Part shown: positions 1 through 64,000 of the stretch, one piece after another
Position numbering within the stretch: position 1 is the first letter of the stretch
Layout: each line of letters opens with the position of its first letter
Program-made: the position numbers and the translations under genes
The notes under the pieces: generated by a model
Databases searched by the model: none
Told to the model about the DNA's origin: nothing
The model's input: only the letters and a program-made list of their open reading frames with translations
Source: a virus
Taxonomy: Duplodnaviria; Caudoviricetes
Strand: one strand, 5' to 3'
Length of the DNA stretch: 64,000 nucleotides
IMG/VR virus record: IMGVR_UViG_3300025671_008697

Positions 1-714
1 TACTGGAAAGATTATAGATTGGCAATTGCGGCTTGGTCCAAAAGGATTACTGCAGATACTATTAGTATAATAGGTGGAGAGCCTACACTACACCCAGAGT
101 TGTTTATATGGAAAAGAAATTTAGAAAGACTTTGGCCCGACTCGGTAGTAATGGTGCAGTCTAACGGAATTTATACCAAAGAAAAGATTAAAGAACTAAA
201 CGCAAGTAAAATAATACCGGTGATTTCCATTCATGACAAAAAAATGTTTAAAAAACATGAAGAATACATTGCTACCCATAAAATGAGTATTCCGGGCGGA
301 AATAATGAACCTAATTCATTGATAATAGATGCAACCGAATTTACAGATTGTGCTTTGATAGATAATCAAAACAGTTTTAGTTTACATAATAGCGATCCAG
401 AAAGCGCATTTATTTGTTGCTCAATGAAATACAGCCATACAATTTTTGAGGGTCGATTGCATAGATGTCCTTTGTTGGCAGTTTTACCAGAATTTGCAAA
501 GCAGTATAAGGTGAAGATGTCTGAAGAAGATCTGGAGTTATTGAAAAATCCAGAATATGTTTTAGAACATGATTGTAGTGAAGAAGATTTAAAGAAGTTC
601 TTTTATTCGATTATGACTCCAATGAACGTTTGTAAGTTTTGTCCCGGAGAATATAAATTATCTGAAGTAAAAATGGACTCAAAAAGAAAATTGCATCAAC
701 GATTATCAAACTAG
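1..714 (+). CDS. Radical SAM-family protein with C-terminal Cys-rich (SPASM-like) region, 5'-truncated by the window
   Basis: Frame 1 is open from base 1 (YWKDYRL...). GGEP motif, CCS..HT..GRLHRCP and C-terminal CKFC. The CxxxCxxC motif would lie upstream of the window. Confidence 0.7.
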   Translation, partial: YWKDYRLAIAAWSKRITADTISIIGGEPTLHPELFIWKRNLERLWPDSVVMVQSNGIYTKEKIKELNASKIIPVISIHDKKMFKKHEEYIATHKMSIPGGNNEPNSLIIDATEFTDCALIDNQNSFSLHNSDPESAFICCSMKYSHTIFEGRLHRCPLLAVLPEFAKQYKVKMSEEDLELLKNPEYVLEHDCSEEDLKKFFYSIMTPMNVCKFCPGEYKLSEVKMDSKRKLHQRLSN

Positions 715-715
715 T

Positions 716-961
716 ATGGGACTTATTCGAGAAAAACGATCAATGAGTCTCACAGTTGTACGTGACAAGTATCAAGTATATTGGTACGATGATCGAAACC
801 GAGCATTCGAAGCCGCACAATGGTGTACGGACACATACGGTCCAGAATGGGGACATTTTCGTTGGCGTGATGTGGACCGAGTCGGCGCCAGCAAAAACTA
901 CTTTACCTTTCATAGAATGGATCATGCACGTTGGTTTGTTCTAAAATGGGACACACTCTAA
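716..961 (+). CDS. Small hypothetical protein (W..FG...F.F...A..F.L.W family)
   Basis: ORF track; AAQWCTDTYG...YFTFHRMDHARWFVLKW pattern shared with neighbours. Confidence 0.7.
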   Translation: MGLIREKRSMSLTVVRDKYQVYWYDDRNRAFEAAQWCTDTYGPEWGHFRWRDVDRVGASKNYFTFHRMDHARWFVLKWDTL

Positions 962-990
962 TAGACAGAAAATAGCAAATAAGTTATAAT
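962..990 (+). promoter_or_regulatory. sigma70-like early promoter
   Basis: TAGACA(962-967)-17 nt-TATAAT(985-990), then GAGGT SD and ATG 997. Confidence 0.7.
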
Positions 991-996
991 AGAGGT

Positions 997-1173
997 ATGA
1001 ATATTGTAACCATTGACGGGCAACGTGTGAGCACCTATGACGCAATCATGTGGGCCAGTAAACAATTTGGTCATAACGGCTTCAGTGTGAAAAACTGTTT
1101 CCCAAACTATAATTGGCAATTTGAGTTTGACAATCCTCAACACGCCACACATTTTGCACTGCGATGGCTATAG
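997..1173 (+). CDS. 58-aa small protein of the same paralog family (not in ORF track)
   Basis: Read manually: MNIVTIDGQRVSTYDAIMWASKQFGHNGFSVKNCFPNYNWQFEFDNPQHATHFALRWL; GAGGT SD. Confidence 0.75.
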   Translation: MNIVTIDGQRVSTYDAIMWASKQFGHNGFSVKNCFPNYNWQFEFDNPQHATHFALRWL

Positions 1174-1385
1174 TAGAAGCCATACACTCACATAGGGTAG
1201 TTATACCCTGGCATAATACCATAGAGCATGTAGCAGAGTGGACTGAGGGTAGTGTTTGGGCTATAGAAAAATTTGGACTTCCGGGCGATCGGTACGTTTG
1301 CAGTCCTACTAGGGAAGGTATGGAGTTTTGGTTCAGGGAAGAATCAGATGCTGTTTTTATGATACTGAGATGGACCAAGAACTGA
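1164..1385 (+). CDS. Small hypothetical protein (same family)
   Basis: WAIEKFGLPGDRY...EFWFREESDAVFMILRW. Confidence 0.75.
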   Translation: MAIVEAIHSHRVVIPWHNTIEHVAEWTEGSVWAIEKFGLPGDRYVCSPTREGMEFWFREESDAVFMILRWTKN

Positions 1386-1633
1386 CATTCACATACGCAT
1401 CTGCACCTCAGTGGTTTAGGAACTACTGTACAACGGTGTTAAATTTAGAAAATAAGATGGCAGACTGGATAGTGCAAACAGGTCCAGGTATAGGTCAGCG
1501 AACTGCGTCTGAATTTATCAAATGGTTTTTTGATGAACACAATATAGCAACATATATTGATGACAGCAACAGACTTTGGGTTACACTGCCAGATACTACG
1601 GAAACTACCAAACTAATTCTCACGCACTCATGA
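1370..1633 (+). CDS. Small hypothetical protein
   Basis: ORF 1328-1633; likely start ATG 1370, overlapping the previous stop. Confidence 0.6.
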   Translation: MDQELTFTYASAPQWFRNYCTTVLNLENKMADWIVQTGPGIGQRTASEFIKWFFDEHNIATYIDDSNRLWVTLPDTTETTKLILTHS

Positions 1634-1893
1634 CTTTTACGGTACTTAAGAAACATAGAGTAGACTTGTTGATTTGGCTCCATAAAAATGTGGAACCTGC
1701 AGACAGCGGTAGTCGTAAAGGCAATGAAGCAGAGCCCATACCACCATATCATGTCAGCACAATTAGCCAACGAGCAGAATGGAAAGGTCGGACTGCACAA
1801 TGGCATATCGTTCAATCTGGTATGAGTAAAGAAATTACAGTAGATGTCAACGATGCTCGCATTGGGTTAATGCTTAAATTGAAATATGCGTAG
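1630..1893 (+). CDS. Small hypothetical protein (divergent member of the same family)
   Basis: ORF 1576-1893; ATGA overlap start at 1630; LLIWLHKNV...TVDVNDARIGLMLKLKY. Confidence 0.65.
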   Translation: MTFTVLKKHRVDLLIWLHKNVEPADSGSRKGNEAEPIPPYHVSTISQRAEWKGRTAQWHIVQSGMSKEITVDVNDARIGLMLKLKYA

Positions 1894-1959
1894 TTAATGA
1901 CAGCCATTTTTAGTCCAAATTCTTGTAAATACTGTTAGTCAATCAAGAAGGAGTAAAAA

Positions 1960-2301
1960 ATGGCTGAAGACAAAAAGAAAGTTACAATCGATGAAGACGC
2001 AGTTAACGGAATGGACACAGACGGAGATGGACACATCACCAAAGCAGAATACGACATGCACCTGGAGTTCAAACGTAGAGAACTGGAAGATCAAGACGCA
2101 CAGCGTGATGCCATGCGTAAAATGACTTGGTTTGCACTATTTGGTATGTTGCTGTACCCTGCCACCATCGTAGTAACCAGCCTACTGGGAGCAGACAAAG
2201 CAGCAGGTATCATTGGTGATATTGCACCTACTTACTTTGTGGCTATTTCAGCATTGGTAGCAGCATTCTTTGGTGCTGATGCTATCAAGAGCAAAAAATA
2301 A
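1960..2301 (+). CDS. Membrane protein with EF-hand-like loop and two TM helices (holin-like candidate)
   Basis: DTDGDGHITKAE matches the canonical EF-hand loop; two hydrophobic segments; AGGAG SD; TAAATA at 1926-1931. Confidence 0.7.
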   Translation: MAEDKKKVTIDEDAVNGMDTDGDGHITKAEYDMHLEFKRRELEDQDAQRDAMRKMTWFALFGMLLYPATIVVTSLLGADKAAGIIGDIAPTYFVAISALVAAFFGADAIKSKK

Positions 2302-2304
2302 TCA

Positions 2305-2556
2305 ATGAAGTTTCCACAAGTAATTGTTGGAGTACAAAATCAAGACCAGTGTTATGAAATTGTTAATGATTTGATAGCATCTGGTCTTGAATGCTTTAAG
2401 GATTTTCATTTTGAATACAGAAAGAATAACTATTGGAACAACCCAGAATTCGCAGATTGGGAATACGATAGAACTGCGGTATTCGAATTTAGAAACGAAA
2501 AGATCCAGACTTGGTTTTTGACAAAGTATGGCCAATTACACTGTAAGGCAATTTAA
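2305..2556 (+). CDS. Small hypothetical protein (family-like C-terminus)
   Basis: AVFEFRNEKIQTWFLTKY. Confidence 0.65.
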   Translation: MKFPQVIVGVQNQDQCYEIVNDLIASGLECFKDFHFEYRKNNYWNNPEFADWEYDRTAVFEFRNEKIQTWFLTKYGQLHCKAI

Positions 2557-2758
2557 TCGTTGTTGGGTTGAGATTAACGTTGAACCATCAGACGAACAGA
2601 CCTTTGATAACGATTTAACTGACGTACAGGTACAACAAGTAAATAGTTGGGTCCAAGAAAAAGACTTGGGCAAATGGATGAGTTTTAATCAATGGAAATT
2701 AAAAACACCAAGTGCCGTAACCGCATTCATAATGTTTTGGCACGGGCGCATCGTTTAA
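2528..2758 (+). CDS. Small hypothetical protein (family-like C-terminus)
   Basis: VNSWVQEKDLG...WKLKTPSAVTAFIMFW. Confidence 0.65.
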   Translation: MANYTVRQFNRCWVEINVEPSDEQTFDNDLTDVQVQQVNSWVQEKDLGKWMSFNQWKLKTPSAVTAFIMFWHGRIV

Positions 2759-2770
2759 GTCGGGGTCACC

Positions 2771-2968
2771 GTGGTTGACATAGTAATTCCCTACAAGCAC
2801 GAATCTTACTATTGGCGAGATTGGGAAGATCACTTGCTTTGGTGTTTGGATGAATTTGGCATGCCCGGTGATCAATACGATTTGGAATATTTGGACGAAG
2901 GTGTCAAGTATCAGTTCCAAAATGAGCAGGATGCTGTTGTATTTTCACTCAAGTGGGTTGGCAGATAA
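2771..2968 (+). CDS. Small hypothetical protein (same family)
   Basis: LWCLDEFGMPGDQY...YQFQNEQDAVVFSLKW, close to 1164-1385. Confidence 0.75.
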   Translation: MVDIVIPYKHESYYWRDWEDHLLWCLDEFGMPGDQYDLEYLDEGVKYQFQNEQDAVVFSLKWVGR

Positions 2969-2986
2969 CGAATTTTCTGTTATAAT
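2958..2986 (+). promoter_or_regulatory. sigma70-like early promoter with extended -10
   Basis: TTGGCA(2958-2963)-17 nt-TATAAT(2981-2986), TG at 2978-2979. Confidence 0.65.
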
Positions 2987-2992
2987 TACAGT

Positions 2993-3709
2993 ATGAAAGC
3001 ATATATAGGACCTTATAAATCTTGGTTTGGACCATACCAGTTGGCCGAGCTACTTTGCTTTTGGGCAAAAGACGTAGAAGACGAATACGGCATGAAAAGC
3101 AAGCCAGACTGGGTACACGACTTTGGTGAATGGCTGGCTCACGGCAGTGTAGAGCCCGAAGCAGAAGTAGGTGAAATGCGTTCGTGGAATCGTAACCGTC
3201 ACCATACTTGGCTGTACAAGTTTTTTATATGGGTTGAGAGTAAACGTAAACGTAAAATCAAAGTACGTATCGACCGGTGGGACACTTGGAGCATGGATCA
3301 TACACTGGCTTATATTATTGTGCCCATGCTGAAACAACTCAAGGCCACTCAACATGGCGGTCCTTATGTTGATCCCAAAGACTGCCCACCGGAACTAAAA
3401 CCCGCAAAACAGACTAAAGAAGAAAAAGCCAACGGCAGTACAGACAGCACACACTTTGAGCGTTGGGATTGGGTCTTAGACGAAATGATATTTGCGTTTA
3501 GCACCAAGTTAGACGATTCATGGGAAGATCAGTTTCGCAAAGGCGAACATGACATACAGTGGAAGCAGTTGGAAGGTGGCATGAGTCAAGTGGTCAAAGG
3601 TCCCAACGACACATACGAGTTTGACACAGACGGGCATGCAAAATTTCATGCTCGTATCAAAAACGGCTTTAGACTGTTTGGCAAATACTACGAATCGCTT
3701 TGGGACTAA
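2993..3709 (+). CDS. Conserved phage hypothetical protein
   Basis: 238-aa ORF; DTWSMDHTLAYII.PMLKQLK and terminal GFRLFGKYYESLWD, typical of large-phage hypotheticals. Confidence 0.75.
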   Translation: MKAYIGPYKSWFGPYQLAELLCFWAKDVEDEYGMKSKPDWVHDFGEWLAHGSVEPEAEVGEMRSWNRNRHHTWLYKFFIWVESKRKRKIKVRIDRWDTWSMDHTLAYIIVPMLKQLKATQHGGPYVDPKDCPPELKPAKQTKEEKANGSTDSTHFERWDWVLDEMIFAFSTKLDDSWEDQFRKGEHDIQWKQLEGGMSQVVKGPNDTYEFDTDGHAKFHARIKNGFRLFGKYYESLWD

Positions 3710-3711
3710 CT

Positions 3712-3897
3712 ATGTTTGAATACAGTGTTTGGTTTCTGGTTTTTGTAGCAAACGGTACTGCCGTCACAGTAGAAAAAATGCCAGTGGCCAATCAAGGGCA
3801 GTGTATGCAGTTGGTAAAAAATATTAACGAAGTGCGTAAGCCTGGTGGCAGATCCGTATACGCAAGTTGTGTGGCTACAAAAAAACAGGAGCAATAA
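3712..3897 (+). CDS. Small exported/membrane hypothetical protein
   Basis: ORF 3700-3897, likely ATG 3712; hydrophobic N-terminus and Cys pair. Confidence 0.55.
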   Translation: MFEYSVWFLVFVANGTAVTVEKMPVANQGQCMQLVKNINEVRKPGGRSVYASCVATKKQEQ

Positions 3898-4257
3898 GTG
3901 GCTGAAATTTTTACATGGGTAATGCAGATAGTTTTTTGGTGGTTTACTATTAGCCTTGTGCTTGCTTGGATTAAAAGTAAGGCAGACCAGGAAGAAACAG
4001 TCAGATTTGAACGTGCTGTAGAAATACTGAACAATCTTGTACACAGAGTCAAAGTAGAAGAACATCAGGGTATCTTTTACTGGTGGGATGAGGATTCAGA
4101 CACTTTTCTTGCCCAAGGCAGAACTATTGAAGAAGTAATTGATAATCTTAAGAAGCGTTTTCCCGAGCATCACTTCTTTGTCAAAGACAACGAAGACGTA
4201 ACTTATAGACTTAAAGGCCCTGAATGGGCAATGGAAGTTTACAAAATTGCGAAATAA
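3898..4257 (+). CDS. Hypothetical protein with N-terminal TM anchor
   Basis: TM helix followed by FLAQGRTIEEVIDNLKKRFP. Confidence 0.65.
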   Translation: MAEIFTWVMQIVFWWFTISLVLAWIKSKADQEETVRFERAVEILNNLVHRVKVEEHQGIFYWWDEDSDTFLAQGRTIEEVIDNLKKRFPEHHFFVKDNEDVTYRLKGPEWAMEVYKIAK

Positions 4258-4741
4258 AGTCAAAGCAGATATTATAAAGTGGCTTATAGACTTTGTTGAA
4301 AAACCAAACCCACTGCTAAACAACTGGGCACCTTGTCCCTATGCAAGACAGGCAAGAGTTAACCGAAAGATTGCTTTTGTAGATTGTACATTCAACAATC
4401 TCGCGCTTGAGATACTAAAAAACTTGCCGCAGTTAGACACAAAAGATGTTGTTATATTCTATTACGATCCTACAGAATCAACTGCGGAAGAGTTAGAAGC
4501 CATTGTAGAAAAAATTAATCGTGTTGTTATGGCAGAAAATTATGTCTTGCTAGAAGATCATCCCGAACGGGAGGAATTAGTTAACGGCGTCAAAATGAAT
4601 TTCGGTAAAGCCGCACTAGTTCTTGCACAACGATTAAGCAAATTAAATGATGCTAGCGAGCAGTTAAAGGCCAAAGGATATTATCATCACTGGGATCAAG
4701 CAGCATTAAATAACGTTGTTACATGGCGTTTCAATAATTGA
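4247..4741 (+). CDS. Hypothetical protein, DUF1415-like
   Basis: WLIDFVEKPNPLLNNWAPCPYA...DHP resembles the DUF1415 LNLCPFA/FHP motifs. Confidence 0.5.
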   Translation: MRNKVKADIIKWLIDFVEKPNPLLNNWAPCPYARQARVNRKIAFVDCTFNNLALEILKNLPQLDTKDVVIFYYDPTESTAEELEAIVEKINRVVMAENYVLLEDHPEREELVNGVKMNFGKAALVLAQRLSKLNDASEQLKAKGYYHHWDQAALNNVVTWRFNN

Positions 4742-5166
4742 TGTATGCACGAATAGATTTAAGTCAAACTGATTATCCTTTATTAGACACTGCTTGGTCA
4801 GTTATACAAATACCCGATCCAGACCAACTAAACGAAATATACAAAAAGTATTGTAGGTATAAGAAGTTTAATAGTGTAATGCCTATATTCGACAGTGAGT
4901 ACATTGATCAAAGAAGTGACGTTATAGGGTACTGGCATAATGACAGATTGGTAGCATTTAGTTTAATGCGTAGATATGACTATATCAATGTAGAAGCAGT
5001 GCAGTTTGCTTGGGACTATGCGGAACCCAAACTTGGACTAGGCATTGCCAGTTTAAAAAATGAATGTGCTTACTATAAACAACGAGGGTTTCAGTATCTT
5101 TATCTTGGCGGAGCAGATGAATATAAACAACAAATTGACGGATTTGAAATTTTAGGAACAATATGA
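4738..5166 (+). CDS. GNAT-fold protein resembling the C-terminal domain of arginyl-tRNA-protein transferase (ATE/Bpt)
   Basis: LVAFSL...FAWDY..PKLGLGIASL.NECAYYKQRGFQYLYLG matches the ATE_C pattern. Confidence 0.6.
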   Translation: MMYARIDLSQTDYPLLDTAWSVIQIPDPDQLNEIYKKYCRYKKFNSVMPIFDSEYIDQRSDVIGYWHNDRLVAFSLMRRYDYINVEAVQFAWDYAEPKLGLGIASLKNECAYYKQRGFQYLYLGGADEYKQQIDGFEILGTI

Positions 5167-6320
5167 CATATTCAGTTTACCAACATTGGGACCCACTTAA
5201 AGTCTGCATAGTGGGAAGGAGTTATGGTCCGGAATTTTATAGTTTTATTAAAAACAAAAAAGTAAGGAATATTTTAGAACGCATTGCCTACGAAACCGAA
5301 GAAGACTTTCTAAAACTAGTTTCTCTCTTGGAATCGTTCGGCGTAGAAGTTTTACGTCCAACAGTTTCAAATAACTATAAAAACTATCTTTCTGCAAACG
5401 GTCAAATCTATCCTCCTCCAATGGTACCTCGAGACCATAGTATAATGATAGGAGATACTTTCTATCATAATTGGGTTTCTGAACTCCAAGTTTATCAAGA
5501 TATAAAAGCAGATCATTGGCCGGAAATTAAATGTATAGAAGACTTTAAAAAAATCGATCAATATATGAAGGACGAAGTATATGCAGCAGTTAATTCTACC
5601 GGATACCTGAGTGTATTAGATCATAGACATTTGCTCGATAAAATTAGAAAAAATTGCAATATTATTGAACGACCTTTAAAATCCGCGGCTAATATACTTA
5701 ACGGTGCTCTTATAAGTAGAGTAGGTAAAGATTTATATATTGGCACATGGAACAAGGATGAAACTCAATCAAAAAAAGTAGCTGGCTTGTTCCCGCAATA
5801 CAGAACAACTATAGTTAATACTGAAGGTCATTCGGATTCTACATTTTGTCCGATTGTTCCAGGTTTGCTTGTTTCAATTGGAACGGATGAGTTTGGAGTG
5901 CCAGAAATGGTGTCCCATCACGAAACTTTCCCGGGTTGGGAAGTAATATATCCAGGAGATAACAATTTTTCTAAGGTAAAGTCATTTTTAGAATTAAAAC
6001 AAAGAAACAAAGGAAAATGGTGGGTACCTGGAGAAGAACTAAACAATGAATTTATTGACTTTGTTGAATCCTGGATAAGTCACTGGTTAGGGTATGTCGA
6101 AGAAACTATTTTTGATGTAAACATTCTGAACATAGATGAAAAAAATGTAATTGTTAATTCTTATAACGAAAAAGTATTTCGTGCATTTGAACGCTACGGT
6201 ATAACACCACATGTAGTGAATTTCAGACATAGATATTTTTGGGATGGTGGAATTCATTGTATTACCAGTGACATACACAGAGAAGGTACTATGAAAGATT
6301 ATTTCCCTGAGCGAGGATAA
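5163..6320 (+). CDS. Amidinotransferase (glycine/inosamine-phosphate amidinotransferase family)
   Basis: WDPLKVCIVGR, PRD, GHSD and C-terminal DGGIHCIT (catalytic Cys). Confidence 0.85.
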   Translation: MTYSVYQHWDPLKVCIVGRSYGPEFYSFIKNKKVRNILERIAYETEEDFLKLVSLLESFGVEVLRPTVSNNYKNYLSANGQIYPPPMVPRDHSIMIGDTFYHNWVSELQVYQDIKADHWPEIKCIEDFKKIDQYMKDEVYAAVNSTGYLSVLDHRHLLDKIRKNCNIIERPLKSAANILNGALISRVGKDLYIGTWNKDETQSKKVAGLFPQYRTTIVNTEGHSDSTFCPIVPGLLVSIGTDEFGVPEMVSHHETFPGWEVIYPGDNNFSKVKSFLELKQRNKGKWWVPGEELNNEFIDFVESWISHWLGYVEETIFDVNILNIDEKNVIVNSYNEKVFRAFERYGITPHVVNFRHRYFWDGGIHCITSDIHREGTMKDYFPERG

Positions 6321-6321
6321 C

Positions 6322-6651
6322 ATGGACATTTATCACATTTGGGCAGACAAAGAAGGCGATATATCAGACACTGAGTTTGTCAACAATATGAAATCCTTCT
6401 TGGAGCATTTAAAGTTGGAAGGTAAGATGGAAACTTATCGAATTACCAGATGTAAAATGGGATTCCGTAGCATGGACATTCCAGAATGGCACATAATGAT
6501 GGAATTCCGGAACATGGCACAAATGGACTCAGCATTTGAACGTGTGGCACCACTGGAAGGTGAACTTGAAGGCAAGCATCGTAGTTTTAACCAATTTGTT
6601 GCTGATAATATACAACACGCTCTATACCGGGATTGGCCCGACAATTTGTAG
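6322..6651 (+). CDS. Small alpha/beta hypothetical protein (DUF6614-like)
   Basis: MDIYHIW...GKMETYRITRCKMGF..EWHIMMEF. Confidence 0.6.
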   Translation: MDIYHIWADKEGDISDTEFVNNMKSFLEHLKLEGKMETYRITRCKMGFRSMDIPEWHIMMEFRNMAQMDSAFERVAPLEGELEGKHRSFNQFVADNIQHALYRDWPDNL

Positions 6652-6665
6652 TACTAAAGTACTAC
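6648..6665. promoter_or_regulatory. Perfect palindrome abutting a -35 box (operator candidate)
   Basis: GTAGTACT-AA-AGTACTAC. Confidence 0.6.
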
Positions 6666-6694
6666 TTGACAGAATTACCAAAATCCCTTATAAT
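6666..6694 (+). promoter_or_regulatory. Consensus sigma70 promoter
   Basis: TTGACA(6666-6671)-17 nt-TATAAT(6689-6694); AGGAG SD before ATG 6724. Confidence 0.85.
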
Positions 6695-6723
6695 AAACTA
6701 TATTTGACACACTAGGAGTCGCT

Positions 6724-7113
6724 ATGACCATGCATCTTGAAGGACCTTGGCTCAGTCTATCTGGCAAACGAAAAGGCAAAATAAAGTTTCGTACCGCCGA
6801 ACAGGCTCGCCGGCATCGCGAGTTAGAAGACAGTTGGGCAAAACTTATGAACAAGCATGGTGTAGAGCAAGAACAACGACGTCAGCGCAAAGGTCTTGAC
6901 GCCGAACCCTTACAGTATAACCTCAGTGCGCCGCCTGGACGTGAAACTAAGTATATCCCTAGTTTGGGCAACGGCATGGGCAATGCCGCAAAACGTGAGG
7001 CTCCGCAGTATACTGGTAACAAGATTAAAGGTATTGGCACCATGCACAAAAGCAACGCGGTTCCTATCTTTAGTGATGACGAAGCCGAGGCAATTGCTCA
7101 CATGCGACGATAA
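6724..7113 (+). CDS. Conserved T4-like-phage hypothetical protein
   Basis: C-terminal YTGNKIKGIGTMHKSNAVPIFS motif. Confidence 0.75.
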   Translation: MTMHLEGPWLSLSGKRKGKIKFRTAEQARRHRELEDSWAKLMNKHGVEQEQRRQRKGLDAEPLQYNLSAPPGRETKYIPSLGNGMGNAAKREAPQYTGNKIKGIGTMHKSNAVPIFSDDEAEAIAHMRR

Positions 7114-7120
7114 GTATGTG

Positions 7121-7309
7121 ATGCTATATTGGATTTTGGTGTTCAGTTTCTTTGACAGTAGGCCCGAAGGATTTGTCAGTTACCAAGTATTAGGTAGTGC
7201 AAAAACTCAGCAAGAGTGTAATAAAGAACTGATGAGGTTAAATACAATTCACAGGCACGGGACTGGGTATTGTTTTAGGGAATCAATTAAAGATGGCAAT
7301 AGCAAATGA
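7121..7309 (+). CDS. Small exported hypothetical protein
   Basis: 3' part of ORF 6896-7309; ATG 7121 follows TAAGTA 7111-7116; hydrophobic N-terminus and Cys pair. Confidence 0.5.
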   Translation: MLYWILVFSFFDSRPEGFVSYQVLGSAKTQQECNKELMRLNTIHRHGTGYCFRESIKDGNSK

Positions 7310-7472
7310 CAAAGAATGGTTAGACAAAGTCTACCAAGCATATTTGGTATGGACTGATGTAGAAGATATCACACGAAAACGTGAAGCAGAAAAGTTTGTA
7401 AATTTTTTATATAGAACCTATGGCGTGGTTCTTCCCAGTCAAAGATATAAATCTTCAGTGCTCAGTAATTAA
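7293..7472 (+). CDS. 59-aa hypothetical protein (not in ORF track)
   Basis: MAIANDKEWLDKVYQAYLVW...FVNFLYRTYGVVLP; fills the gap before infA. Confidence 0.55.
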   Translation: MAIANDKEWLDKVYQAYLVWTDVEDITRKREAEKFVNFLYRTYGVVLPSQRYKSSVLSN

Positions 7473-7482
7473 GGATCAGTAA

Positions 7483-7704
7483 TTGCCCAAAGAAGAAATG
7501 ATGCGCTATACAGGGCGTGTACTAGAATGTTTGCCTAATGCAGTTTTTAAAGTAAAATTAGACGAACTTGAACATATAGTAACTGCCTACATCGGCGGCA
7601 AAATGCGGAAAAACGATATTAAAATTATTACAGGAGACTCAGTGGTAATGGAAATGAGTCCCTATGATTTAAATCGTGCTAGAATAGTATATAGGACAAA
7701 ATAA
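7483..7704 (+). CDS. infA: Translation initiation factor IF-1
   Basis: GRVLECLPNAVFKVKL...AYIGGKMRKNDIKIITGDSVVMEMSPYDLNRARIVYR; TTG start. Confidence 0.92.
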   Translation: MPKEEMMRYTGRVLECLPNAVFKVKLDELEHIVTAYIGGKMRKNDIKIITGDSVVMEMSPYDLNRARIVYRTK

Positions 7705-7711
7705 ATACATA

Positions 7712-8263
7712 ATGCGTGATTATATAAATTTAGTTGAAGCGAAAAGTGGACAGGAACTGGTATTAGAAAAATTACCATATCGGGAAACTCAACTCAGCCC
7801 TGTTATGAGTAAAGCCACTCTTGAATATCATTATGGCAAACTGGCACGTGGTTACGTTGAACGCTATAACAAAGGCGAAGGCGACAAAACTTTTAACGAG
7901 GCCGGTGCATTTTTACACAACATATTTTTTCCTCAACTTTATCCTCCACGCAACAACAATAAGCCGCGCGGCGCGAGCCTTGAACTAATTAATCGCAAAT
8001 TTGGCAGTTTTGCTGAATTTAAAGAACGTTTCGCCGAAGAAGCAATGAAGATACAGGGCTCGGGTTGGATCTATCTTAGCCGCAGTGGCGAGATTAAACG
8101 TATTCCCAACCACCAGAAACGAGCAGACATTGCACTACTTGTGGATTGGTGGGAACATGCATGGGCCAAAGACTATGGTGCAGACAAAAAACGTTACCTT
8201 GCTAACATATGGCGCATAATCAATTGGGATAGAGTTAACATTAGGATTTATTCTGGCAAATGA
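7712..8263 (+). CDS. sodB: Fe/Mn superoxide dismutase with an extra N-terminal leader
   Basis: LPY...[39 protein letters not shown]; metal specificity not determinable; TAAATA at 7702-7707. Confidence 0.88.
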
Positions 8264-8586
8264 TTACAATTACAGAATCAGCAGTTGAAAAATTAAAAGA
8301 CCTGCTGGCAGAAGAAAATAATCCGGACCTTAAACTACGTACTTTTGTACAGGGTGGTGGTTGCTCTGGCATGCAGTATGGTTTTACTTTCGATGAAATT
8401 GCCAACGAAGACGATTGGGAGGAAGATTTTGACGGTGTTAAAATTCTTATAGACTCAATGAGTGCCACATACTTAGATGGTGCTCGAATTGACTATAAAG
8501 AAGATCTAATGGGTGCTAGTTTTAGCATCAACAACCCCAACGCTGAAACAACCTGCGGTTGCGGAAGCAGTTTTAGCCCATATTAA
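8260..8586 (+). CDS. erpA: A-type Fe-S cluster carrier (ErpA/IscA)
   Basis: [11 protein letters not shown] and [14 protein letters not shown]. Confidence 0.9.
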
Positions 8587-8640
8587 TCACTGAAGCCTAA
8601 ACTCTAAGTCCGATAAATAACTAAAACGGATTCTAGAACT

Positions 8641-9609
8641 ATGGCTCTTTTACCTAATATTAATGTCGGAACCTCTCCCAACGATGGAACAGGAAGCAGT
8701 CTCCGCGATGCGTTTATTATTGTAAACGAAAATTTTCAACTTATTGAAGCATTTTTCCCCAACTCCAGTGTTGCTAATTTAGCAGCGAACATTGAGAGCA
8801 CCGGAACTAGTGTGTTTAATATTGCTAACGTTGATGTGTTGAATGTTAACACAATATCTAGTTATACTACAACAGATATTACAGCAACAAATATTACTGT
8901 TGACGTTCTTAGTGCAAACACTATTACTGGCTTCACTGTTTCGGGGAACATTACCGCCAACATAGAAAGTACTGGAGAAAGCACATTTAACCTAGCAACT
9001 TTTTCAGGAAACAGTACATTCACCGCCAATCTAATTGCAGATACAACTATTGCAAACATCGCAAATTTAGACATTATTAATGCTACTAATGTGGTTGCAA
9101 GTGCAAACATAACTGCAGGAAATTTAAATATTTTAGAGACGACCAGTGTTACTTCTCTAACAATTAGTCAAGATGCAGTCGTAACTGGTAATGTAAGTTC
9201 TGGTGGAACCTTTAGCACTATAAGCACGCAAAGTGGTCTTCTTGTAGTACCAGGAACTTTTAAAGCCAACGGACGGTTTAGCGCAAACACCCATACTATC
9301 ACATCTGATGCAAATTTAGCGGCCAGTCCTATCTATGCACAAACCATAGTTGCAAATTTAACTGCAGGAAATATTACTATAACTTTGCCAAATGCCAGTG
9401 TGCCGTATTCCAAAGGAATATGGTATACATTTATTTGTTACGATGAAGGCGGTCTAGATAACAGAACACTAACAATAAACGTGCAACCTTCAGCAGGAAA
9501 CATTTGGACTAGTGCAAATACGCAGAATACTTTTGTTAATGTTGGCGCAGAATTAGGTACGAATTCAGTTAATTTAAAAACCAATGAAATATATTGGTTC
9601 ACTAGTTAA
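8641..9609 (+). CDS. Virion structural protein (baseplate/tail-fibre type)
   Basis: N-terminal NINVGTSPNDGTGSSLRDAF (T4 gp9/gp10-like motif); Asn/Thr/Ala-rich beta repeats; TAAATA at 8614-8619. Confidence 0.75.
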   Translation: MALLPNINVGTSPNDGTGSSLRDAFIIVNENFQLIEAFFPNSSVANLAANIESTGTSVFNIANVDVLNVNTISSYTTTDITATNITVDVLSANTITGFTVSGNITANIESTGESTFNLATFSGNSTFTANLIADTTIANIANLDIINATNVVASANITAGNLNILETTSVTSLTISQDAVVTGNVSSGGTFSTISTQSGLLVVPGTFKANGRFSANTHTITSDANLAASPIYAQTIVANLTAGNITITLPNASVPYSKGIWYTFICYDEGGLDNRTLTINVQPSAGNIWTSANTQNTFVNVGAELGTNSVNLKTNEIYWFTS

Positions 9610-9617
9610 TACATTAT

Positions 9618-12600
9618 ATGGCAGCGACTTGGATAACCCCCGCAGGTAGTTTAGGCGTAATTCCTGAACTGCAAACTTATACACTAAACCTCGAAACTTA
9701 TAGTCCTGGTTCAAGTGTAACATATACTCTTATATCCGGAGCACTACCTTCAGGTTTATCTTTAGCATCAAATGGAAACATATCGGGAAATACTTTAAAT
9801 GTTACTGGAACTATTACCAGTAACTTTACAGTAAGAGCAACAGATACCATTGGTGCAGTAGCAGATAGAAGTTTTAACTTAACAGTTGCCAGCGTACTTC
9901 AACCTGAGATCACACCCAACACAGGTGCATTAAGTTTTCAAATTGCAGGTAGTTATTTTCAACAAACTTTCACCCTAGTTGATACTTCCAATTTGGCAGA
10001 TACTAGTTTTATTATACTTGCTGGTAATGTCGCTCCTAATCTTACATTGTATGCAAATGGTAATTTGTTTGGCCATATAGAACCGGTAACTGCCAACACA
10101 AACTTTGAATTCGATATTAGAGCAACTGACGGAACAAAATTTGATAATAACTACTTTTCGCAGTGGGTTATAAACAGAAAGAGTCTAACTGCAGACACCA
10201 CTTACTATAATACTGACAACGTTAGTATCATTACCGCAGATACAAGTTCGTTGTATTCTCCATTTTTGGTTACACCTGCTGGCCTATTAGGAAATGTCAG
10301 AGAAGGTAATAACTTTAACGTGCAAGTTCTAGCAACAGATTATGATGAAGATTATCTTACATATGAACTGGTGTCAGGTACACTGCCGACGGGACTTTCC
10401 TTAGTTGCTAATACTGGCTGGATTACAGGTACTATTCCTTTGTCAGGAAATGTAAGAGGAACTCTTAGCACGTTTGAAGTTAGGGCATTTAAGAGGTTTA
10501 ATACCGATTTTGTGTCAGAAACCAGAGAGTATAGTATACAAGTAATAGGTGCGCTCGACGAAGAAGTTATTTGGATTACTAGCAGTAACATTGGATCAAT
10601 TTACAATGGCGAAATCAGTGAACTATATGTAGAAGCAGAACTTAGTTCTGGATCACAACTACAATATAGTTTGGTAGGAAATGGTTTAGGTGGTTTGCCG
10701 GCCGGACTAGAGTTTGTATCAGACGGTACCATAGCAGGCAGAGTAAGTTTCGAAACAAATGCAGCGGTAGACACATATACTTTTACAGTCAGAGCCAGCG
10801 ATGTCAATGGGTTATTTTACAGCGATAAAGAATTTACTTTAAATGTTAATCAACGTAATGCAAGACCTTATGAAAATTTATATGTTCAAGTTTTACCTGA
10901 CAGAGCAGGGCGCCTAATCTATAACGAATTGCTAAACACCACCGACATATTCCCTCCAGATTATATCTACAGATATTGGGATCCTTGGTTTAGCAAAAAT
11001 ACACTGCGTCGAATGTTGTTCTTAACTGGATTAAACCCCGACACAGACAGTCAGTATATCAATGCCATGACCTTAAACCACTATTGGAAAACACTAAGGT
11101 TTGGTGAGGTCAAAACTGCCGTTGCCAAAGATGATAACTTTAATACTGTGTACGAAGTTGTTTATATTGACATTATTGATCAGCAGGTAAACGCCAGTGG
11201 CGTTGGCCCTAACATTGCTGAAACTGTGCCCACAAACAGTCAAAACATCAGCACAGTTTACCCCAACAGTTTCCCCAATATGATTCAAAGGTTGGCAGGT
11301 AATAATACCAGCACAACCACAGAATACACATTCTACACTGACGCAAACCTCACTATCGAAAACCCCAATCCCAATATTACAAGCAATCTTGATTATTTTG
11401 GCTTCAGTACAAGTTTATATGGCGACTATGTAGCAGTAAGTGCTATGCATGAAGATAACGACATTGAAGGAACAAACTCAGGTAATGTCTATATTTTTAA
11501 TGCCACAACCGGCTCATTAATTGCCAACGTTGGAAATAACAATGGCACCGCAGTAGACGGCCGATTTGGTTACTCAGTGAGTATAGATAATCAAGCAGGT
11601 AATGTCATGGCTGTGGGTGCGCCCTATGATGATGTAGGAATATATACTCAAACAGGCACAGTAACAATTTTTAAAACAGACACTGGCGATTGGTCTGATA
11701 TTACCAGAGTTATTAAAATCGATAATCCCATTTCATCTTCCAACGAATATTTTGGTTGGTCTGTAAGCGTAAGCGGAAAATATGTGCTTGTTGGAGCAGT
11801 GCAAAATGATACCGAGGGATCGAACTACGGTCGAGCATATGTTTATGACACAGCAGGCACGTTACTACATATCTTAAAAAATCCATTTACAGATTGGGAT
11901 CCTACAAGCGACCAATTTGGTTATGCGGTTGCTGCTTATGGACAGTATGGCGTTGTCACTTCTTACCTTGCAGATCCTTTGGGATCAAACTATGAAGGAG
12001 CAGTTGCAATCTTCAATCTCAGTACAGGGCAACTAATAAAAATAATAACCAATCCCAATTTCTATGGCGGGTCTGTTGCTGATCAGTTTGGTTACCGAGT
12101 GGCCATGTCTGCAAACTATATGGCAGTAACTGCAAACCTTGCTGATGAGCCTGACCCTTCTATCGTGTCCGATGGACTTGTTTATGTTTATCGTTCAATC
12201 AGCGGCTCTTGGCAAGACTGTGAGTTATTATATACATTGCGTAATCCAAAATATGGCAACGATAATTCTACAAGCCAGAATTTTGGTATTGGCCTGGCCA
12301 TAAACGATAGATACGTTGTTGCTGGTGCTTATGGTGCAAACTACCCTGTATCAAATAGCGGTGTTGGCTATGTGTTTGATTTGCGTAACGGTCAGTTGGT
12401 GCAGACCGTGCCAAATCCTAACCCACAAGTGAATGATTATTTTGCTTGGGCTCCATTTATAGACAAAAACAATAACATAGCATTTACGACTCGTGGTTTA
12501 TCTACAAGCGGAAACGTTTACATATTCAATCCAGATTCCTCAACAACTTCAGTTGACAACAGTGTGGGCTATCAGGACAGGGGTATACTGCCACGCTGGA

Positions 12601-13547
12601 TGACCAGTAGACAACCAGACGGCACTGTACTTGGCTTTACCAGAGCACTTGTGTTGTGTTATACCAATCCAGGTCGCAGTGCAGAAGTTGCTTACAGAGT
12701 GCGCAATGCTTATCAGGACTTTAACTTAATAGATTTTACAATTGATAGGTATGAATGGGACAGCATCCTCAGCAACAACTACATTAAATCCAATGAAGCA
12801 GTTGCAGGTACTGGCTATTTGATTGCAAACACACAAAGCAATATTGTGACAGGTAACAGCACAATATTCAGCGGCGAGTTAGCAGCCAACGCAACACTGT
12901 ATGTAGGTGGTGTTATTATCGGAAATGTTGTAACCATTACAGGCAACACAACACTGGTTATGGATGCAAACAGTTACAGTAACGTTTCCAACCTTTCCTT
13001 TACCTACAGTAACATATTCTTGAATAACAACTATGTGATTGCGACAGGTAACATATCTGCAAATACTACTAGTAATGTAATCACAGGTATTGCAGCCAAC
13101 ATCACAGGTACAGGCACAATTACAGGTAACACAGAAAGTACCACAATTACTGGCACAGGCACTACGTTTACCACAGAAGCAACTGTTGGTAAAAACATTT
13201 ATGTTTCTGGAAATAGTATTGGTACTATTCGCAGCATTATAAGTGCAAACACACTCACGGTGCTCAACCCGCTACCATCTAATGTTTCAAGTGCAAGTTT
13301 TGAAATTGAAGGAGTAAGTACTCTATTCACATCAGAGTTGCATATAGGTGATGCTGTTGTAGTAAATACTAACGTAGTTCTTGGCTATGTAAGCAGCATT
13401 ACAAGCGATACTAGTATGAATTTAAGTGCTAATAGTACTGCAAACGTAAATAATTTGTCATACAGTCACACATTTAGAGATCCTTACACTACCCCAACAA
13501 GTGGTGATAAATATCTTAAGTATCCACAATTTGGAGTTTTAAGTTAA
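9618..13547 (+). CDS. Large baseplate/tail protein with Ig/cadherin-like repeats and an FG-GAP beta-propeller
   Basis: Repeated W.TPAGSLG / LPSGLSL..G.ISG / FTVRATD Ig-like modules; seven FG.SV-type blades. Confidence 0.75.
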   Translation: MAATWITPAGSLGVIPELQTYTLNLETYSPGSSVTYTLISGALPSGLSLASNGNISGNTLNVTGTITSNFTVRATDTIGAVADRSFNLTVASVLQPEITPNTGALSFQIAGSYFQQTFTLVDTSNLADTSFIILAGNVAPNLTLYANGNLFGHIEPVTANTNFEFDIRATDGTKFDNNYFSQWVINRKSLTADTTYYNTDNVSIITADTSSLYSPFLVTPAGLLGNVREGNNFNVQVLATDYDEDYLTYELVSGTLPTGLSLVANTGWITGTIPLSGNVRGTLSTFEVRAFKRFNTDFVSETREYSIQVIGALDEEVIWITSSNIGSIYNGEISELYVEAELSSGSQLQYSLVGNGLGGLPAGLEFVSDGTIAGRVSFETNAAVDTYTFTVRASDVNGLFYSDKEFTLNVNQRNARPYENLYVQVLPDRAGRLIYNELLNTTDIFPPDYIYRYWDPWFSKNTLRRMLFLTGLNPDTDSQYINAMTLNHYWKTLRFGEVKTAVAKDDNFNTVYEVVYIDIIDQQVNASGVGPNIAETVPTNSQNISTVYPNSFPNMIQRLAGNNTSTTTEYTFYTDANLTIENPNPNITSNLDYFGFSTSLYGDYVAVSAMHEDNDIEGTNSGNVYIFNATTGSLIANVGNNNGTAVDGRFGYSVSIDNQAGNVMAVGAPYDDVGIYTQTGTVTIFKTDTGDWSDITRVIKIDNPISSSNEYFGWSVSVSGKYVLVGAVQNDTEGSNYGRAYVYDTAGTLLHILKNPFTDWDPTSDQFGYAVAAYGQYGVVTSYLADPLGSNYEGAVAIFNLSTGQLIKIITNPNFYGGSVADQFGYRVAMSANYMAVTANLADEPDPSIVSDGLVYVYRSISGSWQDCELLYTLRNPKYGNDNSTSQNFGIGLAINDRYVVAGAYGANYPVSNSGVGYVFDLRNGQLVQTVPNPNPQVNDYFAWAPFIDKNNNIAFTTRGLSTSGNVYIFNPDSSTTSVDNSVGYQDRGILPRWMTSRQPDGTVLGFTRALVLCYTNPGRSAEVAYRVRNAYQDFNLIDFTIDRYEWDSILSNNYIKSNEAVAGTGYLIANTQSNIVTGNSTIFSGELAANATLYVGGVIIGNVVTITGNTTLVMDANSYSNVSNLSFTYSNIFLNNNYVIATGNISANTTSNVITGIAANITGTGTITGNTESTTITGTGTTFTTEATVGKNIYVSGNSIGTIRSIISANTLTVLNPLPSNVSSASFEIEGVSTLFTSELHIGDAVVVNTNVVLGYVSSITSDTSMNLSANSTANVNNLSYSHTFRDPYTTPTSGDKYLKYPQFGVLS

Positions 13548-14744
13548 ATGGCCAGTCAGATTAATCAAAATACCATTGATGCTACTTATCCTATAGCAGG
13601 ACAGGATAATAGCAGTCAAGGATTTCGCAACAACTTTAGTGCAATTCAAACTAATTTTGGATATGCTTATAACGAAATTAGCAGTTTGCAGTCTAACGCT
13701 ATTATAAGAAATCAAAACAACGATTTGGGTGGAAATACTACAATCACTTCAGGTACATTTAGGACTAGCAGAGAAACTATTTTTGCTATAGGATCCGTAT
13801 CAGGCAATATTCCTTTAGATTACCTAAACGGAAGTTATCAAACTATTACACTAACTGGTAGTACAGTTTTAACTTTCAATAGTTTTAGTGGTGCTAATGG
13901 ACAGCAAACAAGATTTAGACTAGAAGTTACAATTACAGATACCAGTTTTACACTTACAATACCTGCCTCAGTTAGTATTAACAAAGACACTATCGCTGGA
14001 ATTAGTGGAAATACCATTTATTTTTCAGATCCTGGTACTTACATTTTTGAGTTTGCTACTAATAATGGTGGTACAAGTTTTCATGTTTCTGACCTGAGTA
14101 GGCCACGTAACGAAATGCAAGGTAATGTAAGTGTTGTTACTTCGATCAACAATGCAGCACAAGCCGGCATCACAATGACTGTAACAAATGTCAGCGGGAA
14201 TGCATATGGTACTATTACTTGTGACGAAATAGTAACAGGCAATTTAACGTATGATGCTAACGGTGCAGTATTCAGTGGCAACGTAGAAGCAGATTGGTTT
14301 ATCGCTAATAGTGGATATATCGGAAATATACGAACACCTAGCCAAACTTTTATTACAGATTTAGGCACACTTAATAGTTTGAGTGTTAGCGGAAACGCTA
14401 ATATTGGTAACCTAACAGTCAATGGCATCACAGACATGTGTGCAGGAACAGTTTACGGGTTACAGTTTGTACCTAATGCTGCGGCAGCATCAAGTACTCA
14501 GATATATAGTAATGTTGGTACTGTAATTATTGCCCCAAATGCAGTAATTGCCAGTTATACATTAACTATGCCATCAACTCCGATGAATGGACAAATTATT
14601 AAAATTGCCTTTGCAAATACAATTACAACATTAACACACACAACTGTTGGAGGCCAAACCTTACTAGGTGCTCTAACAACTGCTGGTGTAACTACTGGCG
14701 GAGAATGGCTATATTACGACAGTGTTTGGTACAAAACTACTTAA
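13548..14744 (+). CDS. Virion structural/tail-fibre-like protein
   Basis: YPIAGQDNSSQGFRNNF N-terminus; Thr/Asn/Gly-rich beta structure; follows baseplate genes. Confidence 0.7.
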   Translation: MASQINQNTIDATYPIAGQDNSSQGFRNNFSAIQTNFGYAYNEISSLQSNAIIRNQNNDLGGNTTITSGTFRTSRETIFAIGSVSGNIPLDYLNGSYQTITLTGSTVLTFNSFSGANGQQTRFRLEVTITDTSFTLTIPASVSINKDTIAGISGNTIYFSDPGTYIFEFATNNGGTSFHVSDLSRPRNEMQGNVSVVTSINNAAQAGITMTVTNVSGNAYGTITCDEIVTGNLTYDANGAVFSGNVEADWFIANSGYIGNIRTPSQTFITDLGTLNSLSVSGNANIGNLTVNGITDMCAGTVYGLQFVPNAAAASSTQIYSNVGTVIIAPNAVIASYTLTMPSTPMNGQIIKIAFANTITTLTHTTVGGQTLLGALTTAGVTTGGEWLYYDSVWYKTT

Positions 14745-14753
14745 TCGAATTAT

Positions 14754-14782
14754 TTGACAATTTCCTAATTTGGTTGTAAAAT
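14754..14782 (+). promoter_or_regulatory. sigma70-like promoter
   Basis: TTGACA(14754-14759)-17 nt-TAAAAT(14777-14782); AGGAG SD downstream. Confidence 0.75.
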
Positions 14783-14804
14783 TCTATAACAAATAGGAGA
14801 ATGA

Positions 14805-15215
14805 ATGCAAGTAGACCTAAAAAAATACGAAAAGTTTGTAAACGCTGTAACTTCTGCGGAAAGTAACTCCATAAACCATTTCCAAAATCGATTAAGAGAT
14901 CTTGCCTACAATAACGACGGCTACAATTTTTCTTTGCTTTTAACTGCAGGAATTGGATTGGCTAGTGAAGGCGGTGAGTTTAATGAGATCGTTAAAAAAA
15001 TATTTTTTCAAGGAAAAGAGTTCAACCAAGAAAATGTTTTTCACATGAAGCGCGAATTAGGAGATATTATGTGGTACTGGGTTAATGCTTGTAGGGCATT
15101 GAATCTTGATCCGAATGATGTTATTGCTGAAAATGTACGTAAATTGGAATCTAGGTATCCAGATGGTCAATTTGATGTTTATTACAGTGAGAATCGAAAA
15201 GAAGGCGACCTGTGA
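14805..15215 (+). CDS. MazG-like NTP pyrophosphohydrolase
   Basis: GLASEGGEFNEIVKK...KRELGDIMWY...NVRKLESRYP. Confidence 0.88.
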   Translation: MQVDLKKYEKFVNAVTSAESNSINHFQNRLRDLAYNNDGYNFSLLLTAGIGLASEGGEFNEIVKKIFFQGKEFNQENVFHMKRELGDIMWYWVNACRALNLDPNDVIAENVRKLESRYPDGQFDVYYSENRKEGDL

Positions 15216-15361
15216 TTAACGATAAAAAGTACATTGAACTACCCGACGAGATAGTTGACAAACTGGAGGAAATTCTACTATACTTAGAAGATGGTAGAGT
15301 ATACCTGGCACGTGAGCAACTAGAGCAGTTGTTGGGCATAGAACACAAGGACCACGCATAA
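15212..15361 (+). CDS. 49-aa hypothetical protein (not in ORF track)
   Basis: GTG start overlapping the mazG stop; MINDKKYIELPDEIVDKLEEILLYLEDGRVYLAREQLEQLLGIEHKDHA. Confidence 0.5.
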   Translation: MINDKKYIELPDEIVDKLEEILLYLEDGRVYLAREQLEQLLGIEHKDHA

Positions 15362-15600
15362 TGCATCCACTAACTCCAGATTTAAGCACGTTGAGCGACG
15401 AAGAACTTGCCAAAAAAGTTCAAGACTTAAATAGACGTATGACTCAGGCTTGGAGTTCGGGTAATGGAGAATTACTACAACAAGTTCAAATGATGTTGGA
15501 AGACTATAACGAAGAACTTAATAAACGTCAACGCAAGATGATGGAAGATCTCGCCAAAAAAGCCGGCCGAGACTTTGACGACATTATCGACATCAAATGA
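15361..15600 (+). CDS. Coiled-coil hypothetical protein
   Basis: MHPLTPDLSTLSDEEL...DFDDIIDIK. Confidence 0.7.
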   Translation: MHPLTPDLSTLSDEELAKKVQDLNRRMTQAWSSGNGELLQQVQMMLEDYNEELNKRQRKMMEDLAKKAGRDFDDIIDIK

Positions 15601-16109
15601 GATATGACGCAGTAGGTCAGGCATGGTGTACAACTACAGAGTTGTGCGACTTGCTTTATAAAAATCCCGACTTAGATATAACTAACTTCCTTGTCGAAGA
15701 TGGACATAAGTTCAATCACAGTGTGAGAACACTATTTGCAGAGATGCCATTACTTAAAAACTATACTGAGTGGATTGGAGACGTCAACGAGTTCCATGAT
15801 TCTAAACAGAACACATGGCTAATGCCCGCAGAGTATCGAGAATTAGATATTGCGGCATGGCTGCTAAGTCAATGTACTAAAGAAGCAGAACTACAAAGAG
15901 TTGGTGAAGAATTACTACTTTATCAAGAGCGAGACTTGTTCAACTTACTTCGTTTTATGAAATATCTAGTAGATACACTTAGAAAAAACAACGTAGTTTG
16001 GGGTGTTGGGCGTGGATCCAGTGTAGCCAGTTATATACTTTACTTAATTGGTGTACATAAAATCAACAGTCTATATTATGACCTGGACATCCAGGAATTT
16101 CTTAAATAG
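15597..16109 (+). CDS. Stand-alone fragment homologous to DNA polymerase III alpha subunit
   Basis: WGVGRGSSVASYILYLIGVHKINSLYYDL is the DnaE GxGRGS motif; only 170 aa. Confidence 0.8.
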   Translation: MRYDAVGQAWCTTTELCDLLYKNPDLDITNFLVEDGHKFNHSVRTLFAEMPLLKNYTEWIGDVNEFHDSKQNTWLMPAEYRELDIAAWLLSQCTKEAELQRVGEELLLYQERDLFNLLRFMKYLVDTLRKNNVVWGVGRGSSVASYILYLIGVHKINSLYYDLDIQEFLK

Positions 16110-16124
16110 TTTACTAGGGAGAAC

Positions 16125-16352
16125 ATGATGGCACGTGGCGTATACAGAACAGCACAGGGCAAGTTCATTAATATGGATAATTTAAGACTGCAAAACGAAC
16201 AAGAACGTGCAGTTGGAAATATGGCAGTAAACGCCAGAGGTGATCAAGTAAACAAACAAGGTCAAGTCGTAAAAGGACGTAACCAAGCAATCAATGAACG
16301 CTATCACGAACGTGATCAAGCAGCAAGACAAGCAATGAGGAAACCTAAATAA
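16125..16352 (+). CDS. Hypothetical protein
   Basis: YRTAQGKFINM...AVGNMAVNARGD; TAAATA at 16103-16108; GGAGA SD. Confidence 0.7.
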   Translation: MMARGVYRTAQGKFINMDNLRLQNEQERAVGNMAVNARGDQVNKQGQVVKGRNQAINERYHERDQAARQAMRKPK

Positions 16353-16775
16353 ATGGCAATTGAAAACCCTTTCGATCAAAAAATTGGATTTAAATTTACT
16401 AATAAAATCAAAAGTGTAAGAGCACTTAAAAATCATATTCTTGCAAGGGATATGGCATTTGGTAGTAGACAACTTAGTAGTGGTATCGTATTACTAGACG
16501 ACGACGGCAAGTCAGATGGTATTAGACCACGTTGGTGTCAAGTATATGCAGTTGGACCAGAACAAAAAGATGTCGAAGTTGGACAATGGATTCTGGTTGA
16601 GCATGGTCGTTGGACCCGAGGTGTCAAAGTAGATATCGACAATGCCGAGTTTACACTACGCAGGATTGACGGTGATGCTGTCATGCTGGTCAGTGATGAA
16701 CTGCCACCAGACGACACAGTCAGTACCGCAGTTGATGGTAACGCACAGCAAAGGATTGACTGGAGTCAACAGTGA
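16353..16775 (+). CDS. GroES/gp31-like co-chaperonin
   Basis: RALKNHIL...SSGIVL...VYAVGPEQKDVEVGQWILV. Confidence 0.75.
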   Translation: MAIENPFDQKIGFKFTNKIKSVRALKNHILARDMAFGSRQLSSGIVLLDDDGKSDGIRPRWCQVYAVGPEQKDVEVGQWILVEHGRWTRGVKVDIDNAEFTLRRIDGDAVMLVSDELPPDDTVSTAVDGNAQQRIDWSQQ

Positions 16776-17011
16776 TCCGAGACTGGAACAGAGAAAAGAT
16801 TGAGCAGGAAATTTGGAAAATAAAATTTGCTGCTACGGATCCCAGAATGGACGGATTTACTACTTGGGGTTGCAAACAAGATTTAATTCGTTTAAAATAC
16901 TACATTGAAGACGCATTAGAAGATTGCTCAACCTACGTAGGTGAACAAGAGTTTATTAATAAACTTGAAGCAGAACGAACTTTCCGCGAATTAAAAAAGA
17001 CTCATGCTTAA
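16772..17011 (+). CDS. Hypothetical protein
   Basis: ORF track; coupled overlaps on both sides. Confidence 0.65.
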   Translation: MIRDWNREKIEQEIWKIKFAATDPRMDGFTTWGCKQDLIRLKYYIEDALEDCSTYVGEQEFINKLEAERTFRELKKTHA

Positions 17012-17174
17012 AACAGTCAGGGCTGTGCTTTGGAGTTTTCTTGGGGTACGTGGTAAAGAAGAATTCGAACAAGACAAAACACAGTTAACACCTATCACAT
17101 TAATAGCAGTGGGGTTCGTGCTCTGTGTTGTATTTGTAATAGCATTAATGATTTTAGTAAACATTGTAGTATGA
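17004..17174 (+). CDS. DUF2970-like small membrane protein (not in ORF track)
   Basis: MLKTVRAVLWSFLGVRGKEEFEQDKTQLTPITLIAVGFVLCVVFVIALMILVNIVV. Confidence 0.7.
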   Translation: MLKTVRAVLWSFLGVRGKEEFEQDKTQLTPITLIAVGFVLCVVFVIALMILVNIVV

Positions 17175-17632
17175 TATTCAATAAAGTAAGAGAACTTAAA
17201 CAACAAGGTCTCAAGATAGGAATTACGTTTAGTACATTTGACTTGCTACACGCAGGACATGTTGCTATGCTCAGTGAATGTAAAAACCACTGTGATTATT
17301 TGATTGCTGCACTACAAACTGATCCCACAATTGACAGACCAGACACAAAAAATCCACCAGTACAGAGTATAGTAGAACGGCAGATACAGTTGGCTGCTAC
17401 TCGCTACGTAGATGAGATAGTGGTATACCAAACTGAAAAAGATTTGGAGGACATATTGTTAACACTACCCATAGATGTTAGAATTTTGGGTGTAGAATAT
17501 GCTGACAAAGATTTCACCGGCCGTCAAATTTGCATTGACAGAGACATTGAAATTGTTTACAATAAGCGGGATCACTCGTTTAGTAGCAGTAACTTACGCA
17601 AACGAGTAGCAGAGGCACAGAAAAATGGGTGA
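17171..17632 (+). CDS. Cytidylyltransferase (glycerol-3-phosphate CT/TagD-like)
   Basis: STFDLLHAGH (HIGH motif), RYVDEIV, RDHSFSSSNLR. Confidence 0.88.
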   Translation: MIFNKVRELKQQGLKIGITFSTFDLLHAGHVAMLSECKNHCDYLIAALQTDPTIDRPDTKNPPVQSIVERQIQLAATRYVDEIVVYQTEKDLEDILLTLPIDVRILGVEYADKDFTGRQICIDRDIEIVYNKRDHSFSSSNLRKRVAEAQKNG

Positions 17633-17801
17633 CGGTGGTAAAGGCTCGAGCCCTAGACCTTATAGTGTAGATCAAAAAACATTCAGCGACAATTGGGACG
17701 CTATTTTCGGCAAGAAGAAAAAACCATCACCTGACGACAATCAAAAGAAAGATAACAATGAAAGAACTTTGGACAGAGAAGTACAGACCCCGGACAGTTG
17801 A
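17625..17801 (+). CDS. 58-aa conserved small phage protein (not in ORF track)
   Basis: MGDGGKGSSPRPYSVDQKTFSDNWDAIFGKK. Confidence 0.6.
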   Translation: MGDGGKGSSPRPYSVDQKTFSDNWDAIFGKKKKPSPDDNQKKDNNERTLDREVQTPDS

Positions 17802-18681
17802 CAGTTATGTGTTCACTGACCCCGCAGTTCGAGAGCAAGTGCTAACTTGGATTAAGGAAGGCAGCGTTCCACATTTGTTGCTACATGGTCCAGCAGGCAC
17901 TGGCAAAACTACATTGGCCAAAGTATTAGTAAACCAACTTGAGATTGATGACTATGACTTTTTACAGGTTAACGCATCGCGTGACAATGGCGTGGATTTC
18001 CTTAAGACTAAGATTGAGGGTTTTGTCAGCACACTACCATTTGGTAGCCTTAAAATTGTACTTCTGGATGAGGCGGACTACTTATCGCCTAACGCACAAG
18101 GCCTGTTAAGAGGATTGATGGAAACTTATGCAGCACAGGCAAGATTTATTTTAACTTGTAACTTTGCCAACAAAGTTATCCCCCCACTAAAAAGTCGCTG
18201 TCATGAAATTCATGTACACAAAACTGATCAAGTTGAATTTACCGCAAGAGCAGCCACAGTGTTAGTTGAAGAAAATGTAGAGTTTGAATTAGACACACTG
18301 GACACGTATGTGCGTACCACATATCCAGACTTGCGTAAGTGTTTGAATTTGCTACAGGCAAACAGTACAACAGGTAAACTGGTGCAACCACGTGAAGGCG
18401 AAGGTGGCACAGATGATTGGAAACTTAGTGTTACAGAACTGTTCAAAGCACGTCGTATCAAAGAAGGACGCAAACTGTTGTGTGATCAAGCCAGACCAGA
18501 AGAAATGGAAGACGTGTTTCGTTGGATGTATGACAACTTAGATTTGTGGAGCCAGACAGACTCGGGACAAGACGAAGCAATTGTAATCATACGTCGAGGA
18601 TTAGTTAATCACAGTATGGTAGCAGACCCAGAAATTAATCTAAGTGCAACTATTGTAGAGTTAGCAGGTATCGCAGAATGA
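17758..18681 (+). CDS. Sliding-clamp loader subunit (T4 gp44/RFC-small-like AAA+)
   Basis: LWTEKYRP, GPAGTGKTT, VNASRDNG, DEAD, SRC motif. Confidence 0.92.
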   Translation: MKELWTEKYRPRTVDSYVFTDPAVREQVLTWIKEGSVPHLLLHGPAGTGKTTLAKVLVNQLEIDDYDFLQVNASRDNGVDFLKTKIEGFVSTLPFGSLKIVLLDEADYLSPNAQGLLRGLMETYAAQARFILTCNFANKVIPPLKSRCHEIHVHKTDQVEFTARAATVLVEENVEFELDTLDTYVRTTYPDLRKCLNLLQANSTTGKLVQPREGEGGTDDWKLSVTELFKARRIKEGRKLLCDQARPEEMEDVFRWMYDNLDLWSQTDSGQDEAIVIIRRGLVNHSMVADPEINLSATIVELAGIAE

Positions 18682-19025
18682 CAAATCGAGACATCCATTT
18701 AATTGCTTACTATCATCAAAAACCCAAGGATCCTAAACGTACCAAGGAACCCGGTTACATGACCAACGTGGAAAACATTGCCTACGATGAATCCATAAAT
18801 ATTACAAGAGGTATCAAAACAAGGGATCAACTGCAGGCCAGTGTTATTTTAAATTTGAACAAAGAAACTGTAGTTAAAAACAGTTTCAATAGTGGAGCAG
18901 ACTATGCCAGTTTACTAGCACACTATCAAGAAGGTTATCCTAAGTATATTAATCCTTTACTAGCAGAATTATACCCAGAGGTAAAAGACAATGGAAATGT
19001 ACCAACAGAAAAAGAAGAAGCGTGA
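18678..19025 (+). CDS. Hypothetical protein
   Basis: ORF track; coupled to the clamp loader. Confidence 0.65.
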   Translation: MTNRDIHLIAYYHQKPKDPKRTKEPGYMTNVENIAYDESINITRGIKTRDQLQASVILNLNKETVVKNSFNSGADYASLLAHYQEGYPKYINPLLAELYPEVKDNGNVPTEKEEA

Positions 19026-19224
19026 AGTAGACCCCAATGCTCCTCCACGCCCTACTCTGTTGGGACATGAAAAAGAAATGAAAGTATGGCGCAATCAGTT
19101 TGAAAAACTGGCCAGTACTAACACAGAACAGGCAATTACAATCGCCACCCTTGAAAGAAAACTAAATCGATTACAAAGTCAGGTTGACGCCATGACTAGT
19201 TTTATCAACAGAAAGATTAGATGA
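18991..19224 (+). CDS. Hypothetical coiled-coil protein
   Basis: KKREVDPNAPPRPTLLGHEK... Confidence 0.65.
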   Translation: MEMYQQKKKKREVDPNAPPRPTLLGHEKEMKVWRNQFEKLASTNTEQAITIATLERKLNRLQSQVDAMTSFINRKIR

Positions 19225-19811
19225 GAAAAAAAGTTATACTTACAGATTCGGATGGTGTACTAACTGATTGGGAATATGCTTTCGATATTTGGATGCAGGA
19301 GCATGGATTCCGGCGCCAAGAAGGCAGTGAATTTGAGTACAACATTGGCAAACGCTACGGCATTGACTACGAGCAAGGCAAAAAGTTAATAAAACTTTTT
19401 AACGAAAGTGCCAGTATAGGATTTCTACCCGCACTACGTGACAGTATGTTTTACGTTAAAAGACTACACGAAGAACACGGATACGTGTTTCACTGTATTA
19501 CCAGTCTAAGTCTAAATGAAAACGCACAAGAACTTAGGAAAATGAATCTAAAAAAACTGTTTGGGAAAACAGCGTTTGCTAAATTTATTATCTTAGATAC
19601 AGGTGCAGACAAAGACGAAGCACTAGAACAGTATCGCGACACTGGATGTTTTTGGATAGAAGATAAAATTACTAATGCAGAAGTTGGAGTTAAACTAGGG
19701 TTAAAAAGTCTGCTAGTAGAACACGGTCACAATATGCATCACAATAATCCTGCAATACCTAAAATGAAAAACTGGCGGCAAATCTACGAAAGAATTTTAA
19801 GTAGTAGTTAA
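19221..19811 (+). CDS. HAD-family 5'(3')-deoxyribonucleotidase-like protein
   Basis: ILTDSDGVLTDW, CITS, FWIEDK. Confidence 0.8.
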   Translation: MRKKVILTDSDGVLTDWEYAFDIWMQEHGFRRQEGSEFEYNIGKRYGIDYEQGKKLIKLFNESASIGFLPALRDSMFYVKRLHEEHGYVFHCITSLSLNENAQELRKMNLKKLFGKTAFAKFIILDTGADKDEALEQYRDTGCFWIEDKITNAEVGVKLGLKSLLVEHGHNMHHNNPAIPKMKNWRQIYERILSSS

Positions 19812-19838
19812 TAAGGGAGCCTGGCTCCCTTATTTTTT
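19810..19838. terminator. Bidirectional intrinsic terminator between convergent genes
   Basis: ATAAGGGAGC-CTG-GCTCCCTTAT followed by TTTTT. Confidence 0.8.
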
Positions 19839-20571
19839 ATATCTCCTGATAAATTTTTAAGACTTCAATAACCGCAGGGTGACGTTGAATATCTCGGCCT
19901 TCCAATTCAACACCAGCCACATATTGGCAATCTCTATAACTTTCTACAAGTGATTTGAAGTCTAATAGACCATTGTCAGGGTCACGCCTATCTGCTTGGC
20001 GTGTGTCTCCAGTAACTATCATCTTACTGGCTTCACCTAAACGTGTCAGCAACATTTTCATTTGATTGGGAGTTGCATTCTGCATTTCGTCTGCAATGAT
20101 CCAAGCATTCTTAAATGTGCGTCCACGCATAAATGCTAGTGGAGATATCTCAATGATTTGTTCATCTAGCATTCTGGTAACTTCTCTTTTGTCGTAGTAT
20201 TCCATAAGAACATCAAACAACGGTCTGGTCCAAGGCTCCATTTTTTGATTTAGGTCACCTGGTAAAAACCCATGGCGTTCATCGTCTACTCCCACTGCTG
20301 GTCTGGTCAGCACTATCTTTGTTACCCTCCCGTCTTTTAGTGCCTGTATACCCGCAAGCATGGCCAACATAGTTTTACCCGTACCAGCAGGACCTGTGGC
20401 AAACACAATTAGTTTGCTGGGATCTGTTAGTAGGTTTACGTATGTTTCTTGATTGAGGGTTTTTGGAAGTAAATCGACTCTGCGTCGCTTGTTGTAGTAT
20501 GTGTTTAATTGTATAATGTTATCTGTATCACGGACTTGCTCCTGATACATTCTTTGCTTACGTTTTGACAA
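19837..20571 (-). CDS. phoH: PhoH-family ATPase
   Basis: GPAGTGKT, RPAV, GFLPGDL, LAFMRGRTF, DEMQN, GDTRQAD; AGGAGG SD. Confidence 0.93.
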   Translation of the reverse strand: MSKRKQRMYQEQVRDTDNIIQLNTYYNKRRRVDLLPKTLNQETYVNLLTDPSKLIVFATGPAGTGKTMLAMLAGIQALKDGRVTKIVLTRPAVGVDDERHGFLPGDLNQKMEPWTRPLFDVLMEYYDKREVTRMLDEQIIEISPLAFMRGRTFKNAWIIADEMQNATPNQMKMLLTRLGEASKMIVTGDTRQADRRDPDNGLLDFKSLVESYRDCQYVAGVELEGRDIQRHPAVIEVLKIYQEI

Positions 20572-20709
20572 TGTGTCCTCCTGATCGTAAACGTAGTTTT
20601 CGGTGTTAGCAGACCGGCTAACACCCTGTCTACTAGAATATTTAAATCTGGTTTACAGGAGGAATATTACACTATAATTCTAAAACTTAAGGCATAAGTA
20701 TTTGGCTGT

Positions 20710-21444
20710 TTAACGCTTAGTGTAAACAAAATATAGTCTACTGTTAGCATCTTTCTTAAAAGTATCTAGTGTGAGATTGTACTTTTCGGCAAACTCATTC
20801 ACCGTTTCAAAATCCCAAAGAAAGATATCTACATAAGGTCCTGTTTTATGGGGAATCCCTGGATTAGCACGTAAGAAAAACTTACCCCCAGATTTCAACA
20901 AATTTACACAGTGACTGAAACGCTGTTCAATTTCATCTTTTGAATTAAAGTTAATGGAGCCCAATGCTATTATAACATCAAAACTTTCTGGTGCTACACG
21001 ATATTCTAAGATATCTACTTCGTAGTCTGCACAATTATTATAGGGGTCTATACCTACCAAATTGTTGATTCGTCCTTTAAAAGGATGGTATCCACAACCT
21101 ACGTCCAACACTTTACTGGGATTGAGTTTGTTAACTTCATCTGCTAATTGCCAACCGGTATATTCAAATTCGTTAGTTCTAGGTTTCCATATTTCACTAA
21201 AAAATCTTAGCGTATAACGTTCACTTAAGTCTGCAACAATATTTTTTACAGTACCATAATAGTCGCTGTCCAAACTGAGTTCAGATTCCATAGCATTTTT
21301 AAATTTACGATAACGGGCAGGAGTCCACGGCAGTTTGTCGACTTCAGTTTCCCCTCCGATAGCGTCATAAATTTTTTGATACTTGGGTAAATTAAACGCA
21401 CTCTTTAAATTTTTTTCTAAAAGAGCAAAAATTTTCGTATTCAT
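20710..21444 (-). CDS. Class I SAM-dependent methyltransferase-like protein
   Basis: KVLDVGCG, FDVIIALGSINF, LLKSGGKFF. Confidence 0.75.
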   Translation of the reverse strand: MNTKIFALLEKNLKSAFNLPKYQKIYDAIGGETEVDKLPWTPARYRKFKNAMESELSLDSDYYGTVKNIVADLSERYTLRFFSEIWKPRTNEFEYTGWQLADEVNKLNPSKVLDVGCGYHPFKGRINNLVGIDPYNNCADYEVDILEYRVAPESFDVIIALGSINFNSKDEIEQRFSHCVNLLKSGGKFFLRANPGIPHKTGPYVDIFLWDFETVNEFAEKYNLTLDTFKKDANSRLYFVYTKR

Positions 21445-21527
21445 ATAAAATTTTTTACTTTCGACTAAATAAATTTGTCAATCAATAATTTTTTGACTAA
21501 GTAACTTTAATTATCAATAAATTCTGT

Positions 21528-22169
21528 ATGAAATATATTTTTGTGGCAGGTGCACCAGGATCAAAATGGAGTAGTGTAGTTAAAAACATCTACTATAGTG
21601 CCAGCATTGACCGCACAGATTATACTGAGGCTCGTACATACCATCACGATGCTTCAGGGACTATGCAGTTAATGCACTTGGGTGCTTATTTTGATCCAGG
21701 CATGGAATTTGGTGATTTTTTCGATAAAATGGACCAGTACAGTCGAGAGGACTTAGAACTAGAGTTTGACCGTCCTTTCTCGGGCAAGGGTGTACGTATT
21801 ATTAAAAGTCATGTTTTTGCACATCATATCGATTTTATTCAACGTACTTGGCCCGACTGTCCCATTGTACTTGTACACAGGCCCAACGACAGTTGTTTAG
21901 GCTGGTGGACGATGTGTGGAGAATTTGCAATTACCTATCCAGACTATAGCAGTTATTACAAAAACCTAAAACACATGACAACACAAATACGTGCTCAAAA
22001 TCAGGATATTATTAAAGCAATGGAAGACCGGCCGGGATTTTTTTCTTACGATAATAGAACTGCTTGTTTAAACTTGCACATCGAGCAGCCTCCAGAAGAA
22101 TACAGACAGGATTATTCTCAAGACGATATTAAAGTTAAAATTCTATCTTTTACAAAGGAAATAAAATGA
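21528..22169 (+). CDS. Sulfotransferase-like / P-loop-related protein
   Basis: IFVAGAPGSKWS resembles the 5'-PSB GxPRSGT motif; IIKSH; IVLVHRP. Confidence 0.45.
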   Translation: MKYIFVAGAPGSKWSSVVKNIYYSASIDRTDYTEARTYHHDASGTMQLMHLGAYFDPGMEFGDFFDKMDQYSREDLELEFDRPFSGKGVRIIKSHVFAHHIDFIQRTWPDCPIVLVHRPNDSCLGWWTMCGEFAITYPDYSSYYKNLKHMTTQIRAQNQDIIKAMEDRPGFFSYDNRTACLNLHIEQPPEEYRQDYSQDDIKVKILSFTKEIK

Positions 22170-23221
22170 AGCGACTACTAGCAATGTTAGCATTGGTGAT
22201 TGGCACACAAGCCCATGCAGACTATACTTTAATTGTGCCACAAGGTCCCGGATTGGGTACTGCTGTTTGGGCTGGCATTATAGCACAGAATCTCAGCAAA
22301 TACACAGACGAACCTGTTGTTGTAAGACATATTCCCGGAGCACGTGATATTCCTGGATACAATGAATTTCACAACAAACTAAGATTCGACGACAAAACTA
22401 TTATGGTGGCCCACGGCGGCAACGGTGTTAGTTTTTTGTTGGATCGGGTAGACTACGATTACAGACAGTACGATGCCATTGGCATGATGAACTTGGATAT
22501 TGTGGTAGGAAAACGTGTGGGCACAGATCCCAAAAAGGACACATTTAAAGTAGCAGGCGGTTCTGGACTAGAACCCGACGGTATGGCCATGGCCATGATG
22601 GTTTGTGGACCACAAAAAGATGGTAGTATTTCTGCTTATCTTGACTGCTGGAAAAAACGTGTAGTATGGGTCAACGGTGTTAAAGGTGCAGAAAAGCGTT
22701 TGGGATTTTTACGTGGCGAACTAAACATTACTCGTGAAAGTCCTCCTGCTTGGATTAAGTTCTGGACTGACAAGGCTAAAAATAACGAAGTATGGTTTAC
22801 ACATGGCACTTACGACTTAGCCAATAAACGTCAAGTTGCTGACGCAAACTTTCCAAATACACAGTTCGAAGATGTATATCAGAAATTATGGGGTCAAGCA
22901 CCTAGTGGTGAATTGTATGAAGCATATCGTCTGACTCGTAACTGGCGTGATGTTATTCAAAAATCACTATGGGTTAATAAGGGTAATCCCAATACAGAAA
23001 AACTTCGTGCGGCACTACGTAAGATGTTAGCAGATCCCGAAGCAGTTCGTGCCATTGAACAACGTACAGGACGTTATGGTTGGATTGTGGGTGACGATGG
23101 TAATGCAGTTATTGGTGAACTCAGCAAGTTAATCACAGAGCCAGCACTTAAAGGTGCAGTACGTTGGAATCAAGAAGCCTACGGTTTCCCCAGTGTTTAC
23201 AAACCTGAATTAGTCAAGTGA
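22166..23221 (+). CDS. tctC: TctC/Bug-like periplasmic binding protein (divergent)
   Basis: Signal peptide; LIVPQGPGLG, VVVRHIPGA; directly upstream of tctA. Confidence 0.7.
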   Translation: MKRLLAMLALVIGTQAHADYTLIVPQGPGLGTAVWAGIIAQNLSKYTDEPVVVRHIPGARDIPGYNEFHNKLRFDDKTIMVAHGGNGVSFLLDRVDYDYRQYDAIGMMNLDIVVGKRVGTDPKKDTFKVAGGSGLEPDGMAMAMMVCGPQKDGSISAYLDCWKKRVVWVNGVKGAEKRLGFLRGELNITRESPPAWIKFWTDKAKNNEVWFTHGTYDLANKRQVADANFPNTQFEDVYQKLWGQAPSGELYEAYRLTRNWRDVIQKSLWVNKGNPNTEKLRAALRKMLADPEAVRAIEQRTGRYGWIVGDDGNAVIGELSKLITEPALKGAVRWNQEAYGFPSVYKPELVK

Positions 23222-24660
23222 TCGCTTACTTACTTTGGATTTTAGCAGGCAGTTTATACGGTCTGCTGATAGGAGTGATACCAATTGCAGGAGTAACTAC
23301 TGCGTTAATCACTGTGTTTGGTTTCGCTCCTTATTTCCTTAGTGACCCTTATGCTGGTATCGTGTTTCTTACCAGCATTATTGCTGCCTGCGCGGCTGCG
23401 GACAGTTATACCAGCATACTGACAGGCATACCCGGGGCGTCAACCACTGCAGCCTGTGTTATAGATGGATACCCTATGACACAACAGGGCCAAGCAGGTC
23501 GTGCAATGGGCATTGCTATCTTCGACAGTACTGTCAACGGTGTGTTATACGGCACACTGGCATTTTTGTTGCTGCCATACTACGGACAAATTATTCTATG
23601 GTTTGGCATGCCTGAGTTTGCAGGCTTTATGTTAATGAGTCTTGCCTGTGTAGGATTTGTTGCCAGCAAAAATCCCTTTAAAAGTTTAATTGCAATTGCA
23701 CTTGGATTATTCGTTGGTGTTATAGGACAGGATCCTGCCACAGGTGCTTACCGTTTTACTTTTGGCTGGGAGTACTTAGGTGCAGGTGTACAAATGATTG
23801 CACTGATATCTGGCTTGTTTGGCATTCCAGAACTACTATGGGGGTTGAAAAATAGACATAAGCGTCCTCCAGTATTTGACCAGTACTGGCATCAATTACG
23901 TCAAGGTGTGCGTGACTGTATAGAATATAGACGTGACATGATGCGTGGTGGTGTAATAGGATTTGTCACAGGCTTACTGCCAGGTGTAGGTGGTGCAATA
24001 GGAGACTTTTTAGCCTATGGTTCCACAGTGGCGCGGCATCCAGATAAAAAGTTTGGTGAAGGCAATCCATTAGGCTTATTAGGATGCGAAGGTGCTAACA
24101 GTGCTCAAAAAGTGTCAAGTATGTTGCCCACAGTGTTGTTTGGGATACCAGCCGCGCCTTTTGCTGCTATCATGATGGCACTGTGTATCTACTTTGGCAT
24201 TGAACTGGGTACACCCATGTTAATTTACGACACAGACTTTGTACTAAGCCTTGCTGCAGGATTTGTGGGCGGCAGTATTGTAGTAGGCATAGTCAGCGTA
24301 GTGTTCATGCGTTACATTGTAAAAATATTGGAAATACCCTATTGGATATATGCTACTATTATTTTAGCAGTTATTGTGTGGGCAAACTTTCAATACACAC
24401 AGGGTTGGCAGGACATGGCCATGCTGACATTATGTGGTACGTTAGGTATTGCGTGTAAATATTATGATATCAGCAGACCGGCATTGTTAGTAACTTATGT
24501 GGTAGCCGAACGTTTAGAAGGTTACATCTTACAGACCAATCAACTGTACACATGGGACCAATTGGTCACACGACCTTTGTTTGTGTTGACTGTGGCAGTG
24601 GCTGCATGGATTGTGTATAGAAGCATAAGAAATAAAAACCGAGGATTAAATTATGTCTAA
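23218..24660 (+). CDS. tctA: Tripartite tricarboxylate transporter large TM subunit TctA
   Basis: GLLIGVIP, ILTGIPG, IDGYPMTQQGQAGRA, GLLPGVG, EGANSA, LFGIP; many TM helices. Confidence 0.88.
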   Translation: MIAYLLWILAGSLYGLLIGVIPIAGVTTALITVFGFAPYFLSDPYAGIVFLTSIIAACAAADSYTSILTGIPGASTTAACVIDGYPMTQQGQAGRAMGIAIFDSTVNGVLYGTLAFLLLPYYGQIILWFGMPEFAGFMLMSLACVGFVASKNPFKSLIAIALGLFVGVIGQDPATGAYRFTFGWEYLGAGVQMIALISGLFGIPELLWGLKNRHKRPPVFDQYWHQLRQGVRDCIEYRRDMMRGGVIGFVTGLLPGVGGAIGDFLAYGSTVARHPDKKFGEGNPLGLLGCEGANSAQKVSSMLPTVLFGIPAAPFAAIMMALCIYFGIELGTPMLIYDTDFVLSLAAGFVGGSIVVGIVSVVFMRYIVKILEIPYWIYATIILAVIVWANFQYTQGWQDMAMLTLCGTLGIACKYYDISRPALLVTYVVAERLEGYILQTNQLYTWDQLVTRPLFVLTVAVAAWIVYRSIRNKNRGLNYV

Positions 24661-25336
24661 GAGTAATTGGGAAATTACTAAGCAAAGAAGTCAGTATCAT
24701 TTTAACACTATGATCAATGATCCAAAATACGATACTGTAGTTAAACTTGGAAGAATCAAACCCACATGGACTGCAGAGTTGGAGCAGGCTATTGCAGATG
24801 CATACCCAGTTACTTGGCGTACTCGTGGCAGACCCAACGACACACTGGTCAGAGCAAGTGAAGAATACGATCAAGAAGAGTACGACTTAGAATCGTACGG
24901 CATGAGCAAAGACTATGTTGTAACAGACATGAACTATTCTGTAAGTGCTATATATCAACGTATAGCAGACCAGTTTGCTTTAGACTTACCAATGACGAGA
25001 GTGCATGTACAACGCCCCGGACAAGTTTGGAACTTGCACTTGGACAAGTTAGAAAAGTGGATGCCTGAAGATCCCGCACAAGTTGTTAGATACTTTGTAC
25101 AGTTGACTGATTGGCAAATGGGCCATTTTTGGAACTACGGAAACTATCAGTACGCAGGATGGCGTGCGGGTGATGTTACCACATTTGATTGGTTAAACGT
25201 GCCTCACAGCACTGCCAATGCCGGGCATACGCCCAGAGTTACACTACAAGTTACCGGAGTAAAAACCAAAGAGACTGATTTTTTTCTCGCTAAATTACAG
25301 TATAATCATCAAGTTGAAATCAATGAACAAAGTTGA
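24653..25336 (+). CDS. Cupin/Fe(II)-2OG dioxygenase-like protein
   Basis: HVQRPGQVWNLHLD (HxD) and distal PHSTAN His. Confidence 0.65.
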   Translation: MSKSNWEITKQRSQYHFNTMINDPKYDTVVKLGRIKPTWTAELEQAIADAYPVTWRTRGRPNDTLVRASEEYDQEEYDLESYGMSKDYVVTDMNYSVSAIYQRIADQFALDLPMTRVHVQRPGQVWNLHLDKLEKWMPEDPAQVVRYFVQLTDWQMGHFWNYGNYQYAGWRAGDVTTFDWLNVPHSTANAGHTPRVTLQVTGVKTKETDFFLAKLQYNHQVEINEQS

Positions 25337-25940
25337 ACCGGGGCACAAATATTTTGATTGGGGTTATTCAGATTCTGAACTTTATGCACTGTATTCTCCT
25401 ATATTAGATAAAATTATGTTTTTGTGCAATGATTTAGAACATACTATTTCATTGGGTTTACTTATTTCTTCTAAGATGCATTTATTTCCTATTAGAATAG
25501 ATCAATCACACAACTATTCAAAAGAATTAATTGACAATTCTTGTTGTTACTACAGAACATTCTCTGACTTAAAAAATATCAAAAAAATAAACTATCCTTA
25601 CTTTAGAATTTTTGCAAGAGATATTGTAAGTTACAAAAATAAAATTACCGAATCTAAAGAAAAAATAGATGAATCTGTTACCACTATAAGAAATTTTTTA
25701 TTTTTAAGCAATTGGACCCTTCACCAATTTGGCAATGTAGATTTATGCTTAAAATATTCTCAAGAACTTTTGCCAATTTTACCTAATGGAATATTTGAGA
25801 CATATTACAATCAAAAAAAGAAATGCCTGGAACAGATTTATCTCGGTGAAAACTTCGAAGTAGCAAGTGATTTTATAGAAACTCATATTAAAAATAATAT
25901 AATACAATATGGCCCGAATAATATATTTTCCTTGGAATAA
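25323..25940 (+). CDS. AT-rich hypothetical protein
   Basis: ORF 25314-25940; visibly AT-rich. Confidence 0.55.
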   Translation: MNKVEPGHKYFDWGYSDSELYALYSPILDKIMFLCNDLEHTISLGLLISSKMHLFPIRIDQSHNYSKELIDNSCCYYRTFSDLKNIKKINYPYFRIFARDIVSYKNKITESKEKIDESVTTIRNFLFLSNWTLHQFGNVDLCLKYSQELLPILPNGIFETYYNQKKKCLEQIYLGENFEVASDFIETHIKNNIIQYGPNNIFSLE

Positions 25941-27033
25941 TTTTAGATTTACTAGTAGTAGTACCAAGTCTAGATATCAAAATTATTTTAATTTTGACTT
26001 CGGGTTATGGGGTATTCCGGACGGTGTAAGCAAAGCAAGGTATGGAAAAGATTCATCTGAACTTTTAATCCATACCGCTTCAATAATTTCAGATGGACCG
26101 TTATTGGGAGAAGAAACAGAAAACTTTGAAACAGTTACTGATAAGAGAAGTGTCGATATTTTAGAAACAGTAAACAAAAAAAATAAAAAATTAGCAATTT
26201 TTTGGAGTGGAGGAATAGACAGTTCTGTTATGATTTCTTCAATTTTAAAAAATTGGTCTACTCATGATCAAAAAAACGTAGTTGTTTTTCTAAATGACTA
26301 CAGTCTTGTAGAAAACCCTATATTCTTCCATAAAGTTATTAAGAAAAAGTTGAAGTATCAACTTTTTAATAATTTAAAGTCTTTTCCTAAGTTAAACAAT
26401 TATATTGTAACAGACGGAGAACTAGCAGACAAGCTTTGGATTCCGCAAATGGCTATAAACTATTCGTATATCTATGGAGATAATTCTGCCCAGAATCTGT
26501 GGAGCAACGAAAAAGATAATTTTATCGATTTTCTAACGACTAATTACTTGAAAGATTCTGCAACAAAAATTATAGAAAGAATAGAATATAATATCCAATC
26601 TTTAAATTTTGAAAAATTATCTTTAAAAGACATTTTAGGTTGGATAAACTTTAATTTTTTCTGGCAGCAAATTTATTTGTCTAGATATCAGTTATTGACT
26701 GATCCTTCACCCGAATCTTTTAAAGAATATAAAGAAAATTACATTCCATGGTACTGTAGCAATGATTATCAGAAATGGGCTTGGGCACCATCAACTAGAG
26801 CAATGATTAATCAAAGCGGCTTAAAAAAATACAAGGACACTGCTAAAAAATACATACATGGTATTGTTAAAGATAAAATATTCGAATACAAAACTAAAGT
26901 CCCATCAAAATTAAGTTCTACCAATTTTTATTCCGAAAATATAATTTTTGAAGATGGCTCAGTAATTAAAACAAACAGTGATAATTACGAAGAATTATTT
27001 TATCAGCACTTATTAGAAAGAAAAAATGCATAA
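25909..27033 (+). CDS. Adenine nucleotide alpha-hydrolase (asparagine synthase-like PP-loop) protein
   Basis: FWSGGIDSS PP-loop, VTDGELADKL; AT-rich. Confidence 0.6.
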   Translation: MARIIYFPWNNFRFTSSSTKSRYQNYFNFDFGLWGIPDGVSKARYGKDSSELLIHTASIISDGPLLGEETENFETVTDKRSVDILETVNKKNKKLAIFWSGGIDSSVMISSILKNWSTHDQKNVVVFLNDYSLVENPIFFHKVIKKKLKYQLFNNLKSFPKLNNYIVTDGELADKLWIPQMAINYSYIYGDNSAQNLWSNEKDNFIDFLTTNYLKDSATKIIERIEYNIQSLNFEKLSLKDILGWINFNFFWQQIYLSRYQLLTDPSPESFKEYKENYIPWYCSNDYQKWAWAPSTRAMINQSGLKKYKDTAKKYIHGIVKDKIFEYKTKVPSKLSSTNFYSENIIFEDGSVIKTNSDNYEELFYQHLLERKNA

Positions 27034-27466
27034 ACCAATTAAAATATTAATCATGGGTTTGCCTGGAAGCGGCAAGACTACCTTAGCAAAGCCTTTTGCA
27101 GAATTATTAGGCGCAGTACATTTAAATGCGGATGCTATCAGAACAGAATATGATGACTGGGATTTTTCGCCCGAAGGTAGAATTAGGCAGGCCATGCGTA
27201 TGCGTTATCTGGCGGATGGAGTAGTGAAAGCAGGTAAGATAGCAGTAGCAGATTTTGTATGCCCTACAGAAAAATCTAGACTGGAATTTGGCCCCGACTT
27301 TACTGTGTGGATGGATACTATTAAAGAAGGAAGATTTGAAGACACAAATCGCATGTTTGAGCCTCCAGCAAATTATAATTATCATGTTGCTGAATGGTTT
27401 GATGATACGGATGAACAACTCGTACAAGTTATATCAGAATATATGAAGAGAAACAATAATGTTTGA
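27026..27466 (+). CDS. cysC: Adenylylsulfate kinase-like P-loop kinase (short)
   Basis: MGLPGSGKTT, LNADAIR, DFSPEGRIRQ, DFVCP, FEPP. Confidence 0.72.
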   Translation: MHKPIKILIMGLPGSGKTTLAKPFAELLGAVHLNADAIRTEYDDWDFSPEGRIRQAMRMRYLADGVVKAGKIAVADFVCPTEKSRLEFGPDFTVWMDTIKEGRFEDTNRMFEPPANYNYHVAEWFDDTDEQLVQVISEYMKRNNNV

Positions 27467-27869
27467 TTGGAAAAAACCAACTACACAGATGTTAGGTAGG
27501 TGGCAACCGTGGCATGATGGCCACACTGCCCTATTTAAAAAAGCACTAATGGAAACAGGCCAAGTCTGTATTATGATTCGGGACGTTGGTGGTATAGTAG
27601 GCGAAGATGCAGGCGGCGGACGTACAGTTGCACAAGACGATAATCCATTTGATTTTGAAACTGTTAAAAATAATATTATTGAAGGTTTAGGAAAAGAAGG
27701 ATTTGTTTACAACAAAGATTATATTATTATGCTTGTTCCTAATATTGTTGATATTAGTTATGGTCGTGGGGTTGGATACACGTTCACCCAACATGATTTG
27801 GGTGAGGAAATTCACGCAATTAGTGCAACACAGATTAGAAAAAAATTAAGAGAAGGAGGCAAAATCTAA
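27459..27869 (+). CDS. HIGH-motif nucleotidyltransferase (cytidylyltransferase-like)
   Basis: GRWQPWHDGH and ISATQIR. Confidence 0.75.
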   Translation: MFDWKKPTTQMLGRWQPWHDGHTALFKKALMETGQVCIMIRDVGGIVGEDAGGGRTVAQDDNPFDFETVKNNIIEGLGKEGFVYNKDYIIMLVPNIVDISYGRGVGYTFTQHDLGEEIHAISATQIRKKLREGGKI

Positions 27870-28026
27870 TGTTACTTCCTGACTTATGTGTCAACAGTAA
27901 AAAATTTTTTAACTCTGATTACTGCGGCATAGATTCTTATAAGGAATGTCAGGATAAAGAGCACTTTAAGAACTTTCTGTACATTGTAAATTGCAACATA
28001 ATTATCAGGTGGAAATAAAGTAAGTC

Positions 28027-28752
28027 TTATGATGTGAGAAGATTTTTTAGGTAATCATTGTGTAATGATAGCCAAAACTTATTATGATCAATGTTGTCTT
28101 GTTTTATTTTATAATTTAATGGTTCAAGTAAAGATTGACCCGAAGTTTTTATAATATCTTGTAATTTTAAAACTAAGTCGGCCGATAAAAAATTTTCTAA
28201 TTTATAATCTACTTTTTGCTTGCAATATGTTATAGTGTTATAATTGTTTAAATCTACATCCTCATGGTTAAAACCATGAGCTTTTTTAAAAAACGCAAGT
28301 TGTTTTTGTGTGTCCCAATCAGTATATAATAATATTTGAAAATCATTTTTATGAAATGTATAATCTTCGATGCTGGGATTACAATAAAAAAATAACTTAT
28401 TATTATAGCAGGATGTTTTTGTTTCTTCGTTTAAAGGCCATATTTCTGTTTTTTTCCAATTTTCTATATTATTAATATTCCAATGAATTTCATAAATTTT
28501 TGGTAGTAATTTATAATACTTTTGGTAAAAAAATAGGTTATTCAATAAACGCATTTCTTTTAAAATGTCTTCAGTCAATTCTGCATAGTTTTCTGGAAGA
28601 TTTTTCGGCCAGCCTGATCCCTTAATAGTTTCGTAGTTTTCTAAGATTAATTTCTTACTTGCGAATTCGCATTTAAATTTAGTTCCTAACAATATATGCC
28701 ATAAAGCATAAAAACCACCACTCCCCCCAAAATAATACAAAGCAACATTCAT
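28027..28752 (-). CDS. AT-rich hypothetical protein
   Basis: 241-aa ORF; GGSGGF near N-terminus, IKGSGWP; TATAAATA 6 nt upstream of the ATG. Confidence 0.65.
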   Translation of the reverse strand: MNVALYYFGGSGGFYALWHILLGTKFKCEFASKKLILENYETIKGSGWPKNLPENYAELTEDILKEMRLLNNLFFYQKYYKLLPKIYEIHWNINNIENWKKTEIWPLNEETKTSCYNNKLFFYCNPSIEDYTFHKNDFQILLYTDWDTQKQLAFFKKAHGFNHEDVDLNNYNTITYCKQKVDYKLENFLSADLVLKLQDIIKTSGQSLLEPLNYKIKQDNIDHNKFWLSLHNDYLKNLLTS

Positions 28753-28758
28753 GGCAAA

Positions 28759-28795
28759 TATTTATAGGCATGCCTGTTATTGTATTTGATAAATA
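28759..28795. promoter_or_regulatory. Divergent pair of T4-late-like promoters
   Basis: TATAAATA on - strand (28759-28766) and TAAATA on + strand (28790-28795), each 6 nt before an ATG. Confidence 0.7.
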
Positions 28796-28801
28796 TCTTG
28801 T

Positions 28802-29326
28802 ATGGCCACTAATATTAAATCAGTACTTGACAACGTCAAGAAAATCTACATGACAGACAGCGTACTTGAAAGTTTGCTGGACTACGAGCGTGTACTTGAC
28901 GAACTGGATCTGTACACATTTGCTAACTGGAAAACCGGCGAATTGCTGGCTGGGCCGGACTACGAAAAATACTTTGTAACCTGCAAGTGGATGTTTAGAT
29001 ATCGCGAAATGCCCGATCCAGCAGGTGCTGAACGTTTACTAAATTATGGCTGTGAAGTAACCTACGAGAAGGATATGTTAGAATATCCAGTTGAAGTCAA
29101 AACCCCAGATGACTTTAAGCCAGGTACAAAAGTTCCTAAACTAGTCAGCACCCCAATTTGGGTAGTTACAATTACCATGCCTAAACGTTTGATGAGCGAC
29201 ATTCAAGCAGGTGCTCTAGAACTTGAGAACGAAACACTGGACATGGAAGACGTTGAGGACGCTTACGAAGACGGACTTGACCAAGTACAACAAACAGGAA
29301 TAAACAATGAGCAACCAGCTATTTGA
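28802..29326 (+). CDS. Conserved phage hypothetical protein (late)
   Basis: LLDYERVLDELDLYTFANW...MPDPAGAERLL. Confidence 0.75.
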   Translation: MATNIKSVLDNVKKIYMTDSVLESLLDYERVLDELDLYTFANWKTGELLAGPDYEKYFVTCKWMFRYREMPDPAGAERLLNYGCEVTYEKDMLEYPVEVKTPDDFKPGTKVPKLVSTPIWVVTITMPKRLMSDIQAGALELENETLDMEDVEDAYEDGLDQVQQTGINNEQPAI

Positions 29327-29858
29327 AGGTCTTGAAGAAGGCGACTTGGCAAGACTGGTCAGCAATGTCTATAGTATTGATGAGTTTAAAAGCAAGATGG
29401 GCGATGATGCTGACATCATTGTACTAGGGTTTGTTGTTGATGATAAAAACCCTGCAATGGATTTAATGAACTTTGTTGAACGTGGATACGATTTTGTCTT
29501 AGACGCAGATGTAAGTGCAGGTGAGGCACAAAACGGCGAGTACATGGTATTCGTTGAAATGGAACGCAACGAAGATGCACCTGAACATATTCACCAGTTA
29601 ATCAGTGATATTACAAACCTAACAGACATAGACATGGCGGATTGGGAATTTAAGTATCGCAAAAGCAACACCAAATACGACTGCACAGAAGAAAACATTG
29701 CTAGAATTGTTCCCTTAACTGCACGTCAATACAGAGCAAAGTTTGGAGCAGATGATGAACTTAATGCCATGCGTGAATCAGCCCGTGTTCCTATGAAGTC
29801 ATTGGGCGAGCCTGACAAATTTAAAGAACAAATTCAAATAGCAGCTGGCATCAGATAA
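29307..29858 (+). CDS. Conserved phage hypothetical protein
   Basis: SIDEFKSKMGDDADIIVLGF...FVERGYDFVLDADVS. Confidence 0.75.
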   Translation: MSNQLFEGLEEGDLARLVSNVYSIDEFKSKMGDDADIIVLGFVVDDKNPAMDLMNFVERGYDFVLDADVSAGEAQNGEYMVFVEMERNEDAPEHIHQLISDITNLTDIDMADWEFKYRKSNTKYDCTEENIARIVPLTARQYRAKFGADDELNAMRESARVPMKSLGEPDKFKEQIQIAAGIR

Positions 29859-30012
29859 CAACATTGCTAAATACAGCAAATGTTGAGTAAACTCGAAAAA
29901 AACGCATCACAAGTTGTAAAACCCACAGCAAAATCAGTGCAAAAGCCATGGTACTTTATCAGCGTGGGCGTAGGTACTCAAGCACAGCCACTGAGAAAAG
30001 GAGCACAAAAAA

Positions 30013-30891
30013 ATGGCAACTGAATTTGAATTTGATTTTACAAAAGAACACCTAGCAGAAATTATATCTGCTGACGCAGATGATTGGTATGATGCACTGT
30101 GCGAACTGTTACCTAAATATGGTATTACCACAGAGCGCAGAGTAGCGCACTTTCTTAGCCAGTGTGCTCATGAATCAGCAGGCTTTAAGCGTCTAGAAGA
30201 AAATTTAAATTACAGTGCCAAGGCACTACGTGCAGTATTTGGTCGTTATTTTGGTGAACCACCCAAGCGTGACGCAGACGAATATCATCGTCAACCTGAA
30301 ATGATTGCCAACTACGTGTACATGGACGAGTTCCGCAAGTACAAAATGGGCAACGTTAATGAAGGTGATGGTTGGCTATTCCGTGGCCGAGGACTCAAGC
30401 AGTTGACAGGGCGTGAAAACTACACACGTTTCGGTGCCAGCGTAGACATGACTGCAGAAGAAGCAGCAGAGTATGTGGCAACTCCTGCGGGTGCTATTGA
30501 AAGTGCCTGCTGGTTCTGGGACGCAAACAACTTAAACGATATTGCAGACAGTGACGATGTCAAGCGTATGACTAAAAAGATCAACGGTGGTACTATTGGA
30601 CTTGAAGACCGTCAAAAACGTTATGTGCATGCCATGAAAGTGTTAGGCATGAGTGCAGAAGAAATAGCAGCAGATGATGACGACGAAGTAGAGATAGAAG
30701 ATATCGGTGTACTACGTAAAGGCTGCAGAGGTGACGGTGTCAAGATGATGCAGGCTGCATTAGGTCTAGATGCTGACGGTGTGTTTGGTCCCGGCACAGA
30801 ACGTGCATTGAAGCAATGGCAGACAGACAACGGTTTAACTGCTGACGGTATTGCAGGTCCTAAGACTTTAGAAAAACTTTTAGAGGACTGA
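30013..30891 (+). CDS. Endolysin: GH19 lysozyme domain plus C-terminal peptidoglycan-binding domain
   Basis: AHFLSQCAHES, FRGRGLKQLTGRENY, TKKINGG; DGVFGPGT..LKQWQ..GLTADGIAGPKT; GGAG SD. Confidence 0.92.
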   Translation: MATEFEFDFTKEHLAEIISADADDWYDALCELLPKYGITTERRVAHFLSQCAHESAGFKRLEENLNYSAKALRAVFGRYFGEPPKRDADEYHRQPEMIANYVYMDEFRKYKMGNVNEGDGWLFRGRGLKQLTGRENYTRFGASVDMTAEEAAEYVATPAGAIESACWFWDANNLNDIADSDDVKRMTKKINGGTIGLEDRQKRYVHAMKVLGMSAEEIAADDDDEVEIEDIGVLRKGCRGDGVKMMQAALGLDADGVFGPGTERALKQWQTDNGLTADGIAGPKTLEKLLED

Positions 30892-30892
30892 C

Positions 30893-31057
30893 ATGTTTAC
30901 ACAATGGATAAAAGATAGAATCAGTGAACGCACCAGCTGGAATGGTGCAGCACTGATTGTAATGGGATTATTAGCAGTTTTTGCTGCCAACTTGGCAAAG
31001 TTAGTTGGTGGCATCGCAGTTCTATATGGTATCTGGACCATATGGAAAAAAGGTTAA
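30893..31057 (+). CDS. 54-aa two-TM membrane protein, holin candidate (not in ORF track)
   Basis: MFTQWIKDRISERTSWNGAALIVMGLLAVFAANLAKLVGGIAVLYGIWTIWKKG, immediately after the endolysin. Confidence 0.6.
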   Translation: MFTQWIKDRISERTSWNGAALIVMGLLAVFAANLAKLVGGIAVLYGIWTIWKKG

Positions 31058-31087
31058 TCGATTAGTTTTAGATTCAAAGGAGAAAAA

Positions 31088-32164
31088 ATGAAAAAACTAT
31101 TTGTAGCACTAGTGGCTAGCGTAATCGGCTTGGCTGTTATTCCAACACAGGCCAAAGATCCAATCAAAGCAGCATGGGTATATGTTGGACCTGTAGGAGA
31201 TGCAGGTTGGACATTTGCACATGACCAAGGCCGTAAGGCAGTAGTAGCCAGATTTGGCGATGCTGTACAAACCACGTATGTAGAAAACGTGCCTGAGGGT
31301 GCCGACGCTGAGCGTGTGATTCGTGATCTTGCTCGTCAAGGTAACGATATCATCTTTGCTACATCGTTTGGTTTTATGGACCCAATGCTAAAAGTAGCAA
31401 AGGAATTCCCCAAAGTAAAATTTGAGCATGCCACAGGTTACAAGACTTCAAAAAATATGCGTCTATATGATGCCAGTTTTTATCACGACACCTACATGGC
31501 AGGTATTATTGCAGGCACAATGACCAAAACAAATACCTTAGGTTTTGTTGGTAGTTTTCCTATTCCAGAAGTATTACGCAATATCAATGCATATACCTTA
31601 GGAGCACAATCAGTAAATCCTAACGTCAAAGTAAAAGTTGTTTGGGTTAATACTTGGTTTGATCCTCCCAAGGAAACAGATGCCGCCCAGAGTCTAATTA
31701 ATGCAGGTGCTGACGTACTATTGCAAAACACAGACAGTACAGCTGTGCTACAGACTGCTGATAAGAACGGCAAGTATGCATTTGGTTGGGACAGTGACAT
31801 GAGTAAGTTTGCTGGCAAGGCGCACCTGGGCTCCGCCATTGCCAACTGGGGTCCATACTATATTCAGGCAATTGAAGAACTCAAGGCTGGCACTTGGAAA
31901 ACCAAGCGTACAGTATGGGGTGTTAAAGAAGGCTTGAATGACCTTATCAAAATCAGCAAAGAAGTTCCAGCAGACGCTGTTGCCCGTGTAAATAAAGTTA
32001 AGGCAGGTATCAAAGCAGGAACGTTTGATCCATTTACTGGTCCTGTAGTTGACAATACTGGTAAAACCAGACTTGCCGCAGGCAAAGTAAGCGATCAGGC
32101 CTGGCGAGACAGTATTAACTTTTTCGTCAAGGGTGTAGAAGGCGCTGTACCAGGAAGTAAGTAA
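31088..32164 (+). CDS. BMP-family (PnrA/purine nucleoside) ABC substrate-binding protein
   Basis: Signal peptide; YVGPVGDAGWTFAHDQGR, DIIFATSFGF, GFVGSFPIPEV, FDPPKE; AGGAG SD. Confidence 0.9.
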   Translation: MKKLFVALVASVIGLAVIPTQAKDPIKAAWVYVGPVGDAGWTFAHDQGRKAVVARFGDAVQTTYVENVPEGADAERVIRDLARQGNDIIFATSFGFMDPMLKVAKEFPKVKFEHATGYKTSKNMRLYDASFYHDTYMAGIIAGTMTKTNTLGFVGSFPIPEVLRNINAYTLGAQSVNPNVKVKVVWVNTWFDPPKETDAAQSLINAGADVLLQNTDSTAVLQTADKNGKYAFGWDSDMSKFAGKAHLGSAIANWGPYYIQAIEELKAGTWKTKRTVWGVKEGLNDLIKISKEVPADAVARVNKVKAGIKAGTFDPFTGPVVDNTGKTRLAAGKVSDQAWRDSINFFVKGVEGAVPGSK

Positions 32165-32166
32165 GC

Positions 32167-32592
32167 ATGGGTTTCAAGTTAGCCATTGCAATGTTTTTTG
32201 TGCTAGCCAGTCTGGCTGGTGTGGGTTATTGGTATTACAATGACACACAGGAAAGAATTCGCACACTACAACAAAACAATGCTAAACTTGAAACTGCTAT
32301 ACAGATCAACGAAGCCAGCATTAAAACAATGCAGGCTGATGCTGCTAAAAATGCAGCATTGACAAAACAATTACAGACTGATCTACAACAGGCAGAGCGG
32401 TATGGTGATGAGTTACGTAACACATTACAAAAACACAACCTTACCGCTCTGGCACAACGTAAACCTGAATTAATCGAAAAGAGAATGCAAGATGCGACTA
32501 ATAAGTTATGGGCCGATCTTCGCAGTATTACTGACCCTAACAGGGTGCGGGATACTAAGCAAGCCGGAACCAAAGATAGTAACAGTAACTAA
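32167..32592 (+). CDS. i-spanin (Rz)-like protein
   Basis: N-terminal TM followed by a long coiled coil; overlaps the downstream lipoprotein. Confidence 0.65.
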   Translation: MGFKLAIAMFFVLASLAGVGYWYYNDTQERIRTLQQNNAKLETAIQINEASIKTMQADAAKNAALTKQLQTDLQQAERYGDELRNTLQKHNLTALAQRKPELIEKRMQDATNKLWADLRSITDPNRVRDTKQAGTKDSNSN

Positions 32593-32878
32593 CACTGTTA
32601 AAACTACAGTACCTATAGTTGCCAGGCCCAAGGCAGTGAATCTCAACGACGTCAAAATCTACGTTGTCACAAAAGAAAACATAGATCAGTTCGAACAAGA
32701 CTTTGCAAAGAAAAACGGCAGTTTAGTTTATATTGCTATCAGCATCAAAGACTATGAAAACCTAAGTCTAAACTTTGCGGAACTTAGACGCTACATAGAA
32801 CAACAGCAGCAGATTATTGTCTACTACGAAGAAGCAGTAAAGCCTGAAGAAAAGACCAAAGAGCCCGAAAATAAATAA
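32492..32878 (+). CDS. o-spanin (Rz1)-like lipoprotein
   Basis: Lipobox LTGC; 101-nt overlap with the Rz-like gene in a different frame. Confidence 0.65.
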   Translation: MRLISYGPIFAVLLTLTGCGILSKPEPKIVTVTNTVKTTVPIVARPKAVNLNDVKIYVVTKENIDQFEQDFAKKNGSLVYIAISIKDYENLSLNFAELRRYIEQQQQIIVYYEEAVKPEEKTKEPENK

Positions 32879-32897
32879 TCTATAACAAGGAAAAATC

Positions 32898-33176
32898 ATG
32901 TGGGAAATGATACAGAATATGGCAAGTGATAGACTGTGGATTTACACAGGCATCTTTGGATCATTGTTCGGAGCAGCATTTTTGTTCTGGTTTAAAGATA
33001 CAAAGATGGCTATATGGGCAGTAGGCAAGTTCGATAGCACATTAGAATACTTGGCAATCCGGTGGGGTTGGACCTGGTTGCAAAATGATCCTAATGCTTG
33101 GCGTGTTAAATACCCAAAAATTACAGCAAAAATCGACGACTTAGAAACACGCATTCAAAAGTTAGAACAAAAATAA
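32898..33176 (+). CDS. Small membrane protein
   Basis: TM segment WIYTGIFGSLFGAAFLFWF; TAAATA at 32872-32877. Confidence 0.7.
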   Translation: MWEMIQNMASDRLWIYTGIFGSLFGAAFLFWFKDTKMAIWAVGKFDSTLEYLAIRWGWTWLQNDPNAWRVKYPKITAKIDDLETRIQKLEQK

Positions 33177-33178
33177 CT

Positions 33179-33207
33179 TTGACTTAACTGCTATACTGTT
33201 GTATAAT
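33179..33207 (+). promoter_or_regulatory. sigma70-like promoter
   Basis: TTGACT(33179-33184)-17 nt-TATAAT(33202-33207). Confidence 0.7.
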
Positions 33208-33213
33208 CAATAA

Positions 33214-34047
33214 GTGGATTACTATCAAACGTTGGGTGTTAGCAGAACTGCTAATGCCGACGAACTCAAACGTGCCTATAGAAAATTGGCCAGTCAGCAC
33301 CACCCCGACAGAGGCGGGGATACTGCACGATTTCAGGAAATACAGGCTGCTTACGATACATTAAGTGATCCTCAAAAGCGACAACAATACGATAATCCTC
33401 AACCACAACATCAGCATTTTGAATTTAATTTTGGTCCAGGAGGTATGGATGAGATATTCAGCAACTTTTTTCGAGGACATCAAAATCCATTTCAACATGC
33501 TAGGCAACAACCCAGACGCAATAAGGATATAAGAGCAGAAGTCGCTATAGGTTTGCAGGAAACATTAACAGATGCTAAACGTACTTTGAATATAAAAAGT
33601 CAAAATGGCGTAGTGCAAACTGTTGATATAACCATACCTCGAGGAGTCAGTGCTGGTACTACTATTAAGTATCCGGGTCTGGGTGATTATCTTTTTGAAA
33701 ACTTACCCAGGGGTGATCTGTACTTAACAGTTAACATTTATCATAATCCAAATTTCGAAGTTTCAGGTTTAGATTTAGTTACAAATTTGACTATAGACTC
33801 GTTTGATGCTATACTAGGAGTAGATGCACAAATTGTAGGCCTAGATGGCAAAGTTTTTACAGTAAGAACTCCCAAAAGTTGTCAGCACGGAACAAAACTC
33901 AAGATACCAGGAGAAGGTCTGTATAAATTTCAACAGGATATTAAAGGAAACTTGTATGTGAAAATCCACATTAAAGTACCCTTTAATTTGACAGATGAAC
34001 AACTAGAACAAATTAGAACAATTAAACAACAACTAACTGCACGGTAA
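33214..34047 (+). CDS. DnaJ/CbpA-type co-chaperone (J-domain plus C-terminal domain, no Zn finger)
   Basis: [28 protein letters not shown]; GDLYL; GNLYV. Confidence 0.9.
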
Positions 34048-34055
34048 ATATTTTT

Positions 34056-36350
34056 ATGGTACAATCAAATCCAGACATAGAACGAATTATTGAAATGGCT
34101 ACCAACATTGCCCAAAGTAAACATCACGAGTATGTAACTCTAGAGCATATACTACAAGGCATGTTGGCTTATGACCAATTCGCAGATTTCTTAGGCAAAT
34201 TTGGCGTAGATGTTGAAAGTATGCAAAAAGATCTAGATGCATACTTAGATCGCCAAGAGTATTTAGTTAGTAAAGTATATGATGTTGTACCAAAGAAAAC
34301 ACACAGTCTCGAGCGTGTGTTCAATCGTGCATTTACACAGGTTTTATTCAGTGGCAGGCATAACTTGCAAACAATAGATTTGTTTTTAAGTATCATGACA
34401 GAAGATAAAAGTTATGCTACTTACATAATCAACAAGTATGGTTGCGAGCGTAGCAAACTAGTTAGTTTATGGAACAAAACTTTTCAAGAAAAGCATGGCG
34501 GAAAACGCAGTAAAAACCATGCTGACCAGGTGTTAGCGGAATATTGCGACAACTTAAATGTTCTTGTCAATGAAGGTAAAATTGATCCTGTAATTGGTAG
34601 AGAACACGAGATAGACGAAATCAGCCAAGTTTTAGCCAAACGAAACAAGAGCAATATATTGATGGTAGGTGATCCTGGTGTGGGCAAAACTGCTATTGCC
34701 GAAGGACTGGCACATAAAATTGTTAATCAAGAAGTACCTGCTTACCTTAAAGACTTTACTGTATTCAGTTTAGATATTGGTAGTTTGCTGGCAGGCAGTA
34801 AGTATCGTGGTGAGTTTGAAGAAAAAGTCAAAGAGGTAATGAAAGCATTGACTGTAAAAGGCAACTGTATTTTGTTCATCGATGAAGCACACCAGATGCG
34901 TGGCGCAGGCACAGGCAGTAACAGTGGTCCCGACTTTGCCAACATGATTAAACCTGCATTAACTAAACGCAATGTCAAAGTTATTGCCTCAACTACATGG
35001 GAAGAATACACACAGAGTTTTGAAAAAGACCGTGCGCTAATGCGCCGCTTTTATCGTATGACTGTGGAAGAGCCCACACCTGAAGTTGCTAAAGAAATCC
35101 TAGTAGGATTAAAAGAATACTTCGAAGAGTTTCACGGCGGCGAGATCAGTGCAGAAGCCATCGAAGCCGCAGTAGATCTCAGTGTGCGCTACCAAACAGA
35201 CAAACGACTGCCAGACAAAGCCATTGATCTAATTGACACTGCGGCAGCAAAACTTAAAATCTATACCACAGGTTTTGTTGTACGCAAAAGTCACATTATT
35301 GATGCACTCAGTAAGTTTACTAAGATTCCAATTGAGCAGTTAGACACAGAAGCCACTAAGAACCTCGAAACACTGGAAGGTGACATTAAAGAAAAACTCT
35401 ACGGACAGGATCAAGCAGTGGACAACGTGCTTGAAAAGATTTATGTTAGCCGTGCAGGTTTGAAAGCAATCAACAAACCTGTAGGCACGTTTTTGTTCTT
35501 AGGCCCAACTGGTACAGGTAAAACTGAACTGGCAAAACTGCTGGCAGAAAATTTGGGCATGAAACTGTTACGCTATGACATGAGCGAATACCAAGAACGT
35601 CACAGTGTGGCCAAACTGATCGGTGCACCTCCTGGGTATGTTGGCTACGATGATGGCAATCTGGGTGGCGGACTACTAATTAGTGATGTAGAGAAAAATC
35701 CCAACAGTGTTATCTTGTTTGACGAAGTTGAAAAAGCGCACCCTGACGTCAGTAACGTATTGCTGAGTTTGATGGACGAAGGTGTAGTAACCAGCAGCAA
35801 CGGCAAAAAAGCAGACTGTAGGAATACCATTGTTATTATGACCAGTAACTTGGGTGCTGCCGAAAGCGAACGTAATAGTATCGGCTTTGCCAGTTTGTCC
35901 AAAACAGGCGAAGATGACGCCGCAGTTAAAGAATTCTTTAAACCTGAGTTTAGAAATCGTTTAGACGGCATTGTTAAATTTAACAAACTGGCCACAGAAA
36001 CTGTACGCAAGATTGTGGTCAAGTTTGTTGAAGAAATGAACGACTTGCTCAGTGACAAACGTATCTACGTCGAACTAAGCACCAGCGCCATTGATCACAT
36101 TATTGACAAAGGTTACGATGACAAGATGGGTGCTCGTCCGCTAAATAGAAAAATTAACGAACTTATCAAAGTTCCTTTGAGTAAACGTATATTGTTTGAA
36201 AATTTGCAAAATTGTACTGTAAATGTCGAATATTATGATGGGGATTTACAATTTAACATTACCGAAAACACTTACCTGGTATACCCCACAGACAGCACCA
36301 TAGACGAAAATGGCTATATTATCCTGGACAAAATTAAATCCAACTGTTAA
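34056..36350 (+). CDS. clpA: ATP-dependent Clp protease ATP-binding subunit ClpA
   Basis: HEYVTLEH N-domain, GDPGVGKT, LLAGSKYRGEFE, GPTGTGKTE, GAPPGYVG, SIGF ClpP-docking loop, GARP; TAAATA at 34045-34050. Confidence 0.92.
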   Translation: MVQSNPDIERIIEMATNIAQSKHHEYVTLEHILQGMLAYDQFADFLGKFGVDVESMQKDLDAYLDRQEYLVSKVYDVVPKKTHSLERVFNRAFTQVLFSGRHNLQTIDLFLSIMTEDKSYATYIINKYGCERSKLVSLWNKTFQEKHGGKRSKNHADQVLAEYCDNLNVLVNEGKIDPVIGREHEIDEISQVLAKRNKSNILMVGDPGVGKTAIAEGLAHKIVNQEVPAYLKDFTVFSLDIGSLLAGSKYRGEFEEKVKEVMKALTVKGNCILFIDEAHQMRGAGTGSNSGPDFANMIKPALTKRNVKVIASTTWEEYTQSFEKDRALMRRFYRMTVEEPTPEVAKEILVGLKEYFEEFHGGEISAEAIEAAVDLSVRYQTDKRLPDKAIDLIDTAAAKLKIYTTGFVVRKSHIIDALSKFTKIPIEQLDTEATKNLETLEGDIKEKLYGQDQAVDNVLEKIYVSRAGLKAINKPVGTFLFLGPTGTGKTELAKLLAENLGMKLLRYDMSEYQERHSVAKLIGAPPGYVGYDDGNLGGGLLISDVEKNPNSVILFDEVEKAHPDVSNVLLSLMDEGVVTSSNGKKADCRNTIVIMTSNLGAAESERNSIGFASLSKTGEDDAAVKEFFKPEFRNRLDGIVKFNKLATETVRKIVVKFVEEMNDLLSDKRIYVELSTSAIDHIIDKGYDDKMGARPLNRKINELIKVPLSKRILFENLQNCTVNVEYYDGDLQFNITENTYLVYPTDSTIDENGYIILDKIKSNC

Positions 36351-37032
36351 GTTAGAAGACACGACCAAAAAGTTCTTTAAACAGTACTTGTATAGAGCAC
36401 GACTATATCTACCTGGTGGAAGGCTTACTCAAGGTTATCAAGAAAAGTCAATGAGCGAATTGATAGCATGGCGTAAGCAGATGGCTACAAGATATATTAA
36501 CTATGGTGGCAGTTGGCTAGCAAAAAAGAACGGCAGAGTCAATGACATGCGTTTAGAAGATCTAGTCTATTGGCGCACACAGATTAGAGCAGTCAGCGAG
36601 TTTCACTTTAGAATAGAAGAACCGTGGATGTGCGTTTATAGCAACAGTGAAAGTGACTTGTATAATTTAATCAAACAAAGTCCATCTCAAGGCAGATTGC
36701 TTAATATTAGCACACCAAAAAACACAGACAGCGTTCGAGCATTAAAGGCAGGCGAGGTACTGGTAAAGTCTGATAATGGGTACAGTTATAGAATACACTT
36801 AAAAGAAGGTAAGATGACTGCACAGATCGCGGCCGCACTGCTTAGTTTATTAGAATCGCAAGGCGATGAAGTCAAAATGACTAAAAGTTGTGAACAAAAC
36901 TTACGCAAACGCAATGTATGGTTTACCAAAACATATTTTTACAGTAAGGACTTGCGAGTGCTTACTATGATCAACTTGATCGACCCAGATATTGTATCGG
37001 AATTTTTTAAACTTACAAAAATAGACCGATAA
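36310..37032 (+). CDS. Hypothetical protein
   Basis: 240-aa ORF overlapping the clpA end. Confidence 0.7.
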   Translation: MAILSWTKLNPTVKLEDTTKKFFKQYLYRARLYLPGGRLTQGYQEKSMSELIAWRKQMATRYINYGGSWLAKKNGRVNDMRLEDLVYWRTQIRAVSEFHFRIEEPWMCVYSNSESDLYNLIKQSPSQGRLLNISTPKNTDSVRALKAGEVLVKSDNGYSYRIHLKEGKMTAQIAAALLSLLESQGDEVKMTKSCEQNLRKRNVWFTKTYFYSKDLRVLTMINLIDPDIVSEFFKLTKIDR

Positions 37033-37056
37033 ATATCTTGATGGTTAGGAAAACTA

Positions 37057-37221
37057 ATGGCTAAAATCCAAGAAGAAATTATCGCAATTAAAGTTAGCAA
37101 ACTAGTTAAAGATTCAGAAGAAGCCGGCAAATTAGTCGGTGCTGAAACAGTGCAGGCACTTGAACAAGTAGCACAAGAACTAGTAGGCGAAGGTGTAATT
37201 GTCGAAGTAATCACTGAATAA
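37057..37221 (+). CDS. 54-aa hypothetical protein (not in ORF track)
   Basis: MAKIQEEIIAIKVSKLVKD...LEQVAQELVGEGVIVEV; TAAATA at 37030-37035; AGGA SD. Confidence 0.65.
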   Translation: MAKIQEEIIAIKVSKLVKDSEEAGKLVGAETVQALEQVAQELVGEGVIVEVITE

Positions 37222-37242
37222 ACATTTTTATAAAGGTCTTAA

Positions 37243-38196
37243 ATGAATAAGAAAACTGTAAGCGCGAAGCAGATTACGCCTAAAGCCGCTGGCGCTACCC
37301 CAACTCCAATCCCAAAACTAACTAAACCTGTTATGCCAGTTCCAGGCAAACCACAAACTGCTGCACAATTTCAACAGCCAGGCCAAGGACAGCAATTTGA
37401 TTTTACTAAAGTTCATGTACACTTTGCTGTGCCCTGCTATGGCGGTGTTGTCAGTGAACCTACAATGACAAGTTTCATTAGATTTACACTTATGGCAAGT
37501 CGTGTTGGTTTAAACTGGAGTTTAGACACTATGGTCAATGAATCATTGGTTACAAGGGCACGTAATAATTTGTGTGCTAAAATGATGACCAACGAAAATG
37601 CGACTCATTTTATGTTTATCGACGCAGATATTAGATTTGAAGCAGAGGCTATCTTTGGCATGATTGCTGCTGACAAAGATGTAATCGGCGGATTGTATCC
37701 TAAAAAATCTTTGCCCATTGACTATGTAATTAACTTAAAAAATGGTGGCCGAATTGAGGGCCCTTGCTTCCAAGTTGATACACAAGGCACAGGATTCTTA
37801 CTGTTTAAGAAACATGTCTATAAGCAACTAATCGATGCACATCCTGAATGCAAATATGTAGACGATATTGGATTAGGTAAACAGTTTGAACCATGGATGT
37901 ACAGTATCTTTGATACCGTCATTGATGAAAAAGGACACTACTTGAGTGAGGATTGGACATTCTGCCGGCGTTGGCAGGCATTGGGTGGAGATATTTGGGC
38001 AGACAGTCGTGTGCTACTCAACCACATTGGACACTACGAGTTTAAAGGTGATCTATCAGCACTAGAGCGGAAAGGCCTAAAACGTGTTGACATTAACAGC
38101 CCTGAAGGTAAGGCTGCAATGGAAGCACAACAACGTGCGGCACAAGAAGCACTAGCCAAAGCACAAGAAGCACAGAGTGTCGGACAGCCAGCCTAA
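37243..38196 (+). CDS. GT-A-fold glycosyltransferase-like protein
   Basis: FAVPCYGG, ESLVTRARN, FMFIDADI, YLSEDWTFC. Confidence 0.75.
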   Translation: MNKKTVSAKQITPKAAGATPTPIPKLTKPVMPVPGKPQTAAQFQQPGQGQQFDFTKVHVHFAVPCYGGVVSEPTMTSFIRFTLMASRVGLNWSLDTMVNESLVTRARNNLCAKMMTNENATHFMFIDADIRFEAEAIFGMIAADKDVIGGLYPKKSLPIDYVINLKNGGRIEGPCFQVDTQGTGFLLFKKHVYKQLIDAHPECKYVDDIGLGKQFEPWMYSIFDTVIDEKGHYLSEDWTFCRRWQALGGDIWADSRVLLNHIGHYEFKGDLSALERKGLKRVDINSPEGKAAMEAQQRAAQEALAKAQEAQSVGQPA

Positions 38197-38623
38197 TTTA
38201 GAAACTATAGCATTTAAAATCGGATTAACCGGTACTTACTGGGACCGGAAACCAAAATGTAGTGTATTACTAAATGGTGAAAATAAATCTAATTTAGTTT
38301 GTGATGAAAATTTGCAATATGCCGAATTTACATGTGATTTGGCTGAAAGGCAAGAACATCTACTAGAAATAAAGTTAGAAAATAAAACTATTACTGACAC
38401 TATTGTAGAAAACAGCAAAATAGTCAAAGACATGCTGTTAAACATTAAAAGCATTGAAATTGACGAAATGGAATTAGGCGAAATTAAATGGAATCTCAGC
38501 GAGTTTGTGGCAGACGATCCAAATAGACCAACACTAAAAAATTGTGTAAACCTGGGCTGGAATGGTAGTTATCGACTAAAATTTACCAGCCCATTTTACC
38601 TTTGGCTCCTAGAAAACATGTAA
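38177..38623 (+). CDS. Hypothetical beta-rich protein
   Basis: C-terminal LGWNGSYRLKFTSPFYLWLLENM. Confidence 0.7.
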   Translation: MSDSQPNLETIAFKIGLTGTYWDRKPKCSVLLNGENKSNLVCDENLQYAEFTCDLAERQEHLLEIKLENKTITDTIVENSKIVKDMLLNIKSIEIDEMELGEIKWNLSEFVADDPNRPTLKNCVNLGWNGSYRLKFTSPFYLWLLENM

Positions 38624-38653
38624 CGCTAAATACTATATTAATCTTAGTATAGT

Positions 38654-41005
38654 ATGTATTCGTTTGAACTTTTTGAAGCACCTAAAAATATTGTAGTCTT
38701 ATATGCAGGGCGTTTCCAGCCCTTCCACAAAGGACACAGAGCAGTCTACGAATACCTTGTAAAAAAGTTCGGCCGTGATGCTGTCTACATTAGCACCAGC
38801 AACAAAACTGACAACGATAAAAGTCCTTTTACATTCAGCGACAAAGCATATTTTATGCAGATCCAAGGTATTCCTATGGATCGTGTCAGAGAAACAAATC
38901 AGCCCTATCAAAATCCCGAATTAGTAAAAACATTTGATCCTGAAAACACTGCACTGATTGTGGCAGTTAGCGACAAAGACAAGGATCGCTTTGGCAAGAT
39001 TGGATTTAAGAAAGACGGTAGTTTAAGTTTCTTCCAGGACATACCCAATGAACTTGGAGACATGGCTCCCATTAGCCAGCACGGTTATGTAATGACTGTG
39101 CCCACATTTGATTTCAATGTATATGGTAAACCTATGCGTAGTGCTACAGAAGTACGTGCTATGTATCGAGCAGCCAACGAGCAAGTACGTAAAGAAATAA
39201 TTAAGGATCTATTTGGCAAGTGGACAAAGGAAGCCGAACAGATCATGAATGCCAAACTACAAGAAGACATCATGCCAGCAAGTCAGGGCACTATCAGTCC
39301 TGTTCATGAAAGTTGGAGCAAAAAATACAAGAAAAGTATCGATTGCAGCAACCCCAAAGGCTTTAGTCAAAAGGCGCACTGTGCTGGACGCAAAGCAAGA
39401 CAAGGCGGTAAAAAGACAAAAAGTCAAAGTGTAAGTGAAAACTTAGAAGGACGCATGATTGATCTTACTAAAAACTTTCCTACTTACACAAGTTTAATCG
39501 GTAAAATTACAAAAGAAAATCCCACTAAAGTTACAATCGAAATCGTACAGGCAGATGGTCCAGGCAACGTAAAAGTTGGTGATGAACTACGCATTGCCAC
39601 AAACTATATTAAACGACTGCCTATTACAGAAAGTCATCATACAGACATTCCCGGCATGCTGGAAAAGTTTTTGCCAATTGCAATGAAAGAATTAGGCATT
39701 GCTAAACTACCCAGCATTAAGTTAACCAAGCACCTAAAGCCACACGGCACACAGGCCAGTTTTGGCATGTACAACCCAGACGATGGCAAAATTTATTTGG
39801 CCGTTGCTGATCGTCACCCCGTAGACATTTTACGAACATTGGCACACGAACTGGTACACTTTAGTCAAGACGGCAAACATGAGTTAGATGCAGACAGTGG
39901 TGAAACAGGCAGTGATGAAGAAAACGAAGCCAACTCAGTTGCCGGCGTCATTATGCGTCAGTTCAACAATGAGTTTCCTGATGCAATTAAGAGCGAACCA
40001 CTATTAGCAGAAAACTTATTAAACAAGGCAACACCAACTCCACAAGAAATTATGCAAAAGCATGGCATGACTGATCAAGAGTTTATGCAGCAACTACGTT
40101 TGGGTCGTGCAGTGGAAATGGAACACACAAACAATCCAAAGGTAGCAATTGAAATTGCCTTGGACCACATCAATGAACGCCCAGACTACTACACTATGTT
40201 AAAAAGTGTAGAACGTCCTATGGGCGAAAGTAAAAAAAAAGTAGTTAGCGCAAACTACGGCATTGGCAAAACGCCCGGTGCACTAGCACGAGTAGGACCC
40301 AAAGGTCAAGTACCCCGTGCTCGACTACACGTTAACGTTCCTAAGAAGACTGCTATAAAATTAGGTATACCTCACACACATCTTAAAGAAGCGTTCGACG
40401 CACCTTACCCAATGACTTGGGAACACGGTGACGATAACGAGTCACATGATGCACTGGTTAAACTACCAGACGGTACTAACCTAAGCATTATGTTCAGCAA
40501 GGAGTATGCCGAGCCTGACTACGTAGAAGAAGAATGGCAAGTAGAGTTTTATCGCAACCACAGTCAAGATGTCACAGGCGAAGGTGATGCACAGCGTATA
40601 TTTGCCACAGTATTGAGTGCTATCCAACAGTTTATTAAATTAGAAGAACCAAAGCGTATAAAATTTAGTGCCGCTAAACAAACAGGCGATATGACGCCAA
40701 ATGCCAGCAGAACAAGTTTATATAACAGACTTGTACAACGTTTTGCCAATAATTTAGGGTATGGCGTAAAAACTACAGACCATTCATTGAATACAGTGTA
40801 TGAATTAGAAAAATTGCAAGAAGGCATGGCGGAAAACTTTGCCGACGGTAAGGTAAAAGGCCGAAGTCGCCCAGGGCGTGTAAAAGCAGCAGGCGCAAGT
40901 TGTAAAGGATCAGTCACTGACTTACGTGCTCGAGCAAAAAAGTATAGTGGTGAACGTGGTAAAATGTATCACTGGTGTGCAAACATGAAAGCAGGGAAAA
41001 AATAA
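38654..41005 (+). CDS. Multi-module protein: HIGH nucleotidyltransferase + small Cys module + zincin-like HExxH domain + DUF5661-like + further modules
   Basis: GRFQPFHKGH; DCSNPKGFSQKAHC; RTLAHELVH; EMEHT...IALDHINERPDYY; terminal NFADG...HWCANMK; TAAATA at 38627-38632. Confidence 0.8.
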   Translation: MYSFELFEAPKNIVVLYAGRFQPFHKGHRAVYEYLVKKFGRDAVYISTSNKTDNDKSPFTFSDKAYFMQIQGIPMDRVRETNQPYQNPELVKTFDPENTALIVAVSDKDKDRFGKIGFKKDGSLSFFQDIPNELGDMAPISQHGYVMTVPTFDFNVYGKPMRSATEVRAMYRAANEQVRKEIIKDLFGKWTKEAEQIMNAKLQEDIMPASQGTISPVHESWSKKYKKSIDCSNPKGFSQKAHCAGRKARQGGKKTKSQSVSENLEGRMIDLTKNFPTYTSLIGKITKENPTKVTIEIVQADGPGNVKVGDELRIATNYIKRLPITESHHTDIPGMLEKFLPIAMKELGIAKLPSIKLTKHLKPHGTQASFGMYNPDDGKIYLAVADRHPVDILRTLAHELVHFSQDGKHELDADSGETGSDEENEANSVAGVIMRQFNNEFPDAIKSEPLLAENLLNKATPTPQEIMQKHGMTDQEFMQQLRLGRAVEMEHTNNPKVAIEIALDHINERPDYYTMLKSVERPMGESKKKVVSANYGIGKTPGALARVGPKGQVPRARLHVNVPKKTAIKLGIPHTHLKEAFDAPYPMTWEHGDDNESHDALVKLPDGTNLSIMFSKEYAEPDYVEEEWQVEFYRNHSQDVTGEGDAQRIFATVLSAIQQFIKLEEPKRIKFSAAKQTGDMTPNASRTSLYNRLVQRFANNLGYGVKTTDHSLNTVYELEKLQEGMAENFADGKVKGRSRPGRVKAAGASCKGSVTDLRARAKKYSGERGKMYHWCANMKAGKK

Positions 41006-41178
41006 TGGCAATAAGTGTATTAAAAACTTGGTGGGGAGTCACTAAAGGCTTCTTTACGGGCGGCCCAATAGGTGCAGTTATCGGCGGCAATGAAAGTGAG
41101 GCCGAGCAAGTAGCTGCCGATGAAATGCCATCCATTGAAGAATCTATTCGTAAAGACGAAGAAGATAAGGCAAACTAA
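40984..41178 (+). CDS. Small protein with glycine-zipper-like segment
   Basis: GFFTGGPIGAVIGG and acidic tail; likely ATG 40984. Confidence 0.55.
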   Translation, partial: HESREKIMAISVLKTWWGVTKGFFTGGPIGAVIGGNESEAEQVAADEMPSIEESIRKDEEDKAN

Positions 41179-41217
41179 AAAAGACATAACAGCCAACGAA
41201 GAAAAGGTAAATTTGTA

Positions 41218-41832
41218 ATGAAAAATCTATTATTAATTGTATTAGCATCAATTGCATTGTCAGGTTGTAGCACAACAAAAACTCAAGAGTCAGAACTTAC
41301 ACTGTGCAAAGGCAAGTTTGCCTTGTGTGCTGCCAGTACCTGTAAACCCACTGGTCGTACAATGACCACCAATAACGGTGTAACTTATCCTGAAATGGCC
41401 TGTACCTGTCCTGTGTTGGACGGCTACAGTATTGCCGATTTAACTGCTGGTGTTATGCAAGGTACTTGTGCAGTAGATGATCCCAGCACACAGGTTTGGA
41501 GTCTGTTTGCGCCACGCATATTTTACCCACAAGAAGCCAGTGACTTTGTACAAACACCCAAGTCTGCTACTAAAGCCACTGTGCAGAGTTGCCCAGGTGA
41601 ACTGGCACCAGAATCTGTAAATTGTTTTGGCATGATGTGTACCTATGACAAAGACCCTGTTAACGGCACACAAACTGCTACCTGCACCTGCCCTAGCAGA
41701 CAGATTGAAAAAGGCACAGAGTTCTTAATTGAGGCAGGACAAGGTGACCCCAGTTACTGCGCCCGGCACCCAGTAAGTGCTCCTGATCCATTTGCACAGG
41801 GCTATCCCGATGTGTGGTTAACGAGGAAGTAA
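41218..41832 (+). CDS. Cys-rich lipoprotein
   Basis: Lipobox ALSGC and about a dozen further Cys. Confidence 0.75.
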   Translation: MKNLLLIVLASIALSGCSTTKTQESELTLCKGKFALCAASTCKPTGRTMTTNNGVTYPEMACTCPVLDGYSIADLTAGVMQGTCAVDDPSTQVWSLFAPRIFYPQEASDFVQTPKSATKATVQSCPGELAPESVNCFGMMCTYDKDPVNGTQTATCTCPSRQIEKGTEFLIEAGQGDPSYCARHPVSAPDPFAQGYPDVWLTRK

Positions 41833-41833
41833 T

Positions 41834-42037
41834 GTGAAACTGTACGAACTGTTTGATACTGTATCCGAGCAACTGACCTACAAGGGTTATGCTTGCCGCA
41901 TCGACTGTTCGGGGCACATTGCAGGCTACGAGTGGGCACGACAGCACAATATTACAGATCCAGACGCATGTCCATATCGCCCCAGCCATCCCAGTTTTTA
42001 TGAAGGCTGCAGAAGTTACGCTGAAGGCAGAACATGA
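41834..42037 (+). CDS. Small Cys-containing protein
   Basis: MKLYELFD...CRIDCSGHIAGYEWA...SFYEGC. Confidence 0.7.
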   Translation: MKLYELFDTVSEQLTYKGYACRIDCSGHIAGYEWARQHNITDPDACPYRPSHPSFYEGCRSYAEGRT

Positions 42038-42312
42038 AGCAAATTGAAATTAAATTAGATGTTTACGGAGCATGGAAAGACGTTGCACCAGCATACAGAA
42101 TTTATATAGACGATGAGATGATATGTGAGCGTGGTTTTTATGCTATGGAATATGAATTCTGTCAGGAAAAAATATTAGTGGAATTACCTGCAGGAACAAG
42201 TCACCTAATTAAATTTGAACCTCTCCCCACAATTCGAGGAAACACTTTAAGTTATAAAAACCTTAGAATGAATGGAATAATGATAGAACCTGGGTTCACT
42301 GTTCCAAACTAA
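42034..42312 (+). CDS. Hypothetical protein
   Basis: ORF track; beta-rich. Confidence 0.65.
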   Translation: MKQIEIKLDVYGAWKDVAPAYRIYIDDEMICERGFYAMEYEFCQEKILVELPAGTSHLIKFEPLPTIRGNTLSYKNLRMNGIMIEPGFTVPN

Positions 42313-42336
42313 ATATAGCATAAGGACCTTTTTGAC

Positions 42337-42636
42337 ATGAAAACCCAAGAATTTTTAAAAGAAGACATTGTTACAGATGCCGCAGAAATGCATACCGATC
42401 ACGAAGTACAAATGGCACGCAGTCAGTGTTATCATGCTGCCGAAGATGCTATCGCACTACACAAACTACTACGTCATATTTCAGAAGCACAGGGCATTGA
42501 AGGCTGGGTCGCTGCAAAAATCACACTGGCAGCAGACTACTTGAACAAAGTTCGTGAGTATTTAGAATATGATTTAATGAGCGCACAAGAGCCTGGCGAA
42601 GAAATGCCTGTGGCAGAAGATGAAGACAAGCAATGA
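42337..42636 (+). CDS. Putative internal head protein
   Basis: MKTQEFLKE N-terminus; DHEVQMARSQ...WVAAKITLAADYL; TAAATA at 42310-42315. Confidence 0.7.
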   Translation: MKTQEFLKEDIVTDAAEMHTDHEVQMARSQCYHAAEDAIALHKLLRHISEAQGIEGWVAAKITLAADYLNKVREYLEYDLMSAQEPGEEMPVAEDEDKQ

Positions 42637-42851
42637 AAATTAGGGATATTATCAGTGAAGAAGCCAGTGCAGGCGCAACCGCAGCAGGCAACATTGCCAC
42701 TGTGAATAATCCTAACATTGCAAGACAGAAAATTAAAAGAGATCGTAACGGTATACCCAAAGCACCACAGGCACTAAACCCTAACGGCACTGCAAAAAAT
42801 GCCTTAGACATAGATGCAAACATTACTGGCGGCCCAATGTTTAAGAGATAA
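42633..42851 (+). CDS. Putative internal head protein
   Basis: MKIRDIISEEASAGATAAGNIA. Confidence 0.65.
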   Translation: MKIRDIISEEASAGATAAGNIATVNNPNIARQKIKRDRNGIPKAPQALNPNGTAKNALDIDANITGGPMFKR

Positions 42852-42853
42852 TA

Positions 42854-45397
42854 ATGGATATTAAGAAGTTTTTAGAAACAGTTGACAAGTTCGACTTTGC
42901 AGGTGAAAAACAAGGACAACAACCTGGCCAACAATGGCAGGGCACAGACAAAGGTCTGCCTGGTACTAAACTTGTGGGCGAAGAACTTGATTCCAATGTT
43001 GTTCTTATTCAAGATCCTAAAGGCCAATACTTAGACAAACTAGATATAAATGTGGCTGCAAAAAAATATAATTTTAATGCCAATGATATAAAACAACAGT
43101 TACAGCATCAAGACTTTACTCAAATTGGAAATATAAGAGTAATAAAGCCAATAGCAGCAGAAAATGTCATTAAAGAATTAGAAGACTATGTAAAAGAAAC
43201 TTCTACAGAGCGTAAACTTAAACGTGACTTTGATAACTTTGACAGTGAAGATTGGGCAGATTGGGACGCCAAAATTAAAAGACTGAAACAACTTGCCAAA
43301 CAAGGCGAACTGGTTACTGTATGGGACAAAGAGAAACGTGTTTATAAAAATGTTCCTAAAAGCGAAATAAAAGAATACCAAAATAGAATGGATCCTGATG
43401 CGCAGGTAACTAGCCCTCCCAGTCCAGATGCTAGTCAAACTGCTATAGATCAGATTAAAGATAAAATTTTTGCACGTGATGTAGAAGGTGAAACTGTTGA
43501 AGAACAAACGCCTACAACTACTCCCCCAGCACCTGGTGCTCAACAATTTAAATTTACACCGGACCAAGAAAAATGGTTAGGTGGTGCTAATCGTCAAGAT
43601 CCCGATATCCTAAAAAGAATGCCTGGGCCAAAACCCGGCGTAGATTATTTTAAAGGTCAAGACGATCAAGCAAGAGCAAAAACATTAAACATCGGTAGAC
43701 AAAACTTAAACACCGTTAAAGGTGTAGTTGGTGCACAAAAAGATGCTCCTGAAGTGTTTCCTACAAGGCCAGCGGCTGCACCTGCAGTGGCGGTGCCAAA
43801 ACCACAGGCTGCTGCACCTGCACCTACAAGACCTGTAGTAGTAGACGAACCTAGAAAGACTGCGTTAGATCCTAATGCATACAAAAAAGTACCACAACAA
43901 ACAATAAAAGTAGATGCACCAGCAGCAACAACTGCTCCAGCAGCTGCAGTACAACAAGCTGATAGGCCAGCAAGAACAACATGGCGGAGTTTGGCAAAAC
44001 TAAATCCACAAATTAAAAATCCAGATAGAATATATCCAGGTCAGGAAATTACATTACCCGATGGTTCTAAAGCAGTTGTCGACAAAGGTGATACACTAAG
44101 CGGTATTGCACAACGTTATAGACAAGGTGGCTATGCAGATAGTACACCAGTAAAAACAGCGCCTGCAACTGCTACTTCCACACCAGTTAAACCTCAGCCT
44201 GATCTAAAAGGAACTGAATTACCTAAAGTAAGCGGTAAGGCTGCTAGTCAACTACAAAAAGGTAGAGAATACCGTGCTCGCCAGGCAGCAAAACAAGATA
44301 ACACAAACCTAGGTGGCAATGCTGCTGACCCAGAAGCACAGGCTTTTGCAAAACCAGATACACCCAAAGCAGAACCAGGTGTAACTGCTACTGCAAATCT
44401 AGGTGTATCACAAGGCGGAATAGCTGCTGCTTTTGGTGATTTAAAGAAACGTGACGATGGCAATTGGTACTTTCCAGGCGGTGTAAAAGTAACTAATCCA
44501 AAAACTATTGCTGCGGCAAACAAGGCTGCGGTGCAAACTAGTACTAGACCAACTGCAATCGCAAGTAACAATGCACGACAAGAACCAACTAGATCAACCG
44601 CAAAGAATTTTAAACCAATGCCTAGTTACATTTTAAATCAGATACCAGGTGTTGAGAGTAACAACAATCCCAAGGCTGTAGGTGCAGCAGGAGAAACTGG
44701 TGCATGGCAAACTATAGCCGGCACTTTAAAAGACCCAGGTTACGGTGTTGAACCTGCACGAGATAACAGTCCTGAAGAGTTAGCAAGAGTGGGTAAAGAT
44801 TATGCTAATGCTATGTACAATAAGTACAGAGATCCTGAAAAAGCATTGGCTGCATATAATGCCGGACCTGGTGCAGTAGATAAAGCAATTCGTGCAGCAT
44901 CAATGAGACCTGGTTCAGATTGGAAAGATTTCATTCCAAAATCTACCAGAGAGCAATATTTGACAAAATACAACTTACAGCCGCCGACAAGATTAGCAGC
45001 AAAAGGCGGCGCTACTGTTGAATCGCTAATGTCAGACTATCGCAAGTTTGTTGCAGAATACGGCAATCAACAGGCGCCTGACCAACAGGCTACTAGCCAA
45101 GACAGTGCAGAAAGTGATGCAGAAGCAGAACTAAAACGTCAGCGCATGGACCGACGTGTCAGTCAAGCAACACTGGCTGGTTTAAGCGCAGTGCTACCTC
45201 CAGGCACAAACACCGCAGTGGCAGCAACTGCATTAAATAAAATTGTTGATCAGAAGCCACTGAGTCCACAGGAAAACCAAGTTATAGGCACACTGATGCC
45301 GTTGTTGGCTAGAGCAGCAGAAGAACCTAGTACTAGTAGCAGTCTAAAAACCGCATTGGGACGTGCAGGTATGTTAACAAAATTAGGAAAGCAGTGA
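42854..45397 (+). CDS. Modular protein with LysM and soluble lytic transglycosylase (SLT) domains
   Basis: SLAKLNPQIKNPDRIYPGQEITLP / VDKGDTLSGIA (LysM); VESNNNPKAVG..GAWQ...ALAAYNAGPG (SLT); Pro/Ala linkers. Confidence 0.8.
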   Translation: MDIKKFLETVDKFDFAGEKQGQQPGQQWQGTDKGLPGTKLVGEELDSNVVLIQDPKGQYLDKLDINVAAKKYNFNANDIKQQLQHQDFTQIGNIRVIKPIAAENVIKELEDYVKETSTERKLKRDFDNFDSEDWADWDAKIKRLKQLAKQGELVTVWDKEKRVYKNVPKSEIKEYQNRMDPDAQVTSPPSPDASQTAIDQIKDKIFARDVEGETVEEQTPTTTPPAPGAQQFKFTPDQEKWLGGANRQDPDILKRMPGPKPGVDYFKGQDDQARAKTLNIGRQNLNTVKGVVGAQKDAPEVFPTRPAAAPAVAVPKPQAAAPAPTRPVVVDEPRKTALDPNAYKKVPQQTIKVDAPAATTAPAAAVQQADRPARTTWRSLAKLNPQIKNPDRIYPGQEITLPDGSKAVVDKGDTLSGIAQRYRQGGYADSTPVKTAPATATSTPVKPQPDLKGTELPKVSGKAASQLQKGREYRARQAAKQDNTNLGGNAADPEAQAFAKPDTPKAEPGVTATANLGVSQGGIAAAFGDLKKRDDGNWYFPGGVKVTNPKTIAAANKAAVQTSTRPTAIASNNARQEPTRSTAKNFKPMPSYILNQIPGVESNNNPKAVGAAGETGAWQTIAGTLKDPGYGVEPARDNSPEELARVGKDYANAMYNKYRDPEKALAAYNAGPGAVDKAIRAASMRPGSDWKDFIPKSTREQYLTKYNLQPPTRLAAKGGATVESLMSDYRKFVAEYGNQQAPDQQATSQDSAESDAEAELKRQRMDRRVSQATLAGLSAVLPPGTNTAVAATALNKIVDQKPLSPQENQVIGTLMPLLARAAEEPSTSSSLKTALGRAGMLTKLGKQ

Positions 45398-45398
45398 T

Positions 45399-47732
45399 AT
45401 GTTAACCGGAGATCTATTTCAACCGCTAACAGAAAAAAAGAAAAAGCCCAAGCCCACCAAGCCAGAGAAATGGGCCTATGCTAAATCTGAAGCAAAGAAA
45501 AAGTTTGATGTATATCCCAGTGCCTACGCTAATGCATGGGCTGCTAAAAAGTACAAAGAACTGGGTGGCGGTTGGCGCATGGGCGAAGACATCGACGAAG
45601 CAGATCAACAAAGTGATGCACCCAGCAAAACCTACGGCAATCAAAAACTAGTTAACATAATGCGTAAGGCTGCTGAAGTTCCTGGCACTGGCCTATCCAA
45701 TGACCAACGTATGTTTGTGGCCATGTACGATGAACTAGAAGATGCAGTAGAAAAAATTGGTGATGTAGAAAAACAAAATCAAGAACTACGCCAACAAGTT
45801 GCCAAACAGGCACAACCTGCGGCTAAAGCAGCAGCGCCAGCAAAAGAACCTACAGCAGCACAGGTCAAAGCACAGCCCGCAGCAGAACCTGCAGTACAAC
45901 AAGTTGTGCAAAATATTACACAAGTTCTACAACGTGCAGAGCAGAGTGCTGAAACACCAGAACAACAAAAAGAACTGGCTGCTGCCAAAGAAAGAATTGC
46001 AGACTTAGAAGACAAAATGAGTCAACTCAGCAATGCTGACGTAAAAGAGATTGAACGTACATTTGTTGAGATTGAAAAAGGCGGCATCAAAATGGGTGAC
46101 GTCAAACGTTTGTTGCGTGTAGTAGACAAGCGTATTGACCAAAGCGCAAAAGAAAAACAAGCGGCAGAAAAACCAATTACAGTAGATCAACCAGAACCAG
46201 AAAAACCAATTACAGTAGATCAACCTAAGCCAGGAGAAATTTCCACAAACACAATAATAGATTTTATGAAGAAAACCGATGACACACTCGATGATATTAA
46301 AGCAACTGATCAGGAACAAAATAAAGTTATAAAAGTGGTTCCCGACAACACAGACAAATTAAATGCAATTATTGCTTCTTCCCCAACATTACGAGCAAAG
46401 TATCCAGATGTCCAACCACAACCTATACAACCATCACCAGACAACAAAGTAGTTCAATTTCGCCCACGCACCGCACAACCTCCTGCACAACCTCCTGCAC
46501 AACCTCCTGCACAACCTCCTAAACAACGCATAGCCGTAGTTCCAAACCCAAATGATGAACTACTAACAGGAACAAACAATGAAAGTATCAATGAACAACA
46601 ACAAGAAACATTTGATTTTAGATTGCCTGCAGCAAGAGTTATTGGCGTATTAGATGATTTCTTTGCAACAAAATGGGATGGTGCTTTTAAGTATTTTGAA
46701 AAAACTTTCCATGACGAAGATAACGAAGAAGAGGAAGATCCATGGGGAGAAGGTCTTACTCAACTGGACAATGCATTTTTAGTTCCTGCAACCATTGTTA
46801 GAAAACTTGGTACATTAACAAACGCTTTTATTGACTTAGAAGACTATCACACCCAAATTTATAATCATCCAGAATACAATGCTATGTTTGGTCATGTTAT
46901 GTTTCCTGCATTTAAAGGAAAAATTTACAACAAACCTGTTAAAGCAAGTGAAACTAAAATGGGCTTCGATGATGATTTACAATTTTTTGAATACTATTTT
47001 AATGCACTTACAAATGCTGTTAAAACAAAAATTCATCCCTTCATGAAACAAGTAAAAGAGTTTGTCGAAACTCAATACGCTGAAAATAAAGATGACAATC
47101 ATGCTATGATGCAGTATTTTGTACGGAATGTATGGAATCCGTACATGAATGAAATTAATAAACTACATGCAGCAAGAGAAAAATTAAAGCCTGTTGTTTT
47201 TAACATGAGGCAAATCTTAAGAACAAAACCTCAAGGTGAACTATTTGAGCGCAAGAAGAAAAAGAAAAAGTCCAAGAGCAAGAAAGCATTCGGTGGTTAC
47301 TACTTCCCAGGCTATCACTACTATGGACAGGGCACTGCCGAGATCAGCGACGGCGGTGGTGACGGTGGTGGCGAAAGCATGTTTGAAGTTGTCACAAAGA
47401 ATCGTTCACCAGAAGAAACAGGTTCATTAGACAGTTACTACGGTCGTCGCAGACAGCCACACAAAGTTGTAGATGGCAAACGTGTCGAACTCACAGACCG
47501 AGAAGAAATCCAGCAATATTTGGATGCCTACGAAAACCAAACAGACCGCAAGGACTACGGTGATTTAGATGAAACACGTTTGTATTTCCGCACTGTGGCC
47601 ACACTGGCAGAAAGTCTTGAACAGGACTTTGGCATGCAACAAGACGACAAAGGTTGGTATCTAACAGCACGCAGCGGACGTCAACGTATCCTAGACGCAG
47701 AGCGTGCATTTGGTGAACCAAGGATCCTCTAA
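45399..47732 (+). CDS. Modular low-complexity protein with DUF5872-like N-terminal module
   Basis: KFDVYPSAYANAWAAKKYKELGGGWR; coiled coil; GGYYFPGY..GGDGGG segment. Confidence 0.7.
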   Translation: MLTGDLFQPLTEKKKKPKPTKPEKWAYAKSEAKKKFDVYPSAYANAWAAKKYKELGGGWRMGEDIDEADQQSDAPSKTYGNQKLVNIMRKAAEVPGTGLSNDQRMFVAMYDELEDAVEKIGDVEKQNQELRQQVAKQAQPAAKAAAPAKEPTAAQVKAQPAAEPAVQQVVQNITQVLQRAEQSAETPEQQKELAAAKERIADLEDKMSQLSNADVKEIERTFVEIEKGGIKMGDVKRLLRVVDKRIDQSAKEKQAAEKPITVDQPEPEKPITVDQPKPGEISTNTIIDFMKKTDDTLDDIKATDQEQNKVIKVVPDNTDKLNAIIASSPTLRAKYPDVQPQPIQPSPDNKVVQFRPRTAQPPAQPPAQPPAQPPKQRIAVVPNPNDELLTGTNNESINEQQQETFDFRLPAARVIGVLDDFFATKWDGAFKYFEKTFHDEDNEEEEDPWGEGLTQLDNAFLVPATIVRKLGTLTNAFIDLEDYHTQIYNHPEYNAMFGHVMFPAFKGKIYNKPVKASETKMGFDDDLQFFEYYFNALTNAVKTKIHPFMKQVKEFVETQYAENKDDNHAMMQYFVRNVWNPYMNEINKLHAAREKLKPVVFNMRQILRTKPQGELFERKKKKKKSKSKKAFGGYYFPGYHYYGQGTAEISDGGGDGGGESMFEVVTKNRSPEETGSLDSYYGRRRQPHKVVDGKRVELTDREEIQQYLDAYENQTDRKDYGDLDETRLYFRTVATLAESLEQDFGMQQDDKGWYLTARSGRQRILDAERAFGEPRIL
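46165..46225 (+). repeat. Two copies of a 28-bp direct repeat (33-bp period) within the CDS
   Basis: CAGAAAAACCAATTACAGTAGATCAACC x2, encoding EKPITVDQP. Confidence 0.9.
46473..46520 (+). repeat. 12-bp tandem repeat x4 (AQPP linker)
   Basis: GCACAACCTCCT x4. Confidence 0.95.
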
Positions 47733-48358
47733 TGCGTAGAGATCCAACAGAACTGTTCAAACCTGAAGACAGCGAACTTCGCAGAATTAAGAACAAGTAC
47801 GTTCCTGAGTGGAGCATGTTGGATTATACTGTGCTAGAATGTGCATGGGAGTTTGTAGACGCACAGACTGCGATGCGTTTTGCCTATGAAATGTACAGAC
47901 TGGGCGAAGACATGGATCACAACGCTGTGGTTAAAATAGATCATAACAGTGTTGAAGTACAGATTAGAACCGGCGACGTTGACGGATTAACTATATTAGA
48001 TTTTGAATTTGCACTTAAAGCAACTGCTGTTGCAGAACAGTTAAAGGGCGACAGACTCAGCAAAGTCAAAAACGAACTGGGCGAAGCCTATCAGGGTGGA
48101 CTACGCAAGTGGTTTAAAGAAAAATGGGTCAACATTGCCAAGAAGAAAAAAGGCGGCGGCTACGAAGAATGCGGCAGCAGTGGTGACAAAAAAGGCTATG
48201 CCAAATGCGTACCAGCTGCAAAAGCTGCTGGTATGTCATCTAGTGAAAAGAAAAGTGCAGTACAACGTAAACGTAGCGCACAACGTAAAGCAGGCAGACC
48301 CGGCAAGAAAAGTGGCGCTAAAGGCAAGGCTCCAATAAGGGTAAGTACAAAGAAATGA
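47732..48358 (+). CDS. Two-module protein: pterin-4a-carbinolamine dehydratase-like domain plus basic GLRKWFKEKW module
   Basis: EDMDHNA...GLTILDFEFA (PCD-like); GLRKWFKEKWVNI...CG...KCVP. Confidence 0.6.
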   Translation: MRRDPTELFKPEDSELRRIKNKYVPEWSMLDYTVLECAWEFVDAQTAMRFAYEMYRLGEDMDHNAVVKIDHNSVEVQIRTGDVDGLTILDFEFALKATAVAEQLKGDRLSKVKNELGEAYQGGLRKWFKEKWVNIAKKKKGGGYEECGSSGDKKGYAKCVPAAKAAGMSSSEKKSAVQRKRSAQRKAGRPGKKSGAKGKAPIRVSTKK

Positions 48359-49791
48359 AAATCGTTGAACTAAAATGCTGGCCTGGCTATGAGCGTGTAC
48401 CTGGAACCAAAGCAGGTGCTGTAGGTAGTTGCCGCAAAACGAGTTCTAAAAACGAAGATGCTGCTAACCCAGCCAATCTTGGCCTAACTATATTTGACAT
48501 AGACGACACACTAATGCATACTACTGCAAAGATACGTGTTGTCAAAGACGGCAAAACCGTACGTGAATTAACCAATCAGGAGTTTAATAACTACAAACTA
48601 GAACCAGGCGAACAGTTTGACTTTGGTGAGTTTCGTAGTGCAGAAAAGTTTGCCAAGGAAAGTGAACCCATACGCCCTATGATTGCTAAACTAAAAGCAA
48701 TCATGAAAAACGCAGGAAACAGCAAAGTTATAATGCTGACTGCAAGAGCAGACTTTGATGACAGAGATACTTTCCTAGACACTTTCCGCAAGTACGGTAT
48801 AGACATTGACAACATCCATGTGCACCGCGCAGGCAATATTCCAGGACCAGAAACTCCAGCGCTGAAAAAAGCAGTTTGGGTACGCAGATATTTAGACACT
48901 GGCATGTACAACAGAGTCAGACTGTACGATGATTCAATGAGCAATCTGCGTGCATTCAAAGATTTAAAAGATGAATATCCTGCAGTAGACTTTAAGGCCT
49001 ATTACGTAGGTCCCAGCGGCAGTAGCACTGTTGTAGAAGTAGACCTTAAAGGCAAGTTAGCAACAGGTGCTGTGGCAGGCGCACTGGCTGTGGGTCAGGG
49101 TGGCGCACTTGTTAACAAACTCACAGACCCCGACAGTCCTCGCTATCAGGTTCCTAAAGATGCAGCCACATACCAAATGAAGGAACCACCACGTGAACTG
49201 CCCAAGTCACTGCCTGCTGCACAGCCTAAACAACAGACTGCACCTCAGGTCCGAGCAGAACCAAAGGCAGTTAATTTGACTGGCAGTCCTTACGAAACAC
49301 TGATGCGTAAAGTAGCACAAGCCAGTGGCATACAGGGCACAGAACTGGCAGCGTTTATGGCACAGATGGCGCACGAAAGTATGGACTTTACTCGCATGTA
49401 CGAAAAGGGTATCAAACGTTACTTTAATCGCTATGATCCCAGATACAATCCAGGCACTGCTAAAATATTAGGCAACACTCGTGCAGGCGATGGCTACAAG
49501 TACAGAGGCAGAGGTTTTATACAGTTAACTGGGCGTGACAACTATACCCGTGCAGGCAGAGACCTAGGTATTGACTTAGCGAACAAACCAGACTTAGCAG
49601 CTGATCCTAAAATAGCAGCACAAATTGCAGTATGGTTTTGGAAAAACAGAGTGCAACCAAAGGTAGATGACTTCAGCAACGTAAATGATGTAACACGCAG
49701 TATCAATCCCAACATGCGTGGTCTGAAAGATCGTGCAGAAAACTTCAAACAGTATCAGGTTGCTATGGCAGACACTGGAGCAGATTCATGA
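48355..49791 (+). CDS. Modular protein: CWPGY module + HAD-like phosphatase + GH19 lysozyme
   Basis: CWPGYERVPG..GSC; IFDIDDTL, MLTAR, LYDD; AFMAQMAHES, YRGRGFIQLTGRDNY. Confidence 0.85.
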   Translation: MKIVELKCWPGYERVPGTKAGAVGSCRKTSSKNEDAANPANLGLTIFDIDDTLMHTTAKIRVVKDGKTVRELTNQEFNNYKLEPGEQFDFGEFRSAEKFAKESEPIRPMIAKLKAIMKNAGNSKVIMLTARADFDDRDTFLDTFRKYGIDIDNIHVHRAGNIPGPETPALKKAVWVRRYLDTGMYNRVRLYDDSMSNLRAFKDLKDEYPAVDFKAYYVGPSGSSTVVEVDLKGKLATGAVAGALAVGQGGALVNKLTDPDSPRYQVPKDAATYQMKEPPRELPKSLPAAQPKQQTAPQVRAEPKAVNLTGSPYETLMRKVAQASGIQGTELAAFMAQMAHESMDFTRMYEKGIKRYFNRYDPRYNPGTAKILGNTRAGDGYKYRGRGFIQLTGRDNYTRAGRDLGIDLANKPDLAADPKIAAQIAVWFWKNRVQPKVDDFSNVNDVTRSINPNMRGLKDRAENFKQYQVAMADTGADS

Positions 49792-50267
49792 GATTATTTC
49801 AGTTTGAAGCAGAACTGCCACCAGAAGCAATTGAAAAACTTCAACAGTATAAACAGCAACGTCAGCCAACTTATGCAGAACTTAGACGTAAGGCTCTGCA
49901 GGTTGAAGAGTTAGCAGGCATGGCCAAAAAGATTGAAGACCTGCGTGCCAGAGTAGAACGTGTATACGGTGATTTACCTCCAGGCATGCAGGCAGATTTG
50001 GAACTAGCAGATTTATATCCTGTGCCAGAAACAGATCAGGACTATGTTGATCTGAAACAAAGATTTGTAAAAGACATAGCACTACTACAAAATTATGTAC
50101 AGAGCAAACGCAGTCTCTACAAAAGAGAAAGCGTGAACTACAATGGCGCTTTTTGGTTATCACAGGTACAGGGCAGCGATAGTCCTGTTAGCCCAGTTGG
50201 TGCAGTTCCAAAAGCACAACGCATAAATACTAAAAAGGCGCCAATTAATGTTAAGAAATCTGATTAG
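49788..50267 (+). CDS. Hypothetical protein
   Basis: MRLFQFEAE...; C-terminal SPVSPVG. Confidence 0.65.
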   Translation: MRLFQFEAELPPEAIEKLQQYKQQRQPTYAELRRKALQVEELAGMAKKIEDLRARVERVYGDLPPGMQADLELADLYPVPETDQDYVDLKQRFVKDIALLQNYVQSKRSLYKRESVNYNGAFWLSQVQGSDSPVSPVGAVPKAQRINTKKAPINVKKSD

Positions 50268-50679
50268 ACTGGTAGAAGCAGCAGAGCGTAACTGCCCTGT
50301 GGCAACCTACGACATTGACGTCAACCTTAAAAATCGACAGACAGCAATTGACAGTTATCATTACGGTCCTGCTAATCCAGCAGCGCCAGGAAAATATTGG
50401 AAAGATAGTGCCAAGCAGTGGAAGATAGACGAAAAAACTGCAAAGACAATGCTGTGTGCTAACTGTGGTGCATTTGATGTCAGCGACAGTATGCGTGACT
50501 GCATTGCCAATGGTATTAAGGGTGACGAAAAGGCTGTAGATGCAAACGCCAGTATTAACTTAGCAGACTTAGGATACTGTAACTTCTTGCATTTTAAATG
50601 CGCCGGGGATAGAAGTTGCACTGCTTGGATAGCAAATGGCCCCATAACAGAAAAAGACAAAGGCAAGAAGGCAGACTAG
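50248..50679 (+). CDS. Cys-rich conserved phage protein
   Basis: MLRNLIRLVEA; CANC, GYC..LHFKCAGDRSCTAW; TAAATA at 50224-50229. Confidence 0.7.
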   Translation: MLRNLIRLVEAAERNCPVATYDIDVNLKNRQTAIDSYHYGPANPAAPGKYWKDSAKQWKIDEKTAKTMLCANCGAFDVSDSMRDCIANGIKGDEKAVDANASINLADLGYCNFLHFKCAGDRSCTAWIANGPITEKDKGKKAD

Positions 50680-50680
50680 C

Positions 50681-51115
50681 ATGGAAGATTTAATCAAAGC
50701 AATGAAAATTGCATTTAGCACAGAGTTTAGTTTTTATTTAAAAGCACACAATTTTCATTGGAACGTAGAAGGTCCAGATTTTCAAGAGTATCACAAACTG
50801 TTTGAAACTATTTACGAAGAAGTCTACGAAAGCATTGATCCATTTGCTGAAAACATTCGCAAACTGGGCAGTTACACTCCTGGTAGTTACACACGCCTTA
50901 GTATGCTAACACAGATCGACGACGAAACTGGCGTACCACCAGTAATGGGTATGGTAGAAGAACTGTTAAGTGACAGTGATAAGTCCGTCAAAGTATTCAA
51001 GATGGTTTACGACCTAGCAGAACGTGAAGGTGAACACGGTTTGAGTAACTTCCTTGCTGAACGTATGGATGCACATCGTAAACACAGTTGGATGTTAAGA
51101 GCAAGTCTCAAGTAA
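50681..51115 (+). CDS. dps: Dps/ferritin-like DNA-protecting protein
   Basis: FYLKAHNFHWNVEGPDFQEYHKLFE.IYE...D.FAENIRKLG...HRKHSWML. Confidence 0.9.
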   Translation: MEDLIKAMKIAFSTEFSFYLKAHNFHWNVEGPDFQEYHKLFETIYEEVYESIDPFAENIRKLGSYTPGSYTRLSMLTQIDDETGVPPVMGMVEELLSDSDKSVKVFKMVYDLAEREGEHGLSNFLAERMDAHRKHSWMLRASLK

Positions 51116-51117
51116 GA

Positions 51118-51699
51118 ATGCAAACAAAAGACTTTTATGAAGCCAGTCCCAGTACACTAGGCGGGAGTTTTACACCTGACTTAGTAACAAGCAAATTATG
51201 GCTAGCACGTAAGGTGCGTGCTTTAATGACTAAAACTCGTGTCGAAAAATACAAAACAGTATATGTACTGGGCAGTTGGTTTGGTAATATGGCTATATTT
51301 TTGCAGCAAAAAGGTGTTGAATTTGATCGAATAGTGTTAGTAGACATTAACAAAGATTGGATGCAAATTAGCAAAGAACTATTAGAACCAATTACAGACA
51401 AACTAGATACCATAATTCAGGACGCAAACAAAATTACCTATTCTGACCAGCAGCCAATATTAGTAATTAATACCAGTTGTAATGAAATGGCAAATGAGGG
51501 TTGGTTAGACCGTATTCCTGCGGGATCAACGGTTGCTCTGCAGGCTAGAAATAATGTACAATCAGTGGACGTAGTAACAGACACCGTAGAAGAATTTAAT
51601 AATCAATTTCCGTTGAGTGATGTGTTTTACTTGGGCGAGCGTAAACTACGAGATCCGGAAGTTAGTTATCAAAGGTTTATGAAAATAGGAATCAAATAA
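51118..51699 (+). CDS. Class I SAM-dependent methyltransferase-like protein
   Basis: [28 protein letters not shown]; likely ATG 51118. Confidence 0.65.
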
Positions 51700-52907
51700 T
51701 GAAAAAACGCAATTACTCACAGGAAACTGTAGACAAACTCAGAGGCAGTGTACACATTGACCATACCCTGGCTAGACTGGGTGCAAATAAACTACGCCAC
51801 TTGTTAGCCACAGAACCATATATTAACACACTAGGTGCTTACAATGGGCAACAGGCAGTACAACATGCCAAGGCAGGACTTAAAGCAATTTACCTGTCAG
51901 GCTGGCAAGTAGCGGCAGCAAATAATACTGCACTGCAAACTTATCCGGATCAAAGTCTATATCCAGTAAACTCAGTGCCCAATGTGGTAAAAGGTATCAA
52001 CAATGCTTTCCGTCGTGCGGATCAAATTGAACACGTAGAAGGCAACGTGACCACAGACTACTTCCTGCCCATTGTAGCAGATGCAGAAGCAGGGTTTGGC
52101 GGTGCACTTAATGTCTATGAACTTATGATGGCCATGATTGAAGCAGGCGCTGCCGGCGTACACTTTGAAGACCAACTAAGTTCAGAAAAGAAATGCGGAC
52201 ATTTAGGTGGCAAAGTACTAATTCCCACAGGACAGGCAATTCGTAATCTTAATGCTGCACGGCTGGCAGCAGACGTAGCAGGTGTTAGCACAGTTATTAT
52301 GGCACGCACAGATGCAGAAGCTGCGACACTGATTACCAGCAATCACGACCCACTAGACAAGGATTTTATTATTGATGAGCGCACTGAAGAAGGTTTTTAC
52401 AAATTTAAAAATGGTATCGATGCTTGTATTAGCAGAGGTCTTGCTTATGCCCCTTACGCTGATCTCTTATGGTTCGAAACTAGCACACCTGACGTGGCAC
52501 AGGCTAAGAAATTTGCCGATGCCATACATGCCGAGTATCCTGACCAGTTGCTTGCTTATAACTGTAGCCCTAGTTTCAATTGGCGTAAGTTCCTAAGCGA
52601 AGACGAATGCGAAACTTTCCAACGTGAAATTGCTGAACTAGGATTCAAGTTTCAGTTTATTACACTGGCAGGATTCCACAGTGTTAACCTTGCTACATTT
52701 GAACTTGCTGAAGCATATAAACAACGTGGGATGGCAGGCTATGCAGAAATGCAACAACGTGAGTTTGCGGCAGTAGACAGAGGCTTTACCACTGTAAAAC
52801 ATCAACGCGAAGTTGGCGTTAGTTATTTTGACGTTATCAGTGAAGCAGTTGGTGCTACCAGTACCGTTGCTAACAAATCTTCAACAGAAGCAGATCAATT
52901 TCATTAA
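51699..52907 (+). CDS. aceA: Isocitrate lyase
   Basis: [27 protein letters not shown] catalytic motif, [21 protein letters not shown]. Confidence 0.95.
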
Positions 52908-52916
52908 GTATTTACA

Positions 52917-54332
52917 ATGACAATAAATTACTCAGAGCGTATACCTAACAATGTTAATTTAAGTGAAGACAGAGCACTACAACGTGCTCTTGAAGGATGG
53001 CAACCAAACTTTTTAAACTGGTGGCAGGACATGGGACCAGAAGGCAGTACCAACTATGACGTATATCTGCGTACTGCTGTCAGTGTAGATGCACAGGGAT
53101 GGGCACAATTTGACCATGTTAAGATGCCAGACTATCGTTGGGGTATTTTCCTAAACCCTGCTAAAGAAGGTCGCAAGATTCATTTTGGTGATCATAAAGG
53201 TGAAGCGGCCTGGGACAGTGTGCCAGGTGAATACCGTGCAAACCTAAGACGTATTATTGTGACACAGGGCGACACAGAACCTGCGTCAGTGGAGCAACAA
53301 CGGCACTTGGGTTTGACTGCTCCCAGTTTGTATGACCTACGTAACTTATTTCAGATCAACGTAGAAGAAGGCCGTCACCTGTGGGCCATGGTATATTTGT
53401 TACACAAATACTTTGGGCGTGATGGTAGAGAAGAAGCAGAAGACTTACTGGCACGTAACAGTGGTAGCGCAGACAATCCACGTATCTTGGAAGCATTTAA
53501 CGAAAAGACTCCAGACTGGCTCAGTTTCTTTATGTTTACTTACTTTACAGACAGGGACGGCAAGTTTCAGTTAAAAGCATTGAGTGAAAGTGCATTTGAT
53601 CCCTTAGCACGTACTACACAATTCATGCTTACAGAAGAAGCACATCATATGTTTGTAGGCGAGAGCGGCGTAGCAAGGATCCTACAACGCACTGCACAAG
53701 TTATGAAAGAACTTGGCACAGATGATCCGCAACGTTTACGTAGTGCTGGTGTAATTGATTTGCCAACAATCCAACGTTACTTAAACTTCCACTTCAGTAA
53801 GACTGTGGACTTATTTGGTGCAGACGAAAGCAGTAATGCTGCTACATTCTACTCAACAGGACTAAAAGGACGTTATGATGAAGAAAAGCACGATGACGAC
53901 CATGTACTAAAAGACAGTGAGTACAGCGTTTTAAGTGCAGACTTAACAGAGCGCAGTGTACCCATGCTGAATGCACTTAATGAAGTGCTACGTGATGACT
54001 ACATCAAAGACAGTGCCAGTGGCGTTGGACGTTGGAATCGTATTTTAAACAAGGCAGGCATCGACTTTGAACTTACAGTTCCACATAAAGCATTTAATCG
54101 TAACATCGGACCACTAGCAGGCTTAACAATTAGTCCCGAAGGGCGTGTTGTATCACAGGAACAATGGCAGCAAAGTCAGAGCCAGTGGTTACCCACACCA
54201 GAAGATCGTGCATTTGTACAAAGTCTAATGGGCCGTGTTACTGAACAAGGACAGTATGCCAACTACATTGCACCACCTTCTGTGGGTATCAACAAACAAC
54301 CAATGGATTTTGATTACGTAAGGTTTAATTAA
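52917..54332 (+). CDS. boxB: Benzoyl-CoA 2,3-epoxidase subunit B (di-iron)
   Basis: IPNNVNLSEDRALQRALEGWQP, KMPDYRWGI, QGDTEPASVEQQ, EEGRH and EEAHH ExxH ligands; TAAGTA 6 nt upstream. Confidence 0.93.
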   Translation: MTINYSERIPNNVNLSEDRALQRALEGWQPNFLNWWQDMGPEGSTNYDVYLRTAVSVDAQGWAQFDHVKMPDYRWGIFLNPAKEGRKIHFGDHKGEAAWDSVPGEYRANLRRIIVTQGDTEPASVEQQRHLGLTAPSLYDLRNLFQINVEEGRHLWAMVYLLHKYFGRDGREEAEDLLARNSGSADNPRILEAFNEKTPDWLSFFMFTYFTDRDGKFQLKALSESAFDPLARTTQFMLTEEAHHMFVGESGVARILQRTAQVMKELGTDDPQRLRSAGVIDLPTIQRYLNFHFSKTVDLFGADESSNAATFYSTGLKGRYDEEKHDDDHVLKDSEYSVLSADLTERSVPMLNALNEVLRDDYIKDSASGVGRWNRILNKAGIDFELTVPHKAFNRNIGPLAGLTISPEGRVVSQEQWQQSQSQWLPTPEDRAFVQSLMGRVTEQGQYANYIAPPSVGINKQPMDFDYVRFN

Positions 54333-54982
54333 TGTTAGAAACAATCTGTGATACAATGAATCATGCATATCAGCGCGGCTGGATTACCAGTCGTGACGGT
54401 AATGTCAGCATTAGGCATCACGACAGAGATCATTTTTACATTACACCCAGTGGAGTACGCAAGCAAACACTACAGCCTGATCAATTTAAAAAAATTGAAA
54501 TACTTAAACAACCAGTAGAAAACAGGCCATTACCTTTTGAATACAATTGGCGTGAATTAGAGTATACTGACATCAGCCGTAACTTACGGCCAAGCGGAGA
54601 AATTCCTTTACACTTTGGTTTGCAGCGTGAAATACACAGCGACGAAGTAAGAGTGGTCATGCACTTTCATCCCACTTACACCGTGGCTGCTATGCATGCC
54701 GGAATTGAACTACAAGATTTGGTCAAAGACTTTCCTGAACTAAGTAGATATACATCGGTTGCTCCTAATGTACCGGATGTGCCGCCGATCAGTCAACAGT
54801 TGGCAGACTATACAATTGATAGACTTGATGTTTGTCCAATAACTGGTTTGGTAAAGTATGATATTATTGGTATTAAAGGACACGGCGTAGTAGCAGTAGA
54901 TACTACGCCCTGGAGATGTTTTGAACACATTGAACGTTTAGAACATATCTGTCAAATAGTTTTAGCAAGTGGACGACATTAA
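54332..54982 (+). CDS. Class II aldolase/adducin-family protein
   Basis: RDGNVS, ITPSG, PSGE, MHFHP, KGHGV. Confidence 0.85.
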   Translation: MLETICDTMNHAYQRGWITSRDGNVSIRHHDRDHFYITPSGVRKQTLQPDQFKKIEILKQPVENRPLPFEYNWRELEYTDISRNLRPSGEIPLHFGLQREIHSDEVRVVMHFHPTYTVAAMHAGIELQDLVKDFPELSRYTSVAPNVPDVPPISQQLADYTIDRLDVCPITGLVKYDIIGIKGHGVVAVDTTPWRCFEHIERLEHICQIVLASGRH

Positions 54983-54985
54983 AGT

Positions 54986-55615
54986 ATGTTAGTCATCTTG
55001 GGTGACAGTTTCTGCTCTGAAAAGGAGGGCTGGCCTTCTATGCTAGCCAATATGCTTAATACAGATTTTGTTTGTCACGGAACACCTGCTGCTAGTTGGT
55101 GGATTACCTATAAAGATTGTCAAAGATTAGAAAATAAGTTGTCAAATGCAAAAATAATTATATTTTGCCACACACATCCTGCTAGAATATTAACTGAAAA
55201 TTTAAATATTCTTCAATGCGATTATAGAGCAAAATCAAAAAATGAAGAGCAAGCCGCCGGTAGTTTATATATGAAATATATTCATAATCACGAAGTTCAT
55301 GATTGGTCGATGTCTGCTTGGTTTAAGGAATTAAATGAACGGTACAAGCAAGCCACAGTTTTGCACCTATTTGCTTTTGACGATTCAATGAGTCTAGGAA
55401 AATATCTCACCAATGGAATTAAAGCAAAGACATCGCTTACTGAATTAAGTTTATTAGAGTTTTCATCAGATGACATCAATTTGCTGTCAGGCGATAGTAG
55501 AGCAAATCATTTTAGCCAATACAATAACAAAATATTAGCTAAACAAATTTATAATGGATTAATCAATGGTATAGATTTTGATTTTGACAAAAGTGAATTT
55601 AATTTCGGAACTTAA
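54986..55615 (+). CDS. SGNH/GDSL hydrolase-like protein
   Basis: LGDSF N-terminus; ANHFS near C-terminus. Confidence 0.6.
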   Translation: MLVILGDSFCSEKEGWPSMLANMLNTDFVCHGTPAASWWITYKDCQRLENKLSNAKIIIFCHTHPARILTENLNILQCDYRAKSKNEEQAAGSLYMKYIHNHEVHDWSMSAWFKELNERYKQATVLHLFAFDDSMSLGKYLTNGIKAKTSLTELSLLEFSSDDINLLSGDSRANHFSQYNNKILAKQIYNGLINGIDFDFDKSEFNFGT

Positions 55616-55626
55616 ATGGAATAAAA

Positions 55627-56775
55627 ATGGCAATTGATAATAAAATTTTAGAAATATTAGGTAGAGAAGAATACAGGCAAGGCAACACCATAGAACTTAT
55701 AGCAAGTGAAAACTTTGCCAGTGAAGTAGTGCGTAATCTCTGTGCTAGTGTGTTTACCAACAAGTATGCAGAAGGTATTCCTGGCAGACGTTTTTATAAT
55801 GGTTGCGAACACGCAGATGAAATTGAACGTCTGGCAATTGAATACGCTACAACACTGTTTGGGTGTCAATTTGCCAATGTTCAACCACATAGCGGTGCTA
55901 ACGCCAACCTTGCAGTATTCAAAGCATTACTTAAACCTGGAGATGTTATCTTAGGTATGGATCTGAGTAATGGTGGACATCTGAGTCATGGAAGTCATGT
56001 TAACCTAAGTGGTGCTTGGTTCAGAGCTGCCAAATATACATTAGGACAAGATGGCCTAATAGACTATATAGAAGTAGATAAATTGGCTCAAGAACTAAAA
56101 CCTAAATTGATCATTGCAGGTGCTAGTAATTATAGCCAAGTTATCGATTGGGCAAGGTTTAGGCAAATTGCCGACAAAGTAGGTGCAAAACTATTATGTG
56201 ACATAGCACACTACAGTGGATTGATTGCCGGCGGACAATACCCCAATCCTTTCCCACATGCTCATATCGCTACTAGCACTACACACAAAACATTACGCGG
56301 TCCAAGAGGTGGAATAATTCTATGGAACGACAACGATTTATCGGCAAAAATTAACAACGCAGTTTTTCCTGGCACACAAGGCGGACCTTTGATGCATATT
56401 ATTGCTGCCAAGGCACAGTGTTTTCACGAGGCATTGCAAAAAGATTTCAGAGAATACAGCCGGCAAGTTATCTTAAATGCAAAAGCAATGGTAGAAGTAT
56501 TCAAAGAAAATGATGTAGATATAGTTAGTAATGGTACTGAATGTCACATGTTTACTTTAGACTTAGGCAAAGAATCTTATAGTGGAAGACAACTTGCAGA
56601 TAGACTAGAGGAAAAAGGAATTACTGTGAATAAAAATGCAGTACCAGGAGATACCAGAAGTTTTGTTGAAACTAGTGGAATCAGAATTGGCACTGCTGCT
56701 GAAACTACTAGAGGACACAACGAAGAATGGTTTAGAGAACTTGCTCAGAATATTGTTAATATTTTGAGAACTTAA
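55627..56775 (+). CDS. glyA: Serine hydroxymethyltransferase
   Basis: LIASEN, KYAEG, NVQPHSGA, GGHLSHG, TTHKTLRGPRGG (PLP Lys), SGIRIGT. Confidence 0.95.
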   Translation: MAIDNKILEILGREEYRQGNTIELIASENFASEVVRNLCASVFTNKYAEGIPGRRFYNGCEHADEIERLAIEYATTLFGCQFANVQPHSGANANLAVFKALLKPGDVILGMDLSNGGHLSHGSHVNLSGAWFRAAKYTLGQDGLIDYIEVDKLAQELKPKLIIAGASNYSQVIDWARFRQIADKVGAKLLCDIAHYSGLIAGGQYPNPFPHAHIATSTTHKTLRGPRGGIILWNDNDLSAKINNAVFPGTQGGPLMHIIAAKAQCFHEALQKDFREYSRQVILNAKAMVEVFKENDVDIVSNGTECHMFTLDLGKESYSGRQLADRLEEKGITVNKNAVPGDTRSFVETSGIRIGTAAETTRGHNEEWFRELAQNIVNILRT

Positions 56776-56856
56776 CACCTTAGGACCGCTAAGTTAAGGT
56801 GTAGGCGGCTGCTGCCTGTGGGAATCGATTCGCTACCGTGTACCATAAAGTGAGCA
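56775..56856 (+). ncRNA. Candidate structured RNA (three stems plus possible pseudoknot), family unassigned
   Basis: ACACCTT/AAGGTGT stem; AGGCGG/CTGCCT stem; GTGG/CCAT stem whose loop TTCGCT can pair with downstream AGTGAG. Confidence 0.5.
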
Positions 56857-56857
56857 C

Positions 56858-56863
56858 TAAATA
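56858..56863 (+). promoter_or_regulatory. T4-late-like TAAATA box upstream of the sugar operon
   Basis: TAAATA; the same hexamer precedes many genes in the window. Confidence 0.55.
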
Positions 56864-56881
56864 TTTTGTCTTTCAATTATT

Positions 56882-57352
56882 ATGATATTAATTAAACACC
56901 AAACACTTAACGAAGTAAAAACCGTCACCAAACCTTGGGGATGTGAACGCTGGATACAGGCCGGAGATGACAATCATACTTACGTGCTTAAAGAAATTGA
57001 ACTAAACACCGGGTTTAGAACCAGTATACAAGTTCATAGGCAAAAAGCAGAAACTAATTTTATCTTAGAAGGTCGTGGAGAACTTTGGTATTATCCAGAA
57101 TGGTTTGACTGCGAGCGCTACGAACAAGGAAAATATACCCAAAGCGAACTTGATTATATTTTAGCAAATTTAGAGTGCATCGAATATGGGCCAGGAAGCA
57201 CAATGACAATAGAACCGGGCACGATACACAGAATGGTTGCTGTTACAGATTTGCGTTTTGTAGAATCCAGCACCTGTCACTTAGACGATGTTATTAGATT
57301 ACAAGATGACAGCAATCGCAGTCACGGTAAAATAGATTCAGAACACCAATAA
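56882..57352 (+). CDS. Cupin (type II phosphomannose isomerase C-terminal-like)
   Basis: KPWG, RTSIQVHRQKAETNFILEG, EPGTIHRM, DDVIRLQDD. Confidence 0.8.
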   Translation: MILIKHQTLNEVKTVTKPWGCERWIQAGDDNHTYVLKEIELNTGFRTSIQVHRQKAETNFILEGRGELWYYPEWFDCERYEQGKYTQSELDYILANLECIEYGPGSTMTIEPGTIHRMVAVTDLRFVESSTCHLDDVIRLQDDSNRSHGKIDSEHQ

Positions 57353-58896
57353 TGCTAACAGTTTTAATTCTCGCTGCAGGCTACGGTAGACGTATGGGAC
57401 ACTTTAGCCGCATGGTCAATAAAGGCCTTATTCCCTACGACAACAAACCTTTAATCAGTCATATCATCGAACGATTTGATCAGGACACAAAATTTGTAAT
57501 TGCCTGTGGGCACATGGGACAGCAAGTCAAAGACTATGTCAGTGCAGTGCATACAGACAAACAGATTATTTACGTAGATATAGACGACTACGCTGAAGGT
57601 TCAACGGGCCCGGCTACTACAATACAAAAATGTAGTCCACATTTGACTGCGCCATTTATGTGGCTTAGTTGCGACACTGTTTTTGATTTTGATTATAAAT
57701 CTAAAATGGATCACAACTGGATTGGTGTATATCCTGTTGATAGTGCCATAGCCAAAGACTACTGTTGGATTCAAAGAGACGGCGACACCATTACAGATAT
57801 CTACAACAAACAACCCAGCACTACCGCAGTCGACGCTTTTATCGGCTTGATGTACTGCAAGGATACTACATACTTAGACAACTTAAAAGCCAAAGGTGCA
57901 CGTGAAGCCTACCAGGGATTTGATGATAATTTAGAATTACATGCACACACAGTGAGAGACTGGAAAGACTTTGGCACATACGATAAGTGGGTTGAACTAA
58001 GTAGAGGACTTAAGGAAGTTAGTTTTCCTAAACCTGATGAAATCTTTTATCAAGACAATAATAAAATTGTCAAGTTTACCACCGATAGTACACTAACAGA
58101 TAAAAAAGCCAACAGAGCACTACTGAATCCCAACTGCATGCCCAAGGGTATACGCAGAAGCGGACAGTTTTTAGTTTATGATTATGTGGAAGGCGACATA
58201 GTTTACAATAAACTTACTCCTGCTTTGTTTGCCCAGTTACTGGACTGGAGTGAACAAAACCTATGGCGCCGTAAATGGTTCCCTGATACAGATCAAATCT
58301 GTAGGGACTTTTATCAAGAAAAAACACTAAACCGGCTAAATCAATTTAGAGTAAAATACAAGGATTGGAGTGATCCTACTAGTGTAAACAACGTTCCCAC
58401 ACTAAGCATAAATGATTACTTAAACAAAATAGATTGGGAATGGTTGTGCAAAGAAAATGAATGGGCATTTATTCACGGTGATTTTCAATTTGAAAACATC
58501 ATAGCACACGATCAAGGGTTTACCTGCATAGACTGGCGTACAGACTTCGGTGGCAGCAGCTACGGAGACTTATACTATGACCTAGCCAAAATGTTGGGTG
58601 GTATTATGCTGAATTATCAAAGTGTCAAGAAAGGTGATTTAGTTTATGAGGAACAGGCAGAACTGGCAACGCTAAATTACTGCGGCCTTGATGATGCATT
58701 AGATTATAGACAACAACTGCGAGCATGGGTAGAACAGCATAATTTAAATTGGGATAAAGTGGAACTACTTGTTCCTATTATCTACCTAAACATGAGCCCT
58801 TTGCATGATGCACCTTTTGACAAATATCTTTTTGCACTAGCACAATTACGTTTTGCTGAATACTTCAATGAATCTAGAACAAGCAATAGCCAATAA
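57352..58896 (+). CDS. Sugar nucleotidyltransferase fused to APH/choline kinase-like domain
   Basis: ILAAGYGRRM..NKGLIP; WLSCD; HGDFQFENI, IDWR, YDLAK. Confidence 0.85.
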   Translation: MLTVLILAAGYGRRMGHFSRMVNKGLIPYDNKPLISHIIERFDQDTKFVIACGHMGQQVKDYVSAVHTDKQIIYVDIDDYAEGSTGPATTIQKCSPHLTAPFMWLSCDTVFDFDYKSKMDHNWIGVYPVDSAIAKDYCWIQRDGDTITDIYNKQPSTTAVDAFIGLMYCKDTTYLDNLKAKGAREAYQGFDDNLELHAHTVRDWKDFGTYDKWVELSRGLKEVSFPKPDEIFYQDNNKIVKFTTDSTLTDKKANRALLNPNCMPKGIRRSGQFLVYDYVEGDIVYNKLTPALFAQLLDWSEQNLWRRKWFPDTDQICRDFYQEKTLNRLNQFRVKYKDWSDPTSVNNVPTLSINDYLNKIDWEWLCKENEWAFIHGDFQFENIIAHDQGFTCIDWRTDFGGSSYGDLYYDLAKMLGGIMLNYQSVKKGDLVYEEQAELATLNYCGLDDALDYRQQLRAWVEQHNLNWDKVELLVPIIYLNMSPLHDAPFDKYLFALAQLRFAEYFNESRTSNSQ

Positions 58897-59614
58897 AAAA
58901 CGTGAAAAACTATTTGTTAGTTTAGCACTTCGACCTGGACGCACTGGTACTAGATTTTACACACGACTATTCCTGCATCATGAAATAGACGCAGAGTATG
59001 TGGCCTGCGAATGTACAGACATTAAGAAAGATATAGAGTTAGCCAAACAACACTGTGCAGGTATTAGTATAACTATGCCATATAAAACACAGGTGTCAGA
59101 ATTTGTAGATTTTTGGCACGGTTCAAAAGGAATTACAAATACTTTACATTTACAGTTAGGTATTGTAACTGCCTACAACTGTGATGAATCTGCACTTAGA
59201 ACCTGTGTTAACTTTCCAAAATCTGACATGAGTATTAATTTATTAGGTATGGGTGCAATGAGCCAAAACTTTAGGAATATTGCACCTAAAGGCAGTATAA
59301 TTAGACAGTTCGACAGAGCAAATTGGATGTATAGAGTACAACCCTGTGACATGTTAGTGAATGCGACCAGTATTGGGATGAATCCGGAAGAGTCGCCTGT
59401 AGCAGACGTACACAATGCACACGCAGTAATAGACGTGGTGCAAGGGCCCACTAGATTAAAAAAGATTGCAAGGGCAGCAGGTGTACCATTGGTTACAGGA
59501 GAACAACTATACATTGAACAGTTCAAGCAGCAATTCAAAGTTTATACAGGAATTGCGCCAGATAACAAAGTTTTAGAGCAAGTGGCAGAAGAAGTATTTG
59601 ATTATGATTACTAG
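58868..59614 (+). CDS. Shikimate dehydrogenase-like (AroE family) oxidoreductase
   Basis: GISITMPYK, NTL, YNCD, VNATSIGM, EQFKQQF; likely ATG 58868. Confidence 0.75.
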   Translation: MNLEQAIANKKREKLFVSLALRPGRTGTRFYTRLFLHHEIDAEYVACECTDIKKDIELAKQHCAGISITMPYKTQVSEFVDFWHGSKGITNTLHLQLGIVTAYNCDESALRTCVNFPKSDMSINLLGMGAMSQNFRNIAPKGSIIRQFDRANWMYRVQPCDMLVNATSIGMNPEESPVADVHNAHAVIDVVQGPTRLKKIARAAGVPLVTGEQLYIEQFKQQFKVYTGIAPDNKVLEQVAEEVFDYDY

Positions 59615-60074
59615 ATTTATTAGTGACGTAGATGGCTGTTTGAATGACGGAGTCATTTATTGGTCAGAACAAGGTAAACCATTCAAAGCATTTGGTAATT
59701 ATGACCACGATGGTGTTAAAATGTTTCGCAAACACAATATTCCCATTACTTTTATTACTGCGGACAAAGCAGGTTGGAATATTATGTACAGTCGCGTAGT
59801 TGAACATATGAAATGCGACTTAGTGTTAGTACCGGAAGCCAGTAGATACGAATTTGTTGAAAATTATGGATTTGATAACATAGCATACATGGGCGATGGA
59901 TTTTATGATGCTCCTATTATAAAGGCCGCACGTTATGGAATAGCGCCAGCACAGGGCAGAATAGAAGCACGGAATGCTGCCCACTATGTAACACCTAGTC
60001 GAGGCGGTGAAGGCGCTTACTTTGATGCCTGTTTATGGTTATTGGATCAGATGGGAATAGACTATGCAATTTAA
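59598..60074 (+). CDS. KdsC-like HAD phosphatase
   Basis: SDVDGCLNDG, YMGDGFYD, GGEGA. Confidence 0.85.
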   Translation: MIMITRFISDVDGCLNDGVIYWSEQGKPFKAFGNYDHDGVKMFRKHNIPITFITADKAGWNIMYSRVVEHMKCDLVLVPEASRYEFVENYGFDNIAYMGDGFYDAPIIKAARYGIAPAQGRIEARNAAHYVTPSRGGEGAYFDACLWLLDQMGIDYAI

Positions 60075-61041
60075 ATTAGGCTTTGGTCCTATGAGTGTGA
60101 TCGTTAACAGGGCACTGGCAGAATACGCTAGTATGAAACAGCGTCCTCTAATGATAATTGCCAGTAGGAATCAAGTAGATGCCGACAGTGGCTATGTAAT
60201 GCAGACACGGGCGCTGGCTGATCAAATGGAGCCATTGCGTAGTGACTATTTAATGCTGTGCAGAGATCATTGTGGACCCTACTTTTTAGACAGTGAACGT
60301 GAACTGTCAATTAAAGACGCAGTAAACGCTACAAAGAAAACAATTCAAGCAGACATAGAAGCAGGATTTGATTTGATTCACATCGATACCAGCAGATGTG
60401 AAGATCCTTATCCGGTAGCAGACGAATTATTCAACTTTTGTTTGGAACTAAACCCCAATATTAAATTTGAATTTGGCACAGAAGAAAATGTTGGAGTAAG
60501 GGCTGGGGTTAAGAAATACAAAGACGATGTTAGATTTGCCAGTCAATACCCAAACATGGAGTTTGTGGTGGCACAGACCGGCAGTTTGACCATGGAGGAT
60601 AGACAGATAGGCAGTTTTGAACCTGGTTTGGTTAAAAAGTTGGTTGCATTTGCTGAACAGAGTAATGTAAAATTAAAAGAGCACAATGCCGATTACTTAA
60701 CTGCCGAACAGATCCAAATGCGTCGAAACGCAGGAGTACACGCTTGTAACATTGCTCCACAGTTAGGTGTTATACAAACACAGGTAACACTGTCATTGGC
60801 TAAAGAACATAATGTTAACACACATGAATTTGAACGTACAGTATTGGAAAGTAATAAATGGCAAAAATGGATGATCGGTGATAACACAGAAACAAAAATA
60901 CTGGTAGCAGGACATTATTGTTTTGGTTCAAACAGTTATGAAAGACTTTTTGAACAAACACAAAAACACTGCGACTTAGAAGCAGAAATCACGTTAGCAA
61001 TTTATAATTGCTTAGACACTTACTATGAGAACTTATTATGA
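60064..61041 (+). CDS. GatZ/KbaZ-like (class II aldolase/epimerase TIM barrel) protein
   Basis: LGFGPMS, IASRNQVD, CRDHCGP, HIDT, EFGTEE, HNADY. Confidence 0.7.
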   Translation: MQFKLGFGPMSVIVNRALAEYASMKQRPLMIIASRNQVDADSGYVMQTRALADQMEPLRSDYLMLCRDHCGPYFLDSERELSIKDAVNATKKTIQADIEAGFDLIHIDTSRCEDPYPVADELFNFCLELNPNIKFEFGTEENVGVRAGVKKYKDDVRFASQYPNMEFVVAQTGSLTMEDRQIGSFEPGLVKKLVAFAEQSNVKLKEHNADYLTAEQIQMRRNAGVHACNIAPQLGVIQTQVTLSLAKEHNVNTHEFERTVLESNKWQKWMIGDNTETKILVAGHYCFGSNSYERLFEQTQKHCDLEAEITLAIYNCLDTYYENLL

Positions 61042-62132
61042 TTGTATGGTTTAATTGCAAAATTAGTGACATTAGGCTTACGCCACAACCTAGATATCAT
61101 TTACGTACAGACGATAGACTAGATGTAGCCAAATATAGTTTAGCCAGTTTCCGCCCGTTAGATGAAGTGACTTCTAAATGGATCTTTAACTTTGAACTGG
61201 CAGATGGTTGTGCTGGTAAAGAAAAGGAATTTGAAGATTGGATCCGAGAAAACTTTCCTGCAGATAAAACAGTTATAAACTGGTATCGGTGCAATCACTA
61301 TGAGCAATGGCAGGAAATGGCAGATTTAGTTAATGCTGAGGACGATGAGTTAATTTTTCCAGCTGGGAACGAAGATCATATCTTTATGGATACTGATATC
61401 GAACTGTTCAAAGAAGGATTAGAACTTGTTAAAAATGATTCGGACCCAAATGCAGTTTTTTTTACAAGTCATTATCCAGAACTTGCAAGATGTAGTTTTT
61501 ATTTTAACCCAGAAGGCATAACTGAAAATAAACATTTTACATGGTACGTTTTAGGTAGCAATGATGCACTGCGTGTTATGAAAAAAGGCCTTTTTAATGA
61601 ATACGTACAAAAAATTAAGAATAATAAAAACATTTTTTACAGGACTGAAGATTGGAATCAACTCAGTTTGCCTGTTTGTAAAATATATTGTCCAACCAAA
61701 GAACAATTTAGGCACTATGATGGATACGCTCATGTTCGTATAGGTGCAGATATAGCTCCACCATTGGAAATTCCTGCAGGATTTTTTGATAAATCTATGA
61801 CAATTAAATACGGTTTTGATCAGCGTGAAGAAGGCGCAGTAAACATTAACCCACAAATGGAAAGTTTCTTTGCAGAAGATGGCGCCGGCACAGACTATAA
61901 ATTTAGTTTAGAGGATATTCCGTTATTTTGGAAAGAACACATTAAAGAGATTCAAATTAATCCAGACTCTGATTCAGAACAACTTATAGAAGCAAGAGAT
62001 GCTCAATTACTTAAAATGAGTAGATGTGAAGCACATTGGGACTTTATGGGGATTGTTTTTGATAACAATAATTATCCACCAGCAGAAAGAGTAAACTGTT
62101 GGACCAAATCAATTGATTTCACAGACGAATAA
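61038..62132 (+). CDS. Hypothetical protein, possible glycosyltransferase
   Basis: GNEDHIFMD and RHYDGY; last gene of the sugar operon. Confidence 0.55.
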   Translation: MIVWFNCKISDIRLTPQPRYHLRTDDRLDVAKYSLASFRPLDEVTSKWIFNFELADGCAGKEKEFEDWIRENFPADKTVINWYRCNHYEQWQEMADLVNAEDDELIFPAGNEDHIFMDTDIELFKEGLELVKNDSDPNAVFFTSHYPELARCSFYFNPEGITENKHFTWYVLGSNDALRVMKKGLFNEYVQKIKNNKNIFYRTEDWNQLSLPVCKIYCPTKEQFRHYDGYAHVRIGADIAPPLEIPAGFFDKSMTIKYGFDQREEGAVNINPQMESFFAEDGAGTDYKFSLEDIPLFWKEHIKEIQINPDSDSEQLIEARDAQLLKMSRCEAHWDFMGIVFDNNNYPPAERVNCWTKSIDFTDE

Positions 62133-62141
62133 CAGTATAAT
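62113..62141 (+). promoter_or_regulatory. sigma70-like promoter
   Basis: TTGATT(62113-62118)-17 nt-TATAAT(62136-62141); AGGAG SD. Confidence 0.7.
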
Positions 62142-62159
62142 ACAGTCAAGGAGAACACA

Positions 62160-62425
62160 TGTCAGACTACACCCGTACATTTAACGCAGAAGCCAAAATC
62201 AAACTTACACAACTAATCAACGAAGGCATGACTGTCATGCAAGAAATTGAAGATCTCAACGCAGGTTTGAATGATACTATCAAGGCAATCGCAGAAGAAT
62301 TAGAAATTAAACCTGCAACACTTAAAAAAGCAGTAAAGATTGCACATAAATCTAAATTGGGTGAAACCAATCGCGACCACGACGAACTAAACACTATTTT
62401 GGAAACTGTAGGCAAAACACTTTGA
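62160..62425 (+). CDS. T4 DsbA-like double-stranded DNA-binding protein
   Basis: KLTQLINEG...LNDTIKAIAEELEIKPATLKKAVKIAHK; ORF track gives 62159-62425. Confidence 0.7.
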
Positions 62426-62727
62426 CCAAAGCATTTGGTGCTTGGTGGTCAGGCACGCAACAGTTTATCGCAAAGGATTGGAGTAGCCATCCTTTTCGTT
62501 TCTGTTTAGAGATGACTGCGTGGGCAATCAGTATAGGCTGTGCTATAACTTACGCTTATACTGTACCTAATATTCCATTTATACCTTTGTACTGTGCATT
62601 TATCACAGGCTGCGTTATAGGTGCATGGTGTGCTTATACTCGAGGTAGTTTTGGACTTTTTGGAAATTACACCCTGCTCGCAATCATTGACATGACCGGG
62701 CTAATTAAGTTATTATTAATGAAGTAA
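62422..62727 (+). CDS. Small multi-pass membrane protein
   Basis: Three hydrophobic segments. Confidence 0.7.
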   Translation: MTKAFGAWWSGTQQFIAKDWSSHPFRFCLEMTAWAISIGCAITYAYTVPNIPFIPLYCAFITGCVIGAWCAYTRGSFGLFGNYTLLAIIDMTGLIKLLLMK

Positions 62728-62728
62728 G

Positions 62729-64000
62729 ATGTCATACGTAGACGCATTATTTGATAAACAACGTGACAGGATTCACGTAGTAGAACGTGTTAACGGCGAA
62801 CGCCGCTATCAAGAGTTTGCGGCTGATTATACGTTTTACTATGACGATCCCAAGGGCAAGTATCGTACTATCTATGGCACGCCTGTAAGCAAGTTTACAA
62901 CACGCAACGGCAAAGAGTTTCAAAAAGAAATGCGTATCCAAGGCAGCAAGCGTCTTTGGGAAAGCGACTTCAAGCCAGTGTTTAGATGCTTGGCCACAAA
63001 CTTTCTTGGCGCAGAACCCCCAAAACTACAGACAGCATTTTTCGATATTGAGGTAGACTTTGATCCCGAACGTGGATTCAGTAAACCCGAGGATCCATTC
63101 AACGCTATCACTGCTATCAGTGTGTACTTGGATTGGATGGACAAGTTAGTTACACTGGCTATTCCGCCCAAGTCGATGAGTTGGGAAACCGCAGAAGAAA
63201 TTTGTAATAGGCATAGTGACTGTTTCTTGTTTGACAGAGAAGAAGACTTATTAAACACATTCTTAGACTTAGTTGATGATGCTGACATCCTGTCAGGTTG
63301 GAACAGTGAAGGCTTCGACATTCCTTATACCGTGGGACGCATTACTCGTGTGCTCAGCAAAGACGATACACGCAGACTTTGTTTGTGGGGACAGTTTCCC
63401 AAACAACGTGAATTTGAACGCTTTGGTGCCACAAACATTACGTTTGACTTAATCGGCCGTGTACATATGGACTATATGCAACTGTATCGCAAGTATACCT
63501 ATGAAGAACGCCATAGTTACAGTTTGGATGCCATCGGCGAATATGAACTAGAAGAACGTAAAACTGCCTATGAAGGCACACTGGATCAGTTGTACAATAA
63601 AGACTTTGACACATTTATTGAATACAACAGACAGGATACTCGACTGTTAGCAAAACTGGACAAGAAACTCCGCTTTCTAGACTTGGCTAACACCATTGCA
63701 CATGACAACACAGTATTGTTGCAGACCACAATGGGCGCAGTAGCAACCACGGAGCAGGCAATTATCAATGAAGCACACAGCCAAGGACTGGTCGTACCTA
63801 ACAGAAAGAACAGAGATGAGGGGGAAGAAACAACAGCGGCAGGTGCCTATGTTGCTTATCCCAAAACAGGCATCCACGAATACATCGGAGCCATTGACAT
63901 CAACTCGCTCTATCCCTCGGCTATTAGAGCGCTCAACATGGGACCAGAAACCATCGTCGGACAGATCCGACCCGTAATGACTAAAAAGTTTATTCAAGAC
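62729..64000 (+). CDS. Family B DNA polymerase (gp43-like), 3'-truncated by the window (not in ORF track)
   Basis: Read manually from ATG 62729: MSYVDALFD...FFDIEVD (ExoI), GWNSEGFDIPY (ExoII), YSLDAIG, YNRQD (ExoIII), DINSLYPS (Pol motif A). Confidence 0.95.
   Translation, partial: MSYVDALFDKQRDRIHVVERVNGERRYQEFAADYTFYYDDPKGKYRTIYGTPVSKFTTRNGKEFQKEMRIQGSKRLWESDFKPVFRCLATNFLGAEPPKLQTAFFDIEVDFDPERGFSKPEDPFNAITAISVYLDWMDKLVTLAIPPKSMSWETAEEICNRHSDCFLFDREEDLLNTFLDLVDDADILSGWNSEGFDIPYTVGRITRVLSKDDTRRLCLWGQFPKQREFERFGATNITFDLIGRVHMDYMQLYRKYTYEERHSYSLDAIGEYELEERKTAYEGTLDQLYNKDFDTFIEYNRQDTRLLAKLDKKLRFLDLANTIAHDNTVLLQTTMGAVATTEQAIINEAHSQGLVVPNRKNRDEGEETTAAGAYVAYPKTGIHEYIGAIDINSLYPSAIRALNMGPETIVGQIRPVMTKKFIQD

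Follow-up and report, generated by a model that had tools for sequence, protein, structure and literature searches.

Described systems for packaged phage proteins

The capsid-targeting sequence (CTS) of phage T4 is MKTYQEFIAE (PMC8442874). Its residues 4 and 7 serve targeting and residues 8 and 10 processing, the protease gp21 cleaves after L/I-X-E, and an Asp at position 10 blocks processing and leaves targeting unaffected (PMC9026906). IPI, IPII, IPIII and Alt share a core sequence in an N-terminal propeptide roughly 10 residues long and an L/I-x-E cut site, and diverse, fast-evolving cargo stands behind this conserved tag; the cargo is made up of small individual proteins and one enzyme, Alt, each receiving one or two cuts at its termini. 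The jumbo phages phiKZ, 201phi2-1 and SPN3US package dozens of head-internal proteins that a gp21-related S80 protease cuts after Glu, with several sites per substrate (PMC9026906, PMC5694885). Their motif, however, is S/A-x-E, their propeptides often exceed 100 residues, their substrates are paralogous families rather than shuffled strings of unrelated modules, and they form a different phage group, without T4-type Gp23 or Portal_T4. T7 gp16, a head-internal protein with a lytic transglycosylase, is a parallel to the candidate SLT-bearing cargo described below. Another is P1 DdrB, which is processed, packaged and delivered at infection and has a predicted zincin-like metallopeptidase domain (cited in PMC5512222). 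T7 gp16 and P1 Dar/DdrB nevertheless depend on other targeting mechanisms, and no L/I-x-E seams or module strings are known in them. Finally, Iyer, Burroughs, Anand, de Souza and Aravind (2017) described packaged multi-enzyme "polyvalent proteins", large and composed of many unrelated domains including zincins, lysozyme-type enzymes and small DUFs, which are predicted to be packaged, processed into effector units and delivered with the DNA; there an embedded zincin (MPTase) is the cutter, and neither a targeting propeptide nor a uniform seam motif is described (PMC5512222).

We analysed a 64,000-nucleotide stretch of viral DNA (IMGVR_UViG_3300025671_008697; the window), in which a first-pass annotation had interpreted the block at 38654-51699 as polyproteins that are packaged, cut inside the head and injected. 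In our assessment the block probably encodes the head-internal cargo of an uncultured T4-related jumbo phage, packaged, cut at its seams by the prohead protease and delivered with the DNA; the best reading is that T4-type capsid-targeting propeptides and prohead-protease sites would here be extended to modular "polyvalent" proteins. The earlier interpretation stands in its T4-like leaders and in the shuffling of modules at hydrophobic-x-Glu, but it overstated the share of ORFs with a leader, named a methyltransferase that the block lacks and took in genes that are not cargo.

The core of the T4 propeptide (E-F-I-A-E) has close counterparts here (E-F-L-K-E, D-I-I-S-E and E-L-F-E), the same L/I-x-E cut site is predicted, and a portal, a protease and a capsid protein of T4 type occur in the clade. 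In contrast to T4 cargo, the proteins are 500-850 aa long (up to 1600 aa in relatives), string together 4-9 unrelated modules, each seam bearing a site, and are predicted to include several enzymes. The 2-15 unrelated domains typical of polyvalent proteins are matched by about 8 modules in ORF 38654 (ORFs are named by their first position), at least 4 each in 42854 and 45399, and 3 in 48355, whereas the domain repertoire is mostly different and no LPD, ART or MPTase-PolyVal family was found in the block at the Pfam threshold. We found no paper describing leader-tagged, seam-cut module strings.

T4-like leader peptides

All 11 leaders listed in the first-pass annotation are present in window ORFs; ORF 41834 has a GTG start codon, and the ATG of ORF 51118 is internal to a frame starting with TTG. 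The T4 CTS is matched by MKTQEFLKE, MKIRDIISEE, MYSFELFE and MDIKKFLE, and seven of the 11 ORFs have a propeptide of about 10 residues that is hydrophobic at the targeting positions. To score leaders we used a position-specific model (PSSM) trained on relatives alone, with a threshold of p<0.03. This was reached by 11 of the 86 window ORFs scored, against 2.6 expected, and seven of these lie in the block (38654, 42337, 42633, 42854, 45399, 50248 and 51118); leaders are enriched in the window, with a concentration in the block. When 2203 ORFs from the window and relatives are pooled, 156 matches to the leader pattern are counted, versus 47.6 ± 6.8 in shuffles within the N-termini; orthologues are among the 156, which are therefore not independent of one another. 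Across the genome of the closest relative, the enrichment is modest (21 versus 12 expected at p<0.03).

The claim that most ORFs of the block carry such a leader is too generous: it is credible in about 7-9 of 16 block ORFs. By score, seven of the 11 listed leaders fall into a genuine N-terminal class and the other four are weak. These four belong to 41834 (Asp at P1), 47732 (KPE), 49788 and 48355, the last of which (MKIVE) draws its support from a single relative, which reads MKYRELLE/ACWSGY (a slash marks the junction). A Glu within about 12 residues, by which the leaders had been recognized, is uninformative; in the genome of the closest relative, a loose [LIFM]xE near the N-terminus shows no enrichment (12.9% versus 11-12%). 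Propeptides end with the gp21 site L/I-x-E at LFE8, LKE9, ISE9, LTE12, LVE10 and IVE5, P3 is Phe in FLE8 and FYE8, and the site is departed from in 41834 (Asp at P1) and 47732 (Lys at P3). In sets of 20 and 18 orthologues, leaders are conserved at the amino-acid level, with a hydrophobic P3, a free P2 and Glu at P1, and the P3 residue is encoded by many different codons.

Module junctions at hydrophobic-x-Glu

The x-x-E sites listed earlier all exist in the block proteins, but the listing by itself proves nothing, because the number of [LI]xE in these proteins is at chance (28 versus 26.6 ± 4.7). The signal resides only in the positions of [LI]-x-E, at the module boundaries. Each large ORF strings together independent modules, among them an NMNAT-like transferase, a zincin-like module, an HAD phosphatase, SLT/LysM, GH19 and numerous small peptides rich in Lys, Arg and Cys, with hydrophobic-x-Glu at every seam. 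Module shuffling among related phages, which the first-pass annotation had proposed as a check, is indeed found, with breakpoints exactly after hydrophobic-x-Glu: the same modules stand either right after an 8-9 residue leader, as in MKINEFMFE/EWSQKY, MFINEVITE/AFDQPY and MRAREFVTE/NFADG, or internally, right after hydrophobic-x-Glu. For three modules, hydrophobic-x-E falls exactly at P3-P1 in 9/9, 6/6 and 6/6 distinct, unrelated upstream contexts, one case for each being immediately after a 9-aa leader; the cultured, T4-like Vibrio phage nt-1 has the junction NLTE/AFDKP. Of 133 contexts of the Lys-rich mini-domain of ORF 45399 world-wide, 118 have hydrophobic-x-E at a constant distance ahead of it (24.5 ± 4.3 expected), with P3 being L in 69, I in 21, F in 16 and V in 12, and the poly-Lys/Gly-Tyr module of the same ORF is transposed between homologues (P0001 and P0057), flanked on either side by hydrophobic-x-E. 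Junction codons vary among phages, and selection therefore acts on the protein. Against the packaging reading, leaderless module strings are found elsewhere, in cyanophage S-SRM01 (starting MGWSEKYKK) and in P0130 (starting MANPALNKK).

These could be multidomain proteins that are never cleaved, in which hydrophobic-x-Glu is a structural cap or linker convention easing shuffling, and the N-termini are similar by descent or through start constraints, with no targeting involved. Cleavage is a prediction, the chance-level site total fits this explanation, and start regions rich in A and T favour codons for Lys, Ile, Phe and Glu. However, at least six unrelated modules are preceded by the same P3/P1 pattern, which is thus not one fold's cap, the free variation of seam codons speaks against a signal carried in the DNA, the leaders agree at every functional position with the T4 CTS as defined by experiment, and the leader signal is lost when residues are shuffled within the N-termini; we regard uncleaved proteins as unlikely, though deserving of some weight.

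Module strings of the block

All block ORFs for which coordinates are given lie on the plus strand. ORF 38654 (38654..41005), a 783-aa string with Pfam and PHROG matches, comprises the leader MYSFELFE (residues 1-8), an NMNAT-like nucleotidyltransferase (9-219), a K/R/C-rich peptide (220-262), a small beta domain (263-326), a zincin-like HExxH module (327-453), DUF5661 (454-525), a spacer (526-579), a DUF6934-like module (580-727) and a second K/R/C-rich peptide (728-783), with predicted cuts after E8, E219, E262, E326, E453, E525, E579 and E727. Eighteen orthologues, 201-868 aa long, keep its leader. According to the AF2 model, five of the predicted cuts lie between domains, in segments modelled with low confidence, of which three are short (9-12 residues); some sites (MLE337 and MKE346) sit within confidently folded domains and would need protection if the seams are cut. 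The module at residues 9-219 has the HxGH-type motif GRFQPFHKGH, matches Pfam CTP_transf_like above the cut-off (3.9e-6) and has 2qjt and 1f9a as its nearest solved chains (E 1e-4), which identifies it as a predicted NMN/NaMN adenylyltransferase-like nucleotidyltransferase.

The zincin-like module has a conserved HExxH and GxxGSxxENxAN, with alignment invariants H73, E74, H77 and E98/N99 corresponding to protein residues 399, 400, 403, 424 and 425, and an AF2 pLDDT of 83. Its best Foldseek matches are mini-zincins and are weak (E at least 0.013, TM 0.45-0.56), its weak family and fold matches are all zincins (DUF6782, Tox-MPTase3, M91, M78, abylysin, selecase, Wss1, SPRTN and lethal factor), and MPTase-PolyVal matches two of 18 homologues at E 0.007, below the cut-off. 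Since the published model gives processing to such a domain (PMC5512222), the strings could be polyvalent proteins as Iyer et al. (2017) described them, packaged but cut by this module, either in cis or, on neighbouring strings, in trans. Yet the zincin is found in just one of the four large block strings and no zincin match reached the family threshold in the comparison with family profiles, while the seam, L/I-x-E, is the motif that gp21 is documented to cut and agrees as well with the site predicted in the capsid protein of the closest relative, where LAE/N lies just ahead of the conserved core. Zincins, moreover, usually select on P1' and not on a P1 Glu, and cutting by this module seems to us improbable. 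Strings with zincin, HAD and other domains share the same hydrophobic-x-Glu seam, from which we infer that one protease would cut them all, in keeping with processing by the prohead protease.

ORF 42854 (42854..45397, 847 aa), behind the leader MDIKKFLE, has LysM at residues 375-402 (Pfam 9e-10), an SLT lytic transglycosylase at 589-685 (3e-14), Pro/Ala/Thr-rich linkers and a conserved C-terminal module; its modules are dispersed across different ORFs in relatives. The 777-aa string of ORF 45399 (45399..47732) begins with the leader MLTGDLFQPLTE and continues with the widespread Lys-rich mini-domain (residues 13-72), through which nearly all of its 1581 matching representative clusters are found, a long helical middle, the poly-Lys/Gly-Tyr module (618-663) between LFE/ and MFE/, and a C-terminal module after LDE725. 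In ORF 48355 (48355..49791, 478 aa; phrog_415 1.5e-6, phrog_181 3e-41), the short leader MKIVE is followed by a CWxGY Cys module (6-43), an HAD/PNK-phosphatase-like domain (44-228) ending in VVE228, a linker and a GH19 muramidase (about 300-478; Pfam 1e-14); the HAD module has its own leader in one relative (L005), and the CWxGY module follows MKYRELLE in another (L007). The domains named in the first-pass annotation are present as an NMNAT-like nucleotidyltransferase, a zincin-like module, an HAD/PNK-like phosphatase, SLT with LysM, and GH19, but there is no methyltransferase inside 38654-51699, the nearest being at 55627.

Smaller genes and genomic context

The leader of the 99-aa product of ORF 42337 (42337..42636), MKTQEFLKE, comes nearest of all to the T4 CTS, and its 20 orthologues, in ORFs of 99 to 1140 aa, keep MKxx(D/E)F(L/I/V)xE. 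ORF 42633 (42633..42851) encodes a 72-aa basic protein (leader MKIRDIISEE, PSSM p = 0.0025) whose site region aligns to the place where maturation cleavage is predicted in the major capsid protein of the relative G001 (59% identity over 22 aa, N-terminal region). ORF 47732 (47732..48358, 208 aa) has Pfam matches to a Pterin-4a/DCoH-like domain (residues 17-97) and, after ELGE118, to a basic DUF5872 module, behind its weak leader. The 143-aa protein of ORF 50248 (50248..50679) has the leader MLRNLIRLVE (p = 0.024), and hydrophobic-x-E precedes its conserved Cys-Pro module in 3/3 contexts; the 193-aa protein of ORF 51118 (51118..51699; MQTKDFYE, p = 0.023) has no relatives in the comparison set. 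The same holds for ORF 49788 (49788..50267, 159 aa), which also has no family match and whose supposed leader MRLFQFEAE is unsupported, with a low PSSM score, and for the 67-aa ORF 41834 (41834..42037), whose leader-like MKLYELFD (p = 0.04) has Asp at P1; by the T4 precedent, its product might be targeted but uncut. Not every block gene is cargo: exceptions are a 204-aa predicted lipoprotein (41218..41832) with a signal peptide, the lipobox LSGC, the N-terminus MKNLLLIVLASIALSGCS and no family match in Pfam or PHROG, and a leaderless Dps/ferritin-like protein (50681..51115; Pfam Ferritin 5e-22, phrog_3636), whose gene is the block end in the window, G001 and L108. A conserved 92-aa ORF without a leader is also within the block.

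Upstream of the block, in a conserved context, lies a gene for a ClpA-like AAA+ protein (34056..36350, plus strand; phrog_4871, E 4e-244), preceded by a DnaJ-like gene (33214-34047); a review of jumbo phages suggests that phage ClpA/ClpX may move unfolded proteins or assist virion assembly (PMC7824862). Relatives of the ClpA-like protein occur on 264 viral contigs, and the cargo block follows in the best 80 of the 264. In a check for late promoters, TATAAATA was found once in the window, on the opposite strand. No close match was found among 50,697 phage records. A T4-type Peptidase_S77 scoring over the Pfam cut-off is encoded by every one of the three near-complete relatives, whose lengths are 338-374 kb, and in the closest relative it is accompanied by a T4-type portal (Portal_T4) and major capsid protein (Gp23). 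In the window's clade the block adjoins clpA/dnaJ, not head genes; in another lineage (L104-L106) such a block, whose products include a CTP_transf_like protein of 769 aa and a mini-domain protein of 916 aa, is directly upstream of terminase and Portal_T4, and the L104 and L105 loci extend to Peptidase_S77, while L106 stops within the portal gene. The clpA and dnaJ genes directly upstream in the window and fetched relatives, and the translocation or assembly role suggested for phage Clp proteins, would suit cytoplasmic polyproteins or tagged substrates of the adjacent unfoldase and DnaJ, with the leader as a chaperone/unfoldase tag and products acting in the infected cell, but we consider this very improbable, as the L104-L106 blocks stand by head genes with no Clp-family gene among those listed for these loci, the leader and seam motif equals the gp21 site, we know of no ClpA/ClpS degron resembling the leader, and a role of ClpA in cargo loading would be compatible with packaging into the head rather than a rival to it.

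Proposed route of the cargo

Under packaging and cutting by the prohead protease, each cargo protein would begin, by analogy with T4 IPI-III and Alt, with a T4-type propeptide of 8-12 residues and the core (D/E)-(F/L/I)-(L/I/V/F)-x-E, which would dock it on the prohead scaffolding core. A gp21-type serine protease (Peptidase_S77) would remove the propeptide, cutting after hydrophobic-x-Glu, and, to judge by the seams, the same protease would split the strings into single proteins within the head. The cleaved pieces, separate enzymes and small basic proteins, would remain with the DNA and exit alongside it at infection. Because the seam is uniform, modules would be swappable between genes and between phages, with targeting and release retained.

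Phage and relatives

The window is a piece of an uncultured jumbo phage genome, with a ClpA-like AAA+ protein (34056-36350), a DnaJ-like protein, a GH19 endolysin, a spanin, and tail-fibre-like genes among its jumbo-phage features. No near relative of the window was found among 50,697 deposited phage genomes, and DNA and protein searches of cultured phages gave none either, the last search having probably been hampered by low-complexity masking. A ClpA query returned 264 viral contigs with relatives, 80 of which were fetched; the relatives include three near-complete genomes of 338-374 kb. In the metagenome collection, 41 blocks contain identical copies of the window's ClpA sequence, so the phage is abundant in aquatic samples. 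The DnaJ-like and ClpA-like genes (33214-36350) lie directly upstream of the block of module-string genes at 38654-51699 in the window, in the closest near-complete relative (G001), and in metagenome contigs with identical ClpA, and the order of ClpA followed by the cargo block is repeated in the 80 fetched loci; a part for ClpA and DnaJ in cargo loading or unfolding is conceivable. The genes beyond 51699 are metabolic (auxiliary metabolic genes): an isocitrate lyase (Pfam ICL, 5e-103), a PaaA/BoxB-like di-iron protein, and a class II aldolase follow one another at 51699-54982, and the closest relative lacks all three.

N-terminal leaders

The T4 capsid-targeting sequence (CTS), MKTYQEFIAE (PMC8442874), loads foreign proteins on its own (PMC8442874; PMC3012670); its residues 4 and 7 serve targeting and residues 8 and 10 processing, whereas an Asp at position 10 prevents cutting but leaves targeting intact (PMC9026906). 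The first-pass annotation quoted 11 CTS-like leaders in the block, and all were found in the window sequence. Its criterion of a Glu within 12 residues is uninformative, as most proteins would be expected to satisfy it, and counts of a loose [LIFM]xE near the N-terminus were dropped as evidence, being without genome-wide enrichment in the closest relative (12.9% vs 11-12%). A position-specific model built from relatives alone places 11 of the 86 window ORFs at p<0.03, where 2.6 would be expected. Among these 11 are seven of the listed block ORFs (38654, 42337, 42633, 42854, 45399, 50248, and 51118); ORFs 47732, 49788, and 41834 have weak leaders, and ORF 48355 has a very short one. The pattern of the leader was counted 156 times, orthologues included, in 2203 ORFs of the window and relatives, compared with 47.6 ± 6.8 when residues were shuffled inside each N-terminus, and a strict version is found in 2.4% of N-termini vs 0.11% of internal Met windows. 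On these counts, a specific leader class is real. By the same criteria, the lipoprotein at 41218, the 92-aa ORF at 42034, and the Dps-like ferritin at 50681 are not predicted to be cargo. A Dps/ferritin-like gene without a leader stands at the block end in three separate lineages (window, 50681-51115; G001, 300853-301287; locus L108, 4763-5206).

Among 20 distinct orthologues of ORF 42337 the N-terminus is MKxx(D/E)F(L/I/V)xE, and among 18 of ORF 38654 it is M(F/Y)xx(E/D)(L/I/M)(F/Y/A/L)E. Orthologues use seven different hydrophobic codons at P3, the third residue before the predicted cut, with P2 free and P1 either GAA or GAG, so the constraint is at the protein level. The proteins behind these leaders range from 99 to 1140 aa (42337) and from 201 to 868 aa (38654), so one N-terminal module is joined to differing downstream modules.

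Seams at module junctions

T4 gp21, the prohead protease, cleaves after L/I-X-E (PMC9026906), and Alt is cleaved at ITE-6 and LTE-619 (PMC5694885). The x-x-E sites listed for the block are present in the sequence, but [LI]-x-E sites in block proteins number 28, at chance level (26.6 ± 4.7 expected), and there is no depletion of [LI]xE inside domains of cargo proteins; the total count was therefore dropped as evidence. An all-against-all breakpoint test over all ORFs gave a diluted signal (176 vs 141 ± 10). Because this test was contaminated by start-codon miscalls and by unrelated genes with variable N-termini, we adopted module-anchored tests, in which a module is anchored at its first conserved residues and the distinct upstream contexts are gathered.

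Homology blocks of the large ORFs are spread among differing ORFs and positions in relatives, and hydrophobic-x-E falls exactly before the anchored modules. [LIVMF]-x-E occupies P3-P1 in 9/9 contexts of the K/R/C-rich WSxKYKxS module, 6/6 of the AFDxPY module, and 6/6 of the NFADGK module, with one example of each standing directly behind a 9-residue leader (MKINEFMFE/EWSQKY, MFINEVITE/AFDQPY, and MRAREFVTE/NFADG; slashes mark predicted cuts). In two relatives the zincin-like module stands behind a leader (MKSSEIIRE/ or MRAVEFLVE/), and elsewhere it is preceded by ITE/ or similar. An internal NLTE/AFDKP is found in ORF252 of the cultured T4-like Vibrio phage nt-1, and in cyanophage S-SRM01 the small Lys/Arg/Cys-rich modules reappear as a single 609-aa string located behind the small terminase subunit. 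The adjacent hypothetical ORFs 252-255 of nt-1 (record 151654-154813) have the leader-like starts MTIIFE, MIEFLTE, and MFSFNEYE. Because seam codons vary among phages, a fixed recombination signal in the DNA does not account for the seam here, and the idea of a recombination linker at the DNA level is unsupported in this case.

ORF 45399 gave 1581 matches at E<0.001 among 1.84 billion representative proteins, nearly all through its Lys-rich mini-domain (residues 13-72); the mini-domain alone accounts for more than 1500 representative protein clusters. The best 150 of these matches comprise 133 distinct upstream contexts, in 118 of which [LIVMF]-x-E lies exactly 10 or 13 residues before a conserved Trp (24.5 ± 4.3 at random positions). 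P3 in these 118 is Leu in 69, Ile in 21, Phe in 16, and Val in 12; within the best 150, the mini-domain stands behind short leaders in 32 copies and is internal or C-terminal in 115. A poly-Lys/Gly-Tyr module at residues 618-663 (window 47250-47387) is flanked by LFE/ and MFE/; in two homologues it lies at 116-165 between VEE/ and VNE/ (P0001, 795 aa) and at about 43-90 between VIE/ and MAE/ (P0057). This mobile module runs from a poly-Lys stretch through GGY(Y/F)FPGYxYYG to an acidic Gly-rich tail (GGGDGGGGES), always with hydrophobic-x-Glu at its bounds in the three proteins. The C-terminal module of ORF 45399 begins after LDE, MSE, LLE, or IKE in four proteins.

The position of the predicted seams at module starts is the strongest result of our analysis. 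That the module strings are not cut at all would fit the chance-level totals; set beside the placement of the seams, we consider it unlikely.

Modules and structure

An AlphaFold2 (AF2) model of a 391-residue piece of ORF 38654 (residues 200-590) has confident blocks at 228-252, 263-319, 329-447, and 460-485 and low-confidence linkers at 200-227, 253-262, 320-328, 448-459, and 486-551. Predicted cuts at E219, E262, E326, E453, and E525 are within the linkers; two other sites, E337 and E346, are inside the folded zincin-like module. Further cuts in ORF 38654 are predicted at E579 and E727. Modules of the block include a nucleotidyltransferase (nearest to NadM and archaeal NMNAT), a zincin-like HExxH module that fits no established family, DUF5661, DUF6934-like and DUF5872 modules with matches below the Pfam cut-off, Pterin-4a-like and HAD/PNK-phosphatase-like domains, LysM with SLT, GH19, and several small Lys/Arg/Cys-rich modules; the methyltransferase also claimed for the block is not inside it. 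A 2017 study (PMC5512222) predicted that multi-domain "polyvalent proteins" are packaged and that a zincin embedded in them does the processing, and our literature search found no paper tying prohead-protease seams or a CTS to polyvalent-type proteins. Cutting by the zincin would suit its presence in ORF 38654; with seams that follow the gp21 rule, we think it improbable.

Protease, head genes, and promoters

Each of the three near-complete relatives has a match above the Pfam cut-off to Peptidase_S77, the family of T4 gp21; the clade's gene lies at L094:12279-12914 (minus strand). The closest relative has Portal_T4 (6e-97) and Gp23 (1e-98) arranged in T4 gene order, and in its capsid protein LAE/N immediately precedes the core aligning with T4 gp23. 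The leader and first residues of the 72-aa ORF 42633 align with that capsid maturation-site region (59% over 22 residues), a motif with no further occurrence in the 2203 ORFs examined; ORF 42633 (42633-42851) reads RDIISEE/ASAGATAAGNIATVN and the capsid protein (L094:9957-11138, minus strand) RKHLAE/NATAGATSAGNVATLN, the capsid site being predicted. From this likeness, ORF 42633 may mimic the N-terminal arm of the capsid protein. Contigs L104-L106, from another lineage, have a block with a 769-aa CTP_transf_like protein (MGKLIKEWVKEILTE/) and a mini-domain protein of 916 aa immediately upstream of the terminase and Portal_T4 genes; L104 and L105 extend to Peptidase_S77, and L106 stops within the portal gene.

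No perfect match to the T4 late promoter, TATAAATA, was found ahead of the block, and sigma-70 and terminator scans were at chance level. A T4-late-like box, (C/T)ATAAATA or CTAAATA, lies upstream of 38654 and 42337 orthologues (L032, L029, L033, L012, L014, and L017). In several relatives only 7-8 nt separate it from the ATG, compared with about 20 nt in the window (38625-38633). Genes with this box have no Shine-Dalgarno sequence, which points to late transcripts that are nearly leaderless. A TATAAT-like box lies 4-8 nt ahead of the ATG in many other genes of the window.

Interpretation

The best reading, and a fairly probable one, is that T4-type capsid targeting, along with processing by the prohead protease, has been extended to strings of shuffled modules; under it, we infer that the block proteins are packaged, cleaved, and injected and that their timing is late. 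A cytoplasmic role linked to ClpA would draw on the neighboring gene and, given the leaders and seams, is very improbable. Beyond T4-type targeting and processing of these strings, we hold evenly balanced the proposal that many T4-related phages, a set widespread in the environment, would use the prohead as a general chamber for loading and processing, where a short address tag and a universal seam would make any module "plug-and-play" cargo, one gene would yield many injected enzymes and DNA-binding peptides, and modules would be exchanged at seams between genes and phages.

If true, dsDNA phages would have a polyprotein strategy whose scale has no described precedent in the literature searched. 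A rule as simple as an address tag plus L/I-x-E seams would predict from sequence which proteins are virion cargo and where the mature proteins begin and end, and extra natural tags and seams would be available for trial in the T4 protein-packaging system. T4-type capsid targeting would no longer be an oddity confined to three small T-even proteins but a general and evolvable means by which abundant aquatic giant phages deliver pre-made enzymes, with NAD-related, RNA-end-repair-like, cell-wall-cutting, and protease activities, and would explain how counter-defence activities are fielded ahead of any gene expression.

Follow-up and report, generated by a model that had tools for sequence, protein, structure and literature searches.

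A pseudoknotted RNA family of PA5oct-related jumbo phages with conserved segments complementary to bacterial 23S rRNA

The window analysed here is a stretch of 64,000 nucleotides of a Caudoviricetes virus (IMG/VR record IMGVR_UViG_3300025671_008697); the sequencing runs containing it are all freshwater metagenome DNA, with no RNA run among them. On the + strand a SHMT/glyA gene at 55627-56775 (ORF list; Pfam SHMT, E = 8.6e-142) ends with the stop codon TAA at 56773-56775. The following intergenic gap (56776-56881) extends to the ATG at 56882 of a gene for a cupin-fold protein of 156 aa (56882-57352, + strand). Between both genes lies an RNA element at 56775-56855 (+ strand), one copy of the family described below. 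The first-pass annotation had let the non-coding gap begin on the glyA stop codon, and indeed the last base of this codon is the first base of the element. No second copy was found within the window by a repeat search. The cupin gene is not a conserved neighbour, as its cluster accounts for only five of the 92 downstream neighbours of family members. At a further locus (L002), whose SHMT is 65% identical, a plain promoter is found where the window has the RNA element.

The TAAATA box reported earlier at 56858 is also present. It covers 56858-56863 (+ strand; CTAAATA from 56857), 24 nt before the cupin ATG and outside the RNA fold. Of the 32 copies of its motif in the window, 11 lie 7-40 nt ahead of an ORF start, a zone that makes up 3.4% of the positions (p = 5e-9), and ATAAATA is retained at the same place upstream of cupin homologues without the RNA element. 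The box is a candidate phage promoter element.

The element is composed of three hairpins and a 3' tail, all on the + strand. The three stems had been recognised in the first-pass annotation and lie at the positions given there, P1 as ACACCTT 56775-81 / AAGGTGT 56796-802; P3 and the lower part of P2 are now supported by covariation. The P1 hairpin (56775-56802; MFE fold) pairs ACACC(UUAG) 56775-83 with (UUAA)GGUGU 56794-802, and holds the segment L1 together with AGUUA 56792-96, a short piece antisense to the loop of helix 69 of 23S rRNA. Inspection of extracts and single-sequence folds showed that the P1 helix is kept family-wide with variable sequence and length; the formal covariation pair counts left out P1. 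The P2 hairpin (56803-56817) has a lower stem AGGC 56803-06 / GCCU 56814-17 and the apical loop GGCUGCU 56807-13. It had been described as six pairs (AGGCGG 56803-08 / CTGCCT 56812-17). The lower four covary without exception (GC44/AU30/CG11/GU7, GC61/CG27, CG53/GC36 and CG84/UA2), whereas the upper two compete with the true pseudoknot. In the P3 hairpin (56818-56846) the outer stem GUGG 56818-21 / CCAU 56843-46 is separated by an internal loop from the inner stem CG 56826-27 / CG 56837-38. Changes on both sides were detected in every P3 pair tested, and an identical 9-nt loop is closed by 78 distinct P3 sequences.

The 3' tail AAAGUGAGC (56847-56855) contains AGC 56853-55, the pairing partner of GCU 56808-10 in the P2 loop. 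Judged by covariation, the P2 apical loop and the tail form an H-type pseudoknot bracketing P3. The pseudoknot pair 49-133 of alignment A3 occurs as CG77/GC7, and in divergent members loop and tail are replaced wholesale in matched fashion (GCCAC/GUGGC, GCUAC/GUAGC, UCUCCCUG/CAGGGAGA and GCCCCAU/AUGGGGC), as they are in PA5oct (GCUGU/GCAGC). In a permutation at the level of the family, permuted tails never reached the fit of each member's own tail (0/500); this test was used in place of per-sequence shuffle tests, which were underpowered and gave p from 0.01 to 0.99. An H-type pseudoknot had been proposed before, with the P3 loop as partner of the tail (TTCGCT 56829-34 and AGTGAG 56849-54). 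That the RNA is pseudoknotted was confirmed, but these partners were not: in none of the six pairs do both bases change, members with P3 loops of the classes b and c still have the tail AAGUGAGC, and it is the P2 apical loop that covaries with the tail. No support was found for an alternative pairing of CCGC with GCGG.

Across 95 distinct homologues the lower P2 stem and P3 covary. Paired cells amounted to 95.1%, and the covariation score was 0.656, compared with 0.177 after shuffling (0/500) and 0.01-0.10 when the partners were slid. With both homologues and covariation found, the description as a pseudoknotted, conserved non-coding RNA holds. The ratio of G·U/U·G to A·C/C·A was 72 : 5 across the family; this preference shows that the RNA lies on the + (gene) strand. 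The folding energy was unremarkable. For the window element an MFE of -23.2 kcal/mol was calculated, compared with -24.6 +/- 3.4 for shuffles (z = +0.43; minus strand z = +0.72), and the family MFE was nearly equal on the strands (+, -24.7 kcal/mol; -, -24.8 kcal/mol). An RNA can be strongly conserved despite such a z-score.

These counts bear on a reading in which no RNA is involved, namely a DNA-level regulatory cassette made of a sigma-70 promoter with an upstream stem-loop, similar to the PeSLs of T4-type phages. In L006, L010, L012, L046, L073, L094, L133 and L157 the P3 strands read TTGAC(A/T)-N17-TATAAT, with TATACT in the variant of L046. However, the hexamers are missing from the window and from most members and are the complementary arms of P3, while the excess of G·U over A·C reflects selection on a single RNA strand. 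Covariation and G·U counts have already largely refuted the cassette, which we regard as extremely improbable. The sigma-70 promoter TTGACA-N17-TATAAT, seen in L008, L010 and L012, was dropped as a general explanation after the P3 covariation. PeSLs share with the element the intergenic stem-loop at variable gene junctions of T4-related phages and, in one subclade, the promoter hexamers. They are multi-copy recombination or promoter cassettes acting as DNA, whereas the element has a pseudoknot, RNA-strand-specific covariation and a single copy per contig, with no repeat in the window and with hexamers limited to the eight-member subclade; a PeSL was rejected for these reasons.

Comparison with known RNA classes gave no assignment. 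Rfam 15 yielded no match at gathering thresholds over the whole window; the first-pass annotation likewise had not matched the element to a named riboswitch or ribozyme. At E up to 10 three unrelated chance matches only were obtained for 56600-57050, among them antisense_SR1 (13.7 bits, gathering score 45), which overlaps the first bases of P1. For PA5oct and three further members, nothing matched at E up to 1. Neither tRNA nor tmRNA was detected in the window by ARAGORN. The element had been judged not to be a simple terminator, and this was borne out: in a terminator scan of 50000-64000 no intrinsic terminator was called in 56775-56881, where the tail is followed by ACUAAAUA. A run of four or more T within 12 nt of the tail occurs in 30 of 160 members only.

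Furthermore, a riboswitch-like element had been suggested. About 93 neighbours fell into 28 upstream and 38 downstream protein clusters with diverse annotations, and no Rfam riboswitch matched. Since the flanking genes vary among members, the data argue against a riboswitch or a gene-specific leader or regulator, and this class was rejected. Box C/D and H/ACA guides were rejected as well. The family consensus has no RUGAUGA/CUGA, no hairpin pocket and no ACA box, and the antisense segments described below occupy terminal loops, not box-adjacent positions.

Three pattern scans of IMG/VR identified at least about 245 loci with a single copy each. The covariance model R1 gave exactly one match in each of 100 sources. 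The Pseudomonas jumbo phage PA5oct carries one copy at 115475-115560 (32.7 bits with R1, 47.3 bits with R2). It was found only via the covariance model; a blastn search of GenBank phages with one member gave no match. Eight further cultured jumbo phages, Phosso, Atu_ph07, Vibrio 2.275.O, XaC1, RsoM2USA, SE_PL, CMSTMSU and Ecwhy_1, had no match with R1 and/or R2, a weak negative result. Bacterial genomes are essentially free of the element (one match in 185,579 species). According to these searches, the element is a member of a previously undescribed, widespread structured-RNA family of PA5oct-related jumbo phages. The nearest conserved genes, coding for an 86-aa DsbA-like protein and PolB, lie at a distance of 0.1-6 kb in freshwater contigs and of about 100 kb in PA5oct. 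The RNA-seq paper on PA5oct lists four ncRNAs, and the locus of the element is not among them (PMC7318152). No prior description was found in the literature; the family may be included in PMC10690425, which catalogues over 10,000 candidate RNAs of viruses.

The position at a gene boundary recurs in the family. A long upstream ORF ends -6 to +17 nt from L1 in 155 of 193 members, and most members have a stop codon 3-13 nt before L1 or UAG within L1. The downstream side is more diverse. Of 160 members, 53 have their next ATG no more than 22 nt from the tail, without promoter or U-run, and in 37 a sigma-70-like promoter and a normal Shine-Dalgarno sequence lie between the element and the next gene. 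A next gene that begins about 10 nt past the tail and lacks a Shine-Dalgarno sequence is found in many members. The cupin ATG of the window is located 26 nt past the tail, behind the TAAATA box.

By base complementarity, the conserved unpaired segments of the family are antisense to 23S rRNA 1910-1937 and 1968-1976. L1, CCUUAGGACCG (56778-56788, + strand), is antisense to E. coli 23S 1920-1930 in 11 of 11 positions; the target, made up of the junction and the 3' strand of helix 69, was matched exactly on rrlH of E. coli K-12. L1 was nearly invariant in the first scan, where the search left it free, but as two of the three motifs were preset in each pattern scan, loop invariance was measured on biased samples. 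L3 is the 9-nt loop in P3 (56828-56836, + strand) with AUUCGCUAC as the commonest form. Its part UUCGCUAC is antisense in 8 of 8 positions to 23S 1930-1937, the start of helix 70 (E. coli rrlH). In class a the core CGCUAC is constant and the first three loop bases are variable; the freely varying L3 bases stand opposite 23S A1936-A1938. In a second, independent class L3 reads ACGCCAUUC, with 9 nt antisense to 23S 1968-1976, and the chance of a random 9-mer falling in 23S 1900-1990 is p = 0.0003. Class c has an ambiguous 6-nt 23S match only, and two loci have no L3 at all.

This variability of L3 has to be considered for the ribozyme guessed in the first-pass annotation. Known small ribozymes are common between genes in phage genomes. 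The intergenic position, the compact pseudoknotted fold and the conserved unpaired bases on covarying helices would suit a new self-cleaving ribozyme or processing signal that cuts polycistronic phage transcripts, with the conserved loops making up a catalytic core by tertiary contacts. The guess found no support, as no known ribozyme model in Rfam matches. A loop that occurs in at least three unrelated classes, or is missing, while the remaining RNA is unchanged fits poorly with a catalytic core, and the complementarity to rRNA would have to be due to chance, which is very unlikely. We consider a ribozyme or processing signal improbable.

A third complementary segment follows L1. In the window, AGUUA 56792-96 of P1 is complementary to 23S 1911-1915. 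Among the long-type members, 129 of 151 have at least 5 nt antisense to 23S 1908-1920 in the post-L1 insert, compared with 20% of shuffles; for at least 7 nt the values are 15% and 0.8%. The variants A5>G and A8>G of L1 and C9>U of L3 preserve G·U pairing to 23S. At the level of sequence, the RNA thus shows features of a trans-acting antisense RNA against rRNA, namely complementary loops and variants that preserve the complementarity.

The duplex energy with 23S was -20.3 kcal/mol for L1 and -10.9 kcal/mol for L3. Only these energies of the loops alone are meaningful; the duplex of the full-length element (-66.1 vs -63.8 for shuffles) scarcely differs from shuffles, and long loose duplexes dominate. 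In many members, the window included, CCUUAG of L1 is paired inside P1. The target sequence itself does not occur in the window or in the examined phage loci. Complementarity of P2 to 16S rRNA was rejected: GCGGCUGCUG matches 16S 519-528 (10 nt), a coincidence in view of the variation of P2 and its covariation with the tail. Thus, rRNA matches of this kind can mislead. Likewise, 7-nt matches of the tail and P2 to 23S 1099 and 1070 are at chance level and were discarded.

The complementary loops together span CGGTCCTAAGGTAGCGAA, a sequence verified in E. coli rrlH. It is the core part of the universally conserved I-CeuI site and occurs in all copies of rrl. The RNA could hence be a guide for a DNA- or RNA-cutting enzyme directed against host rRNA genes or rRNA, serving host shut-off or nucleotide scavenging. 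Guides in separate loops have precedents in EBS1/EBS2 of group II introns and in the bridge RNAs of IS110. As with EBS1/EBS2, two loops would address adjacent targets in the same 5'-to-3' order, with L1 upstream and L3 downstream. A group II intron differs by D5/D6 and a reverse transcriptase, which are both lacking here, and the element has only about 80 nt. No nuclease, recombinase or reverse transcriptase gene was consistently found nearby, the putative guide segments are short and partly structured, and wobble-compatible variants suit RNA-RNA pairing better than RNA-DNA pairing. A guide function is therefore very improbable in our judgement.

The complementarity suggests that these jumbo phages may make an RNA that pairs with the large-subunit rRNA of the host. 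We think it somewhat probable, from the sequences compared, that the phage RNA pairs with host 23S rRNA on its pseudoknotted scaffold, and we infer that this takes place in the cell and to the benefit of the phage. Helix 69 forms bridge B2a and acts in decoding, termination and recycling. A more specific proposal, which we put forward tentatively as a serious possibility, is that phages of the PA5oct lineage encode a dedicated anti-helix-69 RNA capturing 23S rRNA at bridge B2a and controlling ribosome maturation or subunit joining. The RNA, whose first base belongs to the upstream stop codon in the window, would be transcribed together with the flanking genes. Its scaffold would expose L1, L3 and, in most members, the post-L1 insert as antisense seeds. 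Jointly, the seeds would pair with a universally conserved stretch of 23S, comprising the helix 69 loop 1910-16, 1920-30 and either 1930-37 or 1968-76. In the mature 70S ribosome, the target region is located at the subunit interface, and 23S 1920-1924 forms base pairs within helix 69. Hence, pairing would need an immature or free 50S subunit and strand invasion. The likely target would be 23S outside 70S ribosomes, that is the assembling pre-50S or the free 50S subunit, and the likely effect would be a block in formation or use of bridge B2a and, with it, in subunit joining or 50S maturation.

A purely trans-acting model leaves the tight placement against the upstream stop codon unexplained. 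This placement, at a gene 3' end in 155 of 193 members and often with a promoter (37 of 160) or U-run (30 of 160) following closely, would fit the ending or processing of a transcript, and invariant loops on variable helices are typical for protein sites. Thus, the element might be a protein-binding regulatory element at the gene boundary, with L1 and L3 recognised by a conserved protein of the phage or the host. Candidate binders are a translational repressor, an RNase, a termination or antitermination factor, or RNA polymerase (compare the put RNA of HK022). The match to rRNA would then be incidental or due to a protein reading both RNAs. However, an rRNA-binding protein would not recognise the complementary sequence, and the model does not account for the antisense match of three separate unpaired segments, as well as of an alternative L3 class, to neighbouring pieces of one rRNA region. 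As no conserved adjacent protein gene was found either, we regard a protein site as unlikely.

The same placement would be accounted for by a cis-acting ribosome tether, with the mRNA holding the large subunit or the post-termination ribosome at the gene boundary for reinitiation. The stop codon 3-13 nt before L1 or the UAG in L1, and the members with a close ATG but neither promoter nor U-run, are in line with such a role. It resembles TURBS (termination upstream ribosomal binding site) of caliciviruses and influenza B, viral motifs at a stop/start boundary with conserved unpaired bases complementary to a conserved rRNA loop. TURBS pair by about 5 nt with helix 26 of eukaryotic 18S rRNA and lie upstream of the overlapping stop/start, whereas the element is a pseudoknotted RNA of about 80 nt downstream of the stop, with up to 26 nt complementary to 23S, and many members have no coupled following gene. 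Against a tether, the complementarity is to 23S and not to 16S, and the target strand is paired within the assembled ribosome. In the window the ATG lies behind the TAAATA box, and the intervening promoter and Shine-Dalgarno sequence in 37 of 160 members show that reinitiation is not a general role. We regard a tether as quite unlikely.

For pairing with 23S rRNA in trans, a man-made parallel exists. According to a passage in PMC7038079 citing Kulik et al. (2017), growth of E. coli is inhibited by a synthetic PNA that is antisense to helix 69; helix 69 is thus targetable in cells. Both this PNA and the element are antisense to the helix 69 hairpin. The PNA is short and unstructured, whereas the element is natural, bipartite or tripartite, and reaches helix 70 or 1968-1976. 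Among natural antisense RNAs, OxyS-fhlA and CopA-CopT are comparable in that seeds are presented by loops on a structured scaffold and make two contacts on one structured target. Their targets are mRNAs or plasmid RNAs, in contrast to the 23S rRNA proposed here. The box C/D and H/ACA guides of archaea and eukaryotes are likewise small structured RNAs antisense to universally conserved rRNA sites; their antisense elements have 8-12 nt, and one RNA often carries two of them for neighbouring positions. The element differs from them in the pseudoknot fold and in the missing C/D boxes, H/ACA pocket and ACA box; to our knowledge, the partner proteins of these guides are absent from bacteria and from these phages.

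Regardless of the mechanism, a large new RNA family of at least about 245 contigs with a fold solidly supported by covariation has been identified. PA5oct on P. aeruginosa PAO1 is a cultured, genetically tractable member, so that direct tests are possible. We know of no natural bacterial or phage RNA that targets 23S rRNA; if the proposed pairing is true, the element would have no known natural precedent as an RNA that targets bacterial large-subunit rRNA through base pairing. It would provide a natural template for rRNA-directed antisense inhibitors and a probe of late 50S assembly. For the phages, it would mean that a virus acts on the bacterial ribosome by RNA instead of protein, at a highly conserved central rRNA hairpin, and with a universal target one design would be workable in any host.

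The element (56775-56855, + strand) lies in the 106-nt intergenic gap at 56776-56881, between the SHMT (serine hydroxymethyltransferase) gene (55627-56775; Pfam SHMT, E = 8.6e-142) and, 3' of it, a gene for a 156-aa cupin (56882-57352). Its three stems, P1, P2 and P3, were all found where the first-pass annotation had placed them. The stability of the gap is not unusual: the MFE was -23.2 kcal/mol against -24.6 +/- 3.4 for dinucleotide shuffles (z = +0.43), and the opposite strand gave z = +0.72. With Rfam 15 no match was obtained over the entire window at gathering thresholds, and near the site only chance matches at E up to 10. ARAGORN detected no tRNA or tmRNA, and a second copy of the element was not found in the window.

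Almost all genes of the window lie on one strand, and the contig is phage-like. Around the element a run of auxiliary metabolic genes was observed (51699-60074), with a PaaA/PaaC-like di-iron protein (52917-54332) and a class II aldolase (54332-54982) on the 5' side, and a fused nucleotidyltransferase/kinase (57352-58896, after the cupin gene), a shikimate-dehydrogenase-like protein (58853-59614) and a HAD hydrolase (59598-60074) on the 3' side. The TAAATA box noted earlier at 56858 is real and is one of the (A/C)TAAATA boxes of the window, which number 32 on the + strand and 11 on the - strand (e.g. 7702, 8614, 13508, 16346, 28790, 34045, 38627, 50224 and 56858). Eleven of the 32 + strand copies are located 7-40 nt 5' of ORF starts, in 3.4% of positions (p = 5e-9). 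The boxes resemble late promoters of the T4 type (TATAAATA), and ATAAATA is retained at the equivalent site of cupin homologues in other contigs.

Homologues, which the first-pass annotation had proposed to collect, are abundant. Three pattern scans of IMG/VR, each fixing another pair of conserved blocks, yielded in combination at least about 245 loci with a single copy each, and a further copy is present in the cultured Pseudomonas jumbo phage PA5oct. R1, a covariance model derived from 30 members, matched exactly once per source in 100 sources. Among 185,579 bacterial and archaeal species genomes the motif combination occurred in only one, on a 183-kb contig of a Haliscomenobacter sp. MAG (L147; NZ_JBBAKG010000001.1, 4113-4193, - strand; R1 score 70.3 bits). 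Either the contig is of phage origin and was binned with a Bacteroidota MAG, or the match hints at the host. The window itself was found in freshwater metagenome DNA runs only.

Because the model-based main alignment (95 distinct sequences) had been fitted to P2 and P3, the counts for these stems are inflated; it showed standard pairs in 95.1% of cells, two-sided changes in 4/4 lower P2 pairs and 7/7 tested P3 pairs, and a covariation score of 0.656 compared with 0.177 +/- 0.010 for column shuffles (0/500). Sliding the partners by 1-3 columns reduced the score to 0.01-0.10. A MAFFT alignment made without model fitting agreed with the model-based one (0.307 versus 0.137, 0/500). All 78 distinct P3 sequences close the same 9-nt loop. 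The covariation that had been suggested as a check is strong in the lower stem of P2 and in P3. As 72 G·U and U·G pairs were counted against 5 A·C and C·A, the functional strand is the + strand, the same as that of the flanking genes.

A pseudoknot does exist, but the partner named in the first-pass annotation was wrong. Pairing of the P3 loop UUCGCU with AGUGAG was rejected: two-sided changes never occur there, and the tail, at the 3' end, remains AAGUGAGC when the P3 loop swaps to other classes. Instead, the tail tracks the apical loop of P2. Matched pairs of P2 loop and tail are GGCUGCU/AGUGAGC, GGGUGCU/..GACC (7 sequences), GACUGCU/..GAGU, GCCAC/GUGGC, GCUAC/GUAGC, UCUCCCUG/CAGGGAGA, GCCCCAU/AUGGGGC, CCUACA/UGUAGG and, in PA5oct, GCUGU/GCAGC; the register is given for the GCU/AGC core only. 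Taken singly these matches are weak, and tails were therefore permuted across the family: for the non-canonical loops (n = 36) the fit to the P2 region was better with own tails (3.97) than with permuted ones (3.47 +/- 0.12, 0/500). Since the model left the pseudoknot out, model fitting cannot account for this result. Thus, the fold consists of P1, a 4-bp P2, P3 and a tail returning to the P2 loop. It is close to certain that the element is a genuine conserved pseudoknotted RNA, and the initial reading as a conserved ncRNA was right in kind.

The element is not tied to one gene. It is located 5' of the cupin gene in four independent contigs with differing preceding genes, and in another viral contig an SHMT gene with 65% identity is followed by an ordinary promoter, the element being absent. 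Clustering of the neighbouring genes gave 28 groups upstream and 38 downstream, whose annotations are unrelated and include SHMT, radical SAM, ferritin/Dps-like, LysM/endolysin-like, kinase and cupin. Hence, the element is a module in its own right and not the regulator of one gene. In 155/193 listed members the stop of an upstream long ORF lies within -6 to +17 nt of L1, the conserved motif in P1; in 32 of those 155 it is the UAG within a conserved CCUUAGG, and the upstream gene runs into the RNA element. On the other side of the tail, 53/160 distinct members have an ATG at most 22 nt away without a visible SD, 37/160 a sigma-70-like promoter, 30/160 a T-run and 40/160 other sequences. A role as a cis tether for reinitiation is the rival explanation to which these stops and starts are relevant. 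Another is a promoter cassette acting at the DNA level. In an eight-member subclade (L006, L010, L012, L046, L073, L094, L133, L157) the P3 arms spell a near-consensus sigma-70 promoter, TTGAC(A/T)-N17-TATAAT (TATACT in L046); RNA helix and promoter may therefore share one sequence. One of the eight, L094, has SHMT 5' of the element, as in the window.

The conserved unpaired segments are complementary to 23S rRNA, as verified against the E. coli K-12 gene rrlH. L1 (CCUUAGGACCG) matches the complement of 23S 1920-1930 at every position; this segment comprises the 3' strand of helix 69 and the junction. Within the P3 loop L3 (AUUCGCUAC), UUCGCUAC complements 1930-1937. Jointly the two loops span one unbroken 18-nt stretch, the core of the I-CeuI site. 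Among the matches listed from a scan leaving L3 free, the bases of class a (NNNCGCUAC) that pair with 1930-1935, six in number, are constant and the three facing A1936-A1938 vary; class b ((A/U)ACGCCAUUC) is complementary over 9 nt to 1968-1976, the match of class c (AGUCGUGC) is ambiguous and 6 nt only, and L3 is missing in two loci. A random 9-mer lands within 1900-1990 with p = 0.0003, the chance level for class b. Long-type members contain an insert after L1 with GUUAC, UAGUUAC, GUUAU and the like, complementary to the loop of helix 69. At least 5 nt complementary to 1908-1920 occur in 129/151 long-type inserts versus 20% of shuffles, and at least 7 nt in 15% versus 0.8%. L258 and some others carry CCUUAGGACCGUUAUAG, an unbroken 17-nt antisense to 1914-1930, and the best members cover 26/28 nt of 1910-1937. 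Rare natural variants (A5>G and A8>G in L1, C9>U in L3) convert A-U or G-C target pairs to G·U. Duplex energies of the loops alone were -20.3 (L1), -10.9 (L3a) and -14.5 kcal/mol (L3b), all at the expected site. No copy of the target sequence was found in the window or the retrieved phage loci. A 10-nt complementarity of P2 to 16S 519-528 was rejected as coincidental, because P2 varies freely; it is a caution for such matches.

The carriers resemble jumbo phages. An 86-aa DsbA-like protein (phrog_639/phrog_12534) is encoded 0.1-6 kb 3' of the element in 92 of about 103 loci, followed in 48 of them by an 886-aa family-B DNA polymerase. The window has the DsbA-like gene (88 aa, about 62159-62425) before the polymerase gene (62729-64000); a strong sigma-70-like promoter (62687-62716, TTGACA-18-TATTAT, 11/12) was seen just 5' of the latter. 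Also in the window, a 764-aa ORF (34056-36350) matches phrog_4871, an ATP-dependent protease family of PHROG (E = 4e-244), and more weakly ATPase and clamp-loader PHROGs. The closest cultured polymerases, with about 50% amino acid identity, all come from jumbo phages, namely Sinorhizobium phage Phosso, Pseudomonas phage PA5oct, Agrobacterium phage Atu_ph07 and the Asteriusvirus group. Some contigs with the element reach 300-350 kb. The full-length copy of PA5oct (MK797984.1, 115475-115560, + strand) begins 2 bases past the stop codon of EST35_0189 and scored 32.7 bits with R1 and 47.3 bits with R2, a second covariance model; with R1 and/or R2 no match was obtained on eight other cultured jumbo phages. 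The PA5oct copy is not one of the four ncRNAs described in the RNA-seq study of that phage (PMC7318152). In the existing PA5oct record the DNA polymerase (L148, 216595-221821) is annotated as two parts with a Hef-like homing endonuclease gene between them.

Judged from these complementarities, the mechanism with the strongest support is that the loops act by base-pairing with 23S rRNA, and we give it somewhat better than even chances. It is favoured because nothing else explains why three to four separate unpaired blocks and an alternative loop class all map to one 70-nt region of a single, universally conserved RNA; this applies to the promoter cassette and the reinitiation tether, and equally to the readings of the conserved fold as a protein-binding site, as a new ribozyme or as the guide for a nuclease. 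Helix 69, which forms bridge B2a, is a late-folding part of the assembling 50S subunit and lies exposed while that subunit is free. Growth of E. coli is described as being inhibited by a synthetic PNA directed at this helix (PMC7038079). From this we infer which form of 23S rRNA is bound and what the phage gains: given the properties of helix 69 and the effect of the PNA, a phage RNA pairing with this region would most simply block 50S maturation or subunit joining.

To our knowledge, no natural bacterial or phage RNA is known to base-pair with large-subunit rRNA. In the literature no such RNA was found described; a large catalogue of viral RNA candidates (PMC10690425) may include the motif without assigning it a function. 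The closest analogies are TURBS, in which viral stop/start junctions carry a short complementarity to 18S, snoRNA-type guides, bipartite loop-loop antisense RNAs, EBS loops of group II introns and the synthetic anti-helix-69 PNA. Assignment to any of these families fails, as the element is without the defining features of each system. It represents a large RNA family, new and found in jumbo phages, that carries a conserved, putative antisense to 23S helix 69-70 and for which PA5oct provides a cultured test case.

Follow-up and report, generated by a model that had tools for sequence, protein, structure and literature searches.

A six-gene phage operon with the predicted enzymes of a nucleotide-sugar route

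Gene content and limits of the operon

Within the window, that is the whole stretch of 64,000 nt that was analysed and that comes from a large, uncultivated jumbo phage, the region from position 56882 to 62132 is filled by six open reading frames on the plus strand (genes A to F), and every junction between them overlaps. A preliminary description had proposed a coupled block of six genes here, and both the overlapping reading frames and the family assignments confirm this. Gene A (56882–57352, 156 aa) encodes a metal cupin of the phosphomannose isomerase (PMI) type and shares 1 nt (TAATG) with gene B (57352–58896, 514 aa), a nucleotidyltransferase–kinase fusion. Gene B overlaps by 29 nt with gene C (58868–59614, 248 aa), a probable dehydrogenase of the AroE superfamily, which is followed with an overlap of 11 nt by the KdsC-like HAD phosphatase gene D (59604–60074, 156 aa). 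Another 11 nt are shared between gene D and gene E (60064–61041, 325 aa), which codes for a shortened TIM-barrel protein of the GatZ/KbaZ family, and 4 nt (ATGA) between gene E and gene F (61038–62132, 364 aa), whose product has a GT-A fold. Two start codons were moved by homology, for gene C to the ATG at 58868 (MNLEQAI...) rather than the TTG at 58853 and for gene D to the ATG at 59604 (MITRFISDVDG) rather than the TTG at 59598.

The operon lies directly upstream of the genes for DsbA and a family B DNA polymerase (PolB), and an SHMT gene precedes it at a distance of 106 nt. This intergenic spacer (56776–56881, plus strand) contains an imperfect inverted repeat, as read from the sequence. 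The gene order together with the PolB neighbourhood recurs in 12 loci. In these syntenic loci no homologues of the upstream genes (ICL through SHMT) were found, and in 68 further module loci there was no homologue of SHMT. We therefore place the start of the operon after the spacer.

The encoded proteins

Gene A matches Cupin_2 (PF07883) and MannoseP_isomer (PF01050) slightly below the Pfam cut-offs and has in common with a true PF01050 cupin the KPWG and S-x-Q-x-H-x-x-K-x-E motifs, a distal histidine and the C-terminal E..DD..R-L pattern. The best fold matches of its predicted model (pLDDT 82.9) are the CapF cupin (Z 13.5) and the Thermococcus PMI (Z 12.8, rmsd 2.4 Å), and D-lyxose isomerases and cupin-type PGI are also among the top folds. 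With these hallmarks of type II phosphomannose isomerases the protein is predicted to be an aldose–ketose isomerase acting on a sugar phosphate. As a separate observation, the CapF cupin is an NDP-keto-sugar epimerase, which speaks against an isomerase.

Gene B, with Pfam matches to NTP_transf_3 (PF12804, 45.6 bits) and APH (PF01636, 25.9 bits), is by its sequence a bifunctional enzyme in which a sugar-1-phosphate nucleotidyltransferase at the N-terminus is joined to a kinase of the APH/choline-kinase fold at the C-terminus. Its nearest NCBIfam models are GlmU, AglF, MurU and RfbF, and its profile matches in the PDB are sugar-1-phosphate nucleotidyltransferases including MurU (4Y7T) and HddC (6JQ8). 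The motifs AAGxGRRMG, HGDxxxxN and IDWR...GD are invariant, and the G-x-G-x-R loop of the nucleotidyltransferase as well as the HGDxxxxN and D motifs of the kinase are kept. At least 844 homologues are present in metagenomes. No informative solved relative was found for the kinase half, and its anomeric specificity is therefore assumed by analogy.

Gene C reaches only 28 bits with Shikimate_dh_N (PF08501), and its best NCBIfam model scores 92.7 bits where 306 are required. We read VSLALRPGRTG at the HSxSP site, SITMPYK and YNCD, in agreement with the earlier statement that the lysine of TMPYK and the aspartate of N.D are kept whereas SLALRPG replaces HSxSP. The equivalents of AroE K65, N86, D102 and Q244 (the dyad of Lys and Asp, with the Asn and Gln that bind hydroxyl groups) are retained, and those of S14, S16 and Y215 are missing. 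The protein is without the shikimate carboxylate-binding residues; its P-G-x-x-G loop, in which a Lys or Arg is conserved, could, judged from the sequence, bind phosphate. It is not an ordinary shikimate dehydrogenase, as had been suspected before, and gene C probably encodes an NAD(P)-dependent dehydrogenase. Among its solved relatives HI0607/SdhL (1NPY, E 2e-34) scores best, a member of the class called "shikimate dehydrogenase-like" within the AroE superfamily; to our knowledge no physiological substrate of SdhL is known. Both proteins have an S-L-x-x-[RK]-P-type loop in place of HSxSP and retain the catalytic Lys and Asp, but gene C is shorter owing to a trimmed Rossmann domain (201–251 aa across clades), is found in a sugar-nucleotide operon and forms its own monophyletic phage clade, a single lineage.

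Gene D scores 59–66 bits with the models of KdsC (63–66), YrbI and KDN-9-P phosphatase, under their cut-offs, and retains the DxDG nucleophile motif (FISDVDGCLNDG). From its sequence it is predicted to strip the distal phosphate from a sugar. A small unrelated HAD protein of 120 aa occupies its slot in the marine virus L094 as well as throughout a distant clade. Since the slot is taken either by the KdsC-like protein or by this unrelated one, the phosphatase step seems to be intrinsic to the pathway; no phosphatase was recognisable next to the module in the loci L097 and L128.

Gene E matches GatZ_KbaZ-like (PF08013) with 44.6 bits over residues 13–120 only, and it is 34% identical to a full-length Listeria GatZ-like protein over 87% of the length. 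GatZ and KbaZ have been demonstrated in vivo to epimerise fructose-6-phosphate to tagatose-6-phosphate, and the residue roles used for our comparison were taken from the same work (PMC11907403). Gene E is a sequence homologue of these enzymes and retains D68, H69, E140 and H207 (Asp–His dyad, Glu and His), which are predicted to serve in catalysis and metal binding. All three family-specific pocket positions are, however, changed (G8, I32 and N229 for C20, E44 and K279 of GatZ), the protein is about 100 residues shorter, and whereas the GatZ/KbaZ operons are catabolic (galactitol or GalNAc) gene E stands in an anabolic sugar-nucleotide operon. We predict a metal-dependent class II aldolase-type enzyme, either a ketose-phosphate C4 epimerase or an aldolase; its reaction could be aldol synthesis instead of epimerisation.

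Gene F gave no sequence match in Pfam, NCBIfam or PHROG. The predicted model (pLDDT 75.5, pTM 0.78) has a GT-A fold. VIA gives Z 11.4 for 8SNC, a hyaluronan synthase of family GT2, and for Mimivirus R699; nucleotidyltransferases are mixed in among the matches at Z ~10. Its BFVD matches are for the most part GT-A glycosyltransferases. The protein has an invariant GNEDH motif after a β-strand and is without a GxGxR loop. The fold alone is compatible with a glycosyltransferase or a nucleotidyltransferase, and we read the protein as a probable glycosyltransferase that would use the NDP-sugar.

Occurrence in phages and bacteria

Among the 68 viral loci, which were fetched with the gene B profile, gene B is present in 66, gene E in 58, gene D in 49, gene F in 35 and gene C in 25. 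Gene A is separate in at least 53 and in another 10 is fused in-frame to gene B, resulting in a cupin–nucleotidyltransferase–kinase protein of 633–640 aa. The commonest arrangement is A-B-D-E-F. The core of the module consists of A, B, E and a HAD phosphatase, usually with F, which is missing in several close relatives retaining A–E. With identical gene order in dozens of independent viral contigs the six-gene block is far beyond chance, and the relatives show the tight linkage of the genes that was expected earlier.

In most of the relatives the module sits inside large glycan clusters with multiple glycosyltransferases together with methyl-, carbamoyl- and aminotransferases; its neighbours include GT2, GT17 and GT34 glycosyltransferases, SDR epimerases/dehydratases, a carbamoyltransferase, a DegT aminotransferase and a sugar C-methyltransferase. 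A search of bacterial polysaccharide loci, which the preliminary description had recommended, was also successful: D, E, a 274-aa reading frame, A and B cluster on the chromosomes of 2 out of 401 Bacteroidota sampled. These clusters are without C and F, they adjoin GT1 genes in a polysaccharide region, and a Wza-like exporter is encoded on the same contig. The module is thus common in related phages and present in a few bacteria. Because neither the commonest phage arrangement nor the bacterial clusters include gene C, it is an accessory, optional redox tailoring enzyme rather than the pathway-defining member it had been taken for.

A candidate route to an activated sugar

We consider it fairly probable that the operon provides a self-contained de novo NDP-sugar route in which a central ketose phosphate is converted to an activated rare sugar for subsequent transfer. 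In the route that we infer, with its substrates, order of steps, nucleotide and acceptor, gene E would make a ketose phosphate or epimerise it at C4 by retro-aldol/aldol chemistry (e.g., fructose-6-phosphate to tagatose-6-phosphate) and gene A would isomerise this product to the aldose phosphate. The kinase half of gene B would place a phosphate onto the anomeric position, gene D would remove the distal phosphate before or after this step, and the N-terminal half of gene B would form the NDP-sugar from the sugar-1-phosphate and an NTP. Only in some lineages, this phage included, gene C would oxidise or reduce, probably with NADP(H), a secondary alcohol or ketone of the sugar, probably as a sugar phosphate, so that the sugar would differ between phages with and without gene C. 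Finally gene F would transfer the sugar to an acceptor, which may be a polysaccharide of the host envelope or a glycan on a virion protein.

This route, which is the best reading, would mirror the logic of the NDP-heptose and the lincomycin GDP-octose pathways with different enzyme families. The NDP-heptose pathway uses the isomerase GmhA, the kinase HldE or HddA, the phosphatase GmhB and the nucleotidyltransferase HldE or HddC. As proposed for the operon, a ketose phosphate is isomerised to the aldose form, phosphorylated at the anomeric carbon, stripped of its distal phosphate and joined to a nucleotide, and HldE like gene B combines kinase and nucleotidyltransferase in one protein. Three steps differ in family or fold: SIS-fold GmhA versus a PMI-type cupin, a PfkB/GHMP versus an APH-fold kinase, and a GmhB-type versus a KdsC-type HAD phosphatase. 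The nucleotidyltransferase is no clear replacement, since this domain of gene B weakly matches HddC models and structures. The operon has in addition the GatZ-like enzyme at an earlier step and the AroE-like dehydrogenase. The heptose-like logic proposed before, with isomerase, kinase, phosphatase and nucleotidyltransferase, is supported, together with a probable glycosyltransferase. A ulosonate route is unlikely, because a PEP-condensing synthase is missing and a kinase of the anomeric type is present, and nothing argues for a cyclitol: a cyclase is missing and the other enzymes act on sugar phosphates.

In the lincomycin pathway the transaldolase LmbR, the isomerase LmbN, the kinase LmbP, the phosphatase LmbK and the guanylyltransferase LmbO produce GDP-octose, which is tailored by LmbL/M/Z/S and transferred by LmbT (PMC4351081). 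The succession from a C–C bond enzyme over isomerase, kinase, phosphatase and nucleotidyltransferase to dehydrogenase tailoring and a glycosyltransferase is the functional inventory of E, A, B, D, C and F, but the Lmb enzymes belong to an actinomycete antibiotic cluster whereas the module occurs in phages and Bacteroidota polysaccharide regions. We know of no homology between corresponding enzymes beyond the nucleotidyltransferase superfamily, where this domain of gene B weakly matches HddC-type models.

The part played by LmbR in exactly this series of functions (PMC4351081) suggests that gene E might be a true aldolase which joins dihydroxyacetone (phosphate) with an aldose phosphate or small aldehyde to a heptulose, octulose or 6-deoxy/5-keto-hexulose phosphate, whose keto group would be reduced by gene C. 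The further steps, by A, the kinase of B, D and the nucleotidyltransferase of B, would end in an NDP-heptose, NDP-octose or NDP-deoxyhexose. That gene E is a member of the class II aldolase superfamily, with the metal site kept and the GatZ-specific pocket residues lost, is consistent with this, as are the 8- and 9-carbon sugar phosphate phosphatases (KdsC, KDN-9-P phosphatase) as nearest models of gene D and the presence of the 5-ketofructose reductase 7COK inside the AroE superfamily. We nevertheless regard chain building as unlikely, though deserving attention: by sequence gene E is nearest to GatZ/KbaZ with demonstrated C4 epimerisation, a second, GatY-like aldolase subunit is missing from the operon, and keto-reduction cannot be obligatory because most modules are without gene C.

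That gene C might instead make an alditol phosphate from a ketose phosphate, which gene B would activate to a CDP-alditol (as in CDP-ribitol or CDP-glucitol) for a teichoic-acid-like polymer, appears very improbable. The match of the nucleotidyltransferase domain to the MobA/IspD/TarI-type family PF12804 would fit, and so would the loss of carboxylate-binding residues from gene C and its possible phosphate-binding loop, but the best NCBIfam matches of the nucleotidyltransferase domain are sugar-1-phosphate enzymes, most modules are without C yet have A, B, D, E and F, and the kinase and phosphatase as well as the PMI-like isomerase would be left without a role. Least probable is an NDP-sugar donor for phage DNA bases with gene F as DNA glycosyltransferase, a reading favoured by the early-gene position immediately upstream of DsbA and PolB and by the nearby SHMT gene, but neither SHMT nor any other gene upstream is conserved beside the module, no thymidylate-synthase-like hydroxymethylase is among the annotated reading frames of the window, several close relatives dispense with gene F, and the surroundings are multi-glycosyltransferase glycan clusters in most relatives and a polysaccharide region in bacteria.

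To return to the NDP-sugar route with transfer to a polysaccharide or virion glycan, the preliminary description had named the virion, DNA and the host surface as targets, and simple glycosylation of DNA is disfavoured by surroundings rich in glycan genes. Clusters for sugar production and glycosyltransferases in jumbo phages have been proposed to remodel host surface polysaccharides (Iyer et al. 2021, PMC7824862); neither "shikimate" nor "aldolase" occurs as a word in that paper. These clusters resemble the operon in their cupin isomerases, sugar kinases, nucleotidyltransferases, HAD phosphatases, SDR proteins and several glycosyltransferase families, and differ from it in their PfkB kinases and HIGH-superfamily nucleotidyltransferases.

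Operon structure and genomic setting

The region 56882-62132 is filled by six plus-strand open reading frames, A to F, which overlap at every junction (by 1 nt between A and B, 29 nt between B and C, 11 nt both between C and D and between D and E, and 4 nt between E and F). By comparison with relatives the start of C was moved to the ATG at 58868 (MNLEQAI) and that of D to the ATG at 59604 (MITRFISDVDG). A spacer of 106 nt separates the operon from the upstream serine hydroxymethyltransferase gene, and promoter and terminator scans gave background level only. Downstream follow a DsbA-like gene and the gene of a family B DNA polymerase (PolB), whose nearest cultured relatives are those of the jumbo phages Phosso and PA5oct with about 50-52% identity. 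The genomic setting is that of a large phage, and other genes of the window encode a clamp-loader ATPase, DnaJ, ClpB, a ferritin, isocitrate lyase and a TctA transporter.

Upstream of the operon lies a second densely packed metabolic cassette (51699-56775). It encodes an isocitrate lyase of 402 aa, a PaaA/PaaC-like ferritin-fold protein of 471 aa, a class II aldolase/adducin-family protein of 216 aa, an unknown protein of 209 aa and the full-length serine hydroxymethyltransferase; none of these genes has a homologue beside the module in related phages. The phage carries further unusual auxiliary genes in two stretches. Between 21528 and 36350 these are the TctA tricarboxylate-transporter subunit (23218-24660), a Bmp/PnrA-type substrate-binding lipoprotein (31088-32164), DnaJ (33214-34047) and ClpB (34056-36350), and between 47732 and 51115 a pterin-4a-carbinolamine dehydratase fusion (47732-48358) and the ferritin-like protein (50681-51115). 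The same genome region also holds a further nucleotidyltransferase, a 783-aa protein (38654-41005) whose N-terminal domain is cytidylyltransferase-like (HIGH) and which also contains DUF5661.

Predicted functions of the six proteins

Gene A encodes a cupin of 156 aa whose matches to Cupin_2 and to the C-terminal domain of type II phosphomannose isomerase (PMI) lie slightly below the Pfam cut-offs, the PF01050 match being borderline (23.1 bits vs. 23.6). The protein could be aligned with the genuine PF01050 cupin (E 1e-29) of the marine virus AG-345-E15, with which it has the motifs KPWG and S-x-Q-x-H-x-x-K-x-E, a distal His and a C-terminal E..DD..R-L in common. The type II PMI signature residues are invariant across the A family, and an insertion of roughly 25 residues in A is helical. 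A profile search against PDB sequences returned nothing informative. The predicted structure (pLDDT 82.9) is most like sugar-acting cupins: the best matches are the CapF cupin domain (Z 13.5) and the PMI of Thermococcus (Z 12.8, rmsd 2.4 Å over 109 residues), and D-lyxose isomerases and cupin-type PGI are found among the further ones.

The product of gene B (514 aa) consists of two domains, in both of which the catalytic motifs are invariant. Its N-terminal half is a sugar-1-phosphate nucleotidyltransferase (PF12804, 45.6 bits vs. cut-off 27) with GlmU, AglF, MurU and RfbF as nearest NCBIfam models and RfbF, MurU, HddC and GMPP as profile matches in the PDB; the G-x-G-x-R-[LM] loop is present and LILAAGYGRRMGP is invariant. 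The C-terminal half is a kinase of the APH/choline-kinase fold (PF01636, 25.9 bits vs. cut-off 23.2). Its H-G-D...N catalytic loop and the I-D-W-R...G-D motif with the metal-binding Asp are invariant across clades, and its profile found no informative solved relative among PDB sequences. Gene D encodes a putative KdsC-like HAD phosphatase of 156 aa with the DxD nucleophile motif DVDGCLNDG. With 59-66 bits the models of KdsC and KDN-9-P phosphatase stay under their cut-offs, and TIGR01670 (63.3 bits vs. cut-off 106.95) matches over the whole length.

The protein encoded by gene E is a shortened member of the GatZ/KbaZ family, with 325 aa compared to a family length of about 420 aa. PF08013 matches residues 13-120 (44.6 bits vs. 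cut-off 26.7), and over residues 5-287 (283 residues) E is 34% identical to a GatZ-like protein of 422 aa from Listeria. For GatZ/KbaZ, Asp87 has been predicted to be the base and His88, Glu171 and His257 the metal ligands, and Cys20, Glu44 and Lys279 are markers of the family (PMC11907403). The corresponding predicted catalytic and metal-binding residues of E (D68, H69, E140 and H207) do not vary between the phage, the Listeria and the E. coli proteins in the alignment. At the pocket positions Gly8, Ile32 and Asn229 replace Cys20, Glu44 and Lys279, substitutions that the homologues from Listeria and the marine virus share.

The protein encoded by gene F (364 aa) could not be assigned to a sequence family: family-model searches gave no match, and there are no sequence relatives in the PDB. 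Its structural model (pLDDT 75.5, pTM 0.78) has a GT-A/nucleotide-diphospho-sugar transferase fold, with Z 11.4 both to GT2 hyaluronan synthase and to Mimivirus R699 (VIA), nucleotidyltransferases interleaved at Z of about 10, and KfiA, GnT-I, TarP and SpsA next in order (VIA). The viral predicted structures matching F are mostly GT-A glycosyltransferases. An invariant GNEDH is found at the place expected for DxD after beta-4, and a GxGxR loop is absent. We take F to be a probable glycosyltransferase.

Gene C encodes a protein of 248 aa of the AroE superfamily. When aligned with AroE and YdiB of E. coli, it keeps the Lys65/Asp102 dyad of AroE (the Lys being K73 in the window protein), the hydroxyl-binding Asn86 and Gln244 and the Gly-rich dinucleotide loop; none of the phage C clades shows variation in the Lys, the NT motif, the Asp of N-x-D, the Gln or the G-x-G loop. 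Ser14 and Ser16 of the HSxSP loop, which bind the carboxylate of shikimate, are absent from every phage homologue, the loop being changed to [RK]-P-G-x-T-G or P-G-N-x-G-C, and a two-residue segment with Tyr215 is deleted in all of them. In addition the Rossmann domain is shortened, and in one clade (L151-L163) the protein is reduced to 201-217 aa. From these retained and missing residues we infer that C is catalytically competent as a dehydrogenase of polyols or ketones, probably NADP-linked, and that it is no shikimate dehydrogenase. The preliminary description had already noted that the shikimate-binding HSxSP is replaced in the AroE-like protein, and this holds. C scores far under the cut-offs of all curated shikimate-dehydrogenase models (92.7 bits vs. 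306 for NF009202, the best NCBIfam model, and 62.4 bits vs. 200.2 for TIGR00507). No aro genes were found among the annotated genes of the window and the annotated recurrent neighbour clusters, the constant neighbours being B, D and E. Among proteins of solved structure the best match is HI0607/SdhL (1NPY, E 2e-34), to which the family profile of C scores 121.9 bits as compared to 83 bits for the next AroE, and 5-ketofructose reductase (7COK) is also among the solved relatives. In a tree which took in 14 sampled cellular homologues along with E. coli AroE and YdiB, and no SdhL sequence, 36/36 phage C proteins fell into one clade with a support of 100/99. This makes C a dispensable, though old, member of the module.

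Occurrence of the module in phages and bacteria

Members of the C family were found as 46 metagenomic proteins and in 12 IMG/VR loci. The order A, B, C, D, E, F, DsbA, small ORF, PolB recurs in these loci, and the metabolic genes upstream of the operon in the window do not recur in them. The family of B is much larger, with at least 844 homologues of the fused nucleotidyltransferase-kinase in metagenomes, and a scan of viral contigs with the B profile yielded 68 further IMG/VR loci, on which our census is based; the module is abundant in environmental jumbo phages. Within this census B is present in 66/68 loci, E in 58, A in at least 53 (in 10 more it is fused to B), D in 49, F in 35 and a C-like gene in 25. 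The genes, seen as translationally coupled in the preliminary description, are tightly linked in relatives. The commonest arrangement is A-B-D-E-F without C, and A-B-C-D-E is found in the clade of the window and in the loci L121, L145 and L147.

A distant clade, in which B is about 30% identical, combines an in-frame cupin-nucleotidyltransferase-kinase fusion of three domains and 633-640 aa (L151-L163; e.g., L151:7629-9545) with, in this order after it, C, E, a small HAD phosphatase and sometimes F. The fusion ties A functionally to B. The phosphatase of this clade (120 aa) is unrelated to D, which suggests that the phosphatase step is intrinsic to the pathway. Recurrent neighbours of the module are glycan-tailoring genes, namely those of SDR epimerases/dehydratases, a sugar C-methyltransferase, a DegT aminotransferase, a split transketolase, a carbamoyltransferase, radical-SAM enzymes and GT2, GT17 and GT34 glycosyltransferases. 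The carbamoyltransferase is of the NodU/TobZ type and follows E in L121 and L145 (L145:14053-15522) and stands two ORFs further on in L147; its family (cluster 42) is found in L121, L140, L147 and L150. This hints at O-carbamoylation of the sugar in these phages. Some close relatives carry an extra ORF of 250-278 aa with no Pfam match between A and B (L082:7639-8475 and L092:1311-2063), and in four loci (L083, L090, L091 and L092) there are variable insertions of about 0.6-1.1 kb between the small ORF and PolB.

Among the GenBank phages a megablast search with the operon gave no match, and tblastn searches with B and E had matches in the marine virus AG-345-E15 and in Listeria contigs only; the GatZ of the Listeria contigs is of the ordinary PTS-linked kind. 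No cultured or characterised phage with the module emerged from these searches, which gave a lone distant match. The stretch matching E in one Listeria record (OR846727.1, 'Listeria phage LM 4-11-1', UNVERIFIED_ORG) resembles a bacterial PTS sugar operon with a PRD/EIIA regulator, EIIC, a full-length GatZ-like protein and a HAD phosphatase. Its appearance is not that of phage DNA, and the record may include host sequence.

In bacterial contigs a search with the C profile found only ordinary AroE-like genes (25-31% identity), and A, B, D, E and F are all absent from the 80 bacterial loci in which the closest cellular AroE-like genes lie. A full-length homologue of B (E about 1e-63) is present in 2/401 Bacteroidota genomes and in 0/401 Verrucomicrobiota genomes. 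Both Bacteroidota clusters have the order D, E, a 274-aa ORF, A, B and lack C and F; the identities to the phage proteins are 42% for D, 33% for E, 35% for A and 29% for B. The search of bacterial polysaccharide loci suggested in the preliminary description thus does find the gene set, without C and F and beside GT1 genes. The 274-aa ORF between E and A (L168:8441-9265, on contig G219:C18) gave only GT2-like leads (protein Atlas) and no sequence relatives in the PDB; a phage homologue is 35% identical (L150:9909-10745), and the protein may correspond to F in bacteria. The bacterial locus has two other genes in common with phage clusters, one of them C-methyltransferase-like and one of 377 aa (50% identity). 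Probes for housekeeping families had no match on the bacterial contigs carrying the cluster. The 241 kb contig G347:C46 also carries genes for pyruvate:ferredoxin oxidoreductase and a Wza-like exporter and is therefore chromosomal.

Proposed pathway and product

The NDP-heptose pathway follows the logic of isomerase, kinase, phosphatase and nucleotidyltransferase. In the GDP-octose pathway of lincomycin biosynthesis a transaldolase, an isomerase, a kinase, a phosphatase and a guanylyltransferase are followed by a dehydrogenase and other tailoring enzymes and then by a glycosyltransferase (PMC4351081). As the enzyme inventory of the module fits the logic of both routes, we propose a general scheme which we consider somewhat probable. 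E would form a ketose phosphate or epimerise it at C4, A would convert the ketose phosphate to an aldose phosphate, the kinase half of B and D would relocate the phosphate to the anomeric carbon, and the nucleotidyltransferase half of B would then give the NDP-sugar. C would serve in redox tailoring of the sugar only in the lineages having it, and F would transfer the sugar.

Three of the steps use enzyme families different from those of the NDP-heptose route, and in family-model searches A, B and D had no match of the SIS, PfkB/GHMP or GmhB type. The exception is the nucleotidyltransferase of B, which weakly matches HddC models and structures (NF049965, 20.2 bits vs. cut-off 300). GatZ and KbaZ epimerise fructose-6-phosphate to tagatose-6-phosphate in vivo (PMC11907403), and a specific route from fructose-6-phosphate over tagatose-6-phosphate and talose-6-phosphate to NDP-talose is chemically consistent and at best unlikely. 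The main rival to epimerisation is that E acts as a chain-building aldolase. Of the heptose or ulosonate logic suggested earlier, the heptose-type part fits; the ulosonate (Kdo/Kdn) part is rejected as unlikely, since the gene set includes a kinase but no PEP-dependent synthase. Nor is the idea borne out that the AroE-like member points to a cyclitol, a valienol-type route lacking its sugar-phosphate cyclase here. Methionine salvage (APH-type MtnK, cupin ARD, HAD and class II aldolase-fold MtnB) is rejected because it has no place for the nucleotidyltransferase domain or the GatZ-like gene and because the Aldolase_II gene upstream does not accompany the module in relatives.

Glycan pathways of phages and giant viruses are a growing field, and receptor masking, superinfection exclusion and virion properties depend on them. 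We did not find a published description of the enzyme combination of the module; phage clusters of sugar-nucleotide and glycosyltransferase genes are already known in general (PMC7824862). Returning to the scheme beginning with E, its full extension would be that the module makes a rare NDP-sugar de novo by a route not recognised before, which mostly uses families other than those of the heptose and octose routes, with C acting on a sugar phosphate and the product placed on virions or the host surface. We put this forward tentatively, as a possibility on the doubtful side. If true, the sugar could be a talo- or galacto-configured hexose, for example, or a higher-carbon sugar, the long-orphan SdhL-type branch of the shikimate-dehydrogenase superfamily would obtain its first physiological role, and the product would serve either as a decoration of jumbo-phage virions or in remodelling of the host surface. 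The five or six soluble enzymes are a compact set that could be reconstituted in vitro, which could reveal a new activated sugar, test anabolic roles of the GatZ family and give an SdhL-like dehydrogenase a substrate.

The bacterial version of the module in Bacteroidota suggests that the sugar is a component of cell-surface polysaccharides which phages copy or modify. Given the glycan-rich contexts, DNA is a less favoured acceptor than a virion glycan or a polysaccharide of the host envelope. The window also encodes a protein of 1309 aa (9618-13547) that combines Ig-like domains of the He_PIG type with FG-GAP repeats and may be a fibre or adhesin; it is the type of protein that might bear the glycan if virions are glycosylated.
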